From the NCBI GenBank assembly GCA_001189075.1, contig LFCN01000006.1:169384-233383 (forward strand): DNA of 64,000 nt. Direction: 5' to 3'. Both the position numbers and the translations under genes were made by a program. This document shows positions 1 to 64,000 of this stretch, piece after piece. Every line of letters starts with the position of its first letter. The first letter of the stretch is position 1. This stretch comes from Parcubacteria bacterium C7867-004. Lineage in GTDB: Bacteria > Patescibacteriota > Minisyncoccia > Phycocordibacterales > Phycocordibacteraceae. The notes below the pieces were generated by a model. That model saw only the letters and a program-made list of their open reading frames with translations. It was not told the origin of the DNA and searched no databases.

Positions 1-111
1 TACCGCAATCTCGCGAACTGGCTCAATGGCCTCTACCCAAACAACTGGATCTTCCAGCCAGCCGGCTATAGCGCTTCGAGTGTGAACGTGAACGTCGGGT
101 ACAAGGGCTAA
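1..111 (+). CDS. 3' end (36 codons) of an upstream gene truncated by the window edge; product unknown
   Basis: Open frame 1..108 ends at TAA 109-111 (…NVGYKG*). A hairpin terminator follows. Confidence 0.3.
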   Translation, partial: YRNLANWLNGLYPNNWIFQPAGYSASSVNVNVGYKG

Positions 112-128
112 TCAGCCGTACGATCGCG

Positions 129-161
129 AAACCCCGTCCCCACTAGCGGACGGGGTTTCGC
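129..161 (+). terminator. Rho-independent terminator hairpin
   Basis: aaccccgtcc-ccactagc-ggacggggtt stem-loop followed by tcgctt. Confidence 0.5.
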
Positions 162-177
162 TTGGTACCATGGAGGC

Positions 178-1311
178 ATGGATACGAACTCAAAGAAGAT
201 ACTGGCGGCATTCAAGAAGACCGGTGCGCGCATAGAGACCAAGGGACGGGTGAAGCTGCGGACGAAAGCCGATATGGCGCTCTACTACACGCCGGGCGTC
301 GGTGTTGCATCGATGCACCTAGCCGGCAATCCTGAGGATACCCGCAATCTTTCCGTAAAGAAGAACAGCGTCGCCGTTATCTCTGACGGGTCGGCCGTAC
401 TCGGTCTCGGGAACATCGGCCCCTATGGCGCGCTCCCAGTGATGGAAGGGAAGGCGCTTATCTTCAAGGAGCTGGCTGGCATCGACGCCTGGCCCATCGT
501 GCTCTCGACGCAGGATCCGGACGAGATCGTGCGTACAGTTATCGCTATCGCGCCTGGCTGGGGAGGGATTAACCTCGAAGACATCGCGGCTCCTCAGTGC
601 TTCGAGATAGAACGAAGGATAAACGAAGCGCTCGCCATACCGGTTATGCATGATGACCAGCATGGTACCGCTATCGTGGTGCTTGCTGGACTCATCAATG
701 CGGCGAAGGTCGCTGGCAAACAACTGAAGAAGCTTTCCGTTGTTATCTCCGGTGCGGGTGCTGCAGGGCACGCGGTGGCAATGCTCCTTAGTGCCGCGGG
801 CGTGGTTGATATCGTCGTGCTCGATCGCGCAGGCGCGATACATGCGCGGCGCGGAGATCTCCCGGCTCACAAGAAGGAGCTCTCGAAACTGAATACGAAA
901 AATAAGAAAGGCGAGCTTGCCGACGTTATCGCCGGCAGCGATGTATTCATAGGCCTCTCAGGCAAAGGCTTGCTGCACGAGGATCACGTGGGCAGCATGG
1001 CGCCTAAGAGCATCGTGTTCGCGCTCGCGAACCCGACACCGGAGATCATGCCTGCGGAAGCCAAGAAAGCCGGCGCGCTCGTGATCGCTACCGGTCGCTC
1101 GGACTTCCCGAATCAGATAAACAATGCGCTCGTGTTCCCGGGCGTGTTCCGCGGAGCGCTCGATCGCGGGGTGAAGACCATAACGCAGCCGATGCAGCTC
1201 AAAGCCGCTAAGGCGCTAGCGGCACTTGTCGGAAAACCTACAGCACTGAAGATTATTCCCGACGTACTCGACAAGCGCGTTGTCGGGACAGTTGCGAACG
1301 CTATCCGCTAG
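178..1311 (+). CDS. NAD(P)-dependent malic enzyme (short form)
   Basis: [21 protein letters not shown] and [10 protein letters not shown] motifs with a Rossmann GAGAAG block, typical of bacterial malic enzymes. A GGAGG ribosome-binding site lies 5 nt upstream. Confidence 0.85.
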
Positions 1312-1748
1312 TCGCGCTGCACTGCTTGACGTACCCGCTCGAAGACCGTGACGAACCAGGCACGGTCTTTCGCGTTCTCAAGGCTCTCTGCGATGAGCTT
1401 CAACGCGAGCCACTGAGCTTCCGCTTCATCATGCTCGCCTCGAACAGGGGCGTGCATGGGGGCGGCAAACAGGTACATATGTATCGATTTGAACGTCTGC
1501 AGGTTTTCCTCGCCTCCGGGCTTCATACCGTAGCGCTCATAGGTACCGAGATCGTCGATGAGCTCAAGATCGGTGAGTCCCGTCTCTTCCTCGATTTCCC
1601 GACGAGCCGCTTCCTCATCAGTCTCGCCGTCTTCGATCCCACCTTTTGGAAAGAACCACCCCATGCCCGCCCGTTTGCGTACGACGGCGATGGTTCCCGA
1701 GTCGCCGAGCACGATGCCGCCCGCGCAGTGTCTCCTAACGGGTTCCAT
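1308..1748 (-). CDS. NUDIX hydrolase
   Basis: Nudix box GGIEDGETDEEAARREIEEETGL (Gx5Ex7REUxEExGU). Confidence 0.75.
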   Translation of the reverse strand: MEPVRRHCAGGIVLGDSGTIAVVRKRAGMGWFFPKGGIEDGETDEEAARREIEEETGLTDLELIDDLGTYERYGMKPGGEENLQTFKSIHMYLFAAPMHAPVRGEHDEAEAQWLALKLIAESLENAKDRAWFVTVFERVRQAVQRD

Positions 1749-2112
1749 GCGGGAGAGGACGATGCATCCAGGCGAGCACGAATGCGGCGAGGGCTATCGA
1801 GATATCCCGGAAGAGTACCGGGAACTGCGGGATATTAAACGCGACAATCGCGAGCAGCATCACTCCGGCGATGGTCGCCGGTACGAGTACTCGTTTGCCA
1901 AGGAGTATCCAGAGGGCGATAGCGACCTCGATTGCGCCGAATACATGCAAGAGCGTAAGCCAATGCGTACCCACGAGACCCGTTATGAAGGCGGGGAAGT
2001 AGCCGATCCATGAATACGGATCCGTGAGCGCCGAGATGGGCGGATACAGGAAGCTGATAACAACCGCAAGACGCAGGAGCAGTTCCGCAAGGGGAAGCCT
2101 GAACGGATTCAT
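1735..2112 (-). CDS. DoxX-family small membrane protein
   Basis: 125 aa with four hydrophobic helices, resembling DoxX proteins. Confidence 0.55.
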   Translation of the reverse strand: MNPFRLPLAELLLRLAVVISFLYPPISALTDPYSWIGYFPAFITGLVGTHWLTLLHVFGAIEVAIALWILLGKRVLVPATIAGVMLLAIVAFNIPQFPVLFRDISIALAAFVLAWMHRPLPHGTR

Positions 2113-2115
2113 GAA

Positions 2116-2634
2116 CTACGACTGGACAATGACGTCTCCCTTGTCGGCTGACTGCACATGATTGTGATAGCCGTGAGTGCCGGCCTTAGTGAAGGTGTAC
2201 TCGAACGTGCCGCCGTTCGCTGCTGCTGAACACTGGTCAAACGTGCCGTTCGTCGCTGCGCCGTTCGCGCAATGATCTTTGGTGCTCGTTCCATCGTATT
2301 CGGTATGCGTCGGGTGCTCATCTCCGCCCACCCACATGCCGTGCGTCGACTGGTTAACAAATCGAACGGTATCGCCGGCACGGATCGTTACGCTCTTAGG
2401 ATAGAAACCGGAATCGGAATAACTTACGATAACCGTCGCTTTCTCGCCCGCAGGCGCAGCGGGTGTAGCGCCGGCTGGCATATTCGTACCGGTCCCCGTC
2501 GTTCCGTCTGGGTTAGTCATCATGGTATCGGAAACAGTAGGCGCAGCTGCCGGCATTGCCGCTAGCGCGAACCAACCGCCTATCGCTATAACGGCAACAA
2601 CGGCAAGTGCTATCAAAGCGGTCTTCGTATTCAT
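2116..2634 (-). CDS. Secreted or membrane-anchored cupredoxin-like domain protein
   Basis: N-terminal hydrophobic anchor, a Thr/Gly/Ala-rich linker, then FYPKSVTIRAGDTVRFVNQSTHGMWVGGDEHP…HGYHNH, a cupredoxin-like pattern. No canonical type-1 Cu Cys-His-Met ligand set is evident. Confidence 0.45.
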   Translation of the reverse strand: MNTKTALIALAVVAVIAIGGWFALAAMPAAAPTVSDTMMTNPDGTTGTGTNMPAGATPAAPAGEKATVIVSYSDSGFYPKSVTIRAGDTVRFVNQSTHGMWVGGDEHPTHTEYDGTSTKDHCANGAATNGTFDQCSAAANGGTFEYTFTKAGTHGYHNHVQSADKGDVIVQS

Positions 2635-2923
2635 ACGAGTGAAGGGATTAGTGCCGATGCGGCATGACTATAGTGTACCGCGCCTTCGTCAGCTGTTATG
2701 CGACGACGGGCGGGAGCGATGCCCACTGCGCACGAGAATTCCCGGTCTCCTTAATCCACGCGCGGACGATAGGGCGCGTCGCGCTTATCGCATAGAGTCG
2801 CTTCACAAGCGGATGTGCATCATCGATGAGATTTCTGCGTGAGAGGGATGCTTCGATGCTTATGTCCATACCCGCGTAGAGTAGCGGAGAAGGCATGATA
2901 AGAGCATGAAGCTGCTCTCGCAC

Positions 2924-3784
2924 TTATCGCGGAAAGATATCGAGGAGTTCGCCCGAGCGATAAAAGTTCGCACCGAGCTCGCCGAATGCATAGGTCATTC
3001 CTCCTGCGGTTATCGGCGCGCCACCGACCTGGGGATTCGCGTTAGGAATTGATTTTGCGAATCCGATGTTGAAGAGCGTGACGATCGCTTCGGGATTCTC
3101 ATCGATATCGAATCCGGCGTTCGCCCACTGAGCAGCGACCTCTTTCATGAAAAGCGCGGTATAGAGATAGGAATAGTAGTGATCCTTCTCATCGGTGAGC
3201 CGGCGGAAGAGCTCGGCATCGCGATCAATCCCTTCGGGGTAGGCGATGAGTGCGCTAGCCTCCGCTCCCGGATAGAACGGGGACGCGGGGTCGTTCGCAT
3301 AGATCTCGACCTGGCGCGCAGTCTCCTGCTTTATCCCTGACACGCCCAGTGAGAACTGAGAGAGGGAACCGAGAATCTTGAGAGGCTCGAAATATCGCTT
3401 GAATACCTCACGGTTCGAGGTGAAGAAGCGGATCTGTTCCGGCATCACTGCGGCGGCCATCATGCGGCCCTTGATGCCGGTCTCCCGCTCGACACGGATG
3501 ATGACGTCCCGGTCCTTCTCGAGTCCGCCCTTAACGACGTTCCATTCCGGCGTCTGGTCCCACTGGCACCGCACCATGCCTTCTTGGAGGCAGGGTTGTG
3601 CGGGTATGCCGGAGGTAGCGCTTGTCGTCGTTGCGCCGCTGAAGAACGAGTTTCGAGCCTCGATCGAGCCGCGAACATTCAGAAGCCCGAATTGCATAGC
3701 GAAGAATACGGCCGTGAACACGAGACCGATAATCGCAAAGAGCACGCCGATCGCGATGCAGATATTTCGGAACAACGGATGCAT
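2924..3784 (-). CDS. Hypothetical membrane-anchored protein
   Basis: N-terminal TM helix (IAIGVLFAIIGLVFTAVFFAM) followed by a roughly 250-aa soluble domain. No motif recognised. Confidence 0.45.
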   Translation of the reverse strand: MHPLFRNICIAIGVLFAIIGLVFTAVFFAMQFGLLNVRGSIEARNSFFSGATTTSATSGIPAQPCLQEGMVRCQWDQTPEWNVVKGGLEKDRDVIIRVERETGIKGRMMAAAVMPEQIRFFTSNREVFKRYFEPLKILGSLSQFSLGVSGIKQETARQVEIYANDPASPFYPGAEASALIAYPEGIDRDAELFRRLTDEKDHYYSYLYTALFMKEVAAQWANAGFDIDENPEAIVTLFNIGFAKSIPNANPQVGGAPITAGGMTYAFGELGANFYRSGELLDIFPR

Positions 3785-3830
3785 ACCTATCTATATAGCA
3801 GTAAGCGTGGGAGTCGACAATGAAGGGAGG

Positions 3831-4550
3831 CTAATCTGATTGATCCTTAACACGGTACTCGTTAACCGTGTTGTGGGCGAAGCGGGTCGGTTCGGGGAGA
3901 CGGTGCTTCCGGACGCAGCTCCACAAGAGCCCTACGGACTCATCGAGCGTTATCAAGTGTCCTGGAGAGACGAAGACCGGCGCGACGTTGTCTTTCGTCC
4001 GAAGCGCCCGCCCGATCACCTCACCGGTTTTGGGGTCGATCAAGTCGGATGTCGAGCCGGCGCTCGTTCCGGGTTCGTCGTACGTCCCGATAAGTACGCT
4101 CTTGGCGCAGCCGATAGTGGGAATGCCGAGTACGAGCCCTAGATGCGACGCGATGCCAAGCCGGCGCGGGTGCGCGATGCCGATACCATCGACGACGAGC
4201 ACGTCGGGTTTCGTCGCGAGCTTCTCCCAGGCTTTAACGAGCATCGGGATCTCACGGAAGGAAAGCAGACCCGGCACGTAGGGGAAGGGGATCGTATCTT
4301 TGATTACCGTTCGGTCGACGACTACGAGTTCGGAATATGTCATCGTAACAAATCCAGCGAACCCTTCTTTCGCGAACCGGTTCATCGATACGTCGCAACC
4401 GCCCAGATGTTGTGGTGGCTGTTTAAGCGGTGTGAGCAGTACCTCATGCCGAAGACGCTTCTGAAGCTCCACTGCTTCCTTCGGGGAGACATCCCAAACA
4501 TTCATAGTCGACAGTATGACGGTCGGCTCGTGAAATATTGAGGAAAACAT
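3831..4550 (-). CDS. nfi: Endonuclease V (deoxyinosine 3' endonuclease)
   Basis: DVS…GLLSFRE…VDGIGIAHPRRLGIASHLGLVLGIPTIGCAKS, the conserved Nfi core. Confidence 0.85.
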   Translation of the reverse strand: MFSSIFHEPTVILSTMNVWDVSPKEAVELQKRLRHEVLLTPLKQPPQHLGGCDVSMNRFAKEGFAGFVTMTYSELVVVDRTVIKDTIPFPYVPGLLSFREIPMLVKAWEKLATKPDVLVVDGIGIAHPRRLGIASHLGLVLGIPTIGCAKSVLIGTYDEPGTSAGSTSDLIDPKTGEVIGRALRTKDNVAPVFVSPGHLITLDESVGLLWSCVRKHRLPEPTRFAHNTVNEYRVKDQSD

Positions 4551-4576
4551 TACGTGATATACTCACGAATAGCTTT

Positions 4577-7009
4577 ATGTGGATGCATCCAGGAATCATC
4601 GCCGCTGCTGAAACCCTGACCGCTACCACCGGTGATCCGATTGCGTTCACGGTTCGAAGCAACGCGCTCATAGACACGACGATCAACGGAGAAGGCTTCA
4701 TGGTCGATGTGACGTTCAAAGGTCTTTCGACCGGACAGACAGCTGACGCAACTAAGATAAGCGGCACCATAACTCGTGCGGGATATACGAATACCGGCGC
4801 AGCCACCACCTACACACTCCCGTTTGTTGGAACACTCGCCGCACGACGCGCGGGTCCGAGCTACGCGTCATTCATCCAGACCACCTCGGGCTCCGATGTA
4901 GTAATCTCGTACATACTCGACCGCTCGATCTTCAGCACGGACACCGTCACGAGTGTCACGATTGCATCGGGAGCCTACACCGGCTCGCGTGCGAGTAATA
5001 GCGCGCTTCTGGTCATCACGAACAGCTCGACCTACGCTCCGCTACGTCCGCACTGCCAGTTCATTACGCCGCCGCATCTGCTTGTTACCGGCGGAACGAC
5101 CGCTCCCATAGAGATAGCCGCGTTCCACGCCTTCGCGCAGGGAGGAAGCGAGGTAGCGTGCGTGAAGGTTCGTGCTCGCGATGCGGTCTCCGGAGGGAAC
5201 GTGGGTGCGTGGACGACCGTGAACACCATGAGTGCGTCAACGATACTGACGTACAGCGGCCTCACTTCCTGTATCTACCGGGCTGATGTCGATGTCTCCG
5301 CGATCAACGCGGGAGACTGTTATATCGAATACGTCGCATATCCCTGGGAGAGTTCACGCGTCTTCGATTCCAACAACGCGCTCGGTGGGGGAGCGGACGG
5401 CACTGCGCTTGATTCCGCTACGACCGGTCTCAGTTCCACCGCAGCCTTGCGTCCGCTCGATCACAACCCTGCGGCCGTACTCCATTTCTATAACGACAAA
5501 ACAACCGCATATGCGGGTGCGTACGCGAACGTTGACCCTTCAGCTGGAAACGATACAACCGGAACGGTCTACGCAACCCAGGATGCAGCCGATTCGGGCA
5601 ATCTTCCGTTCCTAACCATCAATGCCGCGTATGGCGCCGTGAAGACCTATAACAATGCGACGAAGGCCGGTACACGCCATAACGATGCAGGAGGCGCGGT
5701 TATATCGCTTAAGAACGGGACCTACTATATGTTCGGGGGAACGACGAACGCTACGCAGAACGTCGGTTCGGTGTGGACGTACATCCGGAAGCATCCATCC
5801 GCTACCGCTTCGAGCGTGATTCTCAATTCCGTGCAAACGGGCGTACTGGTGCCGAATGCGCAGCGCGTGATCGGTCGACGGACCTGGCTCGAGGATGTGA
5901 GCATGACCGGTGCTACCGTAGGAATCAGCAACTCAAATACATATCTGTACGGCAACGACTTCGGACGGCTCACCGAAGGGGTATTCAATCGCGTTGGCAT
6001 CACGAGTGTATCGGGCGTGGCTGCGACGAGCCCGTCTTGGCACTACGCCTTCCATCTGCTTTGGCTGTATAACTGCGACCTTGGACAGAGCGTAACAACA
6101 TCGGGCGGCGGGGTTGCCAGTGGTGCGCAAGGAGTGGTGCTCGGCGGATCGAGGCTCAGTTTGAACTTTGCCTCAGGACTCCATTGGGCAATGGGTAACC
6201 TGGGGGCCGATGCGGGCATAGGGGACGCTCCGCGACTCGGCAACGCGAACTTCGTTACGCGATATGCAGCTGACATCGATGCTTGGATCGGCGCCTTCAA
6301 TTACATTAAGGTCACCAATGCGAGCGGGAGTGGCGCCGTATATGCCGCGAATCTGCTCTCGCCTGCAGCATCGAACGGTACGAGCGCGCCGACCAACGGC
6401 TATGTGTGGGTGGGGAACCAGCTTGAGATGTCCGACAATCTCTCTGCAACCGCTAAGTGCATGCAGCTTGCGGCGGACGGGTCTGCGGTCTCGTGTCCGA
6501 ACATGGTCATGCATGCGAATTCGCATGTAGGGGAGCGCACAAACGTTCTCTATAACGAGATCACTGGCGCTCCAGCGTACCCTAAGCGCATCGTGATGCG
6601 ATACAACCTGTACACGAACTTTAACTGTAAGCGCGATACTAATAACGCTGGCGGGTCGACCCATGAAGCGGCGCGCACGGGTGTCTATGCACACGGGTAT
6701 CATGTCGATGGCGCAGGGAACTTTGCGCAATCGACCGCCAATACCTTGGTGCCTGGTCCGCTGTCTTGGTACGGCGAGCGATGGGCCGGTGTGAATGGCG
6801 GCGTTAGCAGCTCGCTGACCTACGGCTTCGTGGACGATCGATCTCTTACCGGAACGAGTGGTAGCGGCGGCGGCGACTATCGCGTACAGAGCGGATCCTC
6901 CGCGCTCGGCCTCGTTCCGGCGGGACAGCAGCCGCTTTCGCACTATCTCTACGGCGCGGTACGGGACAATAGCGTTGCGGGTCCTGCGGGGTGTAGGGAA
7001 CCGGCGTAG
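4577..7009 (+). CDS. Large Thr/Ser/Gly/Ala-rich hypothetical protein, possibly with a beta-helix fold
   Basis: 811-823 aa ORF. The track start at 4538 is TTG; the first ATG is at 4577. Low-complexity T/S/G/A-rich composition with Asn/Gly-rich stretches. No signal peptide seen. Confidence 0.5.
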   Translation: MWMHPGIIAAAETLTATTGDPIAFTVRSNALIDTTINGEGFMVDVTFKGLSTGQTADATKISGTITRAGYTNTGAATTYTLPFVGTLAARRAGPSYASFIQTTSGSDVVISYILDRSIFSTDTVTSVTIASGAYTGSRASNSALLVITNSSTYAPLRPHCQFITPPHLLVTGGTTAPIEIAAFHAFAQGGSEVACVKVRARDAVSGGNVGAWTTVNTMSASTILTYSGLTSCIYRADVDVSAINAGDCYIEYVAYPWESSRVFDSNNALGGGADGTALDSATTGLSSTAALRPLDHNPAAVLHFYNDKTTAYAGAYANVDPSAGNDTTGTVYATQDAADSGNLPFLTINAAYGAVKTYNNATKAGTRHNDAGGAVISLKNGTYYMFGGTTNATQNVGSVWTYIRKHPSATASSVILNSVQTGVLVPNAQRVIGRRTWLEDVSMTGATVGISNSNTYLYGNDFGRLTEGVFNRVGITSVSGVAATSPSWHYAFHLLWLYNCDLGQSVTTSGGGVASGAQGVVLGGSRLSLNFASGLHWAMGNLGADAGIGDAPRLGNANFVTRYAADIDAWIGAFNYIKVTNASGSGAVYAANLLSPAASNGTSAPTNGYVWVGNQLEMSDNLSATAKCMQLAADGSAVSCPNMVMHANSHVGERTNVLYNEITGAPAYPKRIVMRYNLYTNFNCKRDTNNAGGSTHEAARTGVYAHGYHVDGAGNFAQSTANTLVPGPLSWYGERWAGVNGGVSSSLTYGFVDDRSLTGTSGSGGGDYRVQSGSSALGLVPAGQQPLSHYLYGAVRDNSVAGPAGCREPA

Positions 7010-7022
7010 CAATCTATATACG

Positions 7023-7067
7023 AGTATACGAGAAACGGGAGGCAGTGCCTCCCGTTTCTCGTATACT
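7023..7067. terminator. Perfect 21-bp-stem hairpin, bidirectional terminator
   Basis: gagtatacgagaaacgggaggc-agt-gcctcccgtttctcgtatact lies between the plus-strand gene end (7009) and the minus-strand tRNA-Ser. Confidence 0.6.
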
Positions 7068-7157
7068 TGGCGGAGACGGAGGGATTCGAACCCTCGAGGG
7101 ACGTTAATCCCTGCCTCGTTAGCAGTGAGGTACTTTCGACCACTCAGCCACGTCTCC
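7068..7157 (-). tRNA. tRNA-Ser (GCT), encoded CCA
   Basis: Minus-strand sequence GGAGACGTGGCTGAGTGGTCGAAAG…CTGCTAA…GGGTTCGAATCCCTCCGTCTCCGCCA. The long variable arm is typical of Ser, the anticodon loop is CTGCTAA, and the 3' CCA is encoded. Confidence 0.85.
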
Positions 7158-7184
7158 TTCGTTACATAACCTATCACTTTGCGC

Positions 7185-7877
7185 TCAATGCGCCAACGCG
7201 AGTCCCCGAACGTCGGTGGCGCCTGCGTTCCGTAGGGCGCTGATCGCTTCATTCATGGTCGATCCTGTCGTAATCACATCATCAAGCACTAGGTACGTAC
7301 GAGCCGGATCCACCTCCGCTTTTGCCGTAAACGCGTCGGTTACATTCCGAGACCGTTCGCTTCCGCTACGTGATGTCTGGGGTGCAGTGTCCCTGCTCCG
7401 TACTAATAAACCGGTCTCATAAGCCGCAAACGATTCCAATCCGCGCAGCGCTTCCTCGATTATCCGTTCCACCTGGTTATATCCGCGTTCAGATACTCGT
7501 TTCCGGGAGAGTGGAATGGGTACGATCGATAGAGAGGACTGATCGGCAGGCCACTCTTTCAGATACTCAGCCAGCACAGTACCGAGAAGCTCCTGTGCCG
7601 TGCGATTATCCTTGAATTTAGCTTCGACGATCAATGCCCGTATTAGAGGATTCGAATAGGGAAGCAGGGCGGTACTGTCCGGAGATATGACCGCTTTTGA
7701 CATCAGCGCCCTGACGTCCTCGATGGTTGCTTCTGCAACAAGCGTTCCGTTTGGGGTCGGCGGGAACAGGAAGTCGAGTATCCACGAGAAGCTGAACATG
7801 AGGGGATGATACAATGCGCGTATGAGCTTCCTCACACGGATCTTCGGAAAAACGAAGAAGGGGGGCGCCAGCGTCAT
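7185..7877 (-). CDS. comFC: ComF-family competence protein (phosphoribosyltransferase-like)
   Basis: C-terminal PRTase motif YLVLDDVITTGSTMNEAISALRNAGA. Adjacent to the pilus locus. The start is uncertain because the ORF overlaps the pilM start. Confidence 0.65.
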   Translation of the reverse strand: MTLAPPFFVFPKIRVRKLIRALYHPLMFSFSWILDFLFPPTPNGTLVAEATIEDVRALMSKAVISPDSTALLPYSNPLIRALIVEAKFKDNRTAQELLGTVLAEYLKEWPADQSSLSIVPIPLSRKRVSERGYNQVERIIEEALRGLESFAAYETGLLVRSRDTAPQTSRSGSERSRNVTDAFTAKAEVDPARTYLVLDDVITTGSTMNEAISALRNAGATDVRGLALAH

Positions 7878-8934
7878 CGGAATCGATATCGGATCCTCCT
7901 CCCTGAAGGTCGTGCAGTTGCGGCGTGAGGGAGGAACGGCCGTGCTTGAGACCTATGGGGAGCTCGCGCTCGGGCCCTATGCAGGAGCTGAGGCCGGCCA
8001 AGCAACTAACCTTTCAGCCGCCGTTATAACCGAGACCCTGAACGATCTCCTCCGAGAGGCGAATGTAACGACGAAGGATGCAGGTATCTCCATACCGTTT
8101 TCGCGCTCGCTCCTGACGCTCATCGAGCTTCCGAAGCGAGAGAATCCGGAAGAGCAGAAGACCGTGATCGAGCTTGAAGCGAGGAAGTACATCCCGGTTC
8201 CGGTGTCGGAAGTGCAGCTCGACTGGTTCATTATCCCGGAATTCCCGGCAGAGGGCGCCGAGCCGAGCGGAGAGGCCGAGCTCGCGAGCGTGAAAGTGCA
8301 GGTACTGCTCGTAGCAGTGCATAACGATGAGCTCGCATTGCTCGAGAGCGTAGTGCAGGGGGCGCAGCTCGCCGCCTCGTTCTATGAGATCGAGATTTTC
8401 AGTACGATACGTGCGGTTGTGGACGAGCCGGTGAAGCCGGTTATGGTGCTCGATATCGGGGCATCGGCCACCAAAGTGTATGTAGTTGAGCACGGCGTGG
8501 TCGCGTTCTCGCACAACATCCCGCAGGGAGGACAGGATGTAACCCGCACTATAGCGACCGCTAACAGCCTTACGGTGAAGAAAGCGGAAGAGCTTAAGAA
8601 GGAGCACGGATTCGCCGACGGCAAGGAAGCGTACGATCGAAGCACCATCGAGCTCGTGTTCTCGCACATCTTCGAAGAGGCGCGTCGTGTCTCGACGCAG
8701 TACCAGATGCTCCACGGCAAGACCGTGTCGGCACTCGTGCTTACGGGTGGCGGCGGCGTGACCAAGGAGCTCGAGCAGTATGCAAAGACCTTCTTCTCGG
8801 TGAACGTAGAGATCGCCAATCCGTTCAGCAAGGTTCAGGCTCCCGCATTCATGCGACCGGTGCTCGAGGCGATCGGTCCTGAATTCGCGGTTGCGGTAGG
8901 GCTTGCGCTCAGGAAGCTCGAAGAAATAGCGTAA
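7822..8934 (+). CDS. pilM: Type IV pilus assembly ATPase-like protein PilM
   Basis: Actin-like fold motifs GIDIGSSSLKVV and VLDIGASATKVY. First gene of a pilM-pilN-pilO run. Confidence 0.8.
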   Translation: MSFLTRIFGKTKKGGASVIGIDIGSSSLKVVQLRREGGTAVLETYGELALGPYAGAEAGQATNLSAAVITETLNDLLREANVTTKDAGISIPFSRSLLTLIELPKRENPEEQKTVIELEARKYIPVPVSEVQLDWFIIPEFPAEGAEPSGEAELASVKVQVLLVAVHNDELALLESVVQGAQLAASFYEIEIFSTIRAVVDEPVKPVMVLDIGASATKVYVVEHGVVAFSHNIPQGGQDVTRTIATANSLTVKKAEELKKEHGFADGKEAYDRSTIELVFSHIFEEARRVSTQYQMLHGKTVSALVLTGGGGVTKELEQYAKTFFSVNVEIANPFSKVQAPAFMRPVLEAIGPEFAVAVGLALRKLEEIA

Positions 8935-8988
8935 TCGTGTGTACAGTCCGCGCTTCATGTTCGCGGATACCGTATACTTAAGCGTACT

Positions 8989-9681
8989 GTGGCCATACCT
9001 CCGACCATACCGACATCATTCGTGCCAAAACAGGCGGCTTCCCCAAGCCGCAGGGTAAAGACGGGTACGGATATTCTGCTCATTATTGCGAGCGTAATAA
9101 CTGCGATCGTGGCGATCTCCGCGCTCGCGGCATTCGGGTACGAGACCTATCTCAAGAGTGAACGCGATAAGAAGGCCGATCTCGTGATCGCCGCGCAGCG
9201 CGAGATCAATATGGATACCATCGAGAGCTTCGTCAGGCTCCGAAATCGGCTTAAGTCGACGTCCATCATCCTTGATCAGCATGTCATCCTCTCTCAGTTC
9301 TTCACCGTCCTTGAGATGCGCTCCCTGCAGTCCGTCCATTTCAAGAAACTCAGCCTGAAAGTAAACGACGATCGGACTGCAGAGCTCGATGCGAGCGGCG
9401 TTGCACGCAGTTTCAACGCGCTTGCCGCCCAGAGCGCCTCGTTCGCGGATGAGAAGCGTATCAAGAGCGCGATATTCTCCGACATCGCTCCGAGCAAGGA
9501 CGGGGTAATCGGATTCAAGCTCTCCGCTGATCTCGATTCGGGCCTTATCGTCGCCAACTCCTCGTCCGTGTTCGGATCACCTGTGACTCCGGCTCCGGCT
9601 CCGGTGCCGGTAGTGCCCATTCCTGAACCGTCACCAGCAGCCCCCGCTGCTGCAGCCCCGGCAACGACTACAACGCCATGA
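8989..9681 (+). CDS. pilN: PilN-like bitopic membrane protein with a Pro/Ala-rich tail
   Basis: Short cytoplasmic N-terminus, a single TM (ILLIIASVITAIVAISALAAF), then a coiled region. Called mainly from position after pilM. Confidence 0.55.
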   Translation: MAIPPTIPTSFVPKQAASPSRRVKTGTDILLIIASVITAIVAISALAAFGYETYLKSERDKKADLVIAAQREINMDTIESFVRLRNRLKSTSIILDQHVILSQFFTVLEMRSLQSVHFKKLSLKVNDDRTAELDASGVARSFNALAAQSASFADEKRIKSAIFSDIAPSKDGVIGFKLSADLDSGLIVANSSSVFGSPVTPAPAPVPVVPIPEPSPAAPAAAAPATTTTP

Positions 9682-10250
9682 ACTCGCGCATAATTCCCAT
9701 CATTCTTGTAATCGGCTCTATTGCGCTCTTTGCGTTGTATGTCCATCCGACCTATACGCAGTCCATCGCAACATTGTCTGGAGAGATAAAGGGATATGAT
9801 GCGGTCCTCGCGAGCGCGAAGCGCTTCAAAGAGAAGCAGTCGGATCTCTCCGCGCAGAAGAGCGCGATACCGCTCGACCAGCTGGCGCGCCTCGAGGCAT
9901 TCCTCCCGGATACGGTTGATAACGTGCAGCTCATCCTTGACCTTAATGCGCTTGCCGCGCGCTCGGGCGTAAGTCTTTCGGATCTCGACGTAGCGCTCCC
10001 TGAAAAGAAAGACGAGCAAATCGACGGTTCAGGCCGCATCTCGCTTACCGGACAGAATCCGATCGAGACACTCGAGGTATCGCTTAGTATCACCGGAAGC
10101 TACGGCGCGTTCCGCACGTTCCTTGCCGCTGCTGAGAACAGTCTCCGTCCGCTCGATATCGTCGAGATCGTTGTAACGGACGAAGGAGCCGAGGCAGCAG
10201 CGGGCACGCACAACTATGACGTCACGTTCCGCATCTACTGGCTTCGGTAA
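9678..10250 (+). CDS. pilO: PilO-like bitopic membrane protein
   Basis: N-terminal TM (IIPIILVIGSIALFALYV) with coiled-coil and soluble domain. Overlaps pilN by 4 nt, suggesting translational coupling. Confidence 0.5.
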   Translation: MNSRIIPIILVIGSIALFALYVHPTYTQSIATLSGEIKGYDAVLASAKRFKEKQSDLSAQKSAIPLDQLARLEAFLPDTVDNVQLILDLNALAARSGVSLSDLDVALPEKKDEQIDGSGRISLTGQNPIETLEVSLSITGSYGAFRTFLAAAENSLRPLDIVEIVVTDEGAEAAAGTHNYDVTFRIYWLR

Positions 10251-10261
10251 CCGCTTTCACC

Positions 10262-10582
10262 ATGACCGTATCCCTCACGCGCAACCAAAAGATTCTAGCG
10301 GCACTCGGTGTGCTCATCATCGCGAGCATCGCGTATGTCGTGCTGCTGCGTCCCACCGCGTCCGATGAAACCATCCTCATCGAGGACGGAAGTGCGGCAA
10401 GCGCAACGCAGGGTGTTTTCATAGATCTTGCTGCTCAGCTCGAACCGCTCGAGTTCGAGACTGCTGTGCTAACCGACCCGAGGCTCCTCGGTCTTCAGGA
10501 CATACACACGTCCATAATTCCTGAAGCGCTCGGTCGCAATGACCCGTTTCAATCGTTTCTTGCTCCTACTAAAGCACGCTAG
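10262..10582 (+). CDS. Small membrane-anchored hypothetical protein in the pilus operon (PilP-like position)
   Basis: 106 aa with a single TM (ILAALGVLIIASIAYVVLL). No motif recognised. Confidence 0.35.
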   Translation: MTVSLTRNQKILAALGVLIIASIAYVVLLRPTASDETILIEDGSAASATQGVFIDLAAQLEPLEFETAVLTDPRLLGLQDIHTSIIPEALGRNDPFQSFLAPTKAR

Positions 10583-10584
10583 CT

Positions 10585-12339
10585 ATGGACCTCGTCGCGC
10601 TCCTTAGTGAAAAGGGCCTGCTATCGAAAGAGGATGCCGCTTCAATTACGGTTGATGCCGCGGTCGCGGGAGCGCAGATCGAGAGCCTGCTCGAGAAGAA
10701 GGGTGTCGATCTGGTAAAAGCATTCGCGCTCGTGAGCGAGAAGTACGGGATACCGTATCGCGCTCTTGCTACCAGCGAGATAGGAGACGAGCATACGCTC
10801 GGGTATATCCCTGAGGAATCCGCACGGCATTACGGGTTCGTGCCGATCGAAGTCGATAACGGCGCTCTGTCGGTCGGTATCATCGACCCGGACAACATCG
10901 AGGCTCTCGATGCGCTGCAATTCATCTCTTCGCGCGTCGGGATGCCGTACAAGCTTTTCATAATCAGCCAGACCGATTTCGATAAGGTTATCCAGGCGTA
11001 CGGCAATCTTACGGGCGAGGTGGGGGAGGCGCTCTCAGAGTTCGAGGGCTCAGATCCGAATGCAAAAGGAGCGGCAAAGCCCGGAGCGGAGGAGTCGGAA
11101 GAGACGGTTAGTCAGGAGATTAAGGCCGATGCGCCGGTTACGAAGATAGTCGCCACGATACTCCGGTATGCGGTGGAAGGTGGTGCCTCCGACATCCATA
11201 TCGAACCGACTCCGGAGAAGACCAAGGTCAGGTTCCGCATGGACGGCGAACTCCATACATCCCTCGAGCTTCCGGCGAAAGTTCACGCCGCGGTGGTAGC
11301 GCGTATCAAGATCCTTTCCCAGATGCGCCTCGATGAGAAGCGCAAGCCGCAGGACGGGCGCTTCTCTGCGACGGTGGAAGGAAGAAGGATCGACTTCCGC
11401 GTATCGACCTTCCCGACGCAGGGTGGCGAGAAGGTCGTGATGCGTATTCTCGATAGCGCGAAGTCGGTCGCGACTCTCGATACCATCGGCCTCTCGAAGG
11501 AAGACCTGATCACCGTGCGCGAGCTCATCAAAGAGCCCTACGGCATCATCCTTATCGCGGGACCGACCGGATCGGGTAAGTCGACGACGCTCTTCTCTAT
11601 GCTTTCGGAGCTCGATCGCGAGACGGCGAACGTCGTGTCGGTCGAGGATCCGGTCGAGTATGAGATACCCGGCGTCTCGCAGTCGCAGGTCAGGCCTGAG
11701 ATCGGGTATACGTTCGCTTCGGGACTGCGCTCTATTCTCCGTCAGGACCCGGACATCATCATGGTGGGAGAGATCCGTGATAAGGAGACCGCACAGCTGG
11801 CTATCCAAGCGGCGCTTACCGGTCACCTCGTGTTCTCGACCATTCACACCAATACCGCCGCCGGCGTCATCCCGCGTCTCGTCGATATGGGTGTTGATCC
11901 CTACCTCATCGCGCCGACGCTTAAGGCGGCGATCGGCCAGCGTCTCGTGCGTAAGCTCTGTCCGGGAGCAGGGAAGCCGTTCCCGATTTCGGAAAGCATA
12001 CGGAAGTTTCTCGAAGAGGATTTTGCCGATCTTCCGGAAGATGCTCGACATAAGGTACCTGAATTCAAAGAGTTCTATACCGCGAGTCCAACCGCCGACT
12101 GCCCGAACGGTACGCGCGGACGACTCGCAGTGTTCGAGCTCATGCGCATGGACGACGATCTGGAGCACGTAGTCCTCACCGACCCGGTTGAGGAAAAGGT
12201 GTATGCAGCAGCGCGCACTAAAGGCATGTTCACGATGCGCGAGGATGCTATCATGAAGGCACTAGCTGGTCTCATACCGTTTGAAGAGGTAAACACGCTC
12301 GGAGGCCAGATGTTTACCGATGAAGAGAACGCAGGGTAA
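10585..12339 (+). CDS. pilB: Type IV pilus assembly ATPase PilB (GspE family)
   Basis: N-terminal GSPII-like domain, Walker A LIAGPTGSGKSTTL, Asp/His boxes, and a tetracysteine-like region reduced to CPGAG…CPNG. Confidence 0.9.
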   Translation: MDLVALLSEKGLLSKEDAASITVDAAVAGAQIESLLEKKGVDLVKAFALVSEKYGIPYRALATSEIGDEHTLGYIPEESARHYGFVPIEVDNGALSVGIIDPDNIEALDALQFISSRVGMPYKLFIISQTDFDKVIQAYGNLTGEVGEALSEFEGSDPNAKGAAKPGAEESEETVSQEIKADAPVTKIVATILRYAVEGGASDIHIEPTPEKTKVRFRMDGELHTSLELPAKVHAAVVARIKILSQMRLDEKRKPQDGRFSATVEGRRIDFRVSTFPTQGGEKVVMRILDSAKSVATLDTIGLSKEDLITVRELIKEPYGIILIAGPTGSGKSTTLFSMLSELDRETANVVSVEDPVEYEIPGVSQSQVRPEIGYTFASGLRSILRQDPDIIMVGEIRDKETAQLAIQAALTGHLVFSTIHTNTAAGVIPRLVDMGVDPYLIAPTLKAAIGQRLVRKLCPGAGKPFPISESIRKFLEEDFADLPEDARHKVPEFKEFYTASPTADCPNGTRGRLAVFELMRMDDDLEHVVLTDPVEEKVYAAARTKGMFTMREDAIMKALAGLIPFEEVNTLGGQMFTDEENAG

Positions 12340-12354
12340 TCAGCCATACTTTTT

Positions 12355-12741
12355 ATGAACAAGATATATCGCCTCTATCTGGTCGACGACGACCGCTTCC
12401 TCCTCGACATGTACGCGGTTAAGTTCAAGGCTGCCGGCCATGAGGTAACCGCATTCTCGGGTGGCGAAGAGGTGCTCAAGGCACTCCGCGAGAGCCCAGC
12501 TCCCGATGCGCTCTTACTCGATATCGTCATGCCGGGCATCGATGGGTTCGGCGTGCTCGAAGCAATACACGCAGAGAAACTTGCGCCTTCCGCGAAGCTC
12601 ATCGTGCTCTCGAACCAGGGCCAGGAGAGTGATATCACCCGGGCTAAGGAGCTCGGTGCGGTCGGCTATATCATCAAGGCGTCCGCCATACCTTCGGAGG
12701 TATTCTCGGAGACCATAGCCATTATCGAGAAACCCGCATGA
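12355..12741 (+). CDS. Single-domain CheY-like response regulator (PilH/PilG-like)
   Basis: Receiver residues LVDDD…LLDIVMPGIDG…LSN. No output domain. Confidence 0.7.
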   Translation: MNKIYRLYLVDDDRFLLDMYAVKFKAAGHEVTAFSGGEEVLKALRESPAPDALLLDIVMPGIDGFGVLEAIHAEKLAPSAKLIVLSNQGQESDITRAKELGAVGYIIKASAIPSEVFSETIAIIEKPA

Positions 12742-13805
12742 GTGCATCCGCAACAAGCAGACTCGACGCTTTACTCGACGCGGTCGTAGCGGAGGGAGCG
12801 TCCGACATCCATCTTTCTGCGGGCGCCAGCCCGATGCTTCGCATCGCCGGCTCCTTGGTGCCGCTGCTGCAGCAAGCACCACTCACCTCGGAAGAGACCA
12901 TGGCGATCCTGAAAAGTATCGCACCCGAGTCCCGCTGGCAGTCGTTTATCGACAATCAGTCAATAGACTTCTCGCTCGCGCATACGCCGAAGGTTAGGTT
13001 CCGCGTGAACGGCTATACCGTGCAAGGCAGCGTCGCTATCGCGATGCGTCTCATTCCGAACGAGATCCAGAGCTTCGAGAAGCTAAATCTGCCACCGATA
13101 CTCGAGGTATTCAGCCAGCGCTCGCACGGCTTTTTCCTCGTGGTGGGTCCGGTGGGTCAGGGAAAGTCGACCACGCTCGCGGCGATCCTCGACCGTATCA
13201 ATCAGACGCGCTCCGAGCATATCCTTACCATTGAGGATCCTATCGAGTACCTCTTCGAAGCGAAGCAGTCGCTCATCCATCAGCGCGAGGTGCACATCGA
13301 TGCGCCGGACTTCCAGTCAGCGCTCCAGTCCGCGTTCCGCGAGGACGTGAACGTGATCATGGTGGGTGAGATGCGTAACCAAGAGACGATCTCCAGCGCC
13401 GTTACCGCCGCAGAGACGGGCCACCTCGTGCTTTCAACGCTTCACACCAACAACGCTGCGCAGACTATCGACCGTATCATCGACATGTTCCCGTCGAACC
13501 AGCAGGATCAGGTACGCGTGCAGCTCGCCGGTTCGCTCTCCGGCATCTTTTCGCAGCGCCTCGTACCGCGCATTTCAGGTGGACAGCTTCCGGCATACGA
13601 ACTGCTCATCAACAACAGCGCTATAGCGAACCTCATCCGTGAAGGCCGGACCCACGAGATAGCGACGGTTATCCAGACAAGTTCCCAGGAGGGCATGATC
13701 GACATGGACCGTTCGCTCGCGGAACTGGTCCGTCGCGGGGAGGTGACCATCGAGCACGCGTACGAGCGCGCGAACGATCCAAAGACCTTCGAACGGTACC
13801 TCTAA
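12738..13805 (+). CDS. pilT: Twitching motility (pilus retraction) ATPase PilT
   Basis: Walker A GPVGQGKSTTLAAIL. PilT-length ORF with the typical AIRNLIREG-like segment (IANLIREGRTHEI). Confidence 0.9.
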   Translation: MSASATSRLDALLDAVVAEGASDIHLSAGASPMLRIAGSLVPLLQQAPLTSEETMAILKSIAPESRWQSFIDNQSIDFSLAHTPKVRFRVNGYTVQGSVAIAMRLIPNEIQSFEKLNLPPILEVFSQRSHGFFLVVGPVGQGKSTTLAAILDRINQTRSEHILTIEDPIEYLFEAKQSLIHQREVHIDAPDFQSALQSAFREDVNVIMVGEMRNQETISSAVTAAETGHLVLSTLHTNNAAQTIDRIIDMFPSNQQDQVRVQLAGSLSGIFSQRLVPRISGGQLPAYELLINNSAIANLIREGRTHEIATVIQTSSQEGMIDMDRSLAELVRRGEVTIEHAYERANDPKTFERYL

Positions 13806-13808
13806 CCT

Positions 13809-15017
13809 ATGCTTTTCAATTACCACGCACTGGATACGGACGGGCACGAGCGTAACGGCACGGTCGAGGCGCTCTCCGTCGATATCGCCGTCTCGACGCT
13901 CCAGCGTCGGAATCTCATCGTCTCCTCTATAGAACCGGTAGCGAACAAGTCGATGTTCGCGCTCGATCTTACGTTCCTTAAGCGGGTCTCGAACAAGGAG
14001 GTAGTCATCCTTTCGCGCCAGATTGCGACGCTCTTCGAGGCGCAGGTTTCAGCGCTCCGCATATTCCGTCTGCTAGCGGCCGAGTCGGACAACAAGCATC
14101 TCGCCGAGATCATGACCCAAGTCGCCGACGATCTGCAGGGCGGAAGCCCGATCAGCCGCGCGCTCGGCAGGCACCCGAAGGTGTTCACTAGCTTCTATGT
14201 GAACATGGTGCGCTCTGGAGAGGAGTCCGGAAAGCTCTCTGAGACGTTCGGCTACCTTGCCGATTATCTCGATCGCACCTACGAGGTGGTAACCAAGGCG
14301 CAAAACGCGCTCATCTACCCGGCGTTCGTCATCGGGGTGTTCGTCATCGTGATGGGGCTCATGCTCACGCTCGTGATCCCGCGTATCAGCGCCATCCTCA
14401 AGGATTCGGGTCAGCCGATACCGCCGTATACGCAGGTGGTCATCCTCCTGTCCGATCTCCTCGTCCAGTACGGGTTGTTCATACTCATCGGTATGGCTAT
14501 CGCCGCGTTCGCTGCCTTCCGTTCGCTTAAGACGCCGTCCGGAAAGCTCTTCTTTGATGCCATAAAGCTCCAGTTCCCGTATGTCGGTGATCTCTATCAG
14601 AAGCTGTATCTCTCTCGCATCGCTGACAACTTCGCGACCATGCTCGTCTCGGGCGTTCCGGTCGTTGAAGCCATGGAGATAACGGCGTCGGTGGTGGGCA
14701 GTACCACGTACGAGAACATCCTTAAGGATGTGGGCGAGCAGGTCCGGGGAGGATCCTCGATATCTGATGCGCTCGCACGCCATGTGGAGATACCGGGCAT
14801 TATGACCGCCATGGTGCGTGTGGGTGAGGAGACAGGAGAGCTGGGGAACATTCTCAATACGCTCGCTAAGTTCTATCAGCGAGAAGTGTCGACGGCGGTT
14901 GATACGCTCGTGGACCTCATCGAACCACTTATGATCGTGCTTCTCGGACTCGGGGTGGGTACGCTGCTCGCGTCCGTGATGATCCCTATCTACAACCTCG
15001 CCGGTTCAATCGGATAA
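13809..15017 (+). CDS. pilC: Type IV pilus inner-membrane platform protein PilC (GspF family)
   Basis: Duplicated T2SSF-like domains with three TM segments. Confidence 0.85.
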   Translation: MLFNYHALDTDGHERNGTVEALSVDIAVSTLQRRNLIVSSIEPVANKSMFALDLTFLKRVSNKEVVILSRQIATLFEAQVSALRIFRLLAAESDNKHLAEIMTQVADDLQGGSPISRALGRHPKVFTSFYVNMVRSGEESGKLSETFGYLADYLDRTYEVVTKAQNALIYPAFVIGVFVIVMGLMLTLVIPRISAILKDSGQPIPPYTQVVILLSDLLVQYGLFILIGMAIAAFAAFRSLKTPSGKLFFDAIKLQFPYVGDLYQKLYLSRIADNFATMLVSGVPVVEAMEITASVVGSTTYENILKDVGEQVRGGSSISDALARHVEIPGIMTAMVRVGEETGELGNILNTLAKFYQREVSTAVDTLVDLIEPLMIVLLGLGVGTLLASVMIPIYNLAGSIG

Positions 15018-15083
15018 CCGCTCGGGCTCCAGCTTTCCTTCATGTTATCCACAGCCGGTATATATTCTTTGCCCTCTACCGCC

Positions 15084-15089
15084 TAGAAT
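15084..15089 (+). promoter_or_regulatory. Conserved TAGAAT -10-like box upstream of pilin gene 1
   Basis: The same hexamer recurs 44-57 nt upstream of each of the three pilin starts. Confidence 0.35.
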
Positions 15090-15145
15090 AAGGGGAGCGG
15101 ATACTTTACTTATAAGCCGCGGCACTTAACCTCACTATTATCTTT

Positions 15146-15538
15146 ATGAATCTCGGACACCTCAGCATGCGACGCGGCTTCACGCTCATCGAGCTCCTCG
15201 TCGTTATCGCTATCATCGGCATCCTCTCGTCGGTTGTGCTCGCACAGGCTGAAATCCTGTACGATACTGCTGGAAACTATGACAGCGTCTGTATTGACAC
15301 TGCCGGCGTTGTGAAGCAGCTTACTGCAGCATACGCCGCAGCAGGCGTAACATACGCGCTTACGTGCTATGACTCTGCAACTGCATGGGCAGCTGCAGCC
15401 CCTCTTAAGGGAGGAGGCGCATTCTGCGTCGATAGCACCGGAGTAGCACGATCGGTCACGGCAGCTAACGCTAACTACGTCGGAGTCACCGGTGTAGCTC
15501 CTGCAGCACTCGTATCTGCAGCAACGGCTTGTAACTAA
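15146..15538 (+). CDS. pilA: Type IV major pilin, copy 1
   Basis: Class III signal MNLGHLSMRRG|FTLIELLVVIAIIGILSSVVLA with Glu+5. C-terminal Cys pair (C…C) consistent with a disulfide loop. Confidence 0.8.
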   Translation: MNLGHLSMRRGFTLIELLVVIAIIGILSSVVLAQAEILYDTAGNYDSVCIDTAGVVKQLTAAYAAAGVTYALTCYDSATAWAAAAPLKGGGAFCVDSTGVARSVTAANANYVGVTGVAPAALVSAATACN

Positions 15539-15557
15539 TACTCTTAGTTGCAAACAC

Positions 15558-15588
15558 GAAAGCGGCCCTCCGGGGCCGCTTTTCGTAT
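15558..15588 (+). terminator. Rho-independent terminator after pilin 1
   Basis: aaagcggccc-tccg-gggccgcttttcg. Confidence 0.5.
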
Positions 15589-15622
15589 CCACATGCTCTT
15601 CATTGTCTGTTCACGCATGCGG

Positions 15623-15628
15623 TAGAAT
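15623..15628 (+). promoter_or_regulatory. TAGAAT -10-like box upstream of pilin copy 2
   Basis: tgcggtagaatg lies 52 nt upstream of ATG 15680. Confidence 0.35.
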
Positions 15629-15679
15629 GAAACCAAGGCATTTAAGACGCCGCAACAAATCACTTACTCTTATCATTCT

Positions 15680-16121
15680 ATGAATCTCGGACACCTCAGC
15701 ATGCGACGCGGCTTCACGCTCATCGAGCTCCTCGTCGTTATCGCTATCATCGGCATCCTCTCGTCGGTTGTGCTCGCCGGTTAGATCGAATATGGCGAGC
15801 GTTAGGCAGCAGGCGGAGTTAGTCTTCGACTCGAACAATTACAGCTACTTGGCGCCGACGAGCGTTTGCGCCGACACTACCATTGTTCGTCAGCTAACAG
15901 CTGCATACGCAGCGGCAGGCGTAACCTACACGCTTACGTGCGGAGCATCTGCGAGCGCGTGGGCAGCTGCAGCCCCTCTTAAGGGAGGAGGTGCATTCTG
16001 CGTCGATAGCACCGGAGCCGCAAAGACTACACAGGGTGTAGGTTCAACTGCGTACACCGCTGTTTCTGGTGCTGCTACTGCAGCGCTCACCACTGCCACA
16101 ACGGACTACGACTGCAACTAG
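15680..16121 (+). pseudogene. Type IV pilin paralog, copy 2, interrupted by a roughly 29-nt insertion carrying two in-frame TAG codons
   Basis: The N-terminal 34 codons are identical to copy 1 (MNLGHLSMRRGFTLIELLVVIAIIGILSSVVLA) and then hit TAG at 15782. The homologous downstream part (QQAELVFDSNNYSY…AAAPLKGGGAFCVDSTG…DYDCN) continues in another frame (15768..16121) with an internal ATG at 15792. Confidence 0.5.
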
Positions 16122-16144
16122 TCTTTCTTCTCCTCAATACGACA

Positions 16145-16173
16145 AGCGGTCCTGTATGGGCCGCTTTTCGTAT
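16145..16173 (+). terminator. Rho-independent terminator after pilin copy 2
   Basis: aagcggtcc-tgtat-gggccgcttttcg, with the same downstream cgtatccaca as after copy 1. Confidence 0.5.
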
Positions 16174-16207
16174 CCACACATAACAGACCCAAGCTGTCGG
16201 GGTAGGG

Positions 16208-16213
16208 TAGAAT
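16208..16213 (+). promoter_or_regulatory. TAGAAT -10-like box upstream of pilin copy 3
   Basis: gggtagaatg lies 44 nt upstream of ATG 16257. Confidence 0.35.
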
Positions 16214-16256
16214 GTACGTACGGTACCCACATCCTCACTAATTTCCTTACTCACCT

Positions 16257-16766
16257 ATGAATCTCCGGCATAAGGGTTTTACGCTCATCGAGCTCCTCGT
16301 CGTTATCGCTATCATCGGCATCCTCTCGTCGGTTGTGCTCGCTTCGCTTAACACCGCGCGAACGAAAGCGACCGATTCCTCGATAAAGTCGAACCTGAAC
16401 GGATTGCGCTCGCAGGCTGATATCTTCTACGACACGCGCAACTATTCTTACGCAGGAGGTACGGGAGTGGTCTCAACGGCAGCGACGTGCCTTGCTTCTG
16501 CATTCACAAACACGGCTACGAACTATACCCTCATGGGCGATAGCGTGTTCTTTGCCGGTATGAGTGCGGCACGAACTGCGAGCGGCGGGTTGTGCTACTA
16601 CCTCAACAATGCGAATAACTGGGCTCTTATCATTCAGCTGAAGGGTGATCTGACCAAGGCATGGTGCATAGACAGTTCAGGTAATGCGAAGCAGACGGCG
16701 GACGGAGCCGCGTATACCGGAACGACTATCGCGGGAGATATTTCAGGCGCAGTGTGCGGAACATAA
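16257..16766 (+). CDS. Type IV pilin, copy 3
   Basis: MNLRHKG|FTLIELLVVIAIIGILSSVVLASLNTARTKA classic prepilin N-terminus. The variable C-terminal domain contains Cys residues. Confidence 0.8.
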   Translation: MNLRHKGFTLIELLVVIAIIGILSSVVLASLNTARTKATDSSIKSNLNGLRSQADIFYDTRNYSYAGGTGVVSTAATCLASAFTNTATNYTLMGDSVFFAGMSAARTASGGLCYYLNNANNWALIIQLKGDLTKAWCIDSSGNAKQTADGAAYTGTTIAGDISGAVCGT

Positions 16767-16834
16767 ATGAGATTGATTAGTGCTGCGGCAACTGGCTCTC
16801 CAAGGGGAGCCAGTTGCGCGTTATACTGGTACGA

Positions 16835-17596
16835 ATGGATCCGCTCATGTATCTCATCGCCGGCGCGTTTGCAGTGCTCGGGGCAGTACTCGCGAGCTTC
16901 GTGGGGGTGGTGAGTGAGCGGGCGTACACCGGAACCTCCTGGGCGATCGGACGATCGAAGTGTGACTCGTGCGGAACGTTTCTAGAAGGGCTCGATCTTG
17001 TCCCGGTACTGTCGTGGCTCCTATCACTCGGGCGCTGTCGCCATTGCGCCGCTCGCGTGACGGCGGTGCATGCACTTTCGGAAGCTGTTCTCGGCGCATT
17101 GTTCGCACTCTCATACCTAACGCTTGGTCTTACGCTTCCTCTCCTCGCATTTCTCGCGGCACTCCTCGTCCTTACCTTCATCGTGCTCTATGATCTGCGA
17201 CATACTATCGTTCCGCCGCTCGCGTCAGGCCTGCTTATTCTGTTGTCGGTATTCTTTGCGGCCCTTACGAGCGAGAGCGTGGAGCGTTTCGGCCTCACGC
17301 TCCTCATTGCGGGCGTAATCGGTCTGGGCTTCTTTCTGCTGTTCGCGGGTTCCGGTGGCCGAGCTATGGGTCTGGGGGACAGTCCCGTTGCGCTCGCTCT
17401 CTCACTCCTCGTTGGAGGCGTCCTTGCGGTGTCCGGACTCCTGTTCTCGTTCTGGATCGGCGCGCTTGTAGGCGTTCTTATATTGGTTAGGCACCCGAAA
17501 GGGCATAGAATGGGTATCGAGGTGCCCTTCGTTCCGTTTCTCGCAGCGGGATATCTGCTCGCCTTCTTCACTCAATGGAACTTCCTCTCTTTCTAA
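16835..17596 (+). CDS. pilD: Prepilin peptidase PilD (A24 family) with N-terminal Zn-binding CxxC…CxxC
   Basis: CDSCGTFL…GRCRHCAARV tetracysteine motif and a multi-TM body with the active-site Asp context (DLRHTIVP…GLGDSPVA). The track ORF begins at 16814; ATG 16835 is preferred. Confidence 0.85.
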   Translation: MDPLMYLIAGAFAVLGAVLASFVGVVSERAYTGTSWAIGRSKCDSCGTFLEGLDLVPVLSWLLSLGRCRHCAARVTAVHALSEAVLGALFALSYLTLGLTLPLLAFLAALLVLTFIVLYDLRHTIVPPLASGLLILLSVFFAALTSESVERFGLTLLIAGVIGLGFFLLFAGSGGRAMGLGDSPVALALSLLVGGVLAVSGLLFSFWIGALVGVLILVRHPKGHRMGIEVPFVPFLAAGYLLAFFTQWNFLSF

Positions 17597-18258
17597 GATC
17601 TCTCAAAAGGCCGCAACGAGGCTTCACGCTCGTGGAGATGATCGTTGTTCTAATTATCATCACCACCATAACCAGCATCGTGCTCCTGGGTCAGAACACC
17701 TTCAATCGCTCTCTGGTGCTCACCGATACAGCCTACACGCTCGCATTCTCCATTCGTGAAGCGCAGTCGCGCGGGCTTTCGAGCAAGCTGTTCGGTTCAA
17801 TACAGAATGTGGGTTATGGCATACATCTGACTTCAGCAACACCGAAGTCCTACATCGTGTTCGCCGACATATCCCCATCCTCGCCGAGCACGCTCGGCGG
17901 GCTCTGTCCGAACCACACCGTTTCGTCAGGACCGGAAGCTAAGCGCGGGAACTGCGTCTATACGGATTCGGGAGAGGTTTTAAAAACCTACACCCTTGAA
18001 AAGGGTTTCAATATAAGTAATTTCTGCGGGCTCGAGCCGAGCAACGTCAATCGATGCTCCGGGTACCTGAGCGCACTTGATGTATCCTTCACGCGCCCTA
18101 ACACGCAAGCGACCATAATCGGTATCACGTCAGGATCGTCGTATATCGAGCTGACCACCGCGGCAATTACCCTTACGTCTCCGGACGGCACGAGCCATCG
18201 CTGCATTGCGGTATCGAAGGTCGGCGTGGTGTCGGTAGCGACCGGAGCCTGCCCATGA
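17575..18258 (+). CDS. Minor (pseudo)pilin
   Basis: Prepilin motif KRPQRG|FTLVEMIVVLIIITTI. Overlaps the pilD end by 22 nt. Confidence 0.65.
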   Translation: MELPLFLRSLKRPQRGFTLVEMIVVLIIITTITSIVLLGQNTFNRSLVLTDTAYTLAFSIREAQSRGLSSKLFGSIQNVGYGIHLTSATPKSYIVFADISPSSPSTLGGLCPNHTVSSGPEAKRGNCVYTDSGEVLKTYTLEKGFNISNFCGLEPSNVNRCSGYLSALDVSFTRPNTQATIIGITSGSSYIELTTAAITLTSPDGTSHRCIAVSKVGVVSVATGACP

Positions 18259-18788
18259 GTATGAACCGCAACCATCAAGGCTATACGCTTCTTGAACTCA
18301 TCGTCTCGGTAGGTATCTTCAGCATGGTGATGCTTATCGTTACGGGCGCGTACCTTGCCCTCATTAGCCTCGACCGGAAGGCGCGGGCCGTGAACGATCT
18401 CTCCTCAAACTTCTCTTTCGCTCTCGATGGCATGACCCGTTCGATACGCACCGGCAAGAACTTTGCGTGCGTGGGCGGGGGAGACGGCACGTGCTCGCAG
18501 ATGTCGTTTCGGGATCCGGACAATAATACGGTGACGTATCTGCTGAAGACGAGCGGCAGTATCGGCCAGTGCACGTCCGGAGTGTGCTCTGATACGTCGG
18601 CGGTAGCGCTTACCGATCCGAGGATACGCATCGATGCGCTCACGTTCTATATACGCGGCTCATCTATTTCGGATGAAGTGCAGCCGCAGGTGATCATCAC
18701 CATCCGCGGGAATATCCTCACCGAAGTGGGTAAGCAGACCAATTTCGCGGTCCAGGCTGCGGCGACCCAGCGCCTTATCGACATATGA
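18255..18788 (+). CDS. Minor (pseudo)pilin
   Basis: NHQG|YTLLELIVSVGIFSMVMLIV prepilin N-terminus. Confidence 0.65.
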   Translation: MSMNRNHQGYTLLELIVSVGIFSMVMLIVTGAYLALISLDRKARAVNDLSSNFSFALDGMTRSIRTGKNFACVGGGDGTCSQMSFRDPDNNTVTYLLKTSGSIGQCTSGVCSDTSAVALTDPRIRIDALTFYIRGSSISDEVQPQVIITIRGNILTEVGKQTNFAVQAAATQRLIDI

Positions 18789-19354
18789 TCATGAATACCC
18801 CGAAAGGCTTTACGCTCGTGGAGACGCTCGTCGCGTTGTCCCTCATCACAATAGCGATGATCGGCCCGTTCCAGTCGGTTGAAAATGCGCTCGCAGCATC
18901 CTATGTCGCGCGTGATCAGATCATCGCAACGAACCTCGCGCAGGAGGGTATTGAGTACGTACGAAGCGTCCGTGATGCCAACTATCTCTATAAGCTCAAT
19001 CACACCACCACGACCCGTACCTGGCTCTATGGGCTTGATGGAACTGATGCTAGTGGAGGAGCGGGTGGCGGAGTGAACTGCATAAGTTCTGACGGCTGCG
19101 TCGTCGATCCGACTCAGAACACGATCGCTGCATGCCCTGCCGGCGTCTGTCCGCCGCTCAGGCTCTCGACCGTGACCTATGTCTATAACCAGTCATCGGT
19201 GACTCCGACCAATCCGGTCACCATATTCACGCGCAAGGTCGTGCTAACCTCGACTGCCGCACACGAGAAGAAGATAACAGTGACCGTGAACTGGATAACT
19301 CGAGGAAAGCCCTATAGCGTAACGGTATCGGAAAGCATCTATAATTGGCTATGA
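18785..19354 (+). CDS. Minor (pseudo)pilin
   Basis: NTPKG|FTLVETLVALSLITIAMIG prepilin N-terminus. Confidence 0.65.
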   Translation: MIMNTPKGFTLVETLVALSLITIAMIGPFQSVENALAASYVARDQIIATNLAQEGIEYVRSVRDANYLYKLNHTTTTRTWLYGLDGTDASGGAGGGVNCISSDGCVVDPTQNTIAACPAGVCPPLRLSTVTYVYNQSSVTPTNPVTIFTRKVVLTSTAAHEKKITVTVNWITRGKPYSVTVSESIYNWL

Positions 19355-20685
19355 TGAATGTCAAACGGAATCCTCGCGGCTTCGCGCTCCTGGTAGCGAT
19401 CATACTGACCTCGGTACTCCTCTCGGTAGGTCTCGCGCTTCTTGATATCGCTTACAAGCAGATCTTGCTCGCGACGACCGCGAAGCAATCGGAGCTCGCG
19501 TTCTATTCGTCCGATACGATCCTCGAGTGCGCACTCTACTGGGACCAACAGTTCAATGCATTCAGCTATGCAGCGCCTGCTGCTAGCATCACCTGCGGAG
19601 GGCAGGTGATCGTGCTTCTGTCGCCACCGAATACGAGCGTCGTCGATGGTAACGTGCGCACCACGACGCTCACGATTCCAACCGCGTCAGGCTCAAGCGG
19701 TACCGTTACTATTTTGAAAGGAAGCGGAGGGGGAACCACGGTCTATGCGACCGGCTATAACAGCGGGAATGCAAGCGACCCGAACCGAACCGAGCGCGGC
19801 CTGAAGGCGGTCTATGGCGATCTTATTGCCACACCGGTGGCTATTCCGCCTCCGCCCTCGACGAGTCGTATATTCACAATAAGTCCAGCGGTGGGAGGGA
19901 GGACGACATGGGATCTCGATGTCCATGGTCCGCTTACCCTAAGCACGGCAGGAACGTGGACCATAGTTCCAAGTTCCACGTTCAGCGCGAGTGTACGGGC
20001 GTGGGGCGCAGGTGGCGGTGGCGGTAGCCCAGGCAGGTTTGATGATACGGGTGAATACCCGTATGGCGGCGGCGGTGGATTCACCTCAGGGACAGTGAGT
20101 ATGCCTTCCGGAGGTTCAATTTCTGTTCTGGTAGGTGGAGGAGGAAGTGGCACTGGTGTTGGGGGAAGCGGCGGAGGCGGAAACGCGAACGCGTTTACGC
20201 AGCATGGCGGAGGTGGCGGTCGTTCTGCGATAACGGTAGCTGCGGTGACCCAGATCGTAGCAGGAGGAGGCGGCGGCGGCGGGTATGATTACAGCGGCGG
20301 AGCGGGAGGTGGTCTCGCAGGACAGAGGTATTCTGCGCCGGGTAGCGGTTTCGGCGGTACCCAGACTGCAGGAGGCGCAGGACCAGGAAACCCAGGAAGC
20401 CTAGGGACGGGCGGTAACGGCATAAATTACACTGGTGGAGGAGGCGGCGGGTATTACGGAGGCGGCAGCGGTAGCTCTCCTTCATATTCGGCGGGTGGTG
20501 GTGGTGGTTCCGGCTACTACGGTGGCACTCTCGTGACCGGAGGCGCAACGACGGCCGGTAGTGGTCAGACTCCGGCAGGAACGACGGATCCCCGATACGG
20601 CAGTTCAGCTGGGCGAGGAGGTGATCCCGGTGGTGGTTTTGGAGACGGAGGAAGCGGAAATCCCGGTCGTATCGTCATCTACTAA
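19345..20685 (+). CDS. PilX-like minor pilin fused to a roughly 250-aa poly-glycine domain
   Basis: RNPRG|FALLVAIILTSVLLSVGLALL N-terminus. The C-terminal half is dominated by GGGGG(S/Y/T) runs (…GGGGGGGYDYSGGAGGG…). Confidence 0.6.
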   Translation: MAMMNVKRNPRGFALLVAIILTSVLLSVGLALLDIAYKQILLATTAKQSELAFYSSDTILECALYWDQQFNAFSYAAPAASITCGGQVIVLLSPPNTSVVDGNVRTTTLTIPTASGSSGTVTILKGSGGGTTVYATGYNSGNASDPNRTERGLKAVYGDLIATPVAIPPPPSTSRIFTISPAVGGRTTWDLDVHGPLTLSTAGTWTIVPSSTFSASVRAWGAGGGGGSPGRFDDTGEYPYGGGGGFTSGTVSMPSGGSISVLVGGGGSGTGVGGSGGGGNANAFTQHGGGGGRSAITVAAVTQIVAGGGGGGGYDYSGGAGGGLAGQRYSAPGSGFGGTQTAGGAGPGNPGSLGTGGNGINYTGGGGGGYYGGGSGSSPSYSAGGGGGSGYYGGTLVTGGATTAGSGQTPAGTTDPRYGSSAGRGGDPGGGFGDGGSGNPGRIVIY

Positions 20686-20721
20686 GCATTGGCGTTTTCG
20701 CAATATTGCGAAACGGCATAG

Positions 20722-22749
<2,028 letters not shown>

Positions 22750-22761
22750 TAGAGTAGCCGC

Positions 22762-23055
22762 ATGGCTACGAAAGAGGAGGTACAGAAGCTCGCATCGCTC
22801 TCTCGCATCGAGGTTCCCGAAGCGGATCTCGAGCGTTTTGCTGCCGAATTCGACTCGTTGATCGGGTACGTCGGAAAGCTTGATGAGCTCGAGCTTCCCG
22901 ATATGAAGGATATGAAGATCCCTGAGGTCCGGAATGTATTCCGCGAGGATGGGGAACCGGACGAGATCGGTGCGTGGACCGAAAAGCTCTTGGCGCAGTT
23001 CCCGGAGAAGGACGGGAATCTACTTTCGGTTAAGCAGATCATTTCACATGACTAA
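22762..23055 (+). CDS. gatC: Asp/Glu-tRNA amidotransferase subunit C
   Basis: 97 aa GatC-like protein. The stop overlaps the gatA start (ATGACTAA). Confidence 0.8.
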   Translation: MATKEEVQKLASLSRIEVPEADLERFAAEFDSLIGYVGKLDELELPDMKDMKIPEVRNVFREDGEPDEIGAWTEKLLAQFPEKDGNLLSVKQIISHD

Positions 23056-24481
23056 GCCCTTGAACGAGCTTTCCATAGCTGAGGCGGCGCATGGTTTGCG
23101 CGCAAAGGAGTTCACGGTTCGTGAGCTCTGGGATGCGTGCATTGGTGCTGCGAACGAGCGTAACGCGGAGCTGAACGCATATCTCGAACTCTTTGCGGCT
23201 GACGATGCGGCGATAGCGGCAGCGCAGGAGCGTATCGATCGCGAAGGGGATGCGGCACCGCTCCTCTGCGGCATACCGCTCGCGATGAAGGACAATATCC
23301 TCATAGACGGACATGTCGCGAGCGCGTCTTCGAAGATGCTCGCCAATTACACCGCGACCTATGACGCTACCGTAACGAAGAAGCTGAAAGAAGCAGGAGC
23401 ACTGTTCATCGGCCGCACGAACATGGACGAGTTCGCGATGGGTTCCTCTACCGAGCACTCCGCGTACGGCTCGTCGAAGAATCCGTATGACATCTCGCGC
23501 GTTCCCGGTGGTTCTTCAGGCGGTTCGGCGTCGGCTGTTGCCGGAAACATGGCTCTAGCTGCGCTCGGTACCGATACGGGAGGCTCCATCCGCCAGCCGG
23601 CTGCGCATACGGGACTTGTGGGCATGAAGCCTACCTACGGACGCATCTCGCGCAGCGGCCTCATCGCGCTTGGTAGCTCGCTCGATCAGGCAGGACCGCT
23701 TGCGAAGACCGTCGCGGACGCGAAAGCGATTTACGACGTGATGAAGGGTACCGATCCTCTCGACTCAACTACTATCGCCGACGACACGTATCCGCTTCAC
23801 GAGTCCGGAGAATCCCTTCGCATCGGCGTTCCGCGCCATCTGCTTGAAGAGGGACTCGACAGCGATGTCTGTGCGCGTTTCGACGAGACGCTCGAGCGCC
23901 TTACCGCTGCCGGACACACCCTCGTCGATGTCGAGCTTCCGACGAGCGAGTACGCGCTTCCCGCGTACTACGTCATCATGCCGGCAGAAGCCTCCGCGAA
24001 TCTCGCTCGTTTTGACGGTATCCGGTATGGCCATGCCCCGAGAGGGAAAACTCTTCTTGAGGACTACACCAAGAGCAAGACGGAAGGATTCGGTCCCGAG
24101 ACCATTCGCCGCATCCTGCTCGGCACCTTCGTGCTCTCTTCAGGCTATATCGATGCATACTACCGCAAGGCGGATAAGACGCGCGGAGTGCTCCGTGCCG
24201 AATACGATGCTGCGTTTACGTCGTGCGACGTTATCGCGTTCCCGACGACGCCCTCGCCTGCGTTCCGCTTCGGCGAGAAGTCGGATCCCGTTTCCATGTA
24301 CCTCGAGGATATCTTCACGGTTACCGCGAATCTTACCGGCATGCCTGCGATATCGGTTCCGATGGGTATGGTTGAGCGTGATGGAACACAGCTCCCGACC
24401 GGCATTCATTTCACCGCGCCGCACGGAGCTGACGACCTTCTGTTCAAAATAGGCGCAGTCGTAACCGGAGAGACGCTATAA
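23048..24481 (+). CDS. gatA: Asp/Glu-tRNA amidotransferase subunit A (amidase signature)
   Basis: GGSSGGSASAVA amidase signature with Ser-cisSer-Lys context. The start is corrected from 22934 to ATG 23048, which is coupled to the gatC stop. Confidence 0.9.
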   Translation: MTKPLNELSIAEAAHGLRAKEFTVRELWDACIGAANERNAELNAYLELFAADDAAIAAAQERIDREGDAAPLLCGIPLAMKDNILIDGHVASASSKMLANYTATYDATVTKKLKEAGALFIGRTNMDEFAMGSSTEHSAYGSSKNPYDISRVPGGSSGGSASAVAGNMALAALGTDTGGSIRQPAAHTGLVGMKPTYGRISRSGLIALGSSLDQAGPLAKTVADAKAIYDVMKGTDPLDSTTIADDTYPLHESGESLRIGVPRHLLEEGLDSDVCARFDETLERLTAAGHTLVDVELPTSEYALPAYYVIMPAEASANLARFDGIRYGHAPRGKTLLEDYTKSKTEGFGPETIRRILLGTFVLSSGYIDAYYRKADKTRGVLRAEYDAAFTSCDVIAFPTTPSPAFRFGEKSDPVSMYLEDIFTVTANLTGMPAISVPMGMVERDGTQLPTGIHFTAPHGADDLLFKIGAVVTGETL

Positions 24482-24485
24482 TCTG

Positions 24486-25082
24486 GTGATGGAAGAGACC
24501 GCGAGCGGGCCCATCAACTTCATCAACGTCGAATATTTCTTCCGCCTCCTCTATGAGGCGGTAACACAGCTACGAACCGGATCGTTCGGTGGAGATTGGC
24601 TGATGCTCGCTTCGACTATCTGGATGTTCGTGACGCTGATATCACTCGTGATCTCGGCAGCATTCCTCACGCTCCTCATCCACTCGCATTTCAGGCTGCA
24701 TCGAGTACTCGACGGAGAGGAGGATAATTTCTCGACGATACATCCCGAAGTAGCAGAAGTGACCCGCGATCATAATCGCTGGGGCCATATCCGTGCACTT
24801 ATCGAGAGTCCGCATGAGAACGACTGGCGCCAGGCGATCATCGAGGCGGATATCATGCTCGACGATCTGCTCTCCCAGCTGGGGTATCCGGGAGTGGGAG
24901 TGGGGGAGAAACTGCGCGCGGTTGATCCGAGTCGTTTCCGGACGCTGGATAATGCGTGGGAGGCGCATAAGGTGCGGAATGAGATAGCGCACCAGGGCAT
25001 GTCGACTCCGCTTGAAGAGCACCGGGCGCATCGCACCATCGCGCACTATGAGGCGGTGATGCGGGAGCACGGAGAGATTTAA
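24486..25082 (+). CDS. Membrane-anchored protein with a C-terminal HEPN-like Rx4H motif
   Basis: TM helices (WLMLASTIWMFVTLISLVISAAFLTLLIH) followed by a soluble domain ending …WEAHKVRNEIAHQG (R-x4-H). Confidence 0.45.
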   Translation: MMEETASGPINFINVEYFFRLLYEAVTQLRTGSFGGDWLMLASTIWMFVTLISLVISAAFLTLLIHSHFRLHRVLDGEEDNFSTIHPEVAEVTRDHNRWGHIRALIESPHENDWRQAIIEADIMLDDLLSQLGYPGVGVGEKLRAVDPSRFRTLDNAWEAHKVRNEIAHQGMSTPLEEHRAHRTIAHYEAVMREHGEI

Positions 25083-25136
25083 ATCTCCCTGCATACCAGT
25101 TGCAAGTTCAATAATAAGTAGTATATTGCTAGCTAT

Positions 25137-25206
25137 AGCGGGGTAGAGGAGAGGTACCTCGGGAGGCTCATAACCTCCAGACGCCGGTTCGATTCCGGCC
25201 CCCGCA
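25137..25206 (+). tRNA. tRNA-Met (CAT), initiator-like, no encoded CCA
   Basis: AGCGGGGTAGAGGAGAGGTACCTCGGGAGGCTCATAACCTCCAGACGCCGGTTCGATTCCGGCCCCCGCA. The 3' end …CCGGCCCCCGCAA matches bacterial fMet tRNA. Position 1 pairs with 72 as an unpaired A·A, and A11:U24 is present. Confidence 0.75.
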
Positions 25207-25210
25207 ACAA

Positions 25211-25250
25211 GATATAAGAAAACCGCCGAAAGGCGGTTTTCTTATATCTC
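25211..25250. terminator. 17-bp perfect palindrome terminator
   Basis: gatataagaaaaccgcc-gaaa-ggcggttttcttatatc. Confidence 0.55.
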
Positions 25251-25323
25251 TGTAGAAGCACAAATCCTCTTATGCAAATAGTCTGGCGTTTACATTGCAC
25301 CGATCATTGCTACAGTAATCTAT

Positions 25324-25854
25324 ATGAGCGAAGGACCAGGAAAATATTTCAATAAGGCACCGGTGCCTGAGAGACAGACGCAACAAGAATCTTCCGAGGG
25401 AGAGCGGACCAATCAGGCACTCGGGGAGTTTGCAGCAGCTTTTGGTTTAGATCAGGAAAGGGTCATTAAACACTTTGCGAGCCTGAGTTCAAGGAAAGGA
25501 CCCATGGAAGCAGTCGCTGATCTGTTTAGTGAGGCAGCGCATGTGCAGCATTATGGGCCTGCTGATGCTGGAAAGTATCAAAAGCTCGTTGTTGGGGCGC
25601 TCGGTCCCGGATACACCGCTCTGCTACCCACGCCAGGTCAAACGTTTGACCCAAACATTCACGAAGATACATCGACTGCCACTAAGCAGTGGGATCCGAA
25701 TACGCAGGCGGCATTTGTGCCAAAAATATTTAGTGTCATCTTGCCAGGCATCTCGGGCCCCGAAGGCAGTACGGTCAAAAGTTTGATCTCAACAAGTAGC
25801 AGTAGCTATAGTTTCCTTGCTCAAGAGAGATCCAATCGACGTAAGGCTGCTTAG
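25324..25854 (+). CDS. Hypothetical protein in a lower-GC islet
   Basis: 176 aa with no recognisable motif. Flanked by two near-identical palindromes. Confidence 0.4.
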   Translation: MSEGPGKYFNKAPVPERQTQQESSEGERTNQALGEFAAAFGLDQERVIKHFASLSSRKGPMEAVADLFSEAAHVQHYGPADAGKYQKLVVGALGPGYTALLPTPGQTFDPNIHEDTSTATKQWDPNTQAAFVPKIFSVILPGISGPEGSTVKSLISTSSSSYSFLAQERSNRRKAA

Positions 25855-25865
25855 TTTCGAAAGCA

Positions 25866-25908
25866 TGATAAGAGAAAACCGCCGAAAGGCGGTTTTCTCT
25901 TTATCATG
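25866..25908. terminator. Palindromic hairpin sharing the core of the 25211 hairpin
   Basis: atgataagagaaaaccgcc-gaaa-ggcggttttctctttatcat. Confidence 0.5.
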
Positions 25909-25982
25909 CTCCATGAGTTTTGTGTGGAGAGAAGGCTATCCACGAGACCGAGAATGCTACTATTCGTGTACGTATTTCTTTG

Positions 25983-27014
25983 ATGGGAAAAAGTATCTTT
26001 CTTAAGGGATCAAAGCAGCGACCCCGCGTTTCTTCGGAGTACCTGATCATTCCCAATAAATATTCTTTCCAGCTCATACAGAGCGTCAAGACACCGATCG
26101 CGACACCGGTCGCGCAGGAGGCGCATATCGCCGCTGCGGCTCCAGAACCTCTGGCGGCCGAAGCAGTTGCTCCGGTACTGGCTCAAGCGCCGCAGCAAGA
26201 GATTCCGAAAGTAACAGCCAAGCGCATCGAGCAAGAGCCGAAGACTGGCGTCGATGAAAGCAAGAGGCTCTTTCTCCGGCTTGCTGGGGTGGCGGGGCTC
26301 GGCGTGGTCGCGGCGACGGTGCTCCCCAAGAGCGCGCAGGCATATGTCATGGGAAGCTCGCCTACCTCAGGGGTCGTGGGGGTAAAGAACGCGGCCAATA
26401 CGCGTATCGATCCCGCTACAGAAGGTGGCAATCTCGCCTCAATAAAGACGAATACTGATCCGTTCAATGCCTCCGGAGCCGGCGGGTACGTGCGTCAGGA
26501 CTCCACCGGGACCATAGCGAAGGAAACCGGAGGGAATCTCGCGACCATCGCGGGGAAGGATTTCGCTACGCAGGCGACGCTCGCGGAGATCAAGGCGCAG
26601 ACCGACAAGTTCACCTTCAGTGGAAGCAACCTGCTCACATCGGGAGGCGGCGGAGGGGGAGGTGCGGTAACGGTCAACGACACGACCGATACGCAGATAA
26701 ACCCCGCGACCGACGACAGCGCGATGCTGCTGAGAAGGCTTGTGCGCCAAGTCGATTCGCTCGCTGTAGTCGACTCCGCGCAGCGCCAGAAGGTAACGAT
26801 CGATTCGATCACCGGTTCGCTCACGTTGAGCACCATTACGACGGTCGGTACGGTTACGGCTGTTACGACCGTATCGACGGTCACCACCGTCAGCACACTC
26901 ACGTCTGCAACCAACCTCGTTGCGCTCGGCGGCGTCGACGGTCGTTATCTACATATAGATACAGCGAGGAACATGTATGCTAACGGTATTCGCACGAATC
27001 TTCTGTTCTCCTAA
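25983..27014 (+). CDS. Membrane-anchored hypothetical protein with Tat-like signal-anchor and NLAxIKxxTDxF repeats
   Basis: KRLFLRLAGVAGLGVVAATVLPKSAQA hydrophobic segment about 95 aa from ATG 25983. Three repeats (NLASIKTNTDPF, NLATIAGKDF, TLAEIKAQTDKF), a poly-Gly stretch and a T/V-rich tail. The start is uncertain; the track gives 25920. Confidence 0.45.
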   Translation: MGKSIFLKGSKQRPRVSSEYLIIPNKYSFQLIQSVKTPIATPVAQEAHIAAAAPEPLAAEAVAPVLAQAPQQEIPKVTAKRIEQEPKTGVDESKRLFLRLAGVAGLGVVAATVLPKSAQAYVMGSSPTSGVVGVKNAANTRIDPATEGGNLASIKTNTDPFNASGAGGYVRQDSTGTIAKETGGNLATIAGKDFATQATLAEIKAQTDKFTFSGSNLLTSGGGGGGGAVTVNDTTDTQINPATDDSAMLLRRLVRQVDSLAVVDSAQRQKVTIDSITGSLTLSTITTVGTVTAVTTVSTVTTVSTLTSATNLVALGGVDGRYLHIDTARNMYANGIRTNLLFS

Positions 27015-27020
27015 TTTTGC

Positions 27021-29858
27021 ATGGCTGTTACCAACAATCTGAAGCCGCAAGTAGACCTCCCTGTCTGGGAGTGGTGCCGCTTTACGCCTACCGCAACTGT
27101 CGCCCTTTCAGGGATGGCCACAGCCGATGATGGTAGCGCTCGCTTTATCTATTACATCTCCGCTTCCTCGTTCTATCGATATGACACGTACGCCGATGCG
27201 TGGCAGCAGCTCGCGACTCCGAACACTGCTCCATTCGCGGCACTCTCGCTTAGGTATACCGGATTCCGTGGATACCACGGAAGGGTACTGAGTGCGGGCG
27301 CAACCAGCGTGCAGATCGGTGGACTCCGTGGAGCAACGCTCAACGGGAAGACCATAAAGATACTTAGTGGTCCAGGAATAGGCCAGGAGCGCGTACTCAC
27401 GTTCACTGGAGAGACCATCCACGATATGGGTGTGATCACGGCGACGACGACGCTCACGCTTGCTGATTCCACGAAGAAGTGGAAGTTCAATCAGTGGTCG
27501 GGATACGTCGTCGGTATCACGTTCGGCACGGACGCGACCCAATACAAGAAGATCCTCTATAACGATGCAACCACGCTGTATATCAGTGACGCGAACCTCC
27601 AGCCCCACGATCCCTGGAATAACCAGCCGTTCGCTGCGATAGCGCCGTATGCGCTCCCGGTCACGACCGCCGGTTCGCAAGCGCACTTCCAGATTATTTC
27701 CCAGACGTATTCGGTTGATGCGTGGACTGTACAGCCCGACTACCGTTCGAATTACACTACCAATACCGGCGGCGTATACCTATTCTCCGGCTCTAACTCC
27801 GCACCCTTTTTCACGCTCCAGTACTACGACATCATTCATGACTCGTGGCAGACCAAGACCTGTAACCAGGCACTGCTCGCCGCGACGCTCAGTACCGACT
27901 GTACGTTCGAGCGCATGGCCAAGACCGGTACCGCATTCCTCTCCTCCACGGCGACCGCAGGCGCGGCCCGTACGCTCACCGACTCCGTACAGACGATGAC
28001 CGTCGATCGGTATGCGAACTATCGCGTGCTCATAACGGGAGGAACTGGCATCGGCCAGAGCCGCAGGATCATCTGCAACACTGCGACCGTTTTCACGGTG
28101 AACAAGGCGTGGGACACGAATCCGGACGCCACTTCGACCTATGAGATATGGGGAGACTATGACAAGGCGTTCTTCTCCGGTCATGCTGGAGCAGCGATGC
28201 TTCAGTATTCACCTTCAAACGATTTCTGGATGCAGGGTGCCAGCTTCGATGACGGTGTGGTCGCGAACATCGGCGTGAAGATGAGCGGATGGGAAGCACT
28301 CGGTGTGACTACCGGCGCAAGGATCGCCGCGGGCGTGACAGCAGTGAATGCGACCCCGACTGCGGGAGGTACGGGATATTTGGTGGGTGACATCCTGACG
28401 TGTTCGGTGGGCGGTACGGCAGCCCGCGTCATCGTTACAGCCATAGCGCCGACTGGCATCGTGAGTACTATCGAGCTCGTCGCGGCGGGTACCGGCACGG
28501 GCTTTACGACCGGCACCGGTAAGGCGACGACTGGCGGCACCGGCTCCGGCTGCACCATCGAGATAACCTCAGTCGGCGCTACGTGTCTTGTCACTACCGC
28601 TTCCGCAAACTGGTTCAAGACCGGAGACTCAGTAACATTCTCCGGATGTTCTGACAGCGCCTATAACGTCGCACACACCATTCTCGGCGCGGGTTCCACT
28701 ACAACCTTTGATGTCGCGACCTCAGCGGCAGGTTCCATGGCCGCTTCGAACTCGCAGTCGACCACCGTAATCGTCGATGCGTCGAAGAGCTGGACCACGA
28801 ATGAGCATGTCGGAAAGCTCGTACATCTCTCGGTCGCAGGCACTGCTCCTACTGCGCAGATCCGATGGATAACCGCCAATACCGCGACCACACTTACAGT
28901 CGCGACCATAGTCGCGGGAGTGAACGGTACCTCGAAGTACGCTATCTATGATTCGAAAGTGTTCGGTACGGATAATCAGTTCAAGCCCGCCAACCAGCAG
29001 AACTGGGGTCATGCGTCCGGCGGCTCGACCACGACGCTCATCGACGCATCGAAGAGCTGGGTTGTGAATGCCTGGGCAGGGTACAAGCTCCGTATAGAAT
29101 CAGGAACAGGTTTTGCAACCGGCATAATCTCTATCACCTCGAACACAGCGACGACGCTCACCTATACCACCCAGGGATTCACGCCGGACGCGACGACACA
29201 CTACGAGATTGCCGACAGCTGGGGACTCATGACGGCGGCATCGACCACCACCGTAACCGAGACCACGACCAAGAACTGGACAACGAACATGTGGGCAGGA
29301 AAGAGGATTCGCATCACGGGCGGTACCTCGCCGGGGCAGGAGGTAGCGATAACATCGAACACCGCAACCGTCATAACGATGGCAACGGTAACGCTCCCTG
29401 ATACCACCTCTACCTATGCGATACTCGGTGCTCCAGCACGCGGTGCGGGTACTCAGCTTATATGGATATGGGGGAATTCAGACGCAACAACGAAAGGGAG
29501 GTTGATGCTTTCGCCACGAGGCGGCGCTTCGAACACGTTCGATCTCTATGACATACCGACCGCACGGTGGGTGTACGGCTATTTCATATCTCCCCAAGCC
29601 GAGACGTTCACGACAGGATCCATGTATGCGTATGACGGGGAGAATACCGTGTATCTCCAGAAAGACGCGACCGGAAGGGTGTTCGCGTACAATGTATCGA
29701 CCAATGCGGTCAGTGCGCTCGGTACGATCCCGTACGGTCATTCGACCGCTATCATCGGGAACCGAATGGAGATAGTCGAGACCACGGATGGTCTCAAGTA
29801 CCTCTACATGATGCGTCATACGGGATCCGAGATGTGGCGCATGCTCATCTTCTTTTAA
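27021..29858 (+). CDS. 945-aa repeat protein with five copies of a roughly 45-aa module
   Basis: Recurrent (T/L)(A/I/V)D(A/S)(S/T)K(K/S)W(T/K)(T/V)N…W(A/S)G…(I/L)…G(T/G)(G/A)…GQ…I…SNTATT(L/V)T(V/Y) blocks at about aa 145, 310, 600, 675 and 755. No signal peptide. Confidence 0.55.
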   Translation: MAVTNNLKPQVDLPVWEWCRFTPTATVALSGMATADDGSARFIYYISASSFYRYDTYADAWQQLATPNTAPFAALSLRYTGFRGYHGRVLSAGATSVQIGGLRGATLNGKTIKILSGPGIGQERVLTFTGETIHDMGVITATTTLTLADSTKKWKFNQWSGYVVGITFGTDATQYKKILYNDATTLYISDANLQPHDPWNNQPFAAIAPYALPVTTAGSQAHFQIISQTYSVDAWTVQPDYRSNYTTNTGGVYLFSGSNSAPFFTLQYYDIIHDSWQTKTCNQALLAATLSTDCTFERMAKTGTAFLSSTATAGAARTLTDSVQTMTVDRYANYRVLITGGTGIGQSRRIICNTATVFTVNKAWDTNPDATSTYEIWGDYDKAFFSGHAGAAMLQYSPSNDFWMQGASFDDGVVANIGVKMSGWEALGVTTGARIAAGVTAVNATPTAGGTGYLVGDILTCSVGGTAARVIVTAIAPTGIVSTIELVAAGTGTGFTTGTGKATTGGTGSGCTIEITSVGATCLVTTASANWFKTGDSVTFSGCSDSAYNVAHTILGAGSTTTFDVATSAAGSMAASNSQSTTVIVDASKSWTTNEHVGKLVHLSVAGTAPTAQIRWITANTATTLTVATIVAGVNGTSKYAIYDSKVFGTDNQFKPANQQNWGHASGGSTTTLIDASKSWVVNAWAGYKLRIESGTGFATGIISITSNTATTLTYTTQGFTPDATTHYEIADSWGLMTAASTTTVTETTTKNWTTNMWAGKRIRITGGTSPGQEVAITSNTATVITMATVTLPDTTSTYAILGAPARGAGTQLIWIWGNSDATTKGRLMLSPRGGASNTFDLYDIPTARWVYGYFISPQAETFTTGSMYAYDGENTVYLQKDATGRVFAYNVSTNAVSALGTIPYGHSTAIIGNRMEIVETTDGLKYLYMMRHTGSEMWRMLIFF

Positions 29859-29860
29859 TT

Positions 29861-30721
29861 ATGAATATTGATTACCTCACGCAGCTGCTCACGAACCGCC
29901 TCGCAGCCCTCGCGCTCTCCAAAGATCAGGCGTTCCAATCGGGCGACCTTGAGCGCATCAACCTGCTTGATGTGGAGATGGCAGAAGTAGAGAACACCCT
30001 CTCCCAGCTGCGCCTGCTCTCCAATATCACCATCGCGGCGGCTGTCGCGAACACTACTCCTGCGCAGATAGTCTCGACGGGACTCGATGCCGTTCAGAAC
30101 ATTGTTCAGGGACCTTCGGCGGGTGCCGTTATCAACGGCTACGATATCTCCGCGTATGCGACCGATCCGCTCTACGAGCAGAAAGTGCAGGGTATTCTCG
30201 ACGCGATGCCGGCCTTCGTTACCGCCGAAGATATCGATACCTATGTGCAGGAAGCGGCTCCTGGAAGTCCGGTGACCGGCGCGATGATACTTGCCGCTGC
30301 TTCTGAGAACTTGGTCGACTCCCGCCTCATGATGGCGATCATGCGTAACGATTCGCAATTTGGTACGCAGGGCGTCGGCGCGAGGACCAATAACCCGGGT
30401 AACGTCGGAAATACGGGCACTTCAGAGCAGATGTATCCTTCCTGGGACGAAGGCGTGCGTGCGGGCGCCGAGTGGCTCAGCCGTCATCGCGCGGTAGCTC
30501 CCGTTGCACAAGAGATCGTCATCGAGCCGGTTCCCGAACCAGCACCTACTCCCGCGCCTAAAAAGACCCGGAAGCTCAATATCAAGGTAGAGGAGGATCC
30601 CCGCGTAGATCCCATACCTCCTGTCGAGACCCCTATAGACATCGTTCCGGTTGAAGAGGTGCCGCAAGCGACCACTACCCCGGCCCTTCCTGAAGACCCG
30701 GCGACCACCACCCCCTCGTAG
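29861..30721 (+). CDS. Hypothetical protein with a Pro-rich C-terminal tail
   Basis: Start moved to ATG 29861, immediately after the upstream stop. Internal RTNNPGNVGNTG…YPSWDEGVRAGAEWL segment and a C-terminal PEPAPTPAP…PVEEVP low-complexity tail. Confidence 0.45.
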   Translation: MNIDYLTQLLTNRLAALALSKDQAFQSGDLERINLLDVEMAEVENTLSQLRLLSNITIAAAVANTTPAQIVSTGLDAVQNIVQGPSAGAVINGYDISAYATDPLYEQKVQGILDAMPAFVTAEDIDTYVQEAAPGSPVTGAMILAAASENLVDSRLMMAIMRNDSQFGTQGVGARTNNPGNVGNTGTSEQMYPSWDEGVRAGAEWLSRHRAVAPVAQEIVIEPVPEPAPTPAPKKTRKLNIKVEEDPRVDPIPPVETPIDIVPVEEVPQATTTPALPEDPATTTPS

Positions 30722-30743
30722 TCCGGCGTGAGATACTGGGGCC

Positions 30744-31475
30744 ATGGAGGAGATCGAGGTCTACATCGCTAAGTACGGGCATTACCTGGAGGAGATACGG
30801 AAGCGGATTTACCGCATCGTTATTGTCTATATCGTCGCGTTCCTCGCGGGACTCTTCTCGACGAATCTGTTCGTGCGCTTCTTCATAACGTATCTCAATG
30901 TCGATAACGTGACGATCGTCGCGACTTCGCCGTTTCAGCTGCTTGATCTGGCAATGAGTATCGGGTTCTTCCTTGCGACCATAGTAACCATCCCGTTCGC
31001 CATCCAACAGATCTATTCGTTCCTCAGTGGGGGACTGCTGCCGCACGAGCGAAGGATATTCTTCACACTTATCCCGCTCTCGGTGCTGCTGTTCCTCGTC
31101 GGTTTCACCTACGGGTTCGGGGTCATGTACTACGCGGTAGAGGTCATTGCGCAAGTGAACGTGAGCTTCGGGATAACTAACCTCTGGAACGTCAGCCATT
31201 TCATATCCCAGATGCTGATCACGGCGGCCCTGCTCGGCATGATATTCGAGTTCCCAATCATGCTCACGCTCCTCATACGCATCGGCCTCTTCCCGGTGTC
31301 CTTTTTACGCCGTAAAAGGCGCATTGCTATGGCCGCGATCTTCGTTTTTGTTGCTTTACTTCCCCCAACCGACGGGCTATCCTTTATGATAATGTCCTTG
31401 CCGCTCGTGGGGATATATGAGCTCACTATCGTGCTCAATTCCTTCTACAAGCGGAAAGAACCCTTAGAAACATAA
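30744..31475 (+). CDS. tatC: Twin-arginine translocase subunit TatC
   Basis: HLEEIRKRIYRIVIVYIVAF N-terminal signature with six TM helices. Confidence 0.85.
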   Translation: MEEIEVYIAKYGHYLEEIRKRIYRIVIVYIVAFLAGLFSTNLFVRFFITYLNVDNVTIVATSPFQLLDLAMSIGFFLATIVTIPFAIQQIYSFLSGGLLPHERRIFFTLIPLSVLLFLVGFTYGFGVMYYAVEVIAQVNVSFGITNLWNVSHFISQMLITAALLGMIFEFPIMLTLLIRIGLFPVSFLRRKRRIAMAAIFVFVALLPPTDGLSFMIMSLPLVGIYELTIVLNSFYKRKEPLET

Positions 31476-31487
31476 CTCTCGTCGCCT

Positions 31488-31655
31488 ATGTTCGGACTCG
31501 GATCAAATGAACTGATAATCATCGCAGTCATACTCGTGCTCCTCTTTGGTGCGACCCGCATCCCGGCGCTCACTAAGGGCATCGCGCAGGCAATTCGCGA
31601 GCTTCGCGGCGCGTTCAAGGACGAAGAGTTCAGCGACGAGAAGAAAAAGTCTTAG
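31488..31655 (+). CDS. tatA: Twin-arginine translocase subunit TatA/E
   Basis: MFGLGSNELIIIAVILVLLFGATRIP… followed by an amphipathic helix. 55 aa, below the ORF-track length cutoff. Confidence 0.7.
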   Translation: MFGLGSNELIIIAVILVLLFGATRIPALTKGIAQAIRELRGAFKDEEFSDEKKKS

Positions 31656-31789
31656 TCTCTCCTCCGAGGGACGGATTTTTGTATGAGATATCCGCCAGGA
31701 ATGGCGGGTATAGAGCGCTTCATGAACGTGCGATGATGCTAGAATCATATAGGTAGCGGCTTTCAGTAGGGAAGTGGTGGCGACGGTGC

Positions 31790-34700
31790 ATGAACCTATA
31801 TTTTTCGCATACAAAAACGAGCCGCTCTGCCGCACTATCGGTATTCTTCCCTGTGCTCTTCGCGGCGCTCATGGTTCCCGTCGGCGTCTTTGCCGACTAT
31901 CAGGAATACCTGCCGGGTACGGCAGTGAATATAGGGGAGTTCGTGTATGACGATGATTTCCAGGCGACCACCACGGCCAACTGCATCGTCACGGTCTATG
32001 ACCCGACGGGGGCGGTAGCGGTGAATGCGGCTGCGATGACGGCGACGGCCAACAGCTGGTATTCCTATTCGTTCACGCCGGACTCGATCGAAGGCACCTG
32101 GCCTTCAGAAATGTCCTGTGGTTCAGCGCTTTCAGGCGATCTCGTAAAAGGGGACAAGACATTCGTCGTAACGTCGAATATCGTCTCTTCTTCATCAGTA
32201 GCGGCCCTCGTGAATGCGAACACGAACACGGTAGTGGCATCCGCCAGCTCCTCGCTTGCGTCCACGCTTCCGGCGTCGATATGGAGCTACTCGGGGCGCA
32301 CGCTCACCTCGTTCGGTACGTTAGTTGCCGATATCTGGGCGAACGGCACGCGATCGCTCACCTCGGGCGTCGCTATTGCGAATGATATCTGGGCTGCAAC
32401 GACGCGCACTCTTACCGGAGCCGGACTCGACTCAGGCTCACTCGCCACGCAGTCTGACGTAACGACTGCTTCCTCATCTCTTGGAAGCGCCATAACGACT
32501 GAGACTGCGGCAGTTAATGCCAATACCAACGCAACGGTCGCAACCGCCTCAAGCTCGATTGCCGCAGTCGTAAACGCGAACACAAACACGCAGGTCCTCA
32601 CTGCTTCCACGTCACTCGGCTCGACGCTTGCTTCCATCGGCTCGAGCATAACGAATATCCCGACGGCGGTCTGGGCAGCAGGTACTCGTACACTCACGGG
32701 CTTTGGAACACTCGCGTCTGACGTATGGGTAAATGGAACACGCACCCTTACCGGAGCCGGGCTCGACTCGGGATCACTCGCAACGCAGTCTGACGTAACG
32801 ACCGCCTCTTCATCGCTCGGAAGCGCGATTGCGGCTGAGACATTGGCGGTCAACACCAACACAAATACGCAAGTCTTAACTGCTTCCACATCGCTTGGTT
32901 CAACCCTCACTTCGATTACCGGCTCGATTGCAGGTATACCTGCTGCTGTCTGGGCCGCGGGCACTCGCAGTCTAACGACATTCGGCACGCTCGCCTCTGA
33001 CGTATGGGCAAGCGGCACGAGGACGCTCACGGGCGCAGGGCTCTCGTCCGGCTCGCTCGCTACTCAGACTGACGTGACGACTGCTTCCTCGTCGCTCGGG
33101 AGCGCTATTACCGCCGAAACCGCCGCAGTTAACGCGAACACTAATGCAACCGTCCTTGCTGCGAGTACGTCACTTGCATCCAATATCAATGCAAACACGA
33201 ATCTTCAAGTCTTAACCGCTTCAACATCTCTAGGTTCAACCCTCACCTCAATTGCAGGTTCCATCACCGGTATTCCGGCGGCAGTCTGGGCCGCGGGATC
33301 TCGTACTCTCACCGGCTTCGGCACACTCGCATCTGATGTATGGTCTGTCGGTACCCGTACTCTTACTGGCGCAGGACTTTCGTCCGGTTCGCTTGCAACG
33401 CTTAGCGACGTAACAACCGCGTCTTCATCGCTCGGCTCTGCTATCACGGTTGAAACCGCTGCCGTGAATGCGAATACGAACTCTGCTATCGGTACGGCAA
33501 GTTCTTCGCTGGCCGCGGTTATTAACGCGAACACAAACACGCAGGTCCTCACGGCCTCCACCTCGCTCGGCTCAACACTCGCTTCGATCGGCTCCAGCAT
33601 AACGAATATTCCAACTGCGGTATGGGCGGCAGGAACTCGAAGCCTCACGACCTTTGGCACACTCGCATCTGATGTCTGGTCTGTCGGTACACGCACGCTC
33701 ACCGGCGCAGGTCTCTCCTCCGGCTCGCTCGCTACTCAGACTGACGTGACAACCGCGTCTTCCTCACTCGGAAGCGCTATTACGGCTGGCACCGTTGCGG
33801 TTAATGCGAACACGAATGCAACGGTTGCCAATGCATCAAGCTCGATCGCGGCTGTAGTGAACGCGAACACCAACACGCAGGTCCTCACCGCTTCATCCTC
33901 GCTCGGCGCATCCATAGCGGCTGTTCCACTCTCCGTCTGGAACGTCGCATCCTCTTCGCTCAATGTCGCCGGATCGATTGGAAAGCAACTCGCGCTTAAT
34001 GTTGACGCGGCGATTTCGAGTGTCACGGGAGGTGTCGGATCTCTCACTGCTGCCGACGTATGGTCATACGCGACGCGCACACTCACCGGAGCCGGCCTCG
34101 ACTCGGGATCACTCGCGACGCAGTCTGATGTAACCACCGCGTCCTCTTCGATCGCCGCCGTTGTTAACGGCAACACGAATACGCAGGTCGCAGCCGGAAC
34201 CGCGAGCGTGAACGGAACGATCGGAACCGCCTCGAGCTCGATTGCGGCTGTAGTGAACGCGAACACCAACACGCAGGTCCTCACCGCTTCTACCTCGATT
34301 GGCTCGACACTCTCTTCGATCGGTTCGAGCATAACGAATATCCCGACCGCGGTATGGGCAGCGGGCACCCGTACTCTCACCGGCTTCGGCACACTCGCAT
34401 CTGATGTATGGTCTGTCGGTACCCGCACCCTTACTGGCGCAGGACTATCAAGCGGTTCGCTCGCTACGCTTAGCGACGTAACGACCGCTTCGTCTTCGCT
34501 TGGAAGTGCTATTACGGCTGGAACCGCGAGCGTGAACGCGAACACGAATGCAACGGTGCTTACTGCGTCTTCTTCACTCGCAACGGTGATCAATGCGAAC
34601 ACCAACACGCAGGTTCTGACTGCTTCAACCTCTATCGGTTCGACCCTCACCTCGATTACCGGCTCAATCGCCGGTATTCCAGCGGCAGTCTGGGCCGCGG

Positions 34701-36031
34701 GATCTCGTACCCTCACGGGCTTTGGAACCCTCGCGTCTGACGTGTGGGCGAGCGGTACCAGGACGCTCACGGGAGCTGGTCTCTCCAGTGGCTCGCTCGC
34801 TACGCTTAGCGACGTAACAACCGCCTCTTCATCCGTTGCCGCTTCCGTGAATGCGAATACCAACACGCAGGTTGCCGCAGGGACCGCGAGCGTGAACAGC
34901 AATACCAACGCGGTCGTGCTCGCCGCCTCGACATCGGTCGCGGCATCGGTGAACGCGAATACCAATACCGTCATCACTACCGCGTCTAGCTCGCTCGCCG
35001 CTTCTATAGCCGCGATTCCTACCAACGTATGGGCTGCCGGTACGCGCAGTCTGACGACCTTTGGAACGCTCGCGACCGATGTCTGGAGTGCAGCGACGCG
35101 TACCCTCACGTCGCTTACGCTCTCATCCTCGTCGCCGTGGACCGTGACGATGTCCGACTTCGGCACTATCTCCGCGGGAGACAACTATCTCGCAACGGTG
35201 AACACGCTCTATAACGGAACGCTCACGGATTCGGCGAACCTGCCGACCATCACGGTCTACGATCCGAGCCGCAACGTTATAGTTTCTTCAGCCGCGATGA
35301 CGCGCACAGGAGTCGGTAGCTATACCTACTCCTACACGACGAGCGTGAGCGCCGAGGGCGGCGTATGGGAGAGCGCCATCTCAGCGACGGTTGAGACCGG
35401 AAAGACTCTTCCGGGCAACGACTACTGGAACGTCACGACCTCACCGCCGCAGGTCTTCATAAACAGCGTGACCTCGACCGTCGTGCCGAACATCACTGCG
35501 AGCGTCCGCGTTACGAACGAGGGTGACGTCGCCTACGAGTACCCTTACGAGTGGTGCGTCGTTGCTGATATCAGCAACTCCTGCGGCGGGGGAGACGATA
35601 CGTACTACGCATCGGCTGCGAAGCTGATCGCACCCGGAGAGAACTTCGATACAGTGCTGACCGCGACCGTGCCGGTAACTGGGGTCTACTACTTTAAGGT
35701 TGCCGTCTACTACGGCACCGAAGTCTCGCGTGCATCCCGCCTCTTTACCGCGACCGCAGCGGGAACCCCTGGTACCGGTGGGGGAGGTGGTGGAGGAGGA
35801 GGTGGCGGAGGTGGCGGAGGCGATGATCCGGCTCCGGCAGCAGGCTCCTGCGAGGATCGCGTGCGCGCGGACATCAACTGCGATGGCCGAGTGAACGGCG
35901 TCGACTTCTCGATGCTGCTCGCATTCTGGAAGACCTCTGCTCCGTACCGAAATCCGCGCGTCGACCTCAACCGGGACGCGAAGGTGGATTCCGTCGACTT
36001 CTCGATACTCCTCTATAGCTGGACCCGATAA
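31790..36031 (+). CDS. Giant secreted tandem-repeat surface protein with a C-terminal dockerin-like module
   Basis: Signal peptide MNLYF…VPVGVFADYQ. About ten repeats of 94-112 aa. A (Gly)17 linker. C-terminal DINCDGRVNGVDFSMLLAFWKT and DLNRDAKVDSVDFSILLYSWTR duplicated Ca-loop/helix segments, as in type-I dockerins. Confidence 0.7.
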   Translation: MNLYFSHTKTSRSAALSVFFPVLFAALMVPVGVFADYQEYLPGTAVNIGEFVYDDDFQATTTANCIVTVYDPTGAVAVNAAAMTATANSWYSYSFTPDSIEGTWPSEMSCGSALSGDLVKGDKTFVVTSNIVSSSSVAALVNANTNTVVASASSSLASTLPASIWSYSGRTLTSFGTLVADIWANGTRSLTSGVAIANDIWAATTRTLTGAGLDSGSLATQSDVTTASSSLGSAITTETAAVNANTNATVATASSSIAAVVNANTNTQVLTASTSLGSTLASIGSSITNIPTAVWAAGTRTLTGFGTLASDVWVNGTRTLTGAGLDSGSLATQSDVTTASSSLGSAIAAETLAVNTNTNTQVLTASTSLGSTLTSITGSIAGIPAAVWAAGTRSLTTFGTLASDVWASGTRTLTGAGLSSGSLATQTDVTTASSSLGSAITAETAAVNANTNATVLAASTSLASNINANTNLQVLTASTSLGSTLTSIAGSITGIPAAVWAAGSRTLTGFGTLASDVWSVGTRTLTGAGLSSGSLATLSDVTTASSSLGSAITVETAAVNANTNSAIGTASSSLAAVINANTNTQVLTASTSLGSTLASIGSSITNIPTAVWAAGTRSLTTFGTLASDVWSVGTRTLTGAGLSSGSLATQTDVTTASSSLGSAITAGTVAVNANTNATVANASSSIAAVVNANTNTQVLTASSSLGASIAAVPLSVWNVASSSLNVAGSIGKQLALNVDAAISSVTGGVGSLTAADVWSYATRTLTGAGLDSGSLATQSDVTTASSSIAAVVNGNTNTQVAAGTASVNGTIGTASSSIAAVVNANTNTQVLTASTSIGSTLSSIGSSITNIPTAVWAAGTRTLTGFGTLASDVWSVGTRTLTGAGLSSGSLATLSDVTTASSSLGSAITAGTASVNANTNATVLTASSSLATVINANTNTQVLTASTSIGSTLTSITGSIAGIPAAVWAAGSRTLTGFGTLASDVWASGTRTLTGAGLSSGSLATLSDVTTASSSVAASVNANTNTQVAAGTASVNSNTNAVVLAASTSVAASVNANTNTVITTASSSLAASIAAIPTNVWAAGTRSLTTFGTLATDVWSAATRTLTSLTLSSSSPWTVTMSDFGTISAGDNYLATVNTLYNGTLTDSANLPTITVYDPSRNVIVSSAAMTRTGVGSYTYSYTTSVSAEGGVWESAISATVETGKTLPGNDYWNVTTSPPQVFINSVTSTVVPNITASVRVTNEGDVAYEYPYEWCVVADISNSCGGGDDTYYASAAKLIAPGENFDTVLTATVPVTGVYYFKVAVYYGTEVSRASRLFTATAAGTPGTGGGGGGGGGGGGGGGDDPAPAAGSCEDRVRADINCDGRVNGVDFSMLLAFWKTSAPYRNPRVDLNRDAKVDSVDFSILLYSWTR
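32400..35110 (+). repeat. In-frame tandem DNA repeats (282-336 bp units, about 10 copies, highly similar)
   Basis: Recurring blocks such as gcgaacac(c/a)aacacgcaggtcctcac…tctgacgt(a/g)ac(a/g)ac(c/t)gc. The encoded unit is TASSSLGSAI…AVNANTNTQVLTASTSLGSTL…IPAAVWAAGTRTLTGFGTLASDVW…GTRTLTGAGLSSGSLATQSDVT. Confidence 0.7.
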
Positions 36032-36033
36032 TC

Positions 36034-36891
36034 ATGAACACTATGACCCTCCGCGTACTCATCGTTCTCCTCGCTCTCTCGGTTCTCCCGCAGGGGGTCG
36101 GGGCCGCGGCATTCCTCGTGACTCCTGACGCGGCAACCGTTGGTCAGGAATTCGCGGCGACCATGAGCTTCGCTCCCCAGGGCGAGGCTGTGAATGCAGT
36201 CGAGGGGTCGCTCAAAATACCGGAGGGACTCAGCGTCGTTCGCGTAAGCACGGGAGGCTCAGCACTCGCGCTCTGGCCTGTGTCGCCTGCGTTCTCGCTC
36301 TCGGACCGGACGGTTACGTTCGTCGGAGGAAGTCCTGGCGCGGGACTGCCTGCCGATAGCTCCTCGCTTCTTTTCACGCTCTATCTCAAGGCAGCCGCAC
36401 CGGGAACGTATTCGATCGAGTCTTCCGCAGTGTCCGGTTTCAAAGCTGACGGCACCGGCGACCGTGTCGCTGTTGCCGTCGAGCCCGTCTCGGTCATCGT
36501 TGGTTCGGAAGCGGTCAAATCGACGGCGAAAGCTGATCACGCTGCACCGAACTCGCTCACCGTCGCACTCGGAAGCGATACATCGCTCTTCGATGGTGCG
36601 CCGTTCGTCTCCTTCTTCGCGAGCGACGCGGGAAGCGGCATAGCCGCGTATCAAGCGAAGGAAGGATGGTTCGGCGCGTATAAGCCGGTAGATCGGTACT
36701 ACGTCCTGGCTGACGCAAGTGCCAAGCAGCCGGTATGGATACGCGCGATAGACGCGGAGGGCAACAAGCGTACGGTGCACGTGAAGGGAACCGGTGACAC
36801 GCTCTACTACGCCGGTCTCCTAGCTCTTCCGGTCCTGCTGCTTTTGCTCATCATCGCGTTTCTGGTTTACCGTTTCCGCCCGCGACCATAA
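36034..36891 (+). CDS. Membrane-anchored cohesin-like domain protein 1
   Basis: Signal peptide, then …FLVTPDAATVGQEFAATMSFAPQGEAVNAVEGSLKIPEGLSVVRVSTGGS…, a cohesin-like pattern. C-terminal TM anchor LLALPVLLLLLIIAFLVY. Confidence 0.5.
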   Translation: MNTMTLRVLIVLLALSVLPQGVGAAAFLVTPDAATVGQEFAATMSFAPQGEAVNAVEGSLKIPEGLSVVRVSTGGSALALWPVSPAFSLSDRTVTFVGGSPGAGLPADSSSLLFTLYLKAAAPGTYSIESSAVSGFKADGTGDRVAVAVEPVSVIVGSEAVKSTAKADHAAPNSLTVALGSDTSLFDGAPFVSFFASDAGSGIAAYQAKEGWFGAYKPVDRYYVLADASAKQPVWIRAIDAEGNKRTVHVKGTGDTLYYAGLLALPVLLLLLIIAFLVYRFRPRP

Positions 36892-38336
36892 TGAAAAGAT
36901 TCCTCATCTTCTTGCTCCTCGCTCTGTCGCTTCCCGCGACCTCGCATGCGGCAACGATGAGCCTCATTCCGTCCGATACTACGGTTGATACCGGGGATAT
37001 CGTCACGGTCCGTGTAGTGGTTAATCCGGGGGGCACGGCGGTGAACAATGCCGAAGCGGTAGTGAGGTTCCCGGCGGGTGTTCTCGAGGTTCTTTCTGTA
37101 AGCAAAGCTGGCTCGATGTTCCCGCTCTGGGTAGAGGATCCGAGCTTCTCGAACGGGGCGGGGACGGTGTCTTTTAACGGAGGCGTTCCGAACCCGGGCG
37201 TCTCGAGCGCGGGCACGGCGCTCTCGATAAGCTTTCATGCGGTTCGAGCAGGTACCGCGTCCTTGTCGCTTTCGGAAGCGGCAGTACGTGCGAACGACGG
37301 TCTCGGTACCGATGTCCTCACCGGCTCCTCAGGAACGCAGATCACGATCTTATCCGCTTCAGCGCCCGTTACTCCCACTACACCTGTACCGACTGCACCT
37401 GCTACTGGTACGGGAGCTGCGCCGGTGAGCGCAGGACCGATAGCGATCTCTTCGCCGACACACCCCGACTCGAATATCTGGTACGCAAATACCACCCCGT
37501 CCTTCACCTGGTCACTGCCGAAGGGGGCAACCGGCGTATCGCTCGGCATCGATCAATCGCCAGCAGCGGCACCTGGTGTCACCTACACCACCGCGATAAC
37601 CGAGAAGACCGTTGCATCGCTTGAAGACGGCACCTGGTACTTCCGCATGAAGTATCGCTCGGGAGGAGCCTGGAGCACGATAAGCTCCTACAAGGTTCAG
37701 ATTGATTCCAGTTTGCCTGAGATAACAAATCACACGGTCCTCTATGACGAGACAGAGCGCGCAGTTCTAATTGAGGTAGCGGGAACCGATTCAGGATCGG
37801 GCATTGAGCGGTACGATGTCTCGATAGACGGCGCTGAGCCGATCTCGGTCCCAGCGAGCAAGTTTGATGGAAAGTCGCAGTCTTTCCCGGTTCGCTCCTC
37901 CGGCATCCATAAAGTGACCATAACCGCGATAGATCACGCCGGGAACCGGGTGAGCGTCGAGAACTCCTTCTCGGTATCGCAATCGCTGAGCAATCAGCCG
38001 CTGTTCTTCATCGGCTCATTCGGCGTGAGTCTCCTGGCGGTGCTTCTTGCCATGAGTCTCTTCTCGATGATCTCGCTCATCGCGGCGCTCTTCGCCTGGT
38101 TCACGCTCATCTACTACCGCCATCGGAAGCATCCGACCGTTCCGGCGGTGCGTAAGGACATGCACGAGGGCTTCCTTAAGATTAAGTCGAATATGGAGAT
38201 AGATATCCGGGCGCTTGATAGGGCACGCATGAAGCGCGAGCTCTCGCGGGAGGAGGCGATGCTCTACCGCAGGCTAGTTGCCAACGTGTCTGCCCTCGAG
38301 CGTCATATGGACAGGATACTGGATGATATGGATTAG
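36891..38336 (+). CDS. Membrane-anchored cohesin-like domain protein 2 with Ig-like middle region and cytoplasmic tail
   Basis: Signal peptide. SLIPSDTTVDTGDIVTVRVVVNPGGTAVNNAEAVVRFPAGVLEVLSVSKAGSMFPLWVEDPSF…GTASLSL follows the cohesin beta-sandwich pattern. TM at about aa 375-400, then a charged cytoplasmic tail. Confidence 0.55.
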   Translation: MKRFLIFLLLALSLPATSHAATMSLIPSDTTVDTGDIVTVRVVVNPGGTAVNNAEAVVRFPAGVLEVLSVSKAGSMFPLWVEDPSFSNGAGTVSFNGGVPNPGVSSAGTALSISFHAVRAGTASLSLSEAAVRANDGLGTDVLTGSSGTQITILSASAPVTPTTPVPTAPATGTGAAPVSAGPIAISSPTHPDSNIWYANTTPSFTWSLPKGATGVSLGIDQSPAAAPGVTYTTAITEKTVASLEDGTWYFRMKYRSGGAWSTISSYKVQIDSSLPEITNHTVLYDETERAVLIEVAGTDSGSGIERYDVSIDGAEPISVPASKFDGKSQSFPVRSSGIHKVTITAIDHAGNRVSVENSFSVSQSLSNQPLFFIGSFGVSLLAVLLAMSLFSMISLIAALFAWFTLIYYRHRKHPTVPAVRKDMHEGFLKIKSNMEIDIRALDRARMKRELSREEAMLYRRLVANVSALERHMDRILDDMD

Positions 38337-38359
38337 GTTCTATCATCAATTACTCAAAA

Positions 38360-40342
38360 TTATTTGGCCACTCGGATTTTGATAGTTATTGTTGTGCCAG
38401 AATTTTGACCACACTCAGCAAATATAATTCCGTTGTGCAACTCTACAATTCGTTTGACTATTGCAAGTCCAATACCGGTTCCAGGAATATTCCGAGAAGC
38501 ATGATCTCCTCGATAAAATCTATCAAAGATGTAAGGTAAGTCAGTTGGGGCAATTCCTATCCCGCTGTCTATAATCGATAAAACTACAAAATCTGACTCG
38601 GTTCTCAATGAGAAGCCAATCTGTTTCGGCCCCTCTTCATTCATGTACTTCAGAGAATTGCTGGCAATATTAGTTATTGCCTCACGCATTCGTTTCCGGT
38701 CGCCATAAATATATATACCCGACTCAATCGCAAGGCCTACTTCTATTCCTCTGTTACCCGCGATGACCGTTATCTCCTCCGCAACTTCATGTGTAAGTTC
38801 TGAGAGGTTAAATAAATCGTTTACTTGATTTGCCTCGCTCTCTACTTGAGAAAGTGATAAGAGATCATAAATAAAAATCGAAAAGTTCTTCAACGATTGC
38901 TCGAAGGAACAAATGGTGCTATCTGTTCGAAGCCTAGAATCCATTCGGTCAAGTTTTGTCTGAAGTATCGCCAGTGGAGTCTGCAGATTGTGGGATAGAT
39001 CAGTAATTATTTGATGCTCCCTGATTCGTGATTCTTTGAGTTCTTGAGTTCTTTCTTCAACCTTTTGCTCTAATTCCGCTGCATGTTTTTCAACATCCAT
39101 AAAAAGTTGAACGCGAGAGAGACATGTTGCTGCCTGGTTTGTAAATGTAAGTAAAAGCTGTAAATCGCGTTTTTCATATGGATCACCCGATAATTTATTT
39201 CCAACGAATATACGACCGATGGTTTGTCCATCAGAGTTAATTGGCGCTGACATAGTTCCAACTGAGTCACTGTCCAGTTGTTCAACATCATTTTTGCAAC
39301 TGGATTCGCGAGTAAGTAGGACTCTGACGGATTGAGAATGAAATATTAGTGCAAGTTTTAATTCCACCTTATCAATAAATTCTTCAAATGTTCTAGCCGT
39401 GTAAAGAACCTCACTGAGTGAGTGCATTGCCTCCGCATAATCGTACGTGTCTTTAAAGAAAATCTTATCTGTGAGCTTTCGGAAACTTTTTTCGATTACA
39501 GGAATGCTGAAAGCACTGACCACTACAGCAATGCATGACGCAAAAAGTATGTTTATGTCTGATGAGTAAGTGACAAAGGTCTCTAGAACTACTATTATTG
39601 TGATATAAAATCCCACCACTAGGGTTATAAGTAGACTATAGGTTATTCCATTTCGAACCGCATTTTTAATGTCAAGTAACTGATGACGGGTGGTTGCGTA
39701 AACACAGCCCATTGCAAAAAAGATTGTACAAAGTGGGCCCAGTGAGTAGAACCTATACTCTCCAGTAAGAGGCAAGGCCACTGTAAATAATAGTGTGCCT
39801 GCTCCTGAGAGAATAAGTCCTGAAAGGGCATACCATAGTTGCATTCTTCTCGTATAGCCAGTTTTGTTTGCCAGCGCGTAAGCGAGACGCGCAATTCCAT
39901 AAAGTAAATTACTTAAGGAATATATAAAAACATAAGTATAAATTACACCAGGAACTATTTCTGCTGGACGCACGATTGGGAAAGACATCTCCAGTATTGC
40001 GTGTGGTGAGAATGACGCTGCAGCAAGGGCTATCCCTGGAAGCGCGTATAATAAGAATCTACGCCAAGGTGGAAAACGACCGTCAATAAGTAAGTCAGTG
40101 AGTACAAATTGCACTATAACTTTAAGCATGGCGACCATAAGTGCCAGGCTGCAGCTAATGTATAGGCAACTTGTTGTATAGCAGACATCTGCAATTACAT
40201 TACTTCCAATCCATATCGTCACCAGGACCAAGTAAGTTCCAAGAGTTACTTCAAGCGCCGATCGTCTTCGTATAAATAGAATTATGGATGCAACAGCGAA
40301 TATGACTGAGACGAATGCTGCTGCATAGGTTATTTCAAACAT
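38360..40342 (-). CDS. Sensor histidine kinase with a large polytopic membrane sensor domain
   Basis: About nine N-terminal TM helices. H-box ITDLSHNLQTPLAILQ. HATPase_c N/G boxes (…NSLKYM…IIDSGIGI…GTGIGLAIVKRIVELH…). Lies in a markedly AT-rich segment. Confidence 0.8.
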   Translation of the reverse strand: MFEITYAAAFVSVIFAVASIILFIRRRSALEVTLGTYLVLVTIWIGSNVIADVCYTTSCLYISCSLALMVAMLKVIVQFVLTDLLIDGRFPPWRRFLLYALPGIALAAASFSPHAILEMSFPIVRPAEIVPGVIYTYVFIYSLSNLLYGIARLAYALANKTGYTRRMQLWYALSGLILSGAGTLLFTVALPLTGEYRFYSLGPLCTIFFAMGCVYATTRHQLLDIKNAVRNGITYSLLITLVVGFYITIIVVLETFVTYSSDINILFASCIAVVVSAFSIPVIEKSFRKLTDKIFFKDTYDYAEAMHSLSEVLYTARTFEEFIDKVELKLALIFHSQSVRVLLTRESSCKNDVEQLDSDSVGTMSAPINSDGQTIGRIFVGNKLSGDPYEKRDLQLLLTFTNQAATCLSRVQLFMDVEKHAAELEQKVEERTQELKESRIREHQIITDLSHNLQTPLAILQTKLDRMDSRLRTDSTICSFEQSLKNFSIFIYDLLSLSQVESEANQVNDLFNLSELTHEVAEEITVIAGNRGIEVGLAIESGIYIYGDRKRMREAITNIASNSLKYMNEEGPKQIGFSLRTESDFVVLSIIDSGIGIAPTDLPYIFDRFYRGDHASRNIPGTGIGLAIVKRIVELHNGIIFAECGQNSGTTITIKIRVAK

Positions 40343-40397
40343 AACTAGTGAATGGTAAATCAGGAATGATGCTACTAATATTTCTTTTAATTCAGAC

Positions 40398-41066
40398 CTA
40401 TACTCCCATTCGATAGCCTCTTCCTGGCACAGTCTGTATCAAACGATCTTTACTCATGTCATCAAGTTTTTTTCGTAACGAGAGGATATGGGATTCAATT
40501 GTATTTGAGAAAATATCAACACTCATGTCCCATACGTGCTCAAGTATCATTCCACGAGAAAGTACAATACCCTCATTACGCATTAGGTACTGTAAAAGCA
40601 TAAATTCCTTTCGTGTAAGATAGACACGTTTATCGCCTTTACGTACGCTCCCGCTCCTGGCATCCAAGAAAATGTCGTCAACGATTAACTCGTCTTCCTC
40701 TAACCCAGCAGGCCGACGAAGCAATGCGCGAACTCGTGCAAGTAGTTCCTCAAGGATAAAAGGTTTTGTTAAGTAATCATCGGCGCCTGCATTAAGTAAT
40801 GTGACCTTGTCATTTATGCCCGTTTTTACTGAAACCACTAATATTGGTAAATTTTTTCCTACGGCTCGTATATCCTTACAGACTTGGATACCTTCTTTTT
40901 TAGGTAATAGATTGTCTAAAATAATAAGGTCGTAGTCATTTGTGCGAGCGAGGTATGATCCGATCTCTCCATCTACTGCGACATCGACTGCAAAAAATTC
41001 TGCAATTAAAGCTTCTTTAAGGAAGCATGCAATCTTAGGTTCGTCTTCTACTACTAGTATTCTCAT
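40398..41066 (-). CDS. OmpR/PhoB-family response regulator
   Basis: Receiver MRILVVEDEP…LIILD…K and a C-terminal winged-helix (…GRGYRMG). Upstream of, and probably co-transcribed with, the kinase. Confidence 0.85.
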   Translation of the reverse strand: MRILVVEDEPKIACFLKEALIAEFFAVDVAVDGEIGSYLARTNDYDLIILDNLLPKKEGIQVCKDIRAVGKNLPILVVSVKTGINDKVTLLNAGADDYLTKPFILEELLARVRALLRRPAGLEEDELIVDDIFLDARSGSVRKGDKRVYLTRKEFMLLQYLMRNEGIVLSRGMILEHVWDMSVDIFSNTIESHILSLRKKLDDMSKDRLIQTVPGRGYRMGV

Positions 41067-41269
41067 ATTTAGTAGAGATTTTATATTTTCATTAACTGCT
41101 CAAATGGTAGCAACCTCGGCAGCTCTTTTTGAGTAATTGATAAAATATGCTGTGAATAGCCCGCTTATTTTTCCTATATCTTTTCTCCAGGATTATTTTA
41201 TATTTATCTATCTTCTATATTTGCGTAACAAACTTGCCCTTACTACTTTCTGGCACTACAGTATGCAGT

Positions 41270-41974
41270 ATGCAAGCCGTAATAGTCGCCGCCGGAGAAG
41301 GGAAGCGCATGCAGCCGCTTACTTTCGAGCGCCCAAAGCCTCTTATTGAGGTGAATGGAAAACCCCTTATCGAGCACATCATTGATGCCTTGCCACCAGA
41401 AATTGACGAGATAATCATCGTCATCGGGTACAAGGGGCAAATGATCAAAGACCATCTCGGAGACTCTTACAAGGGTCGGAAAATAGTCTATGTCCATCAG
41501 TGGATGGCAGCTGGCACGGCGCACGCACTCTCTATGGCCCGCCCGTTTCTCAAGGGAAAGTTCCTCTTCATGTATGCGGATGACATCCATGGAGCCGAGG
41601 CGTTGGCGGAGACCATTAAGCATCCGTATTCGATACTCGCCGCTCCGCACGAGGATCCGTCGAAGTTCGGCGTTATAGAGAAGAATGAGGACGGGACGCT
41701 TTTGAGGATGGTTGAGAAGCCTGTGAATCCGGCAACCAACCTTGTTAATACTGGAGGCATCATGCTCGATGAGCGAATATTCGACTATCCGGCGCCGCGC
41801 CATGAGACCGGGGAGTACTACATAACCGAGCCTATCGAGAGCCTCTCAAAGGATCACCCTATTATGGTTATCGAGCAGCCGCTCTGGATACCGGTTGGCT
41901 ATCCGGATGATATAGCGAAAGCGGAGGAAATCCTGAAAGCTCGGGCGCTATCCCAAGATTCAGATCTTATCTAA
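41270..41974 (+). CDS. Sugar-phosphate nucleotidyltransferase (NTP_transferase family)
   Basis: MQAVIVAAGEGKRMQPLTFERPKPLIEV N-terminal signature G-x-G-x-R-x(n)-K. The start is corrected from 41234 to ATG 41270. Confidence 0.7.
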   Translation: MQAVIVAAGEGKRMQPLTFERPKPLIEVNGKPLIEHIIDALPPEIDEIIIVIGYKGQMIKDHLGDSYKGRKIVYVHQWMAAGTAHALSMARPFLKGKFLFMYADDIHGAEALAETIKHPYSILAAPHEDPSKFGVIEKNEDGTLLRMVEKPVNPATNLVNTGGIMLDERIFDYPAPRHETGEYYITEPIESLSKDHPIMVIEQPLWIPVGYPDDIAKAEEILKARALSQDSDLI

Positions 41975-42021
41975 GAAATCTCCAGCATCCCATCATCCAT
42001 ATAGAGCTACCTTAGCTCTAT

Positions 42022-42729
42022 ATGGCAAAGTCGAAAGAAAAACTGGAAGCGTATGCTCTGCGAAGGCAAGGCCAAAGCGTTAAGGAGATCGCCCGAAAGC
42101 TTGGCGTTGCAAGTAGCACGGTAAGTATCTGGACTCGGGATATACCCCTCACGGATGTTCAAAAGAAGCACTTGCTTGATCGACAGGTCGCAGCTGGCTA
42201 TCGAGGTCGCATACTAGGCGCAGAAACCAACAAAACAAGGAAAGCCGAGCGGATTCGAAAGGCTGCAGATACGGTTTCTAAGGAGATATCCTTATTCTCA
42301 AATGATGCTTTGTTCTTCACTGGTTTAGGTTTGTATTGGGGAGAAGGCACGAAAACGGAAACAAGTAGCGTTGGAGTTAGTAACACTGACCCAAGAGTCA
42401 TGCGATTGATGGTGCAATGGTTTACAGAATGCCTAGGAGTTAAGCGGTCAAGATTCATGCCAAGAGTATTCATCAGTGATACTCATAGAGATAGGGAGGA
42501 GACTATCACTCGCCATTGGATGGAAACTCTCGGTCTGCCTCGTACCCAGTTCAGGAAAACGGTTTTTCTTGATAAGGGTAAGAAGATTTACGAAAACCAC
42601 GATATGTATTATGGTGTTCTTGCACTCCGTGTGAGTAAGGGAGTAGACATCCGATATAGGATTCTCGCCCAAATCAGCCGAGTCGCGGAGCTTGTAAACG
42701 AAGATTGCTGGCGTAGCTCAGGTAGTTAG
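42022..42729 (+). CDS. HTH-containing protein with a single LAGLIDADG-like motif (candidate homing endonuclease)
   Basis: N-terminal HTH (SVKEIARKLGVASSTVSIW) and FFTGLGLYWGEGTK resembling the LAGLIDADG/GxxxGEG box. Lower GC than the flanks. The 3' end overlaps a tRNA-like sequence. Confidence 0.35.
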   Translation: MAKSKEKLEAYALRRQGQSVKEIARKLGVASSTVSIWTRDIPLTDVQKKHLLDRQVAAGYRGRILGAETNKTRKAERIRKAADTVSKEISLFSNDALFFTGLGLYWGEGTKTETSSVGVSNTDPRVMRLMVQWFTECLGVKRSRFMPRVFISDTHRDREETITRHWMETLGLPRTQFRKTVFLDKGKKIYENHDMYYGVLALRVSKGVDIRYRILAQISRVAELVNEDCWRSSGS

Positions 42730-42780
42730 AGCATCTCACTCATAAAGAGAAGGTCCCAAGTGCAAATCTTGGCGTCAGCA
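42707..42780 (+). tRNA. tRNA-like (anticodon CAT; Met/Ile2-type), possibly degenerate
   Basis: GCTGGCG-TA-GCTC…GAGC-A-TCTCA-CTCATAA-AGAGA-AGGTC-CCAAG-TGCAAAT-CTTGG-CGTCAGC-A. Good cloverleaf, but with a 31-39 A·A mismatch and G at T-loop position 55. No CCA encoded. Confidence 0.45.
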
Positions 42781-42863
42781 CAAGAGTTGTCTATGGCCCC
42801 GAAACGGGCTATATTCGAGAGGTTCGCAGGGCCACGAGTCGCGCGCTCGTGGCCATACAATCT

Positions 42864-42937
42864 GCGGTCGTAGCTCAACTGGTTAGAGCACCCGCCTGTC
42901 ACGCGGGAGGTTGCGAGTTCAAGTCTCGTCGACCGCG
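42864..42937 (+). tRNA. tRNA-Asp (GTC), no encoded CCA
   Basis: GCGGTCG TA GCTC AACTGGTT AGAGC A CCCGC CTGTCAC GCGGG AGGTT GCGAG TTCAAGT CTCGT CGACCGC G. Perfect cloverleaf. Confidence 0.85.
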
Positions 42938-42945
42938 CAAAGCAC

Positions 42946-42972
42946 AAGAGCCCCGAAAGGGGCTTTTGTCAT
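42946..42972 (+). terminator. Rho-independent terminator
   Basis: agagcccc-gaaa-ggggcttttgtc. Confidence 0.5.
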
Positions 42973-42998
42973 ACTTGGTACCCCCTATACTGAGTGTA

Positions 42999-43205
42999 AT
43001 GAAAACCATGATGTGGATTGGTATAGCAGTTGGGATCCTTGTTGTCGTCGGGTGGCTCTTCTATGCCTATGCGCTGATCAAGGATTCGCCGCTTTCCGGT
43101 GGTCCCGTATCGCCTACGAATCCTCCGCGCGTGCCCGCGAAGATATCCCTCAAAGAATATTTCCATCTCAAAGAAGGGATCCTTAAAGGAGGGATAATCG
43201 AATAG
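42999..43205 (+). CDS. Small single-TM hypothetical protein
   Basis: MKTMMWIGIAVGILVVVGWLFYAY… The track ORF from 42849 overlaps tRNA-Asp, so the start is moved to ATG 42999. Confidence 0.35.
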   Translation: MKTMMWIGIAVGILVVVGWLFYAYALIKDSPLSGGPVSPTNPPRVPAKISLKEYFHLKEGILKGGIIE

Positions 43206-43237
43206 CAATCGCTGTCCACTGGTACCGTATACTGCAC

Positions 43238-44077
43238 ATGATGAAAAAGTGGCTTATCCATTCTGGCGTCGTAGCACTCATCGCTTGCGGGATCGCGGCG
43301 TATCTTTATTTGCAACCTCAAGCGATGGATACGGAATTCCTGCAGCACGCTGAGGAGCTGATGGATGCGAAGATCGTCGCGGCGCCTCTGCGCAAGGAGG
43401 TGTATACGCGTACCGAAGGGAATGCGACCCTCACGATAACGTACCTGGACACAACTCGGGTCAGCGTGCACGGCTTTGCTACCTGGACTGGAACCGGAGT
43501 CGGCCAGGTCAATACCGGGGATTTTGATGCAACCACCACGATAGCCAATGGCAAGGTGCATATAACGAGCTCGGATGAGTTCGAAGGAGGCTATGGCGAT
43601 TCGTGCGCTATCGATATCTCTTTTTCTGAGGATAGAGCTTCTGTAGAAGTTAGCGATCAGGGGTGCATCTGGGGACTCAATGTGAGCTTCACCGGCACCT
43701 ATCGGGCGTCCGGAAAAGGAGATATCAAAGAGATCCTATCGAGCCAGGGAGCGACCTTTCCTGTGGATACAGGCGTAACATATGAAAGTCTGGGGACGGT
43801 TCATCTGGGATCGGTATCCTACGATGGAATCTATTACTCTTGGTCTGACCCGCATCCAGTGGGACAGGCAGTACACGGATCACAGAGACTGATAATCCTG
43901 AAGGGCGGCACCGAATATCTTGGAAACTACTCGATTGATTCGAGGCCCGAAGGAATTACTGATCAGCGAATCGTATTTAATCTGCCGGCCTCAGAAGGCA
44001 ATGAAATCATATTCACCGAAGCAGGTCCTCCTAAAACGGTCTTATTGGATGGTGAGAATCGAACCTTGCAGAAATAA
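43238..44077 (+). CDS. Hypothetical secreted or membrane-anchored protein
   Basis: N-terminal signal/anchor (WLIHSGVVALIACGIAAYLYL) and a Gly/Thr-rich beta-type domain. Confidence 0.45.
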   Translation: MMKKWLIHSGVVALIACGIAAYLYLQPQAMDTEFLQHAEELMDAKIVAAPLRKEVYTRTEGNATLTITYLDTTRVSVHGFATWTGTGVGQVNTGDFDATTTIANGKVHITSSDEFEGGYGDSCAIDISFSEDRASVEVSDQGCIWGLNVSFTGTYRASGKGDIKEILSSQGATFPVDTGVTYESLGTVHLGSVSYDGIYYSWSDPHPVGQAVHGSQRLIILKGGTEYLGNYSIDSRPEGITDQRIVFNLPASEGNEIIFTEAGPPKTVLLDGENRTLQK

Positions 44078-44083
44078 TTCTCG

Positions 44084-44301
44084 CTAGCTTCTTTTGGAAC
44101 TCTGCCGGATTGCGTTGAGTGTAATCGAGAACCAGGTGAGGAAGCACCCAAGTCCTACTATGAAGAAGCTAGCGCTTGCCTGGAAATACCAGGGAATGAG
44201 CGCTTCGATTTGATTCTCGTTCCAGATACCGACGAGCATCATGCTCGCACAGCTTATGAGGCAGATGAAGAAGATCCGGAATAGGATGTGTTTCGGCATA
44301 C
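44084..44301 (-). CDS. Small two-TM hypothetical membrane protein
   Basis: MPKHILFRIFFICLISCASMMLVGIW…FIVGLGCFLTWFSI. An internal Met was chosen because the longer ORF overlaps the adjacent gene start. Confidence 0.3.
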
Positions 44302-44391
44302 TAGTGTGAACTACAGGAACCCGTCTCGGGTTACGTATGTAAAGGGATAATCCGGATATAGGGAGCATCAACTGTTTGGTATGATGTCCCC

Positions 44392-45588
44392 ATGGATATC
44401 CGTGAAGCTGCGCAGACGCTCCTGCGCGCCAACCGCAGGCGCACGCGCGACGGGCACCAATACACGGTACCGTCACCCTCCACCTATCCATATCAATGGC
44501 TCTGGGATTCCTGTTTCCACGCCATCATCCTCGCGAAATTCGATCCCGACGCCGCGAAGGCGGAGCTCTTCTCGCTCCTTTCCCGGCAGCTCAAGGACGG
44601 CCTCATTCCGCACATGATCTTCTGGAAGCCGAAGCTCTCGCGCCCGTATAACGTGTGGTGGGACAAGGGAGGGGTAAGCTCGATCACGCAGCCGCCGATG
44701 CTCGCGTATGCTGCCTGGGAGATTTATGAGCAGACCAAAGACCGCGCGTTCCTTAAGGAGATCTTCCCGCAGATGCTCGCGTTTTATACGTACCTTGTCG
44801 AGAAGCGCGATCCGCATGATCACCATCTGATAAGCATTGTGAATCCGGACGAGTCCGGGGAGGACAATTCGCCGCGCTTCGATACGGCGCTCCGCGTCAA
44901 ATCAAACATCTCGTTCCTCTCGCACATGCTGAAGCGTCATCAGCTCGTGACAGCGAACCGTACCTGTTCGTTTGATCCCCTCGTCTGCATGCATGAGCGC
45001 TTCTGGGTGAAGGACGTGCCGTTCAACGCGATGATGGTGAAGAACCTAGAGATTCTCGCCAAGATCGCGCGTGTGCTTGGCGACGCGGAAGCGGAACAGT
45101 TTGCGACCCTCAATCACGACCTCATAAAGTTCACGATGCGCGAGTACCTCATGGCGGAAGGAGTGTTCTGGTCCGCTATCGGGCTCGAGCACGGCCATCT
45201 AAAGGTTTCAACCTGGGCGCATTTCATACCGCTCTTCGCAGGACTCTATACTCCAGAGGAAGCGAAGGCGGTTGTAGATGAGCATTTCCATAACACCGAG
45301 ACGTTCCGCTCGTCGTACGGGATCCGCACGGTCTCGAAGCAGGAAGCTTCATATCGCCGTGACGGTTTCTGGCGCGGCCCGATCTGGTTCGCCCCGCACT
45401 GGTTCATATATAAGGGCCTCAAGGACTACGGATTCGAAGCGGAAGCCACGTGGCTCAGCAAAGCGACGATCGAATTGGTAGAGCGGCATGGATTCAGGGA
45501 GTATTTCGACCCGGAAACTGGGAAGGCGTATGGCGCTCACAACTTCACCTGGGGCACCCTCGTGCTTGATATGATGGAAGACGTATGA
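44392..45588 (+). CDS. Six-hairpin glycoside hydrolase-like protein (GH63 / GDE_C / glucosyl- or mannosylglycerate hydrolase-like)
   Basis: PYQWLWDSCFHAI and WW…GG…QPPMLAYA motifs typical of (alpha/alpha)6-barrel glycosidases. Confidence 0.55.
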   Translation: MDIREAAQTLLRANRRRTRDGHQYTVPSPSTYPYQWLWDSCFHAIILAKFDPDAAKAELFSLLSRQLKDGLIPHMIFWKPKLSRPYNVWWDKGGVSSITQPPMLAYAAWEIYEQTKDRAFLKEIFPQMLAFYTYLVEKRDPHDHHLISIVNPDESGEDNSPRFDTALRVKSNISFLSHMLKRHQLVTANRTCSFDPLVCMHERFWVKDVPFNAMMVKNLEILAKIARVLGDAEAEQFATLNHDLIKFTMREYLMAEGVFWSAIGLEHGHLKVSTWAHFIPLFAGLYTPEEAKAVVDEHFHNTETFRSSYGIRTVSKQEASYRRDGFWRGPIWFAPHWFIYKGLKDYGFEAEATWLSKATIELVERHGFREYFDPETGKAYGAHNFTWGTLVLDMMEDV

Positions 45589-46508
45589 TCGATTCCCTCG
45601 ACGACCAGCTCGGCTATGTCCCCGAAGTAGTAGGCACGGTCTCACGCCCGAAGGTCCTGGTGTGTGGAGGCATGGGAGGCTCGTTCCTGCCTGCGCTCGC
45701 ACTCCGCTTTCTGGGTGCCACTCCCTATGTCATCGCGCATCGTGACTATGGGCTTCCGTCCCCGGTTCTCGAAGGTGCCACCTATGTAGCAATATCCTAT
45801 TCGGGTGAGACCGAAGAGACGGTTTCCTTCGCTAAAGAAGCAATCGCGAACGGACTGCCGCTCTCGGTTATTGCAGGAGGGGGAACGCTGCTCGCGTTAG
45901 CTTCGGAGCATAACCTTCCGCATGTGGTTATCCCGCAGGGTCCGGTCCCGCGCGAAGCGCTCATCGTCATGGTGCGGGCACTCCTCGCACTCATCGGGGA
46001 AGAGCACCTGCTTCCTGACTCAGCCTCTTTCGATCAGGGAGGAGCCGAGCATGAAGGAGAAGTGCTCGCGGGTCTGCTTTCAGAACGTCTACCGATCTTC
46101 TATTCTTCAGGACGCAACGAAGCGTTGTCCTATTTCGCGAAGATATTCTCGAACGAGACCGCCAAGATCCCGGCATTCGCGAACGTATTGCCTGAGTTCA
46201 ATCATAACGAACTACAGGGTTTCGGTGGTATCGACAGCTCACGCGCGCTGCGTGATCCGCTTTACGGAGTCTTTCTCGCGGATGCTACCGATCACGAACG
46301 CGTTCAGAAGCGGATGGCACTGACCCAGAGGGTTCTTTCAGGTGCGGGCGTGCCGAGCGTCAAGATCGACCTCCCGAGCGCCTCCCGTGTAGAAACTTTG
46401 CTCTACGGCTTCTGGCTCATCCGCACCACAGCGCATGCGCTCGCGAAACAGTACGGCGTCGATCCCGACGAGACGAAGTTAATCGATTCCTTTAAGACGA
46501 TGCTATGA
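45585..46508 (+). CDS. Bifunctional phosphoglucose/phosphomannose isomerase (SIS domain)
   Basis: VLVCGGMGGSFLPALAL…AISYSGETEET SIS motifs. Start overlaps the upstream stop by 4 nt. Confidence 0.7.
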   Translation: MIDSLDDQLGYVPEVVGTVSRPKVLVCGGMGGSFLPALALRFLGATPYVIAHRDYGLPSPVLEGATYVAISYSGETEETVSFAKEAIANGLPLSVIAGGGTLLALASEHNLPHVVIPQGPVPREALIVMVRALLALIGEEHLLPDSASFDQGGAEHEGEVLAGLLSERLPIFYSSGRNEALSYFAKIFSNETAKIPAFANVLPEFNHNELQGFGGIDSSRALRDPLYGVFLADATDHERVQKRMALTQRVLSGAGVPSVKIDLPSASRVETLLYGFWLIRTTAHALAKQYGVDPDETKLIDSFKTML

Positions 46509-47290
46509 GCCGATTAGTGTTCGACATCGGAGGGACGCATACCCGCATAGCGATCGCTGAGAACGGGGTACTCACGCAGTTGGAGAAAGTGCCGACGCCG
46601 CAAGACCCGAAGGAGGCGGTAGAACTGATGCGGGCGTACGCGCTTGCTCAGGGTGTGCATCTTACGGATATCGTGGGAGGAATCGCCGGAGTCGTTGCTG
46701 ACGGCGTTATTGTCCGCTGCTCCCCCTATCTGCCTCAGTGGCAGGGATTCGATATGCGCGGAGAGCTCTCCAAGGCGCTCACGGTGCCCGTTCAGGTGTA
46801 TAACGACGCGGAGCTTGCCGCCTTGGGTGAGACGCTTGCGGGAGCGGGCAAGGGGCACGGCATTGTCGGGTACCTCACTATCGGTACCGGTGTCGGTGGC
46901 GCGCTCATAGTGAACGGAGGACCGGTTCCGCATGTCGAGGGACACGAGCCGGGCAAGCAGGTGCTTGACTATGAGAGCGGTGCGACGCTTGAGAGCCTCG
47001 TCGGCGGCACAGCGCTGGCGGCCGAATTCGGCATGCCGGCTTCCGAGCTTCCTCGTGCGGTATATGAGGAGCGGACGTCCGTTCTTGCTACGGGCATATA
47101 CAACACGATCCGCATCTGGTCTCCGGACATTTTCATACTCAATGGCCCGCTCATGAATGATGAGAACGGGTTCGTGCTTGAGGAAGTCTCAAGGGAACTT
47201 GCGAAGATTGCCGGCGATGTCCCTATGCCACCGTTAGCGCATGCTGCGCTCGGTGATCTGAGCGGTCTTACGGGGGCGATGCTACGCTAA
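46505..47290 (+). CDS. ROK-family sugar kinase (glucokinase-like)
   Basis: VFDIGGTHTRIAI and VYNDAELAALGE…GYLTIGTGVGGALIVNG ROK signatures. Start overlaps the upstream stop by 4 nt. Confidence 0.7.
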   Translation: MSRLVFDIGGTHTRIAIAENGVLTQLEKVPTPQDPKEAVELMRAYALAQGVHLTDIVGGIAGVVADGVIVRCSPYLPQWQGFDMRGELSKALTVPVQVYNDAELAALGETLAGAGKGHGIVGYLTIGTGVGGALIVNGGPVPHVEGHEPGKQVLDYESGATLESLVGGTALAAEFGMPASELPRAVYEERTSVLATGIYNTIRIWSPDIFILNGPLMNDENGFVLEEVSRELAKIAGDVPMPPLAHAALGDLSGLTGAMLR

Positions 47291-47294
47291 GAGT

Positions 47295-47912
47295 ATGTCT
47301 ATCGAGGTCCAGTCGAATTGGCCGAAGAAGCCGGAAGGCCGGAAAGAGCTCACCGATGAAGCGCGGGAGATGATGTATGCAGAGGGCGGACTAACGACCA
47401 TCGAGGAAGGAGAGAAGGTCCAGGTTGATTTCGATTTCGAACGGTTCAAGGGGTATTCGTTCGAGCTGATAGGAAAGTTACAGCGTCTCGCCGCTGCATG
47501 TTCCTATTTCCTCGAGCGACCGGTTACAACCGATAGGTTCGAGGATCATCTCGAGCGCAGGGACTGGAGGAACAAGTACATAGAAGAATACGGGGACGAG
47601 TCGAGATTGCTGCTTGAGCGGAACCGTCTGCGCTTCAATATCATCCAGGGAGCCTATGGATTCGCAAAGCAGGCGCTCGTGGCCCTCGCTGCTGATCCGA
47701 ATGATCCCCAAGCTCTCGCTGATGTGCGTTCGACAGTCGATCGCATGACCGCTCCCATCGATGCCTACGGGGATCCCGTTGCATTCAAGAATGCCTATTT
47801 CCTCATGCCGATGAATGAAAAGATCGCTCTGGTCCTTGAGCTCAGTGATGCGGCGCGCGACTACCTACAATTGGTGACGAAGCAAAAGGCTGAGGAGCGG
47901 ATCGCGGCGTAA
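47295..47912 (+). CDS. Hypothetical protein
   Basis: 205-aa acidic soluble protein with no motif recognised. Confidence 0.4.
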   Translation: MSIEVQSNWPKKPEGRKELTDEAREMMYAEGGLTTIEEGEKVQVDFDFERFKGYSFELIGKLQRLAAACSYFLERPVTTDRFEDHLERRDWRNKYIEEYGDESRLLLERNRLRFNIIQGAYGFAKQALVALAADPNDPQALADVRSTVDRMTAPIDAYGDPVAFKNAYFLMPMNEKIALVLELSDAARDYLQLVTKQKAEERIAA

Positions 47913-48636
47913 GCTCGGCCTCCACGATAAGAGGGAGATGATCGGAAAAGCGCGACCCGCTCGGTGCGGCAACGTCTGTCACATCGAAATGATCGCTCAA
48001 GAAGAGTACCTGAAGCCCGTGGCGCGGTCCCCACGACGGATAGCCGGGCTTGCAGACGTGGGTCAGTCCTATCGAATCGAGCGGACCGAAGACCGCATGA
48101 TCGCGCTCGTTGAAATCGCCGCCGAGTATTACAGGCCCGGGAGTGCGCACGATGATCTCTGCAAGCTCCTTAAGCTGCGCGAGCCTGACTTTCGCGCCGA
48201 GCGCGAGATGCGCGACGAACACGGTGATCTTCGCTCCATCGTATTCGATAATCGTCTCTCCGAGTACGCGTGGATTCGAAGAGCTCCGAAGCGGATGTAT
48301 CTTCGTATCGCTCATAGGGTAGCGGCTCGCAATAGCGTTCCCTTCGTTTATGGAAGTACCCATCGAGCGCGTGGGGAAGAAATGGGTATAGGAAAGGCCG
48401 GCATGCTCGGACACCGTGGTTATCTGGGAGGCATAGCGCGAGCGGCGCGAGCCGGCCTCTACTTCCGTGAGGAGGGCGATATCGACGCTCTCGCTCTTCA
48501 GGAATTGGCCCGCATCCTCTATGGGAAGTCCGGGGTGCGGTAACAGATACCGCCAGCCCCGCGTGAGGTACTGCCCATATCCCTTTGTTACGCCTATTCC
48601 GGACTGCAGATTCATGACGGCGATATGGAGAGGCAT
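47842..48636 (-). CDS. Endonuclease/exonuclease/phosphatase (EEP) family protein
   Basis: DIALLTEVE, GGDFNE and SDHLPL blocks. The 3' end overlaps the convergent upstream ORF by about 70 nt. Confidence 0.6.
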   Translation of the reverse strand: MPLHIAVMNLQSGIGVTKGYGQYLTRGWRYLLPHPGLPIEDAGQFLKSESVDIALLTEVEAGSRRSRYASQITTVSEHAGLSYTHFFPTRSMGTSINEGNAIASRYPMSDTKIHPLRSSSNPRVLGETIIEYDGAKITVFVAHLALGAKVRLAQLKELAEIIVRTPGPVILGGDFNERDHAVFGPLDSIGLTHVCKPGYPSWGPRHGLQVLFLSDHFDVTDVAAPSGSRFSDHLPLIVEAELTPRSAPQPFASSPIVGSRAPHH

Positions 48637-48724
48637 GTTCCAATCCTACGCCCCTGAACAAGAAGATTTGAGGAAGACGGGGATTCGGGCTCTATCTGGG
48701 CCAGATAGGTGCTATCGTTCGGGT

Positions 48725-49114
48725 ATGACCAAAGGACAGCACCTGCCGACCTGGCACGAGAAGCATAAGGATACGCGGAGCGTAGGCGACCGGCTTGCGG
48801 ATATGATATCGGCCGCATTCGGTTCTTGGACGTTCATGTTCGTGCACATGCTCTGGTTCTTCGTCTGGATCGTCTTCAAAGTAGAGCCGTACCCGTTCGG
48901 CTTGCTGACGATGATCGTATCCCTCGAGGCGATCTTCCTCTCGATGTTCATCATGATCAGCCAGAACCGGCAGGCGGACCGTGATAGGCATCAGGCGCTT
49001 GATGATTATCGAACGAATGTGGAGGCAAAAGTTGAGATTGAGAAGCTGCAGCAAGACCTATCGAGAATTGAGAACGAAAAGCTCGATAAGATACTGGCGC
49101 TAGTCGATAAATAA
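48725..49114 (+). CDS. DUF1003-like membrane protein
   Basis: LADMISAAFGSWTFMFVHMLWFFVWIVF…SLEAIFLSMFIMISQNRQ followed by a coiled-coil tail. The start is moved to ATG 48725 to avoid overlap with the divergent gene. Confidence 0.5.
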   Translation: MTKGQHLPTWHEKHKDTRSVGDRLADMISAAFGSWTFMFVHMLWFFVWIVFKVEPYPFGLLTMIVSLEAIFLSMFIMISQNRQADRDRHQALDDYRTNVEAKVEIEKLQQDLSRIENEKLDKILALVDK

Positions 49115-49117
49115 GAG

Positions 49118-50944
<1,827 letters not shown>

Positions 50945-51062
50945 AGGTATAAGGTATTGCGGTTAGTGTTCGGGAAGTATAACTCCTTTGGAGAGGGAAG
51001 GGGTGCGGACTGAAAATTGAAAGAATGGGGGAAATCGGCTAGGATGGGTCGGTGCGATAGAA

Positions 51063-51134
51063 GCCGATGTAGCTCAGGGGTAGAGCAACTCCATGGTAAG
51101 GAGTAGGTCGGCAGTTCAATTCTGCCCATCGGCT
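51063..51134 (+). tRNA. tRNA-Thr (GGT), no encoded CCA
   Basis: GCCGATG TA GCTC AGGGGTA GAGC A ACTCC ATGGTAA GGAGT AGGTC GGCAG TTCAATT CTGCC CATCGGC T. Confidence 0.85.
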
Positions 51135-51138
51135 CAAC

Positions 51139-51774
51139 ATGACTGAACAACCGCAAGGAGAGTACAAGCGCGCGACTCGCGGGCGCATGATCGTGCTCAC
51201 GTTCACGATCCTCTATATCGCCGCCGCCGCGGTGTACTTCTATACGACCGGCGTGAAGGAGTTCACGCTGTACCTCGCGGTCCTGCTCGGGCTCGTCGCG
51301 TTTGTCGCATGGACCCTGCCGCGCACGAAGCTCCCTACCTGGGCACTCTGGTGCCTTTCCATCCTCGGACTCCTGCATGCGCTTGGTGGCGGCGTAATAG
51401 TTAATGGAGACGTGCTCTATAACCTGGTGCTCATTCCGATTATCGACAACGGCGTAAACGGCGTTACGATCTGGCGCTTCGATCAGCTCGTGCATCCGTT
51501 TGGCACCGCGATCGGAGCTATCATCATCTATTTCTTCATCGCGCGAGCCTCGAAACTCCCGCGTGTATGGATGGTGGTCCTCGCGGCTCTTGCGGCGATG
51601 GGGCTCGGCGCACTTAACGAGGTGATCGAATTCATCACAAAGCTCACCATCCCGAATACGGAAGTAGGAGGGTACAGCAATACAGCAATCGACCTCTGCG
51701 CAAATCTCATAGGCTCGCTCGTTGGCGCAGCATTCGCGGCGCTTCGTTGGGGCAAGCGTCCTCCGGAAGCTTGA
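51139..51774 (+). CDS. Polytopic hypothetical membrane protein
   Basis: Five or six hydrophobic helices and no motif recognised. Begins 5 nt after the tRNA, so the start is uncertain. Confidence 0.4.
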   Translation: MTEQPQGEYKRATRGRMIVLTFTILYIAAAAVYFYTTGVKEFTLYLAVLLGLVAFVAWTLPRTKLPTWALWCLSILGLLHALGGGVIVNGDVLYNLVLIPIIDNGVNGVTIWRFDQLVHPFGTAIGAIIIYFFIARASKLPRVWMVVLAALAAMGLGALNEVIEFITKLTIPNTEVGGYSNTAIDLCANLIGSLVGAAFAALRWGKRPPEA

Positions 51775-51816
51775 TAGGGAGCGGATTTACCGTTATTGTA
51801 GCGAAGTCGTCGAAAC

Positions 51817-51892
51817 GCCGAAGTAGCTCAGTTGGTAGAGCGTGTCACTCGTAACGACAAGGTCGCCGGTTCAATCCCGGCCTTCGGCTCCA
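51817..51892 (+). tRNA. tRNA-Thr (CGT), with encoded CCA
   Basis: GCCGAAG TA GCTC AGTTGGTA GAGC G TGTCA CTCGTAA CGACA AGGTC GCCGG TTCAATC CCGGC CTTCGGC T CCA. Confidence 0.85.
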
Positions 51893-51898
51893 CATAAA

Positions 51899-51935
51899 CG
51901 AAAGCCGGGAGACAAATGTCTCCCGGCTTTCGTTA
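51899..51935 (+). terminator. Rho-independent terminator
   Basis: aaagccgggaga-caaat-gtctcccggcttt-cgtta. Confidence 0.6.
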
Positions 51936-52069
51936 TGCGCCAGGACATTCAAAGCAGTGCTCCGAACGTCCCGTCGCGAAGAACATCCTCTATAGGTATA
52001 GCAGTTACTGATATGAAAAAGATAAAGAAAAGCCGCCTGACCGGGTTGGTCAGGCGGACGGGCTCAAGA

Positions 52070-52810
52070 TCACAGATCGAAAATCCACCACGCGTCCTTG
52101 AATTTCCGAAGGTTAAAGGTGGTCTTACGCATCTTCGGGTGATAGTCGCCTACAGATACATAAAACCTCGGATATTCGATGTCGCCACCGTACAGTTTCC
52201 GGATCACCGAAGCACGTACCACGAATGTCTCCTTCGGTAGTCCTGGGATATTAACGACGAAGATGCACGCATAGATTCCAGGCAGCATCCCTGTTGAGAT
52301 ATGGAACGCAGCGTATCGCTGGCCATCAGTCGGTCGGATTTCGCTTTCCCGACTGTACGCGCGAATGTAGCGGTCTCCGATCCGATATGCCAAGTGGGGT
52401 CCGCGCGTGATCGGGATCCCCTCATAATCTATGACTGGGACAAGAGTCTTGCTATGTCGCGCTGCCTCCTCGATCAGATGGATACTCAGCGAGTCGCTAT
52501 TCGCTGCGTCGAGCTCTTTCCTAAGCTCCGCTTCTCTCACGGCGATTGCTCGAAGCCGTAAACGTTGGCAGAGCATCTCCATTCTGGGTCCGAGATGGAT
52601 CTTGAACCATCGGTTGTACGTGTAATGAGCGGCTTGGCGCGTACCCCCGATCGCATGACCCACCTCCTCCAGACTCATCTCACTTGTATACAGCCTCCAA
52701 AGTTGGCTGTAAGTCTTATGGTGACAGCGAGCGGATGCGGGTCTCAAGTTGAACTCGATAGCCGTTTTGCGCACCGCTGCCGTATCTATCGGCCTTTCGT
52801 ATACACTCAC
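52070..52810 (-). CDS. Hypothetical protein with an HTH-like segment
   Basis: [26 protein letters not shown]-like stretch. No catalytic motif seen. Followed by its own hairpin (52029-52057). Confidence 0.4.
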
Positions 52811-52904
52811 GGCTGTATCCCTACTTTGTGACAGAACTAGTCCCGCTCCTTATACCAGAGAAAGACTGATTAGCAAAAAACGTCCCATCGTTTACACTCA
52901 ATCG

Positions 52905-53780
52905 ATGAACGGGAACGAGGAACGTATCGCAGAGCTCGAAGCCTTAATGGCTGAGCCCGATTTCTGGGCGGATAAGGACGAAGCCCAGCGTCGCATTGCG
53001 GAGTACCAGAGCCTCAAGGAGGGCGGAAGCGGGGACGATCACGATTCAGGATCCGCTACCATCGGCATACTCGCCGGAGCCGGAGGCGACGACGCGGAGG
53101 ACTTCGTGCGCATGCTCCGCCGGATGTATGAAGGGTACGCGAGCAAGAAGGGATGGAGCGCCTGGGAACTGCATGCTAACGAGAACGATCAGGGCGGATA
53201 CCGAAACGTATTGCTCGAGATCCCAGGAAAGGGCGCCTACGGTAGATTGAAGAACGAGGCGGGCGTGCATCGCCTCGTGCGCATCTCTCCCTTCAACTCG
53301 AATGCGAAGCGGCAGACCTCGTTCGCACTTGTCGAAGTCCTTCCGAAACTCGTCGGAAATGAAGCTATCGAGCTCAAGCCCGACGACCTGGAGATACAGT
53401 TCGCCCGCGCGGGAGGAGCCGGCGGCCAGAACGTGAACAAGCGGGAGACCGCGGTCCGTATCGTTCACACCCCGTCGGGTGTATCGGCCCATGTCTCGAG
53501 CGAGCGCAGCCAGCTGGCTAACCGCGAGAAGGCGCTCGCGCTGGTTAAAGCGAAACTCTTCCGGATGGAAGAGGATAAGCGCCTTGCCGAAGCGAAGGGC
53601 CGCTCTATTGCTGCCACAACTGCCAACGAATGGGGGAGTCAGATGCGCTCCTACGTCCTTCATCCCTATAAACTGGTGAAGGATCATGTAACAGGGGCGG
53701 AATCGCACGATCCGGATGGTGTTTTGGAAGGAGACCTGGATACCTTCATAGACGCCTCGACCGAGGGTACGGTATACTAA
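52905..53780 (+). CDS. prfB: Peptide chain release factor 2 (short form), single uninterrupted frame
   Basis: SPF tripeptide ([16 protein letters not shown]) and GGQ motif ([17 protein letters not shown]). The start is moved to ATG 52905. No internal frameshift site. Confidence 0.85.
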
Positions 53781-53790
53781 CCCTCGTTGT

Positions 53791-54471
53791 ATGATCTATT
53801 TCGATAAGGTCTCAAAGATCCACCGTGACGGCACTCCTGCCCTCGAAGATGTCACGCTCTCCATCTCACCTAAAGAGTTCGTTTCCATCGTCGGACACTC
53901 CGGCGCCGGCAAGACCACCCTTATAAAAATGCTCCTCGCAGAAGACCGGCCTACCGAAGGTACGGTCTTCTTCGAATCCGCGGATGTGCACGCGTTCCCG
54001 AAGAGCAAGCTCCATCACTACCGACGCAAGATCGGCACCGTGTTCCAGGATTTCCGCCTTATCCCGAACAAGACTGCATATGAGAACATCGCCTTCGCCA
54101 TGGAAGCAGCAGGGCGGCCCGAAGACGAGATTCGCTCCGACGTGCCGCATATTCTCGACCTCGTCGATCTGGGCGGGAAGGGCCATCACTTCCCGAACCA
54201 GCTCTCCGGAGGCGAGCAGCAGCGCATCGCTATCGGTCGCGCGATCATCAACCAGCCCGATCTCATCGTCGCGGACGAGCCGACCGGCAACCTCGATCCG
54301 GTGAATACGTACGAGATCATGGATATCCTGAAGAAGATCAACGAGCTCGGCACCACCGTCCTCATCACCACGCATAACAAGGGCGTGGTCGATTCGATCG
54401 GTCGTCGCGTCATCACGATGGATAGGGGGCGCATCGTGAGGGACGATATGCAGGGGCAATACGTGCTGTAA
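53791..54471 (+). CDS. ftsE: Cell-division ABC ATPase FtsE
   Basis: Walker [10 protein letters not shown], signature LSGGEQQR and Walker [13 protein letters not shown]. Confidence 0.85.
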
Positions 54472-54486
54472 CATACTCAAATCTTT

Positions 54487-55410
54487 ATGTGGATGATGAT
54501 CAAGCGGATGGTAGCGACAGGAGCGAAGAATTTCGTCCGTAGCGGCGCCGTCTCCTTCGCGACCGTGCTCGTCATGACCGTAACGCTCGCGATCATCGGT
54601 TCGCTCATCTTCCTCTCGGCGATACTGGGGAATACCCTCAGTGCGCTTGAGGACAAGGTGGACGTGAACGTCTACTTCGTCACGAACGCGCAGGAGCGCG
54701 ACATCATCGCTATCAAGGAGCGCCTCGAGGATATACCGGAAGTGAGCGCAGTTACCTACACCACTCGCGAAGACCGTCTCGCTGAGTTCCGTACTCGTCA
54801 TGAGAACGATCAGCTCACGCTCCAGGCGCTCGACGAGCTCAATGACAACCCGCTCGGTGCCGCACTTTCCGTAAAGGCCAAGGACCCGTCGCAGTACCAG
54901 GGAATAGTGGAGTTCCTCGAGGAGGATCCTTCGATCTCTCCAGCCGGCGGTCCGATTATCGACAGCATCAACTATTTCCAGAACAAGACCGTCATCGACC
55001 GCCTCACAAGCGCCATCAACGCGACTGAACGCGCCGGACTCGTGATCGTCATTATCTTCGCACTCGCGTCGACCATCATAGCGCTCGCTACTATCCGGCT
55101 CGCTATCTACACCGCGCGCGACGAGATCGCGGTCATGCGACTGGTGGGAGCTTCAAACGCCTATATCCGCGGACCATTCATCGTTGCGGGCGTTATCTCA
55201 GGGCTTCTGGCTTCCATACTCGCGCTCCTCCTCTTCTATCCTGCTACCTGGTATGCGGGAACAGCGCTCCAGAACTGGCTCGGCGGATTCAACCTCTTCT
55301 CGTACTATATGTCGCACTTCGGCATGGTCTTCTCGATCCTTGTCGGCTCGGGCATCTTGCTCGGTGCGCTCGCGTCGTGGTTAGCAGTTCGTCGGTATCT
55401 CAAAATCTAA
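54487..55410 (+). CDS. ftsX: Cell-division permease-like protein FtsX
   Basis: N-terminal TM, an extracytoplasmic domain and three C-terminal TM helices. Immediately downstream of ftsE. Confidence 0.75.
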   Translation: MWMMIKRMVATGAKNFVRSGAVSFATVLVMTVTLAIIGSLIFLSAILGNTLSALEDKVDVNVYFVTNAQERDIIAIKERLEDIPEVSAVTYTTREDRLAEFRTRHENDQLTLQALDELNDNPLGAALSVKAKDPSQYQGIVEFLEEDPSISPAGGPIIDSINYFQNKTVIDRLTSAINATERAGLVIVIIFALASTIIALATIRLAIYTARDEIAVMRLVGASNAYIRGPFIVAGVISGLLASILALLLFYPATWYAGTALQNWLGGFNLFSYYMSHFGMVFSILVGSGILLGALASWLAVRRYLKI

Positions 55411-55411
55411 T

Positions 55412-57052
55412 ATGGCAAGTGAAGGACCTAAATACATATTCGTCGTCGGCGGGGTAATGTCGGGCGTCGGGAAGGGAGTCGCGACGTCCGCTATCGGCCG
55501 GATACTGAAGAGCAAGGGGTTGAACGTTACGGCGCTCAAGATAGATCCATACATCAACGTGGATGCCGGAACGATGAATCCGACGGAGCATGGCGAGTGC
55601 TTCGTGCTCGGCGATGGCGATGAGTGCGACCAGGACATGGGCAACTACGAGCGCTTCCTCGATATCGATCTTTCGCGCGGCAACTACATGACCACCGGGC
55701 GCGTCTATCTCGAGGTTATAAAACGCGAGCGCAATCTCGAATACAAAGGACGCAATGTTGAAGTGGTGCCGGATATCCCGCTCGAGGTTATTCGCCGCAT
55801 CGAAGCAGCGCAGCAGGCGGCAAACGCCGACGTCACTCTCATCGAGGTGGGAGGCACTATCGGCGAATACCAGAACATCATCTTCCTCGAAGCGGTGCGC
55901 ATGATGAAGATGAAGAAGCCGCGGGACGTCGCTATCGTGATGGTGTCGTACGTGCCGATTCCGGGCAATATCGGCGAGATGAAAACCAAGCCGACGCAGT
56001 ACGCCTCTCGTTCGCTCAACTCCGTCGGGCTTCAGGCGGATATCATACTTGCTCGCGCCGCTCGTCCGCTCGACGAGAAGCGCAAGGAGAAGATCGGCGT
56101 CTTCTGCAACATCCCGACCGAGAACGTGATCTCAGCACCCGACGTCGCGAGCATCTATGACGTGCCGCTCAATTATGAGAAGGACGGTCTCGGAAAGATC
56201 CTTTGCGATGTTCTCGGGCTCGAGGATCGTCCGGCAGATATGAAGGATTGGGAAGCGTTCGTCGAGAGCTCGAAGAACACGACGAAGGAGCTTTCGATAG
56301 CGGTTGTAGGGAAGTATTTCGATACGGGAGATTTCGTGCTCGCCGATTCTTACATATCCGTCCTTGAAGCGCTCAAGGCAGCCGGGTATGCACAGGGGGT
56401 TAAGGTGAAGCTCTCATACCTCGATTCCGAGGAATACGAGAAAGACCCGAGCAAGCTCTCCGATCTCTCGCAATACGCAGGCATCGTCGTTCCGGGCGGA
56501 TTCGGCACCCGAGGCATCGAAGGCATCATAGCTAGCATAGGCTACGCGCGCGAAAACAAGATCCCGTACTTCGGTCTCTGCTACGGCATGCAGCTGGCCA
56601 TCATCGAGTATGCACGAACTAAAGCGGGCATCGAAGGTGCCACTACTGAAGAGGCGGATGCTGCTGCCGTTCACCCGGTTATTGGCGTCATGAACGATCA
56701 GAAAGAGAAGCTTACGAAGAATGATTACGGAGGCACGATGCGTCTCGGTACGTACCCCTGCGTACTTACGCCCGGAACCGTTGCTGCCAGCGCATACGGC
56801 AAAGAGCAGATCAATGAGCGCCATCGCCATCGCTATGAGGTGAATCCGGCATACATCGAGCAGCTCACGAATGCGGGCCTCGTCTTCTCCGGAAAATCCC
56901 CGGACGGCCGGCTCATGGAAATAGCGGAGCTTCCCGTAAGCGAGCACCCGTTCTTCCTCGGTACTCAGTTCCATCCGGAACTCCTCTCGCGTCCGCTTAC
57001 GCCGCATCCGCTCTTCAGCGCGTTCCTCAAGGCAGCAGGAGAGAAAGGATAA
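55412..57052 (+). CDS. pyrG: CTP synthase
   Basis: KYIFVVGGVMSGVGKG N-terminus and a C-terminal GATase with GLCYGMQ (Cys nucleophile) and H…E. Confidence 0.9.
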   Translation: MASEGPKYIFVVGGVMSGVGKGVATSAIGRILKSKGLNVTALKIDPYINVDAGTMNPTEHGECFVLGDGDECDQDMGNYERFLDIDLSRGNYMTTGRVYLEVIKRERNLEYKGRNVEVVPDIPLEVIRRIEAAQQAANADVTLIEVGGTIGEYQNIIFLEAVRMMKMKKPRDVAIVMVSYVPIPGNIGEMKTKPTQYASRSLNSVGLQADIILARAARPLDEKRKEKIGVFCNIPTENVISAPDVASIYDVPLNYEKDGLGKILCDVLGLEDRPADMKDWEAFVESSKNTTKELSIAVVGKYFDTGDFVLADSYISVLEALKAAGYAQGVKVKLSYLDSEEYEKDPSKLSDLSQYAGIVVPGGFGTRGIEGIIASIGYARENKIPYFGLCYGMQLAIIEYARTKAGIEGATTEEADAAAVHPVIGVMNDQKEKLTKNDYGGTMRLGTYPCVLTPGTVAASAYGKEQINERHRHRYEVNPAYIEQLTNAGLVFSGKSPDGRLMEIAELPVSEHPFFLGTQFHPELLSRPLTPHPLFSAFLKAAGEKG

Positions 57053-57055
57053 CGT

Positions 57056-57817
57056 ATGCCGCTCTCGTTCGTTCATCTGAACATCGAACGGGATCGGCAT
57101 CTCGATCGCATCGGTCCATTCCTCAAAGAACGGATGCCGGATGTGGTCTGTCTCCAGGAACTTCTCTTGGAAGACGTTCCGCACCTTGAGTCCCTACTTG
57201 GTGCCCGCTGCTTCTTCGTTCCGATGATGTACGTGCAGCATCCACGAGGACGCGTAACCGAAGGCGTGGGTATTTTTTCACGTTTCCCTATAGCCGCTAC
57301 TAGCGAGCACTGGATCGGAGGGAAAGAGGGCGAACTCGTCGACTATATAGACACGGTCCCGGAAGAGAAACTGCTGACCCAACGATATGTCATTGCGATA
57401 GTGGATATCGAGAAGGATGGAGAGACGTATCGGATCGCAACCACGCATTTCCCTGTTACGGTCGGGGGTAGCGAAAGCGACATACAGAACGGGGTTCTCG
57501 ATCGCTTCCTGGAAGTAACAGCGACTCTGGAAGAATTCGTCGTAACGGGGGATTTCAATGCGCCGAGAGGAGGTCCTGCCTTCAGCAGATTATGCGAACG
57601 GTATACGGACAATGTCCCGTCCGCATATATGATGAGCCTCGACCTCACGCTCCACCGCGCAGGAGCGAAGCTTCCTGCAGACATAGCGAAGCTCGGTCTT
57701 CCCGGACTCATGGTTGACGGGGTATTCAGCACGGTGGGCTATCGAGTCGTTGATGTTGAGATGATCTGCGGCGTGAGTGATCATTGCGCGCTCGTAGGGT
57801 CTATCGAGAAGCAATGA
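57056..57817 (+). CDS. Endonuclease/exonuclease/phosphatase (EEP) family protein
   Basis: VVCLQE, GDFNA and SDHCAL blocks. Confidence 0.6.
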   Translation: MPLSFVHLNIERDRHLDRIGPFLKERMPDVVCLQELLLEDVPHLESLLGARCFFVPMMYVQHPRGRVTEGVGIFSRFPIAATSEHWIGGKEGELVDYIDTVPEEKLLTQRYVIAIVDIEKDGETYRIATTHFPVTVGGSESDIQNGVLDRFLEVTATLEEFVVTGDFNAPRGGPAFSRLCERYTDNVPSAYMMSLDLTLHRAGAKLPADIAKLGLPGLMVDGVFSTVGYRVVDVEMICGVSDHCALVGSIEKQ

Positions 57818-57902
57818 TTGTACAGTTTTTATAAGCGTGTTATAGTATTAATGGAAAGCGAGCGTCTGAAGACGCGAGCTGCAGTGGGGAGTTGTCTACG
57901 TA

Positions 57903-58328
57903 ATGGACGAGATTGATATCCACTTGGGCCGGCGTCTTAGGCGCCGGCGTCGCCTGTTGGGGCTGACCCAGCAGGAACTGGCGCACGCGTGCGGGGTCCG
58001 CTTCCAGCAGATCCAGAAATACGAGTGCGCCGCTAATCGCATGTCTGCCGCTCGCCTCTGGCAACTGGCCGAGGCGCTTGAGGTTCCGGTCTCGTACTTC
58101 TACGAGGGCCTGACCCGCGACCAACGCGAGACATTGGAAAGCGAAACCGCGTCGCTCATCGATGAGCGCATGGGAAGCAGAGAAGCGCAGGATCTGATCC
58201 GCGCCTACTACCAGTTGGGTGAACGTCCGCGTCGTCGCCTGCTCGATCTCGCCAAGGCGATGAACGGCGAAGTCGATGGCGACACTTTGGATGAGATCGT
58301 CTCCGACAAGACGCTGCAGGCAGCCTGA
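57903..58328 (+). CDS. XRE-family HTH transcriptional regulator
   Basis: LGRRLRRRRRLLGLTQQELAHACGVRFQQIQKYECAANRMS Cro/C1-type HTH. Confidence 0.7.
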   Translation: MDEIDIHLGRRLRRRRRLLGLTQQELAHACGVRFQQIQKYECAANRMSAARLWQLAEALEVPVSYFYEGLTRDQRETLESETASLIDERMGSREAQDLIRAYYQLGERPRRRLLDLAKAMNGEVDGDTLDEIVSDKTLQAA

Positions 58329-58330
58329 TA

Positions 58331-58372
58331 CGGCAAAGGGCCGGCGACGCGAATGCGTTGCCGGCCCTCTTT
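58331..58372. terminator. Bidirectional terminator hairpin between the XRE gene and metK
   Basis: aaagggccggc-gacgcgaatgcgt-tgccggccctcttt. Confidence 0.55.
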
Positions 58373-58389
58373 CTATACTTTTTGCCTGA

Positions 58390-59442
58390 TTAGAGCGAGA
58401 TGATCTCTTCCCACGGACGACCGGCAACACCGAAGTGTCCATACGCGGCTGTCTCTCGGAAGATAGGACGCTGGAGCCCCAAACGCTCCTGGATAGCGCG
58501 CGGGCGGAAATCAAAGTTCTTAGCGACGATCTCGGAAAGGTTGTTCCCCTCATCGTCGAACGCTTCGACCATCACCGGCTCGACGCGGCCGATCGCATAG
58601 GCGACCGATACGAGCGCCTTCTTCGCGTGACCGTTCGCTACCAAGTTCTTTGCGGCGAAGCGACACATGTATGCCGCCGAGCGGTCCACTTTCGTAGCGT
58701 CCTTTCCGGAGAATGCGCCTCCGCCGTGCGGCATGAGACCTCCGTACGTGTCGACCATGATCTTGCGGCCGGTGAGGCCGGCGTCAGCCTCGAATCCACC
58801 CTGGACGAAGCGTCCGGTAGGGTTAACGAGCAACTCGATGTTCTCGGTGTTCCCGAGGACAGGCAGGAAGAGCTTCTCCGTAAGGTCGCGACGAATGTCC
58901 TCGAGCTCCGCTTCTTCCGTGTGCTGGGTGGAGGTGAGGGCGGTGATGACTTTTCCTTCCTTGATCGTAACCTGGGTCTTTCCGTCGGGGCGCAGATAGG
59001 GAAGCTCTCCTGAGGTGCGAAGCTTCTCGAGCTTGCGTGCGAGCGCGTGCGAAAGAACGACGCCGAGCGGAAGGTATTCCTCGGTTTCGTTGGTCGCGTA
59101 TCCGTACATGATGCCCTGGTCGCCGGCTCCTCCGGTGTCGACGCCCATCGCGATGTCTCCTGACTGCGTCACGACGCGGGAGAGCACGTCGAGCGGCTCG
59201 GTGTAGCCGATGTCCGCGTACACGCTTCGTGCGATCGCCTCATAGTCGACGTCGGCTTTCGTCGTGACCTCGCCGCCGATCATGAGCGTGCCGTGGCTAC
59301 CGAATGTCTCAACCGCAACACGGCTCGTAGGGTCGCCCGTAAGGCAGGCGTCGAGAATGGCGTCCGACATCTGGTCGCAGACCTTGTCAGGGTGCCCGTT
59401 GGTCACGCTCTCCGTTGTGTAATGAGTTAGCGAATGGAACAT
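58390..59442 (-). CDS. metK: S-adenosylmethionine synthetase
   Basis: MFHSLTHYTTESVTNGHPDKVCDQMSDAILD N-terminus, central GAGDQG and C-terminal …GHFGVAGRPWE. The start is moved to the internal Met corresponding to ATG 59442. Confidence 0.9.
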   Translation of the reverse strand: MFHSLTHYTTESVTNGHPDKVCDQMSDAILDACLTGDPTSRVAVETFGSHGTLMIGGEVTTKADVDYEAIARSVYADIGYTEPLDVLSRVVTQSGDIAMGVDTGGAGDQGIMYGYATNETEEYLPLGVVLSHALARKLEKLRTSGELPYLRPDGKTQVTIKEGKVITALTSTQHTEEAELEDIRRDLTEKLFLPVLGNTENIELLVNPTGRFVQGGFEADAGLTGRKIMVDTYGGLMPHGGGAFSGKDATKVDRSAAYMCRFAAKNLVANGHAKKALVSVAYAIGRVEPVMVEAFDDEGNNLSEIVAKNFDFRPRAIQERLGLQRPIFRETAAYGHFGVAGRPWEEIISL

Positions 59443-59470
59443 GAGTACGAATGATTTAGTAGTAGCCGTA

Positions 59471-59625
59471 CCAAACGAAAGCATCTCCCGCGAAGGAGAT
59501 GCTTTCGTAAAGCTAGGCATCGTCCCCCGAGGGGTCTGGGGGCACCGTTTCCGCTAGGAATGGTTGCCGGCAGGTCGTAGGTCCAGGTACCTCGCTGCGC
59601 TCTTGATACTGCGTATTCGGTTGTA
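59471..59625 (-). promoter_or_regulatory. SAM-I (S-box) riboswitch with terminator, in the metK leader
   Basis: Minus-strand RNA …GUAUCAAGAGCGCAGCGAGGUACCUGGACCUACGACCUGCCGGCAACC…GGUGCCC… matches the SAM-I core (AUCAAGAG / GAGG / CUGG / GCCGGCAACC). It is followed by GAAAGCAUCUCC-UUCGC-GGGAGAUGCUUUC-GUUUGGU. Confidence 0.65.
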
Positions 59626-59690
59626 CAGGGGTAGCATAGCACGCGTGTTCTGGGGCGCTATACTTATCCCATACCCCTTAAGCACTACGT

Positions 59691-60119
59691 ATGGAAGTGA
59701 TGATCAATTACTGGGCGGTGCTCCTTTCGGCTATCGTCTGCGTTATACTCGGCGCCTTCTGGTACGGCCCGTTGTTCGGGAAGCAATGGATGCGCCTCAT
59801 CGATATCAAGATGCCTGATGTCATCACGCCGACCATCAAGAAGGAGATGTACAAGAGCTATGCGATAACCGCGCTCAGCAGCATCGCGATGACATTTGTG
59901 CTCGCGAATATCCTCTACTTCATGAGCTCCGTAACGCGCATCGGTGGAGTCCAGGCCGGACTTTCTGCAGCGATCTGGACATGGGTCGGCTTTATTGTTC
60001 CTGCGACCCTCATCTCCGTTACCTGGGAAGGAAAGCCGTGGAAGTACTGGTTCATCATTGCCGGCTACTACCTCGTGGCACTCTCGATCTCGGGAGTCAT
60101 CCTCGCGACTTGGCAGTAG
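59691..60119 (+). CDS. DUF1761-like small membrane protein
   Basis: 142 aa with four TM helices (…WYGPLFGKQWM…). Confidence 0.45.
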   Translation: MEVMINYWAVLLSAIVCVILGAFWYGPLFGKQWMRLIDIKMPDVITPTIKKEMYKSYAITALSSIAMTFVLANILYFMSSVTRIGGVQAGLSAAIWTWVGFIVPATLISVTWEGKPWKYWFIIAGYYLVALSISGVILATWQ

Positions 60120-60130
60120 AACTGAACTCA

Positions 60131-60165
60131 ATAATAGGGCCGCGCCAGCAAACGGCGCGGCCCTT
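60131..60165 (+). terminator. Rho-independent terminator
   Basis: gggccgcgcc-agcaaac-ggcgcggccc-ttttgcg. Confidence 0.55.
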
Positions 60166-60232
60166 TTGCGTTGCAATAAGGCCGATTTTCGAGTATCTTC
60201 TTCGAAGCAGGCCGATTTATCGGCCTCGCTAT

Positions 60233-60303
60233 TGCGGGATCGTCTAATGGTAGGACTACGGTTTCTGGTACCGTGTATCTAGGTTCGAGTCCTAGTCCCG
60301 CAG
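60233..60303 (+). tRNA. tRNA-Gln (CTG), U1:A72, no encoded CCA
   Basis: TGCGGGA TC GTCT AATGGTA GGAC T ACGGT TTCTGGT ACCGT GTAT CTAGG TTCGAGT CCTAG TCCCGCA G. Confidence 0.8.
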
Positions 60304-60325
60304 CTCGATATTTGTGTGTCATAAT
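60295..60325 (+). repeat. Repeat copy A: genuine tRNA-Gln 3' end plus promoter box (tgtgtgtcataat)
   Basis: gtcccgcagctcgatatttgtgtgtcataat. Confidence 0.5.
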
Positions 60326-60331
60326 TTGGAC

Positions 60332-60649
60332 ATGTATAACCCTGACGAAGGATCGGTGGAGGACTATCGTAAGAAAAGAGTCAAAGAATATTCAGAAGCC
60401 TTTGATAAGGTCAGCATGGTTCTGTTCGAACACGATCCAATTGGCTTAAATTTTGATGACAATGTTGATGAATATGAACTAGAAGCGGGAATGGTAATGA
60501 ATCGATTCCCAAAGGCTAATAATATAGACGAACTAGCGACAATCATTTTTGAGGTTTTTGTAGAATGCTTTGACAAGGAATTGGCTACTAGAAAGCGTGA
60601 GGTATATCAGCAAATAGCGAAGGAGGTCTGGGAAATTATAAAGACATAG
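60332..60649 (+). CDS. Hypothetical acidic small protein
   Basis: MYNPDEGSVEDYRKKRVKEY… The start is moved to ATG 60332 because the track start overlaps the promoter box. Confidence 0.35.
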   Translation: MYNPDEGSVEDYRKKRVKEYSEAFDKVSMVLFEHDPIGLNFDDNVDEYELEAGMVMNRFPKANNIDELATIIFEVFVECFDKELATRKREVYQQIAKEVWEIIKT

Positions 60650-60653
60650 CGAT

Positions 60654-61157
60654 ATGAAAAGGAAGAATCAAATTTTGCTCGCTGGATCTATCTTGCTACT
60701 TAGTCTAATTGCCTGCGGAGGCTTTTGGTACATGCAGAATATGTGTTTGGTTGACTGCGACAGCGAATCATCTACAGTCTCCGAAACCGACAAGGATCTA
60801 CTTCTAAAGGCGATTCGTGATTCATACGTACTACATGTTCGAACTGCGATAGACAACTACAAAGATGGAAATGAAGAAGGGTATTCTGATGTGGATTTTT
60901 CACCCTACACTGATTACCTCAAGAGTAAGTTTGTTCTGATGGAAATCGATAATAATGCCATCGGAGGCGGTAAGACAATGCTCATAGCATTTACGGATAA
61001 ACCAGATGTTTTCTTCTATGTGTGGGTCTATGATGAAGGTGATGGGTCTTTGGATCTGCGTACTTTCAAGCCATATGAAGAAATATCAGTTGATCAAGCA
61101 AGGCAGATATACCAGTCGTCAGAACCAATGATCACAGAGCTAGGTCTGGCAATTTAG
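60654..61157 (+). CDS. Putative lipoprotein
   Basis: Signal peptide with a lipobox-like LSLIACGG. Confidence 0.4.
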   Translation: MKRKNQILLAGSILLLSLIACGGFWYMQNMCLVDCDSESSTVSETDKDLLLKAIRDSYVLHVRTAIDNYKDGNEEGYSDVDFSPYTDYLKSKFVLMEIDNNAIGGGKTMLIAFTDKPDVFFYVWVYDEGDGSLDLRTFKPYEEISVDQARQIYQSSEPMITELGLAI

Positions 61158-61162
61158 AAAAG

Positions 61163-61209
61163 TTCCCACGCCGTACCAGACACGCAGCCCGACATTTTTG
61201 TGGCATAAT
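61163..61209 (+). repeat. Repeat copy B (degenerate tRNA-3'-end-like plus tgtggcataat box)
   Basis: ttcccacgccgtaccagacacgcagcccgacatttttgtggcataat. Confidence 0.45.
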
Positions 61210-61215
61210 CTCATT

Positions 61216-61611
61216 GTGAGTTACTCATACGATAAAGAATTCAAAAGACGCCTATGGGTGGGAGGCTCGATAGCTATTCTAGGAATGATAGGTTTCTTTA
61301 CGTTGATGTCTGTCTTAAATTTATTTGGTTCAAAAATTGAGTACACAGTGCCATATCTTTTGAGATCTCTAGTAGCTTTCTTACCGCTGGTAATAGGTTT
61401 AGCCGGGGCGGGATATATTTATGGAGGGTTGAGGGCTGCATATTGGTGGTTTGCAAATTGGAGCATGCTTTTATTAACTGCCAATTTAATCGGCTATCTC
61501 GCTAAGGACGTCCCTCAAGATATACGCAATACATTTCCACTAATTTTCTTCGTAGCACTAATTATCGGGATCCGCCTTTGGAATAAATGGGTGGAAAGTA
61601 AGAGCCGCTAG
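61216..61611 (+). CDS. Small polytopic membrane protein
   Basis: Three TM helices. The start is uncertain (GTG 61216; the track has a TTG at 61198 inside the promoter box). Confidence 0.3.
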   Translation: MSYSYDKEFKRRLWVGGSIAILGMIGFFTLMSVLNLFGSKIEYTVPYLLRSLVAFLPLVIGLAGAGYIYGGLRAAYWWFANWSMLLLTANLIGYLAKDVPQDIRNTFPLIFFVALIIGIRLWNKWVESKSR

Positions 61612-61622
61612 GGTTTAGATTT

Positions 61623-61670
61623 GTTCGAATATCGTCCCAGACGGCCAGCTCGCTATTTTCGTGTCATAAT
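61623..61670 (+). repeat. Repeat copy C
   Basis: gttcgaatatcgtcccagacggccagctcgctattttcgtgtcataat. Compare the tRNA-Gln 3' end GGTTCGAGTCCTAGTCCCGCAGCTCG. Confidence 0.5.
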
Positions 61671-61677
61671 CAGGTTT

Positions 61678-61854
61678 ATGAACGACGAACAAAAAATGGA
61701 TGATGAGAAGGGGAACTGTAAGCGTTGCGGACATCCCTTTGACCCACACCAAATATTTGCTGACCCAAATGATCTGGGTAAGGGCGGTGTGATGAAGTGT
61801 CCGGTTGAGGGCTGTGAGTGTGTCAGCGACATTAGTTTGCCTCATAAAAGTTAG
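61678..61854 (+). CDS. Small zinc-ribbon protein
   Basis: CKRCGH…(about 24 aa)…CPVEGCEC, a four-Cys ribbon. 58 aa. Confidence 0.35.
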   Translation: MNDEQKMDDEKGNCKRCGHPFDPHQIFADPNDLGKGGVMKCPVEGCECVSDISLPHKS

Positions 61855-61897
61855 AATAGCGTCCCAGACAGCCAGATCGTTATTTTCGTGTCATGAT
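61850..61897 (+). repeat. Repeat copy D
   Basis: gttagaatagcgtcccagacagccagatcgttattttcgtgtcatgat. Confidence 0.5.
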
Positions 61898-61905
61898 TCT
61901 TCCAC

Positions 61906-62145
61906 ATGCAGAATGATACGCAGCTAAAGTTTAAAGAGATTCAAAAGATTCTTTCTGAAGAGTGGGATGCAGTTCCTGACGCACCTACTGATGAATACGA
62001 TAGCCACATACATCGAATCATCTCAATGTATGCCGATGGAAACCTCGACACGACAAGGCTCACATCTTATCTGGATTCTTTATTCGGTATTCAGGAAAAT
62101 ACCAAGGAGATTTCAGAGAAGCTGTTAAGTATTCTCTCTGTTTAA
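61906..62145 (+). CDS. Small hypothetical protein
   Basis: 79 aa, acidic and soluble. Probably co-transcribed with the next ORF, 6 nt downstream. Confidence 0.3.
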   Translation: MQNDTQLKFKEIQKILSEEWDAVPDAPTDEYDSHIHRIISMYADGNLDTTRLTSYLDSLFGIQENTKEISEKLLSILSV

Positions 62146-62151
62146 ACTTAT

Positions 62152-62649
62152 ATGGAGTTATTCCTACCGACGCTAGCAAATAATAGGACTTGGCGCAGAT
62201 ACTCCAAGACCATCGTCATAACAGGGGTAGTATTCTGGATCCTACGTATCACCCTTCAGTTTGGTTTTACAAATCCTCTTGCGGATGCGGTACTTGGCTT
62301 TTTTGCGCTGCTACTCATTCCCGCCATCTTTATAGTATTTCCGTACCGAGCTTTACATATTGTATTTAGAATATTAATTGCGCTTTTTCTTTTCGCGTTA
62401 ACGCTCATTTCGCTTTTGTTCTTACTCTTTCAGTCCTGGACCCTGAGAGATACTTTTAATCGGGGAGAGAATCCCTGGCAGCAGACACAGGATGTTTATG
62501 ACGAAAATCCCTTTCTAAGAGAAGTTGTTTATGTTGGAGATTGTGGCGCAACCTGCGCATCTAATACGTATGGCGTAAAGGAATTGATGCTCATTCCGTA
62601 CGTCTTGAAATTCAGAATTCCTGGAACCTTTGTTGACCTCCCGCACTAA
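62152..62649 (+). CDS. Polytopic small membrane protein
   Basis: Three or four TM helices and a C-terminal Cys-containing soluble part. Confidence 0.35.
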   Translation: MELFLPTLANNRTWRRYSKTIVITGVVFWILRITLQFGFTNPLADAVLGFFALLLIPAIFIVFPYRALHIVFRILIALFLFALTLISLLFLLFQSWTLRDTFNRGENPWQQTQDVYDENPFLREVVYVGDCGATCASNTYGVKELMLIPYVLKFRIPGTFVDLPH

Positions 62650-62663
62650 GATTTGAGATAAGC

Positions 62664-62704
62664 GGTTCTACTAATATCCCCAGACACCCAGCTCGAGATA
62701 TAAT
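62664..62704 (+). repeat. Repeat copy E
   Basis: ggttctactaatatccccagacacccagctcgagatataat. Confidence 0.45.
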
Positions 62705-62710
62705 TAAGAG

Positions 62711-62905
62711 ATGAAAGGTAGCTCCTTAATATTGCTGGGCTTGCTGCTGCTAGTTCCTATTTTCTTTAATCTATCAGGAAGATTTGAGAGCTCTTGGGAC
62801 TGGTCGAATTTCGATTCGATCGGATACAACCTATCAACTTTAATAGGCATATTTGGTGGAGGGTTATTAATTTGTTACGGATTCAAGGAGCGAAAGATAA
62901 AATAA
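62711..62905 (+). CDS. Small two-TM membrane protein
   Basis: 64 aa, hydrophobic. Confidence 0.3.
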   Translation: MKGSSLILLGLLLLVPIFFNLSGRFESSWDWSNFDSIGYNLSTLIGIFGGGLLICYGFKERKIK

Positions 62906-62906
62906 A

Positions 62907-62953
62907 GGTTCGAAAGTCGTACTAAACTCCCAGCTTGTACGGTGTGCCATAAT
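62907..62953 (+). repeat. Repeat copy F
   Basis: ggttcgaaagtcgtactaaactcccagcttgtacggtgtgccataat. Confidence 0.45.
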
Positions 62954-62959
62954 TTCTAA

Positions 62960-63298
62960 ATGACTGACCAGAAACTGGATGGTAAGTGGTCGCGAGCTGA
63001 GCAAGATGAAAGGCATCGGCTGATCGAGGTCTTTTATTTGTGTATTGCTTTCATTGTCGCGCAAGCAGTCACATATCTTGTGACAGGCCATTTACTCATC
63101 TGCGGCTCATATGAGTCTTGCAACGAAAGCAGCGCAAAAGACTTCATCCTAATAGGGGAAATATTATTGATAATCATAGCTTTCTTAAGCCCTAGAGTAT
63201 GGCGTTTTGTCCGGTGGTATCCGCGTACATGGGGATCATGGACAGCAATAGCGCTTTTCTTTGTGGGTGTCGCATTTCTTACACTTTCTTTTTTATAA
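62960..63298 (+). CDS. Small membrane protein
   Basis: 112 aa with three TM helices. Confidence 0.3.
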   Translation: MTDQKLDGKWSRAEQDERHRLIEVFYLCIAFIVAQAVTYLVTGHLLICGSYESCNESSAKDFILIGEILLIIIAFLSPRVWRFVRWYPRTWGSWTAIALFFVGVAFLTLSFL

Positions 63299-63303
63299 TA
63301 GTA

Positions 63304-63334
63304 CCTGACATCCGCCAGTGGCTCGTGTCATAAT
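63304..63334 (+). repeat. Repeat copy G (short)
   Basis: cctgacatccgccagtggctcgtgtcataat. Confidence 0.4.
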
Positions 63335-63340
63335 TTCTTT

Positions 63341-63913
63341 GTGGAACCACAAACAAAAATTACGGTTGAATCGAACTGGTATGGTGTCTTTATTGTTTTA
63401 CTATTCCCCATTGTAGGAATTTTCGCCTGGGGTACCCATGAGACGACACTAATAGATATCATTATTATATTAGGTATATACGCTCTACTTTTTTTAGTAA
63501 CTTTAGCCTCAAAAGTATTTACGTATATTGAAATTTATCCAAACCACACTATTACAAATCGTCGCGAGTTTAAAATAAAGTCCTTTGATGTTTTAGATGT
63601 GGTGTATGTGGGGAGGATTTTTTTGAGTAGGGCAATGTTCGTTTTCATCTTCTTTAAAGGCAAGAACGGATTGATAGATTACACAGCTATCTGTGAAGGA
63701 AGCTATACCAACAAAGCTTTACTCTCTGTTTTTACTGAATTAAGAAAGTTTAATAAAGATTTAGAAATAAATGAGGAATACGAACTTTTTTTGAAGGATA
63801 GTTATCTCGATAGAGGCATAAAGAATTTAGACATATATAGAGAAGTAAAAAAGAAGCTTGAGAAAGAGGGCTATGGCCTTGTTCATTCAAACCTGATGAG
63901 TGAGCTATTTTAA
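63341..63913 (+). CDS. Small membrane protein
   Basis: GTG start, two N-terminal TM helices and a Lys-rich C-terminus. Very AT-rich. Confidence 0.3.
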   Translation: MEPQTKITVESNWYGVFIVLLFPIVGIFAWGTHETTLIDIIIILGIYALLFLVTLASKVFTYIEIYPNHTITNRREFKIKSFDVLDVVYVGRIFLSRAMFVFIFFKGKNGLIDYTAICEGSYTNKALLSVFTELRKFNKDLEINEEYELFLKDSYLDRGIKNLDIYREVKKKLEKEGYGLVHSNLMSELF

Positions 63914-64000
63914 AGAATACGTTGTTAAATAGGTCCAAAATCATTTTCGGAAGTAAGAAGTATTTGAATTAATATTTATACAAAACTTCCAGTTCCTTTG

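Follow-up and report, generated by a model that had tools for sequence, protein, structure and literature searches.

A gene on the forward strand of Parcubacteria bacterium C7867-004 (31790–36031) encodes a secreted, repeat-bearing fibre protein that ends in a dockerin. It lies in the window, the 64-kb stretch of DNA analysed here, and its parts, the hairpin before it and its tat and cohesin neighbours, all described below, are on the same strand. According to the open reading frame listing and translation, its 1413-aa product comprises, in order, a signal peptide, an Ig-like head, a stalk, two body domains, a run of 15 glycines and a type-I dockerin. An earlier note on this DNA had called it a giant adhesin gene, a description that a product of only 1413 aa does not sustain. 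The signal peptide (aa 1–35, ending ...GVFA before DY; 31790–31894) reads as Sec-type; a Tat signal is unsupported because the n-region has RR in only 3 of 38 homologues. The head (31895–32194) scores 26.7 bits against Pfam MG2, below the cut-off of 32.8; it has a paralogue in the first domain after the stalk (39% over 66 aa, E 2e-7) and is kept among homologues. The two body domains (35105–35776), an MG2-like Ig domain with a weak MG2 match in this region and then a Cys-containing beta domain, are delimited by their conservation in all homologues.

The fibre protein is a true member of an uncharacterised Patescibacteria family. Its architecture recurs in 88 homologues, mostly from Patescibacteria; the family goes under 'dockerin type I domain-containing protein' or 'hypothetical protein' and includes P0006 (Ca. 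Taylorbacteria) and P0010 (Ca. Doudnabacteria). Signal peptide, MG2-like domain, WxxxxRxLT/VNANTN repeats, body domains, poly-Gly and dockerin are all shared, as is a downstream pair of cohesin genes, although the best family match to the window's protein is only 51% identical.

The stalk is built from eight in-frame tandem units. Behind a degenerate lead-in (32195–32410), in which motif scan and translation show one VNANTN helix segment and three WxxxxRxLT motifs, the array spans 32411–35104, as delimited by direct-repeat families and unit alignment. Anchoring the unit phase on LTGAGL gives U1 (32411–32746, 336 nt), U2 (32747–33025, 279 nt), U3 (33026–33361, 336 nt), U4 (33362–33697, 336 nt), U5 (33698–34081, 384 nt), U6 (34082–34429, 348 nt), U7 (34430–34765, 336 nt) and U8 (34766–35104, 339 nt). 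Each length is a multiple of 3 nt (279–384 nt, or 93–128 aa), and the array being in frame, any gain or loss of a unit leaves the protein intact. U2 lacks one 19-codon sub-repeat, U5 carries a 23-codon insert, and 4–8 codons are added in U6 and U8. Every unit combines a predicted helical segment of ~54–77 residues with a connector of ~40 residues bearing two invariant WxxxxRxLT motifs; homologues 41–66% identical show no variation in the W, R, L, T and N columns. The in-frame array and indel-defined subtypes that the earlier note placed at 32.4–35.1 kb are thus real, while its count of about ten units of 282–336 bp gives way to eight of 279–384 nt.

The units are ancient copies whose DNA has drifted apart while their protein sequence was held in place. 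Unit pairs are 61–88% identical in protein (mean 76%) and 59–76% in DNA (mean 68%), with third codon positions at 40% and self-BLAST segments at 66–78%. Synonymous sites are saturated, with dS at least 1 in all 28 unit pairs and a mean pS of 0.66; together with dN/dS of 0.04–0.29, these sequence comparisons indicate that the units are old and under purifying selection, their synonymous sites scrambled. Tandem Repeats Finder does not detect an array of long period, and every 57-mer of the repeat region occurs once in the 64-kb window. Only three exact direct repeats of at least 30 nt occur in the fibre gene, all in frame and 32–56 nt long, which could permit rare deletions of 396, 672 or 1068 nt.

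Such divergence makes this array a poor substrate for rapid length change. The units had been described as nearly identical in DNA, as open to RecA-mediated or slipped-strand variation and as a likely site of assembly collapse, and their identity values contradict the first of these claims. Homologous recombination loses efficiency steeply as sequences diverge and requires tens of identical bases. Because the long near-identical tracts needed for RecA recombination or slippage are absent, the mechanism is unsupported here and frequent variation of this kind is unlikely. Collapse is unlikely too, since no 57-mer of the region recurs in the window. Ancient, synonymously scrambled units would therefore make the array genetically stable and its assembly unambiguous. 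An identical 1413-aa protein is present in NCBI GCA_002398375.1 and JGI metagenome 3300001199. The window, a UBA genome bin (L001) and a JGI metagenome contig (L002) agree on the array except for one synonymous SNP at 33463; as all three probably go back to one set of Hanford groundwater data, they are uninformative on population variation.

Unit number does change within the family over evolutionary time, the part of the variation claim that holds. Homologues have 0–31 WxxxxRxLT motifs in 334 to 2339 aa, although some short 'complete' ones (334–480 aa) may be split or mis-called ORFs. The 18 motifs of the window's protein exceed the 3–12 found, among its 38 nearest homologues by protein search, in those of about 780–1260 aa; the longest of the 38 reach up to 28, and locus L029 has a higher 31, with G17. 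Comparison of relatives, as the note had proposed, does show differing repeat number: the close relatives L003 and L007 are about one unit apart (106 aa) between flanks that are 93% and 99.6% identical. A fresh duplication in L004 spans 451 nt at 99.8%, and recent ones in L013 and L017 stand at 94–96%. Of 28 related loci, 13 have contigs that stop within the array, as does the P0209 contig; arrays of this family often break short-read assemblies. The streptococcal alpha C/Rib and staphylococcal/enterococcal Bap/Esp-type proteins likewise carry in-frame tandem units of ~100 aa in an exposed surface protein, in numbers that differ among relatives. Their arrays are near-identical in DNA, which drives frequent deletion, expansion and assembly collapse, in contrast to the diverged, synonymously saturated units of the fibre gene.

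A glycine linker and a dockerin close the protein. The linker (35777–35821) lies where a (GGN)17 tract had been reported at 35.77–35.82 kb; the codon listing places the run there at 15 consecutive mixed GGN codons rather than 17 (GGT x5, GGA x6, GGC x3, GGG x1), or 16 with the GGT that precedes an ACC. Tandem Repeats Finder returns period-12 and period-15 rows for it, with 81–84% matches. Poly-Gly occupies the same position in homologues (G3–G17), and the 15-residue run is the longest among the 38 closest. By codon and homologue comparison, the run is a family-conserved, in-frame linker of mixed codons and not an on/off switch. The type-I dockerin (35867–36010) scores 28.8 bits against Pfam PF00404, above the cut-off of 22.9. 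Its two Ca-binding-loop segments, DINCDGRVNGVDFSML (35870–35917) and DLNRDAKVDSVDFSIL (35963–36010), are the only dockerin-like segments that the motif scan found in the 64-kb window, and the 58-nt duplication inside it corresponds to repeat family D15.

Predicted fold, profiles and orthologues identify the next two genes as membrane-anchored cohesins. Anchor 1 (285 aa, 36034–36891) starts 2 nt past the dockerin gene's stop codon and comprises a signal peptide, a cohesin-like N-domain, an Ig-like domain and a C-terminal TM helix. The window's protein has no match to Pfam Cohesin, whereas its L005 orthologue passes at 33.8 bits (cut-off 24.1), and hhalign against the cohesin profile A4 gives a probability of 97.9% (E 4e-13) for this anchor, whose alignment is A1. 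Anchor 2 (481 aa, 36891–38336) overlaps anchor 1 by an ATGA start/stop and consists of a signal peptide, a cohesin N-domain, an Ig-like/OmpL47-type domain, a TM helix and a conserved cytoplasmic tail of ~70 aa. Alone it scores 17.3 bits against Pfam Cohesin, below the cut-off of 24.1. Its N-domain is modelled by AF2 at pLDDT 91.4; Foldseek's best 50 matches in the PDB comprise cohesins only (E down to 4e-10, TM 0.7–0.8), and profile A2 finds R. flavefaciens cohesins among PDB sequences at E 1e-4.

The linkage of these genes is conserved across the family, and a physical pairing of the dockerin with its neighbouring cohesins is probable. The cohesin genes lie directly downstream in 30 of 30 related loci, 23 of which were not used in building the cohesin profile; the synteny of the module is kept in L003–L008, and the three genes have operon-like spacing, with a 2-nt gap and then the ATGA overlap. 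Non-cellulosomal cohesin–dockerin pairs and anchoring scaffoldins (Archaeoglobus fulgidus cohesin 2xdh, C. thermocellum OlpA/OlpC and R. flavefaciens ScaE) offer a parallel. There, too, the displayed protein carries a type-I dockerin with two Ca-loop segments and the cell-bound partner is a single cohesin of beta-sandwich fold, giving a non-covalent plug-in display at the cell surface that is putative here; their structures are among the top fold matches of the anchor 2 N-domain. Unlike those systems, the cargo here is a repetitive fibre rather than an enzyme, and the anchors are two paralogous single-pass TM proteins where those systems use SLH or sortase anchoring; one of the two has a conserved cytoplasmic tail. 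The host is a reduced-genome Parcubacterium, and multi-cohesin scaffoldins, glycoside hydrolases and CBMs are absent here.

Structure prediction suggests a helical stalk, which may be oligomeric. AF2 draws one long helix of ~68 residues per unit (pLDDT 64–76) in a repeat-region model that, built on an 11-sequence alignment, has a mean pLDDT of 52 and a pTM of 0.26 and leaves the connectors unmodelled at below 50. The compositional bias of the repeats (Ala/Ser/Thr/Asn) could inflate the helix prediction. Their hydrophobic periodicity is 3.72 residues, with a power of 7.6 versus 2.16 ± 0.47 for shuffles, and they hold 19 [IVL]xxN[TS] motifs. Polar coiled-coil cores with Asn at position d are documented in trimeric autotransporter stalks (PMC13580157). 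The resemblance to such stalks extends to a repetitive, length-variable fibre between head and membrane anchor, a non-heptad (hendecad/pentadecad-like) periodicity, Asn/Thr-rich VxxNTxx motifs recalling polar-core layers, and helices that alternate with short connectors. The fibre protein differs in having no YadA-type beta-barrel anchor, head or neck domain by Pfam, in anchoring through dockerin and cohesin, and in the envelope type of its organism; no sequence homology was detected, and a fibre trimer is hypothetical.

We favour, with moderate confidence, a reading in which the product of 32.4–35.1 kb is the stalk that sets the length of a secreted, Patescibacteria (CPR)-specific surface fibre whose dockerin docks in the neighbouring cohesins and whose array is stable here. 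The array lies within a secreted protein, and an exposed stalk, as the earlier note had it, is the most plausible role. This ultrasmall bacterium probably plugs the fibre into the two adjacent membrane-anchored cohesins. The protein would be exported by Sec, and in each unit an alpha-helix rich in Ala, Ser, Thr and Asn, its hydrophobic residues recurring at a non-heptad spacing of ~3.7 residues, would be followed by the connector; the VxxNTxx motifs of the helix resemble those coiled coils of bacterial stalk proteins in which Asn at heptad position d makes the core polar. The dockerin, on a flexible Gly15 hinge, would dock into the cohesins of the two single-pass proteins and hold the fibre on the cell, its Ig-like head distal. 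Unit number would set the reach of the head, on the order of 80–90 nm at roughly 10 nm per helix, and would shift through duplication and unequal recombination on an evolutionary time scale. The fibre may serve adhesion or contact with a host.

Two other readings concern the repeats themselves. One takes the array for a contingency locus, in which near-identical repeats often recombine through RecA or slip, the population holds stalk-length variants and collapse has lowered the apparent copy number. Tolerance of unit gain and loss, the three in-frame exact repeats, the differing unit numbers and fresh duplications in other lineages, and the many related contigs that break within the array would suit it. 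Units only 59–76% identical with saturated synonymous sites, invisible to Tandem Repeats Finder and unique in every 57-mer, make it very unlikely, as does the agreement of three assemblies (probably one data source); dN/dS of at most 0.29 argues for long-term retention of units, not turnover. The other reading, which we regard as unlikely, makes the region an intrinsically disordered, probably glycosylated Ser/Thr-rich (mucin-like) spacer that still tethers the head to the dockerin. An Ala/Ser/Thr/Asn/Gly-rich composition, the low mean pLDDT with connectors below 50, and a unit that matches nothing by sequence in Pfam, NCBIfam or the PDB are what it would predict, but the hydrophobic periodicity far exceeds shuffled controls, homologues keep exactly the same W, R, L, T and N residues, and dN/dS of 0.04–0.29 is unusual for such a spacer. 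Prediction, moreover, is known to mistake polar-core coiled coils for disorder (PMC13580157).

What the fibre does, and where it came from, could also be read differently. As a structural spacer or strut of an S-layer-like surface, it would be no adhesin, and its cohesins would serve envelope architecture rather than host contact. The family keeps the module almost universally and in synteny, beside housekeeping-like tatA and tatC, and domain searches recognise no ligand-binding or enzymatic domain in the fibre protein; yet stalk length varies widely between relatives (0–31 motifs), so that an exposed adaptive appendage fits better than a fixed strut, a role we judge rather improbable. Hardly credible is an origin as a prophage or tailocin tail-fibre-like protein in an integrated mobile element. 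The cluster does begin right after a tRNA-Met (25137–25208), a point at which one related assembly parts from the window and a second stops; a weak glucosaminidase (lysozyme-like) match is seen in an upstream gene, and the fibrous repeats look like tail fibres, by resemblance only. Against this, the fibre protein and four upstream proteins have no PHROGs match, tblastn finds none in 50,697 phage records, and GC content agrees with that of the genome. The cluster with tatC, tatA and both cohesins is syntenic in distant Patescibacteria with unrelated flanks, and the fibre protein bears a Sec signal peptide and a dockerin.

The surface-fibre module also keeps its upstream neighbours. tatC (30744–31475, Pfam TatC) and tatA (31488–31655, a called gene in related genomes) always adjoin it in related genomes (L001, L003–L008, L037). 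Between tatA and the fibre gene lies a terminator-like hairpin with a T-run (31655–31682), found by consensus scan only, in a scan whose site count equals the shuffle expectation; it is a faint hint that the fibre gene and the two cohesin genes are transcribed as a unit of their own.

The flagged repeats lie wholly inside a single ORF on the + strand, 31790-36031, which encodes a 1413-aa fibre protein. A direct-repeat search gave start-to-start spacings of 336, 279, 336, 336, 384, 348 and 336 nt, and setting the phase by the motif LTGAGL resolved eight complete units: U1 (32411-32746, 336 nt), U2 (32747-33025, 279 nt), U3 (33026-33361, 336 nt), U4 (33362-33697, 336 nt), U5 (33698-34081, 384 nt), U6 (34082-34429, 348 nt), U7 (34430-34765, 336 nt) and U8 (34766-35104, 339 nt), preceded by a degenerate lead-in at 32195-32410. 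Every unit length is divisible by three. The earlier note had placed an in-frame tandem array at about 32400-35110 with indel-defined subtypes, and both points hold: the units span 32411-35104 and differ by short indels, as in U2, which lacks one 19-codon sub-repeat. It had also counted about ten units of 282-336 bp; the tandem arrangement stands, with the number and size corrected to eight complete units of 279-384 nt. Its (GGN)17 tract is instead a run of 15 consecutive GGN codons at 35777-35821, in which four different codons are mixed.

The units are old at the DNA level, and young copies are absent among them in the window genome. Aligned units share 59-76% of their DNA in pairwise comparison (mean 68%) and 61-88% of their protein sequence (mean 76%), with only 40% identity at third codon positions; they are not the near-identical DNA repeats first described. 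Nei-Gojobori estimates gave a mean pS of 0.66, with dS at least 1 in 28 of 28 pairs and several pairs saturated, against a mean pN of 0.18 and dN/dS of 0.04-0.29. Each unit has stayed under purifying selection for the time that it took synonymous sites to saturate, and a tandem array can evidently persist for long without DNA homogenisation. Exact direct repeats of at least 30 nt number only three in the fibre gene (56, 47 and 32 nt), and Tandem Repeats Finder, run over 25-45 kb, reported the Gly tract and nothing of long period. Protein repeats that have diverged are commonplace, so the flagged array is in itself ordinary.

The number of units in the assembly is reliable. An identical 1413-aa protein is encoded on GCA_002398375.1 (contig DGYM01000008.1, a UBA genome bin) and on a contig of JGI metagenome 3300001199. 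Both contigs match the window at 99.995% identity across 20.9 kb, the JGI contig carrying a single synonymous SNP within the array, at 33463. That assembly had collapsed the array and hidden further copies is unlikely on two counts: all 57-mers of 32300-35200 are unique in the window, and all three assemblies contain eight units. These concordant assemblies probably share the same underlying data, so their agreement bears on assembly robustness rather than on population variation. Metagenome and genome collections, searched for contigs of the same species that differ in copy number, yielded nothing closer than 72-75%. The 481-aa protein encoded downstream matches AB199_01275 at 100% identity; that protein belongs to Parcubacteria bacterium C7867-004, whose genome bin (0.78 Mb, 56% GC) came from Hanford groundwater (PMC4508563). 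The UBA contig matches the window from 25135 on and is unrelated to the left of a tRNA-Met gene (25137-25208; positions 1-1964 of that contig), and the JGI contig ends precisely at the same point; this may be a join made in assembly or binning, or else a rearrangement between strains at the tRNA.

The fibre protein is a predicted exported, multidomain protein ending in a dockerin. A Sec-type signal peptide (aa 1-35) is followed by an Ig-like domain, the repeat stalk, two conserved body domains, the Gly15 tract and a type-I dockerin; the first body domain and the N-terminal Ig-like domain are paralogues. The dockerin passes the Pfam threshold (PF00404, 28.8 bits vs a cut-off of 22.9, aa 1360-1407). 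Its two calcium-loop segments, DINCDGRVNGVDFSML and DLNRDAKVDSVDFSIL, lie 31 residues apart and form the tandem pair of ~22-residue segments that defines the domain, with an EF-hand-like loop, D-x-N/D-x-D-G/x-x-V/I-N/D-x-x-D, then a helix. The duplication is visible in the DNA as well (repeat family D15). At aa 33-104 an MG2 match (PF01835) stays below threshold, at 26.7 bits vs 32.8; precomputed PF01835 matches occur in most homologues and are faint in every locus for which a strength is given. Two other leads were set aside. All 216 PDB sequence matches to the whole protein were scFv (Gly4Ser) linkers aligned to poly-Gly, and are spurious; NCBIfam and PHROGs returned nothing for the fibre protein. 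The adjoining tatA and tatC genes in every locus had raised the idea that the fibre protein is a Tat substrate, which was dropped because RR occurs in just 3 of 38 signal peptides from the family.

The repeat unit is an uncurated family. Pfam, NCBIfam, PHROGs and the PDB hold no sequence family that covers it. A profile of 2.4 units, searched against 1.84 billion proteins, matched 1080 representative proteins at E <= 1e-3, 298 at E <= 1e-10 and 30 at E <= 1e-30, so the family is small; the named homologues come from Patescibacteria. In some family members (P0006, P0017 and P0031) a different short repeat of ~12-15 aa, 'KTKTDTIxWxDVTGI', interrupts the stalk, which is thus a mosaic of at least two repeat types.

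Several features point to a folded helical stalk, probably oligomeric. AF2 on 2.4 units placed one ~68-residue helix per unit (pLDDT 64-76), with two WxxxxRxLT motifs in each connector between helices. Overall confidence was low (pLDDT 52), so we used the model for helix placement only and backed it with a periodicity test. Hydrophobic residues in the helical segments recur every 3.72 residues (power 7.6 vs 2.16+-0.47 in 300 shuffles, maximum 3.70), a hendecad- or pentadecad-like rather than heptad period. Columns of W, R, L, T and N are invariant among homologues of 41-66% identity. The segments also carry 19 [IVL]xxN[TS] motifs, with VxxNTxx repeated along their length, and these resemble, within a low-confidence helix model, the polar Asn-at-d layers documented for trimeric autotransporter stalks (PMC13580157). 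Pfam and NCBIfam searches found neither the YadA-type beta-barrel anchor nor the head and neck domains of such adhesins, and the fibre protein ends in a dockerin. Since the beta-barrel anchor is absent, it is not a trimeric autotransporter adhesin.

Stalk length varies widely across the family, with gain and loss of units on an evolutionary timescale. Homologues range from 334 to 2339 aa and from 0 to 31 WxxxxRxLT motifs; the nearest relatives (C-terminal identity 72-75%) carry 18 motifs (L009) and 31 (L029). The comparison of repeat number proposed in the earlier note bears out variation across the family; the window genome has no recent copies. Loci L003 and L007 have flanks 93% and 99.6% identical and differ by 106 aa inside the array, where the shift in identity level suggests a recombination breakpoint. 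Recent intragenic duplications of 451 nt (99.8% identity; L004 7520-8670), 279 nt (93.5%), 254 nt (94.5%) and 326 nt (96.0%) occur in L004, L006, L013 and L017, and recombination between near-identical repeats could apply in those genomes. Of 28 related loci, 13 lie on contigs that terminate inside the array, as does the contig of P0209 (together L010, L012-L017, L019, L024, L025, L030, L031, L033, L037), several extending 8-38 kb on the other side. For the family at large the earlier note's worry about assembly is therefore partly justified, although these breaks are fragmentation, not collapse, and leave the window locus unaffected. As short-read contigs end inside arrays, family members are probably under-represented or truncated in databases.

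The two genes downstream encode putative membrane-anchored cohesins. The first (36034-36891, 285 aa) starts 2 nt past the stop of the dockerin gene, and the second (36891-38336, 481 aa) overlaps the first by ATGA. The products are paralogues, each with a signal peptide, an N-domain of ~150 aa common to both, then an Ig-like domain and, towards the C-terminus, a TM helix with basic residues after it. An AF2 model of the N-domain (pLDDT 91.4) takes the cohesin fold, a nine-stranded beta-sandwich (jelly-roll). The top 50 Foldseek matches to it in the PDB were all cohesin modules (E 4e-10 to 6e-5, TM 0.6-0.8), including the non-cellulosomal Archaeoglobus cohesin 2xdh and the anchoring cohesins OlpA, OlpC and ScaE. 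Searched singly against PF00963, the 481-aa protein scored 17.3, below the cut-off of 24.1, and nothing matched for the 285-aa protein; an L005 orthologue reached 33.8 vs 24.1 bits, and precomputed PF00963 matches occur in many homologues. A PDB sequence search with each protein alone returned nothing significant, and cohesins were reached only by a 12-sequence profile, which found R. flavefaciens cohesins at E 1e-4; the 285-aa protein aligned to the same profile with an hhalign probability of 97.9%. In its C-terminal part (37990-38336) the larger anchor has an extra tail of ~70 residues after the TM helix, helical, charged, conserved and cytoplasmic, suggestive of a partner inside the cell or of a part in signalling.

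The linkage of fibre and anchor genes is conserved. A cohesin-like ORF directly follows the dockerin gene in all 30 of the fetched loci whose sequence runs 600 nt or more past it, 23 of them independent of the building of the cohesin profile. Six distant Patescibacteria loci (L003-L008) share the gene order tatC, tatA, fibre, cohesin, cohesin, with the block containing tatC and tatA inverted in two.

The best-supported reading is that the array forms a stalk that sets the length of a surface fibre, held by dockerin-cohesin contact on two membrane anchors. The dockerin would plug into the cohesins of the anchors and tether the fibre to the cell, with Gly15 as a hinge and the N-terminal Ig-like domain as the distal head; each helix may contribute ~10 nm of stalk length, and the fibre may serve in adhesion or in contact with a host. 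Binding is predicted to be Ca2+-dependent, the support for the pairing being its genetic linkage in 30 of 30 loci. Non-cellulosomal cohesin-dockerin surface display works on the same principle as this proposed device. A cellulosome differs in its scaffoldin with multiple cohesins, its enzymes and, usually, a CBM. Here there is one cohesin per anchor, no glycoside hydrolase or CBM domain occurs in the module, and the fibre, which is non-enzymatic, is alone in the window in having a dockerin, so the module is not a cellulosome.

Several other explanations of the array were weighed. The repeats might be a disordered Ser/Thr-rich spacer, as the low confidence of the repeat-region model would allow; the hydrophobic period of 3.72 residues, the columns that do not vary among homologues and a low dN/dS speak against this, and we regard it as unlikely. 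A contingency locus, in which near-identical DNA repeats recombine or slip often, is very unlikely. The RecA-mediated or slipped-strand length variation raised by the earlier note depends on near-identical units with long exact tracts; here the longest exact repeat is 56 nt and dS is at least 1. The array should not be handled as a contingency locus, and it is probably neither hyper-variable nor mis-assembled.

An origin as a phage tail fibre or prophage, for which the tRNA-Met junction might speak, is extremely improbable. Neither the fibre nor four upstream proteins match PHROGs, and synteny is kept although the flanks are unrelated; the idea was dropped because tblastn of two units against phage records returned nothing. 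A structural envelope strut would fit the present data as well as an adhesin does, and we consider it quite unlikely.

The module may matter beyond this genome. Patescibacteria (CPR) make up a large fraction of bacterial diversity and apparently live attached to hosts; to our knowledge, their attachment hardware is largely unknown, type IV pili excepted. Our literature search found no description of the operon or of dockerin-cohesin pairs in Parcubacteria. In the C7867-004 genome paper, large proteins rich in repeats are mentioned only in general terms, as 'adhesin-like' (PMC4508563), and a Saccharibacteria Tn-seq study names a dockerin-domain protein among the essential ones and does not analyse it further (PMC10633639). 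The dockerin fibre and its two cohesin anchors, linked in an operon, offer a concrete candidate for a device of surface display or attachment, and their conservation in Patescibacteria is moderately interesting. More tentatively, the three genes could encode a previously undescribed appendage, common among Patescibacteria, with which these ultrasmall cells reach and hold their hosts: a length-tunable coiled-coil fibre with a dockerin and two cohesin anchors, one of them tailed, in a cluster of ~nine genes with tatA and tatC, its stalk length tuned by lineage to the host envelope. If so, a cohesin-dockerin system would serve cell-cell attachment rather than enzyme display.

The surroundings of the fibre gene show further features. 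A cluster upstream (25324-31655) recurs in distant Patescibacteria (L003-L008, L037), with genes for products of ~175, ~200-364, ~720-945, ~200-310 and ~60 aa, then tatC and tatA. Pfam, NCBIfam and PHROGs gave no assignment for it. The ~720-945-aa product has internal W..N.W.G repeats and no signal peptide, and the ~200-310-aa product has a weak glucosaminidase match. The 364-aa ORF (25920-27014, +) has its own G7 run and an internal 'KRLFLRLAGVAGLGVVAATVLPKSAQA' segment resembling a Tat signal or membrane anchor; its product might be a substrate of the adjoining tatA and tatC. A terminator-like hairpin and T-run lie just 3' of tatA (31655-31682), then comes a 134-nt gap before the fibre gene, and no sigma-70-like promoter occurs in 30.6-38.5 kb (chance expectation 2.7). 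GC content dips to 0.43-0.44 at 38000-42000 and to 0.39-0.44 at 60000-64000, against 0.55-0.61 elsewhere. The first dip spans a histidine kinase gene (38360-40342, -) and a response regulator gene (40398-41066, -), and the low-GC DNA may be horizontally acquired.

Follow-up and report, generated by a model that had tools for sequence, protein, structure and literature searches.

The low-GC DNA that follows the tRNA-Gln gene of a tiny-genome Parcubacteria bacterium is probably a gene-cassette array, made by site-specific insertion at the extreme 3' end of that tRNA. The DNA analysed, referred to here as the window, is a continuous stretch of 64,000 nt. Each cassette consists of a promoter, one or more genes, a stop codon and a site, in that order, and the point at which near-identical strains part is exactly the end of the CAGC that closes the site or the tRNA. 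The layout of arrays and sites across contigs points to an integron-like gene-capture system.

Cassette anatomy and anchoring at tRNA-Gln

The foreign DNA forms an island of 6.6 kb (60305-66920) with eight cassettes, 15 ORFs and eight site copies (Table 1), and host-type flank lies beyond the last copy. The GC content falls at the 3' end of tRNA-Gln to 0.36-0.44, compared with about 0.57 across the rest of the window, and is back at the host level past the terminal site. The seven repeated elements listed in the first-pass annotation are all present, as is the drop to about 40% GC from about 57%. The array was also expected to run past the window, and it does so, up to 66920. The downstream extension was obtained from L001 and L002, which are 100% identical to the window and reach past its end; it contains two more sites (65639-65661 and 66894-66920).

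TM-like segments occur in 9 of the 15 island ORFs, one ORF has a lipobox and one encodes a Zn-ribbon-like peptide, in agreement with the small membrane, lipoprotein and Zn-ribbon genes described earlier. Pfam gave no significant match for any of the 15 island proteins. At E<=1e-3, 261 representatives belong to the g2 family, and g11 has 15 database homologs. One g11 homolog is carried by a large serine recombinase (LSR) island at tRNA-Asn.

The TGnCATAAT-type box reported before the small ORFs was found seven times (as TGnCATAAT, TGTCATGAT or GATATAAT), in each case ending 6-8 nt ahead of the ATG or GTG that opens an ORF. The pattern TGTGNCATAAT, with at most one mismatch, has 6 matches in the window against 2.0 expected, 5 of them in the array. 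At array-bearing loci, 40 of 77 cases have a TANNNT hexamer with its end exactly 6 nt ahead of the ATG. The distance from site to start codon varies from 17 to 148 nt, and the geometry is consequently not fixed. The -10-like boxes presumably act as active promoters and give leaderless transcripts.

Table 1. Features of the tRNA-Gln locus and the cassette array (positions counted from the start of the window)
Feature	Position	Strand	Remarks
tRNA-Gln(CTG)	60233..60304	+	array anchor; ARAGORN
tRNA-Gln 3' part, last 22 nt, GTTCGAGTCCTAGTCCCGCAGC	60283-60304	+	chromosomal insertion site; foreign DNA from 60305
Cassette 1	60305..61188	+	box, g1, g2, degenerate 3' site
Cassette 1 box, TGTCATAAT	60317-60325	+	-10-like
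g1, 105 aa	60332-60649	+	cassette 1
g2, 167-aa lipoprotein	60654-61157	+	cassette 1; lipobox LIAC read from sequence
Cassette 1 3' site, GTTCCCACGCCGTACCAGACACGCAGC	61162-61188	+	degenerate
Cassette 2	61189..61649	+	box, g3, canonical 3' site
Cassette 2 box, TGGCATAAT	61201-61209	+	-10-like
g3, 131 aa	61216-61611	+	cassette 2; 3 TM-like segments
Cassette 2 3' site, GTTCGAATATCGTCCCAGACGGCCAGC	61623-61649	+	canonical; pan-metagenome model 46 bits, E=2e-13
Cassette 3	61650..61876	+	227 nt only; box, g4, 3' site
Cassette 3 box, TGTCATAAT	61662-61670	+	-10-like
g4, 58-aa Zn-ribbon-like peptide	61678-61854	+	cassette 3; stop codon TAG inside site
Cassette 3 3' site	61850-61876	+	25.8 bits
Cassette 4	61877..62692	+	box, g5, g6, 3' site
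Cassette 4 box, TGTCATGAT	61889-61897	+	-10-like
g5, 79 aa	61906-62145	+	cassette 4
g6, 165 aa	62152-62649	+	cassette 4; 4 TM-like segments
Cassette 4 3' site	62665-62692	+	E=0.028
Cassette 5	62693..62934	+	box, g7, degenerate 3' site
Cassette 5 box, GATATAAT	62697-62704	+	-10-like
g7, 64 aa	62711-62905	+	cassette 5; TM-like or signal-like N-terminus
Cassette 5 3' site	62908-62934	+	degenerate; E=0.029
Cassette 6	62935..63319	+	box, g8, strongly degenerate 3' site
Cassette 6 box, TGCCATAAT	62945-62953	+	-10-like
g8, 112 aa	62960-63298	+	cassette 6; 3 TM-like segments
Cassette 6 3' site	63301-63319	+	strongly degenerate, ending CCAGT; E=6, weak
Cassette 7, start in window	63320..64000	+	runs to 65661 outside window
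Cassette 7 box, TGTCATAAT	63326-63334	+	-10-like
g9, 190 aa	63341-63913	+	cassette 7
g10, begins in window	63969-64307	-	cassette 7
Cassette 8	65662-66920	+	outside window
Terminal site	66894-66920	+	outside window

Conservation and distribution of the 27-nt site

The site is a conserved, sharply bounded sequence of 27 nt (consensus GTTCGAATATCGTCCCAGACGGCCAGC). In 74 kb, an HMM made from three copies detects nine, all on the + strand, in the island and intergenic, with E-values from 7e-14 to 0.09 and one weak copy at E=6; the best match elsewhere has E>7. The pattern CCCAGACNNCCAGCTCG, with at most three mismatches, gives 10 matches against 2.3 expected, a number reached in 0 of 100 shuffles. 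The copies at 61162, 62908 and 63301 are too degenerate to score under the pan-metagenome model, and the CCAGT ending is also known among canonical copies (position 26). Conservation begins and ends abruptly, with unrelated flanks on both sides. No palindrome was seen in the consensus, and the inverted half-site that would be expected does not occur on the right of the junction, where the sequence is unrelated in every copy. The unrelated flanks of the site, and the lack of a match to any Rfam family, make a structure that depends on the flanks unlikely.

The repeats had been taken for degenerate copies of the 3' end of the resident tRNA, whereas they are copies of a conserved site distinct from the tRNA. 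The alignment proposed as a check is borne out only in part: a generic alignment gives no likeness, and similarity becomes visible only when the two sequences are aligned at the junction with a 5-nt insertion. In that alignment, the proximal 14 nt of the site are identical to tRNA-Gln tails at 9-11 of 14 positions, to tRNA-Asn tails at 8-9 and to those of other tRNAs at 2-6. Compared with the T-loop of the tRNA, the distal box GTTCGAAT is 5 bp more remote from the junction. Nor are the repeats fresh tRNA copies made at each integration, as the same site occurs in 80 contigs and the flanking protein of site-bearing genomes is only 55-72% identical.

These contigs were obtained by scanning metagenomes for a 26-nt pattern that was estimated to give only a few chance matches; at least 80 contigs carry the site, several in 2-5 exact copies. 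The HMM detects 138 copies on the 80 contigs, in uniform orientation within each contig and with a median spacing of 616 nt (range 213-4402). Of 22 tRNAs on these contigs, 19 are tRNA-Gln, and in all 19 contigs showing one, the sites follow it downstream in the same orientation. In relatives, the same tRNA follows the same DUF1761 gene, and different DNA comes next. Array ORFs are mostly on the + strand (71 vs 21 on the - strand), and in 75 of 87 copies the end of a + strand ORF lies no more than 80 nt upstream of the site, with a modal gap of 4 nt. No free circular cassette was seen, and a search of a viral collection gave no real site copy.

Exact breakpoints, cassette shuffling and a candidate recombinase

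Over 1938 nt, the loci L157 and L172 have 99.8% identity, and they split exactly after ...GACCGCCAGC. The cassette of about 650 nt that comes next in L157 is 96% identical to one with another upstream context in L160, and this common cassette ends in its own degenerate site (...GTCAGC). A NUDIX cassette likewise occurs in two different arrays, with sites at both bounds. Up to the end of tRNA-Gln, L209 and L220 have 99.9% identity; what follows is a cassette array in L209 and an LSR element in L220. The source organism is present in few public assemblies, and the strain variation described here was seen at other array loci, not at this exact array. L157 and L172 agree on the tRNA-proximal side and differ distally, which is not predicted by a model of insertion only at the tRNA end.

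Because the breakpoints fall after CAGC, between site and promoter, the site closes the cassette upstream of it as its 3' end, and the promoter opens the next cassette as its 5' end. The first-pass annotation had the repeat welded to the promoter downstream of it, which these breakpoints contradict. Its cassette-like array anchored at tRNA-Gln stands, and site-specific insertion at the tRNA end is retained as the origin. Among its joint grounds for giving up its reading, it had also named the lack of a nearby integrase and of cassette variation among relatives; a partial check indeed found no integrase, but cassette content varies among close relatives (L157/L172/L160 and L209/L220). In the 64-kb window and in the 10 kb downstream of 64000, where a search for a recombinase had been suggested, this partial check (Pfam on about 27 proteins and a tyrosine-recombinase regex) found none. 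No recombinase family recurs across the 80 loci.

Each cassette has a promoter-like region of its own, in most cases an extended -10 box at a distance that would give a leaderless start at the start codon, and one to a few small genes, closed by a stop codon and, at the 3' end, a recombination site of about 27 nt. In the proposed mechanism, a cassette would most likely be joined to the chromosome directly behind the ...CAGC with which the tRNA or a resident site ends; cassettes would consequently stack head to tail, and the last site would abut the old tRNA flank. Cassette intermediates would be circular or otherwise free, and the recombinase would be encoded outside the array and act in trans. 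The best candidate for this enzyme is an LSR of a family abundant in Patescibacteria, with more than 7000 matches under the source names Paceibacterota, Parcubacteria and Minisyncoccia. LSR genes abut the 3' ends of tRNA-Gln or tRNA-Asn, or a tRNA-Gln-like pseudo-site ending in CCAGC. The family inserts at the same nucleotide of tRNA-Gln as the cassettes, and a sister strain has an LSR at the same junction. In L172, an LSR and a Rep gene lie upstream of cargo, which is followed by the site. The single fully visible LSR element, that of L220, lacks the 27-nt site and is bounded by terminal inverted repeats of its own (GCCCGAATAAAAC...), which are unrelated to that site.

The array could instead consist of scars of classical serial integration at tRNA-Gln, in which successive integrase-bearing islands, prophages or LSR+Rep elements were stripped of the modules for integration and replication, with cargo left between old att copies. 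tRNA genes are classic att sites, Prochlorococcus has tandem elements parted by partial tRNAs, and LSR elements occupy exactly this site; the gene order of L172 and the g11 homolog at tRNA-Asn also fit. This origin is nevertheless unlikely. Cassettes are as short as 227-242 nt with the promoter right at the junction, which would require many precise deletions of integrase modules, and neither the island nor the 80 loci gave any integrase fragment (tblastn with one LSR; ORF clustering). Moreover, the site is conserved rather than decaying and differs from the resident tRNA, and one small cassette has exact ends in different arrays.

Somewhat less probable again is a regulatory role of the 27-nt site, as an operator, UP-like element or mRNA 3'-end or processing signal, with variation arising by natural transformation and by homologous recombination anchored in the short homology of the tRNA and the 27-mer. 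The site does lie just upstream of promoter-like boxes, and its length is close to the minimal homology of RecA. DNA uptake is possible, since several ORFs of the window at about 16.2-20.7 kb have prepilin-like N-termini, read from sequence only, that suggest a type IV pilus or competence-like cluster. However, the variable distance to the start codon, the missing Rfam match and the unrelated flanks do not suit a regulatory signal, and terminal copies, including that at 66894, are followed by terminators or host flank, not promoters. Strongly degenerate copies sharing runs of at most about 6 nt with the canonical site still give nucleotide-exact junctions, and all copies at all loci are co-oriented. 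The probability that the repeats arose by chance or from the composition of AT-rich intergenic DNA, and that the small ORFs are not genes, is negligible. Three in-window copies are weak and Pfam matches are lacking, but this reading is ruled out by HMM E-values down to 1e-13, recurrence of the same 27-mer in 80 independent contigs and uniform orientation; the copies lie on one strand within 6.6 kb, and g2 and g11 have homologs.

Relation to known systems

The earlier view that the array resembles no standard integron or genomic island is upheld. Integrons and CALINs share with it co-oriented, head-to-tail cassettes of about 0.2-1 kb, mostly with one small unknown or accessory gene, a single recombination site at each cassette 3' end, stop codons at or within the site, a fixed primary insertion site, and arrays that share and shuffle cassettes. 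In integrons, however, the recombinase is the tyrosine recombinase IntI, which is not found adjacent to the present array, and the primary site is attI instead of a tRNA gene 3' end. The attC sites conserve their folded structure and vary in sequence, whereas the present 27-nt site is conserved in sequence and its consensus has no palindrome. Integron cassettes depend on a common Pc promoter, while most cassettes here have their own promoter-like box, and the hosts here are Parcubacteria/Paceibacterota.

The pdif (XerC/D) modules of Acinetobacter plasmids are reshuffling accessory-gene modules bounded by conserved sites of about 28 nt. As in the present arrays, short sites bound small modules; the recombinase is encoded elsewhere, as is proposed here. 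The dif-like sites have two 11-nt inverted arms, a 6-nt spacer and alternating orientation; the present site shows neither this symmetry nor any change of orientation, and it is linked to a tRNA gene.

The cassette site is one-sided, whereas dyad symmetry is the rule for canonical LSR and tyrosine-recombinase sites. In LSR systems (A118/LI, Bxb1, phiC31), attP and attB half-sites share the junction-proximal sequence and differ by a shift of exactly 5 bp in the distal 8-bp box, the partner with the farther box being 5 bp longer per half-site (PMC3783163). The site and the tRNA end stand in the same relation, with a common proximal sequence and a 5-bp shift of the distal box; long direct repeats are likewise absent, and LSR genes occur at the same junction. 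In contrast to these systems, only one half-site is recognisable here, the arrays have no linked LSR, and the L220 element has other terminal sequences.

In Prochlorococcus, flexible islands adjoin tRNA genes, tandem elements are parted by partial tRNAs, and newcomers displace older units away from the tRNA; recombinases of these tRNA-anchored islands and tycheposons include large serine recombinases (bioRxiv 10.1101/2020.12.28.424599). Stacked units parted by tRNA-3'-like repeats are common to both systems, and some of the Prochlorococcus elements pair integrase and replication modules with cargo, as in L172. Those elements are multi-kb, with their own integrase and with repeats that are copies of the corresponding part of the resident tRNA, whereas the units here are single-gene cassettes without an integrase, and their repeat is a distinct conserved derivative with a 5-nt insertion, common to many genomes. 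No description of such a system was found in the literature, and the array would represent an integron-like, tRNA-anchored cassette platform.

The island after tRNA-Gln and its conserved site

The low-GC array of cassettes found at the end of the window begins at the first base past tRNA-Gln(CTG) and extends over 6.6 kb to the last copy of a 27-nt repeat. Contig DGYM01000008.1 of assembly GCA_002398375.1 and one Logan contig are identical to the window and carry on as far as window-equivalent position 73913. GC content is 0.36-0.44 from 60305 on, compared with about 0.57 in the remaining window, and it returns to 0.48-0.59 past approximately 66920. The genes 5' of the tRNA in the window encode DUF1761 and MetK, while an ECF sigma factor gene and then other ordinary genes lie beyond the island. 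The first-pass annotation had described seven similar elements, a drop to about 40% GC, an array running past the window, and small membrane, lipoprotein and Zn-ribbon genes. All seven elements are present where it placed them, and its other descriptions agree with the measured composition and extent (to 66920) and with the gene content: nine of the 15 island ORFs have transmembrane-like segments, g2 carries a lipobox, and g4 is Zn-ribbon-like. None of the 15 ORFs gives a significant Pfam match. The families of g2 (261 representatives) and g11 (15 homologs) are nevertheless real. In the Logan assembly of run SRR2043728, one record overlapping the window (L003) ends and another (L001) begins inside tRNA-Gln, at about 60245-60260, with an overlap of approximately 16 nt. 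This break would fit a graph branch at an array junction and could equally reflect a tRNA common to other genomes in the sample.

Coordinates of the main features (window coordinates; the L220 element in those of its own contig)
Feature	Position	Strand	Remark
tRNA-Gln(CTG)	60233-60304	+	array anchor
Cassette site ends	61188, 61649, 61876, 62692, 62934, 63319, 65661, 66920	+	by the CAGC rule
Histidine kinase	38360-40342	-	second low-GC stretch
Response regulator	40398-41066	-	second low-GC stretch
L220 minimal element, ~2.8 kb	10500-13330		at end of tRNA-Gln(TTG); large serine recombinase gene and 339-aa protein of unknown function

A hidden Markov model (HMM) built from three copies of the repeat and run over 74 kb recovered nine copies, all on the + strand, intergenic and inside the island; a degenerate-pattern search gave 10 matches, against 2.3 expected. 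Relatives retain the DUF1761-tRNA-Gln order, and the DNA 3' of the tRNA differs. In one of them (contigs L124/L148), two copies near-identical to the window's best copy enclose cargo of quite another kind (a 302-aa protein of unknown function), with sortase and surface-protein genes just upstream of the first copy. Used as a pattern for scanning metagenomes, GTTNNAATANCGTCCCAGACNNYCAG retrieved 80 contigs, several with 2-5 exact copies, where our own estimate allows only a few chance matches. A chance origin of the repeats is excluded. Aligned on the match, the copies have unrelated flanks on either side, and positions left free in the search pattern are conserved, namely C at 4 (83/84), C at 27 (76/84) and A at -6 (77/84), which gives the site consensus (TAA)nnnn GTTCGAATATCGTCCCAGACGGCCAGC.

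An HMM finds 138 copies on the 80 contigs, all co-oriented within any contig. Nineteen of the 22 tRNAs on site-bearing contigs are tRNA-Gln (CTG or TTG), and all 19 lie upstream of sites on the same strand. The housekeeping proteins that flank the arrays carry the source names Paceibacterota or Parcubacteria. Scanning of a genome collection with a 14-nt pattern returned single chance matches only, in unrelated phyla, and six matches in viral contigs were dismissed as coding-sequence coincidences with no likeness past the pattern. Rfam searches of 13 loci found only tRNAs, and neither the site nor a recurrent post-junction element fell into any family. The literature search yielded no paper containing the site sequence and none describing such arrays in bacteria of the candidate phyla radiation (CPR, or Patescibacteria). 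A DNA-uptake sequence was ruled out, since every copy in the 74 kb is confined to the island; REP/MITE elements and dif/Xer modules were discarded on anatomy.

The relation of the site to the tRNA depends on the register in which the two are compared. Generic local alignment of the site with tRNA tails showed no preference for tRNA-Gln and was replaced by a junction-registered comparison. In this alignment, the proximal 14 nt of the site (CCCAGACGGCCAGC) match seven distinct tRNA-Gln tails at 9-11 of 14 positions (9 for the resident tRNA, up to 11 for the other variants), tRNA-Asn tails at 8-9, and all other tRNAs at 2-6. The distal box of the site, GTTCGAAT, is identical to the T-loop box GTTCGAGT, except that its distance from the junction is 5 nt greater. 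From the proximal match and the shifted box, the site is best read as a derivative of the tRNA-Gln 3' end that carries a 5-nt insertion and is conserved as such. The earlier description of the repeats as copies of the tRNA 3' end is consequently to be amended: the likeness to tRNA-Gln holds at the junction alignment, but the 5-nt insertion sets the two apart and the site HMM has no match on the tRNA-Gln end. As to attL/attR-like direct repeats of the tRNA 3' segment, a terminal copy of the site is present at 66894-66920.

Three further regions of the window were recorded. A second low-GC stretch (38000-43000, GC 0.39-0.49) ends at a tRNA-Met/tRNA-Asp pair (42707-42938). Besides the two-gene entry in the table, it includes a nucleotidyl-transferase-like gene and a 235-aa ORF with an HTH_23 domain (42022-42729) that overlaps the tRNA-Met start; no copies of the 27-nt site occur in it, and it may be another tRNA-associated island. 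The region 25137-29858 opens with tRNA-Met (25137-25208) and a GC dip (0.49), followed by ORFs of 176, 364 and 945 aa without a Pfam match and a glucosaminidase-domain protein. Several ORFs at 16257-20685 have, as read from their sequences, prepilin-type N-termini (GFTLIELLVV-like) and, with their upstream neighbours, may form a type IV pilus/competence-like cluster with possible DNA uptake.

Cassette boundaries and anatomy

The boundaries of the cassettes can be read from pairs of related contigs. L157 and L172 are 99.8% identical over 1938 nt and split exactly after ...GACCGCCAGC. Past the split, L157 has a cassette of about 650 nt with a 96%-identical counterpart in L160 that lies behind unrelated sequence; the cassette closes with a degenerate site of its own, GTTCTTGACCGTGACAGTCAGC, and the contexts differ again beyond it. 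Similarly, the 99.9% identity between L209 and L220 reaches as far as the final bases of tRNA-Gln and gives way to unrelated sequence there, and in two different arrays sites enclose a NUDIX cassette. Sequences of the same kinds come next after ...GCAGC of the tRNA and ...CCAGC of the site; the joint therefore lies at or in the shared CAGC. The site is the 3' end of the upstream cassette. By this CAGC rule, tRNA-Gln is followed by eight cassettes, the array lying partly past the window end. The promoter that had seemed welded to a tRNA fragment in fact belongs to another cassette: the ends of two different cassettes adjoin there, with the breakpoints between them. The likeness of the window's first four junctions (TCGnTATTTnnGTGTCATAAT) reflects a shared family of cassette 5' ends, and ends of this type also occur in two other contigs, L203 and L211.

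The variation in cassette content among relatives that the first-pass annotation had proposed to check is borne out by the L157/L172 and L209/L220 differences, in related lineages rather than in this very array. The window's own organism is represented by few public assemblies, and the strain comparison rests on these lineages. Searching for circular-contig signatures gave none that was convincing, and no circular intermediates were seen. Overall, site-specific insertion of cassettes at CAGC is rather probable. Two adjacent cassettes in another contig (L189, 1-1174) have genes on the opposite strand and unrelated interiors. Their ends are alike over about 45 nt ahead of the site and about 25 nt past it, and a reverse-strand promoter-like TTGACA...TATAAT is part of this likeness; some cassette families therefore have extended conserved ends.

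Successive sites are separated by a median of 616 nt (range 213-4402), and array ORFs lie mostly on the site strand (71, versus 21 on the opposite strand). For 75 of 87 copies, the end of a + strand ORF is found no more than 80 nt upstream. The modal gap of 4 nt places the stop codon at -7 to -5; in some copies, such as that of g4, the stop codon is inside the site. Sites are followed by a promoter-like box or, at copies read as array ends, by a terminator hairpin. A TGnCATAAT-like box, as claimed ahead of each small ORF, is present at all seven in-window units and ends 6-8 nt before an ATG or GTG, and five of the six TGTGNCATAAT matches in the window fall inside the island. A -10-like hexamer lies 5-9 nt before the start codon in 7/7 in-window and 77/122 metagenome cassette starts; in 40 of these 77 cases the box ends exactly 6 nt before the ATG, which is the geometry expected for leaderless transcripts. 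We infer that the boxes are putative per-cassette promoters and candidates for leaderless transcription. A generic sigma-70 and terminator scan showed no enrichment because the boxes lack a -35 element and are of the extended -10 type.

Other arrays carry cargo that includes, in our own reading of the sequences, NUDIX, HIT, CYTH, SDR, VOC and alpha/beta-hydrolase-like proteins; that of L172 includes defence-type ATPases and restriction-modification genes, supported by Pfam. Directly after the CAGC of a site or tRNA, several unrelated arrays contain a recurrent element of about 70 nt (CAACTCGTGCTAG...GAGACGTGTCGA; L141, L172 at 6128-6200, L173, L199, L156, L211, L182 and L205). It has two hairpins or a possible pseudoknot, scores below the gathering score of every Rfam family, and may serve a family of cassettes as a cis-regulatory RNA.

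Recombinase candidates

The first-pass annotation had proposed looking downstream for an integrase or recombinase; none is called or detectable in 60305-66920 or in the 7 kb beyond. No recombinase domain came up in Pfam scans of about 27 proteins, made up of all 15 ORFs of the island and 12 others from the window or its flank, and no HxLRH-type tyrosine-recombinase motif was matched by regular expression in ORFs of at least 100 aa in 74 kb. All-against-all ORF clustering of 80 loci likewise revealed no linked recombinase.

A different class of enzyme is suggested by the site itself. The att site of a large serine recombinase (LSR) is quasi-palindromic and 40-50 bp long, with one half-site on each side of a central dinucleotide. 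To the right of the cassette junction, no conservation, dyad symmetry or inverted distal box was found, that is, no right half-site. By a published rule for LSRs, attP and attB half-sites have a common proximal region and differ by 5 bp in the position of the zinc-ribbon-domain motif (PMC3783163). The site and the tRNA end fit this rule in silico, with a shared proximal (RD) region and a distal (ZD) motif shifted by 5 bp.

Contig L220, whose DnaX-tRNA-Gln(TTG) flank is 99.9% identical to that of an array-bearing contig, has a serine recombinase gene of at least 495 aa after the tRNA, with an ORF that reads antisense through tRNA-Gln(TTG). The 2.8-kb element around this gene has near-identical terminal inverted repeats of about 115 nt, beginning AGCCCGAATAAAAC, and a palindromic GC base pair at the joint. 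Its ends are unrelated to the 27-nt site, and the LSR sits at the same tRNA-Gln nucleotide as the cassette junction. A relative with 76% identity (L229) adjoins a non-tRNA CCAGC pseudo-site, GTTCTAGCCCGAGGAGGCCAGC. More distant relatives (L215 10327-11943; L231-L234) adjoin tRNA-Asn(GTT) at its 3' end, where the ORF once more runs through the tRNA, and the L234 element carries conjugation-type genes (TraG/VirD4-like, relaxase-like). In L172, an LSR (45% identical) and a Rep gene lie upstream of cargo ending in a canonical site, 4.7 kb downstream of the LSR. The family has more than 7000 database matches with Patescibacteria names; a protein scan of a viral collection with the L172 LSR gave no matches. 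An LSR acting in trans on half-sites is thus the leading candidate mechanism, though at clearly less than even confidence. Three observations speak against canonical LSR chemistry: the cassette site has the left half only, the ends of the L220 element bear no relation to it, and the arrays are generally without a linked LSR.

No tRNA-Gln array surrounds any of the g11 homologs whose contexts were inspected; an LSR island at tRNA-Asn carries one of them, and another stands after tRNA-Asp, accompanied by a half-site remnant. In L217 (9299-10960), a g11 homolog after a tRNA-Met/tRNA-Asp pair is followed by GGTTCCAATAGCGTCC fused to a tRNA-Asp 3'-end-like tail (ACTAGGGCGCGCA) and then a terminator, an arrangement that hints at analogous "5-nt-expanded" sites for other tRNAs.

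Known systems, alternatives and significance

Integrons are alike in organization, with co-oriented single-gene cassettes that each have one 3' site and are common to several arrays. An integron has an intI gene, encoding a tyrosine recombinase with an IntI-specific insertion, beside the array and next to attI, whereas the proteins scanned here include no recombinase beside the array. Its attC sites are imperfect inverted repeats (R''-L''...L'-R') in which folded structure rather than sequence is conserved and which end in GTTRRRY. The present site, in contrast, is sequence-conserved over 27 nt between unrelated flanks, has GTTC(G/T/C)AA at its 5' rather than its 3' edge, and shows, as read from the consensus, only a 3-4 bp self-complementary stretch with a variable closing position. 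Integron cassettes are mostly promoterless and rely on the common Pc promoter, whereas -10-like hexamers lie at most cassette starts here. The earlier statement that the array matches no standard integron is upheld by these tests on intI, attC structure and Pc dependence. A classical tRNA-integrated island has an integrase at one end, and none was found in this island or within 7 kb beyond it; tRNA-anchored islands and tycheposons are alike in anchoring and stacking and unlike in unit size, autonomy and the nature of the repeat. In CRISPR arrays, repeats of 28-37 nt alternate with spacers of about 30-40 nt beside a leader and cas genes; with a spacing of 213-4402 nt that contains ORFs and no cas genes among those called, this assignment was rejected. 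The system works like an integron in logic and belongs among site-specific cassette arrays; the site family and the host phylum are new, and the enzyme class is probably a different one.

The most far-reaching interpretation, at somewhat less than even confidence, is an independent, integron-analogous gene-capture platform of Parcubacteria/Paceibacterota, possibly of the wider Patescibacteria. Each single-gene cassette would be tagged with a 27-nt half-site mimicking the tRNA-Gln 3' end, and an unlinked recombinase, probably an LSR working on one-sided sites, would insert and swap cassettes at the end of tRNA-Gln. Serially integrated, integrase-bearing elements that subsequently decayed could also leave an array behind a tRNA, but this origin is unlikely, as it leaves three things unexplained: cassettes of 227 nt whose ends are exact, a site that stays conserved, and loci from which integrase remnants are absent. 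More improbable still is that the site acts as a regulatory or RNA signal while the arrays vary by homologous recombination, which would not account for terminal copies beside terminators, for the variable promoter distance, for the uniform orientation, or for exact junctions at very degenerate copies.

The proposed gene-capture platform matters because Patescibacteria have tiny, streamlined genomes in which the acquisition and exchange of accessory genes are poorly understood, and it offers a sequence-defined candidate mechanism. The 27-nt tag and the tRNA-Gln anchor serve as markers for listing the cassette pool in existing metagenomes and make strain-level turnover trackable, while the enzyme hypothesis of an LSR on half-sites is directly testable. 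An enzyme that works on one-sided sites beside a universally conserved tRNA end would be of interest for genome engineering. The idea of the cassette array would extend past integrons, to another site chemistry and another part of the bacterial tree. If the platform is real, ultra-small genomes would share a cross-species pool of membrane, defence and small-enzyme genes.
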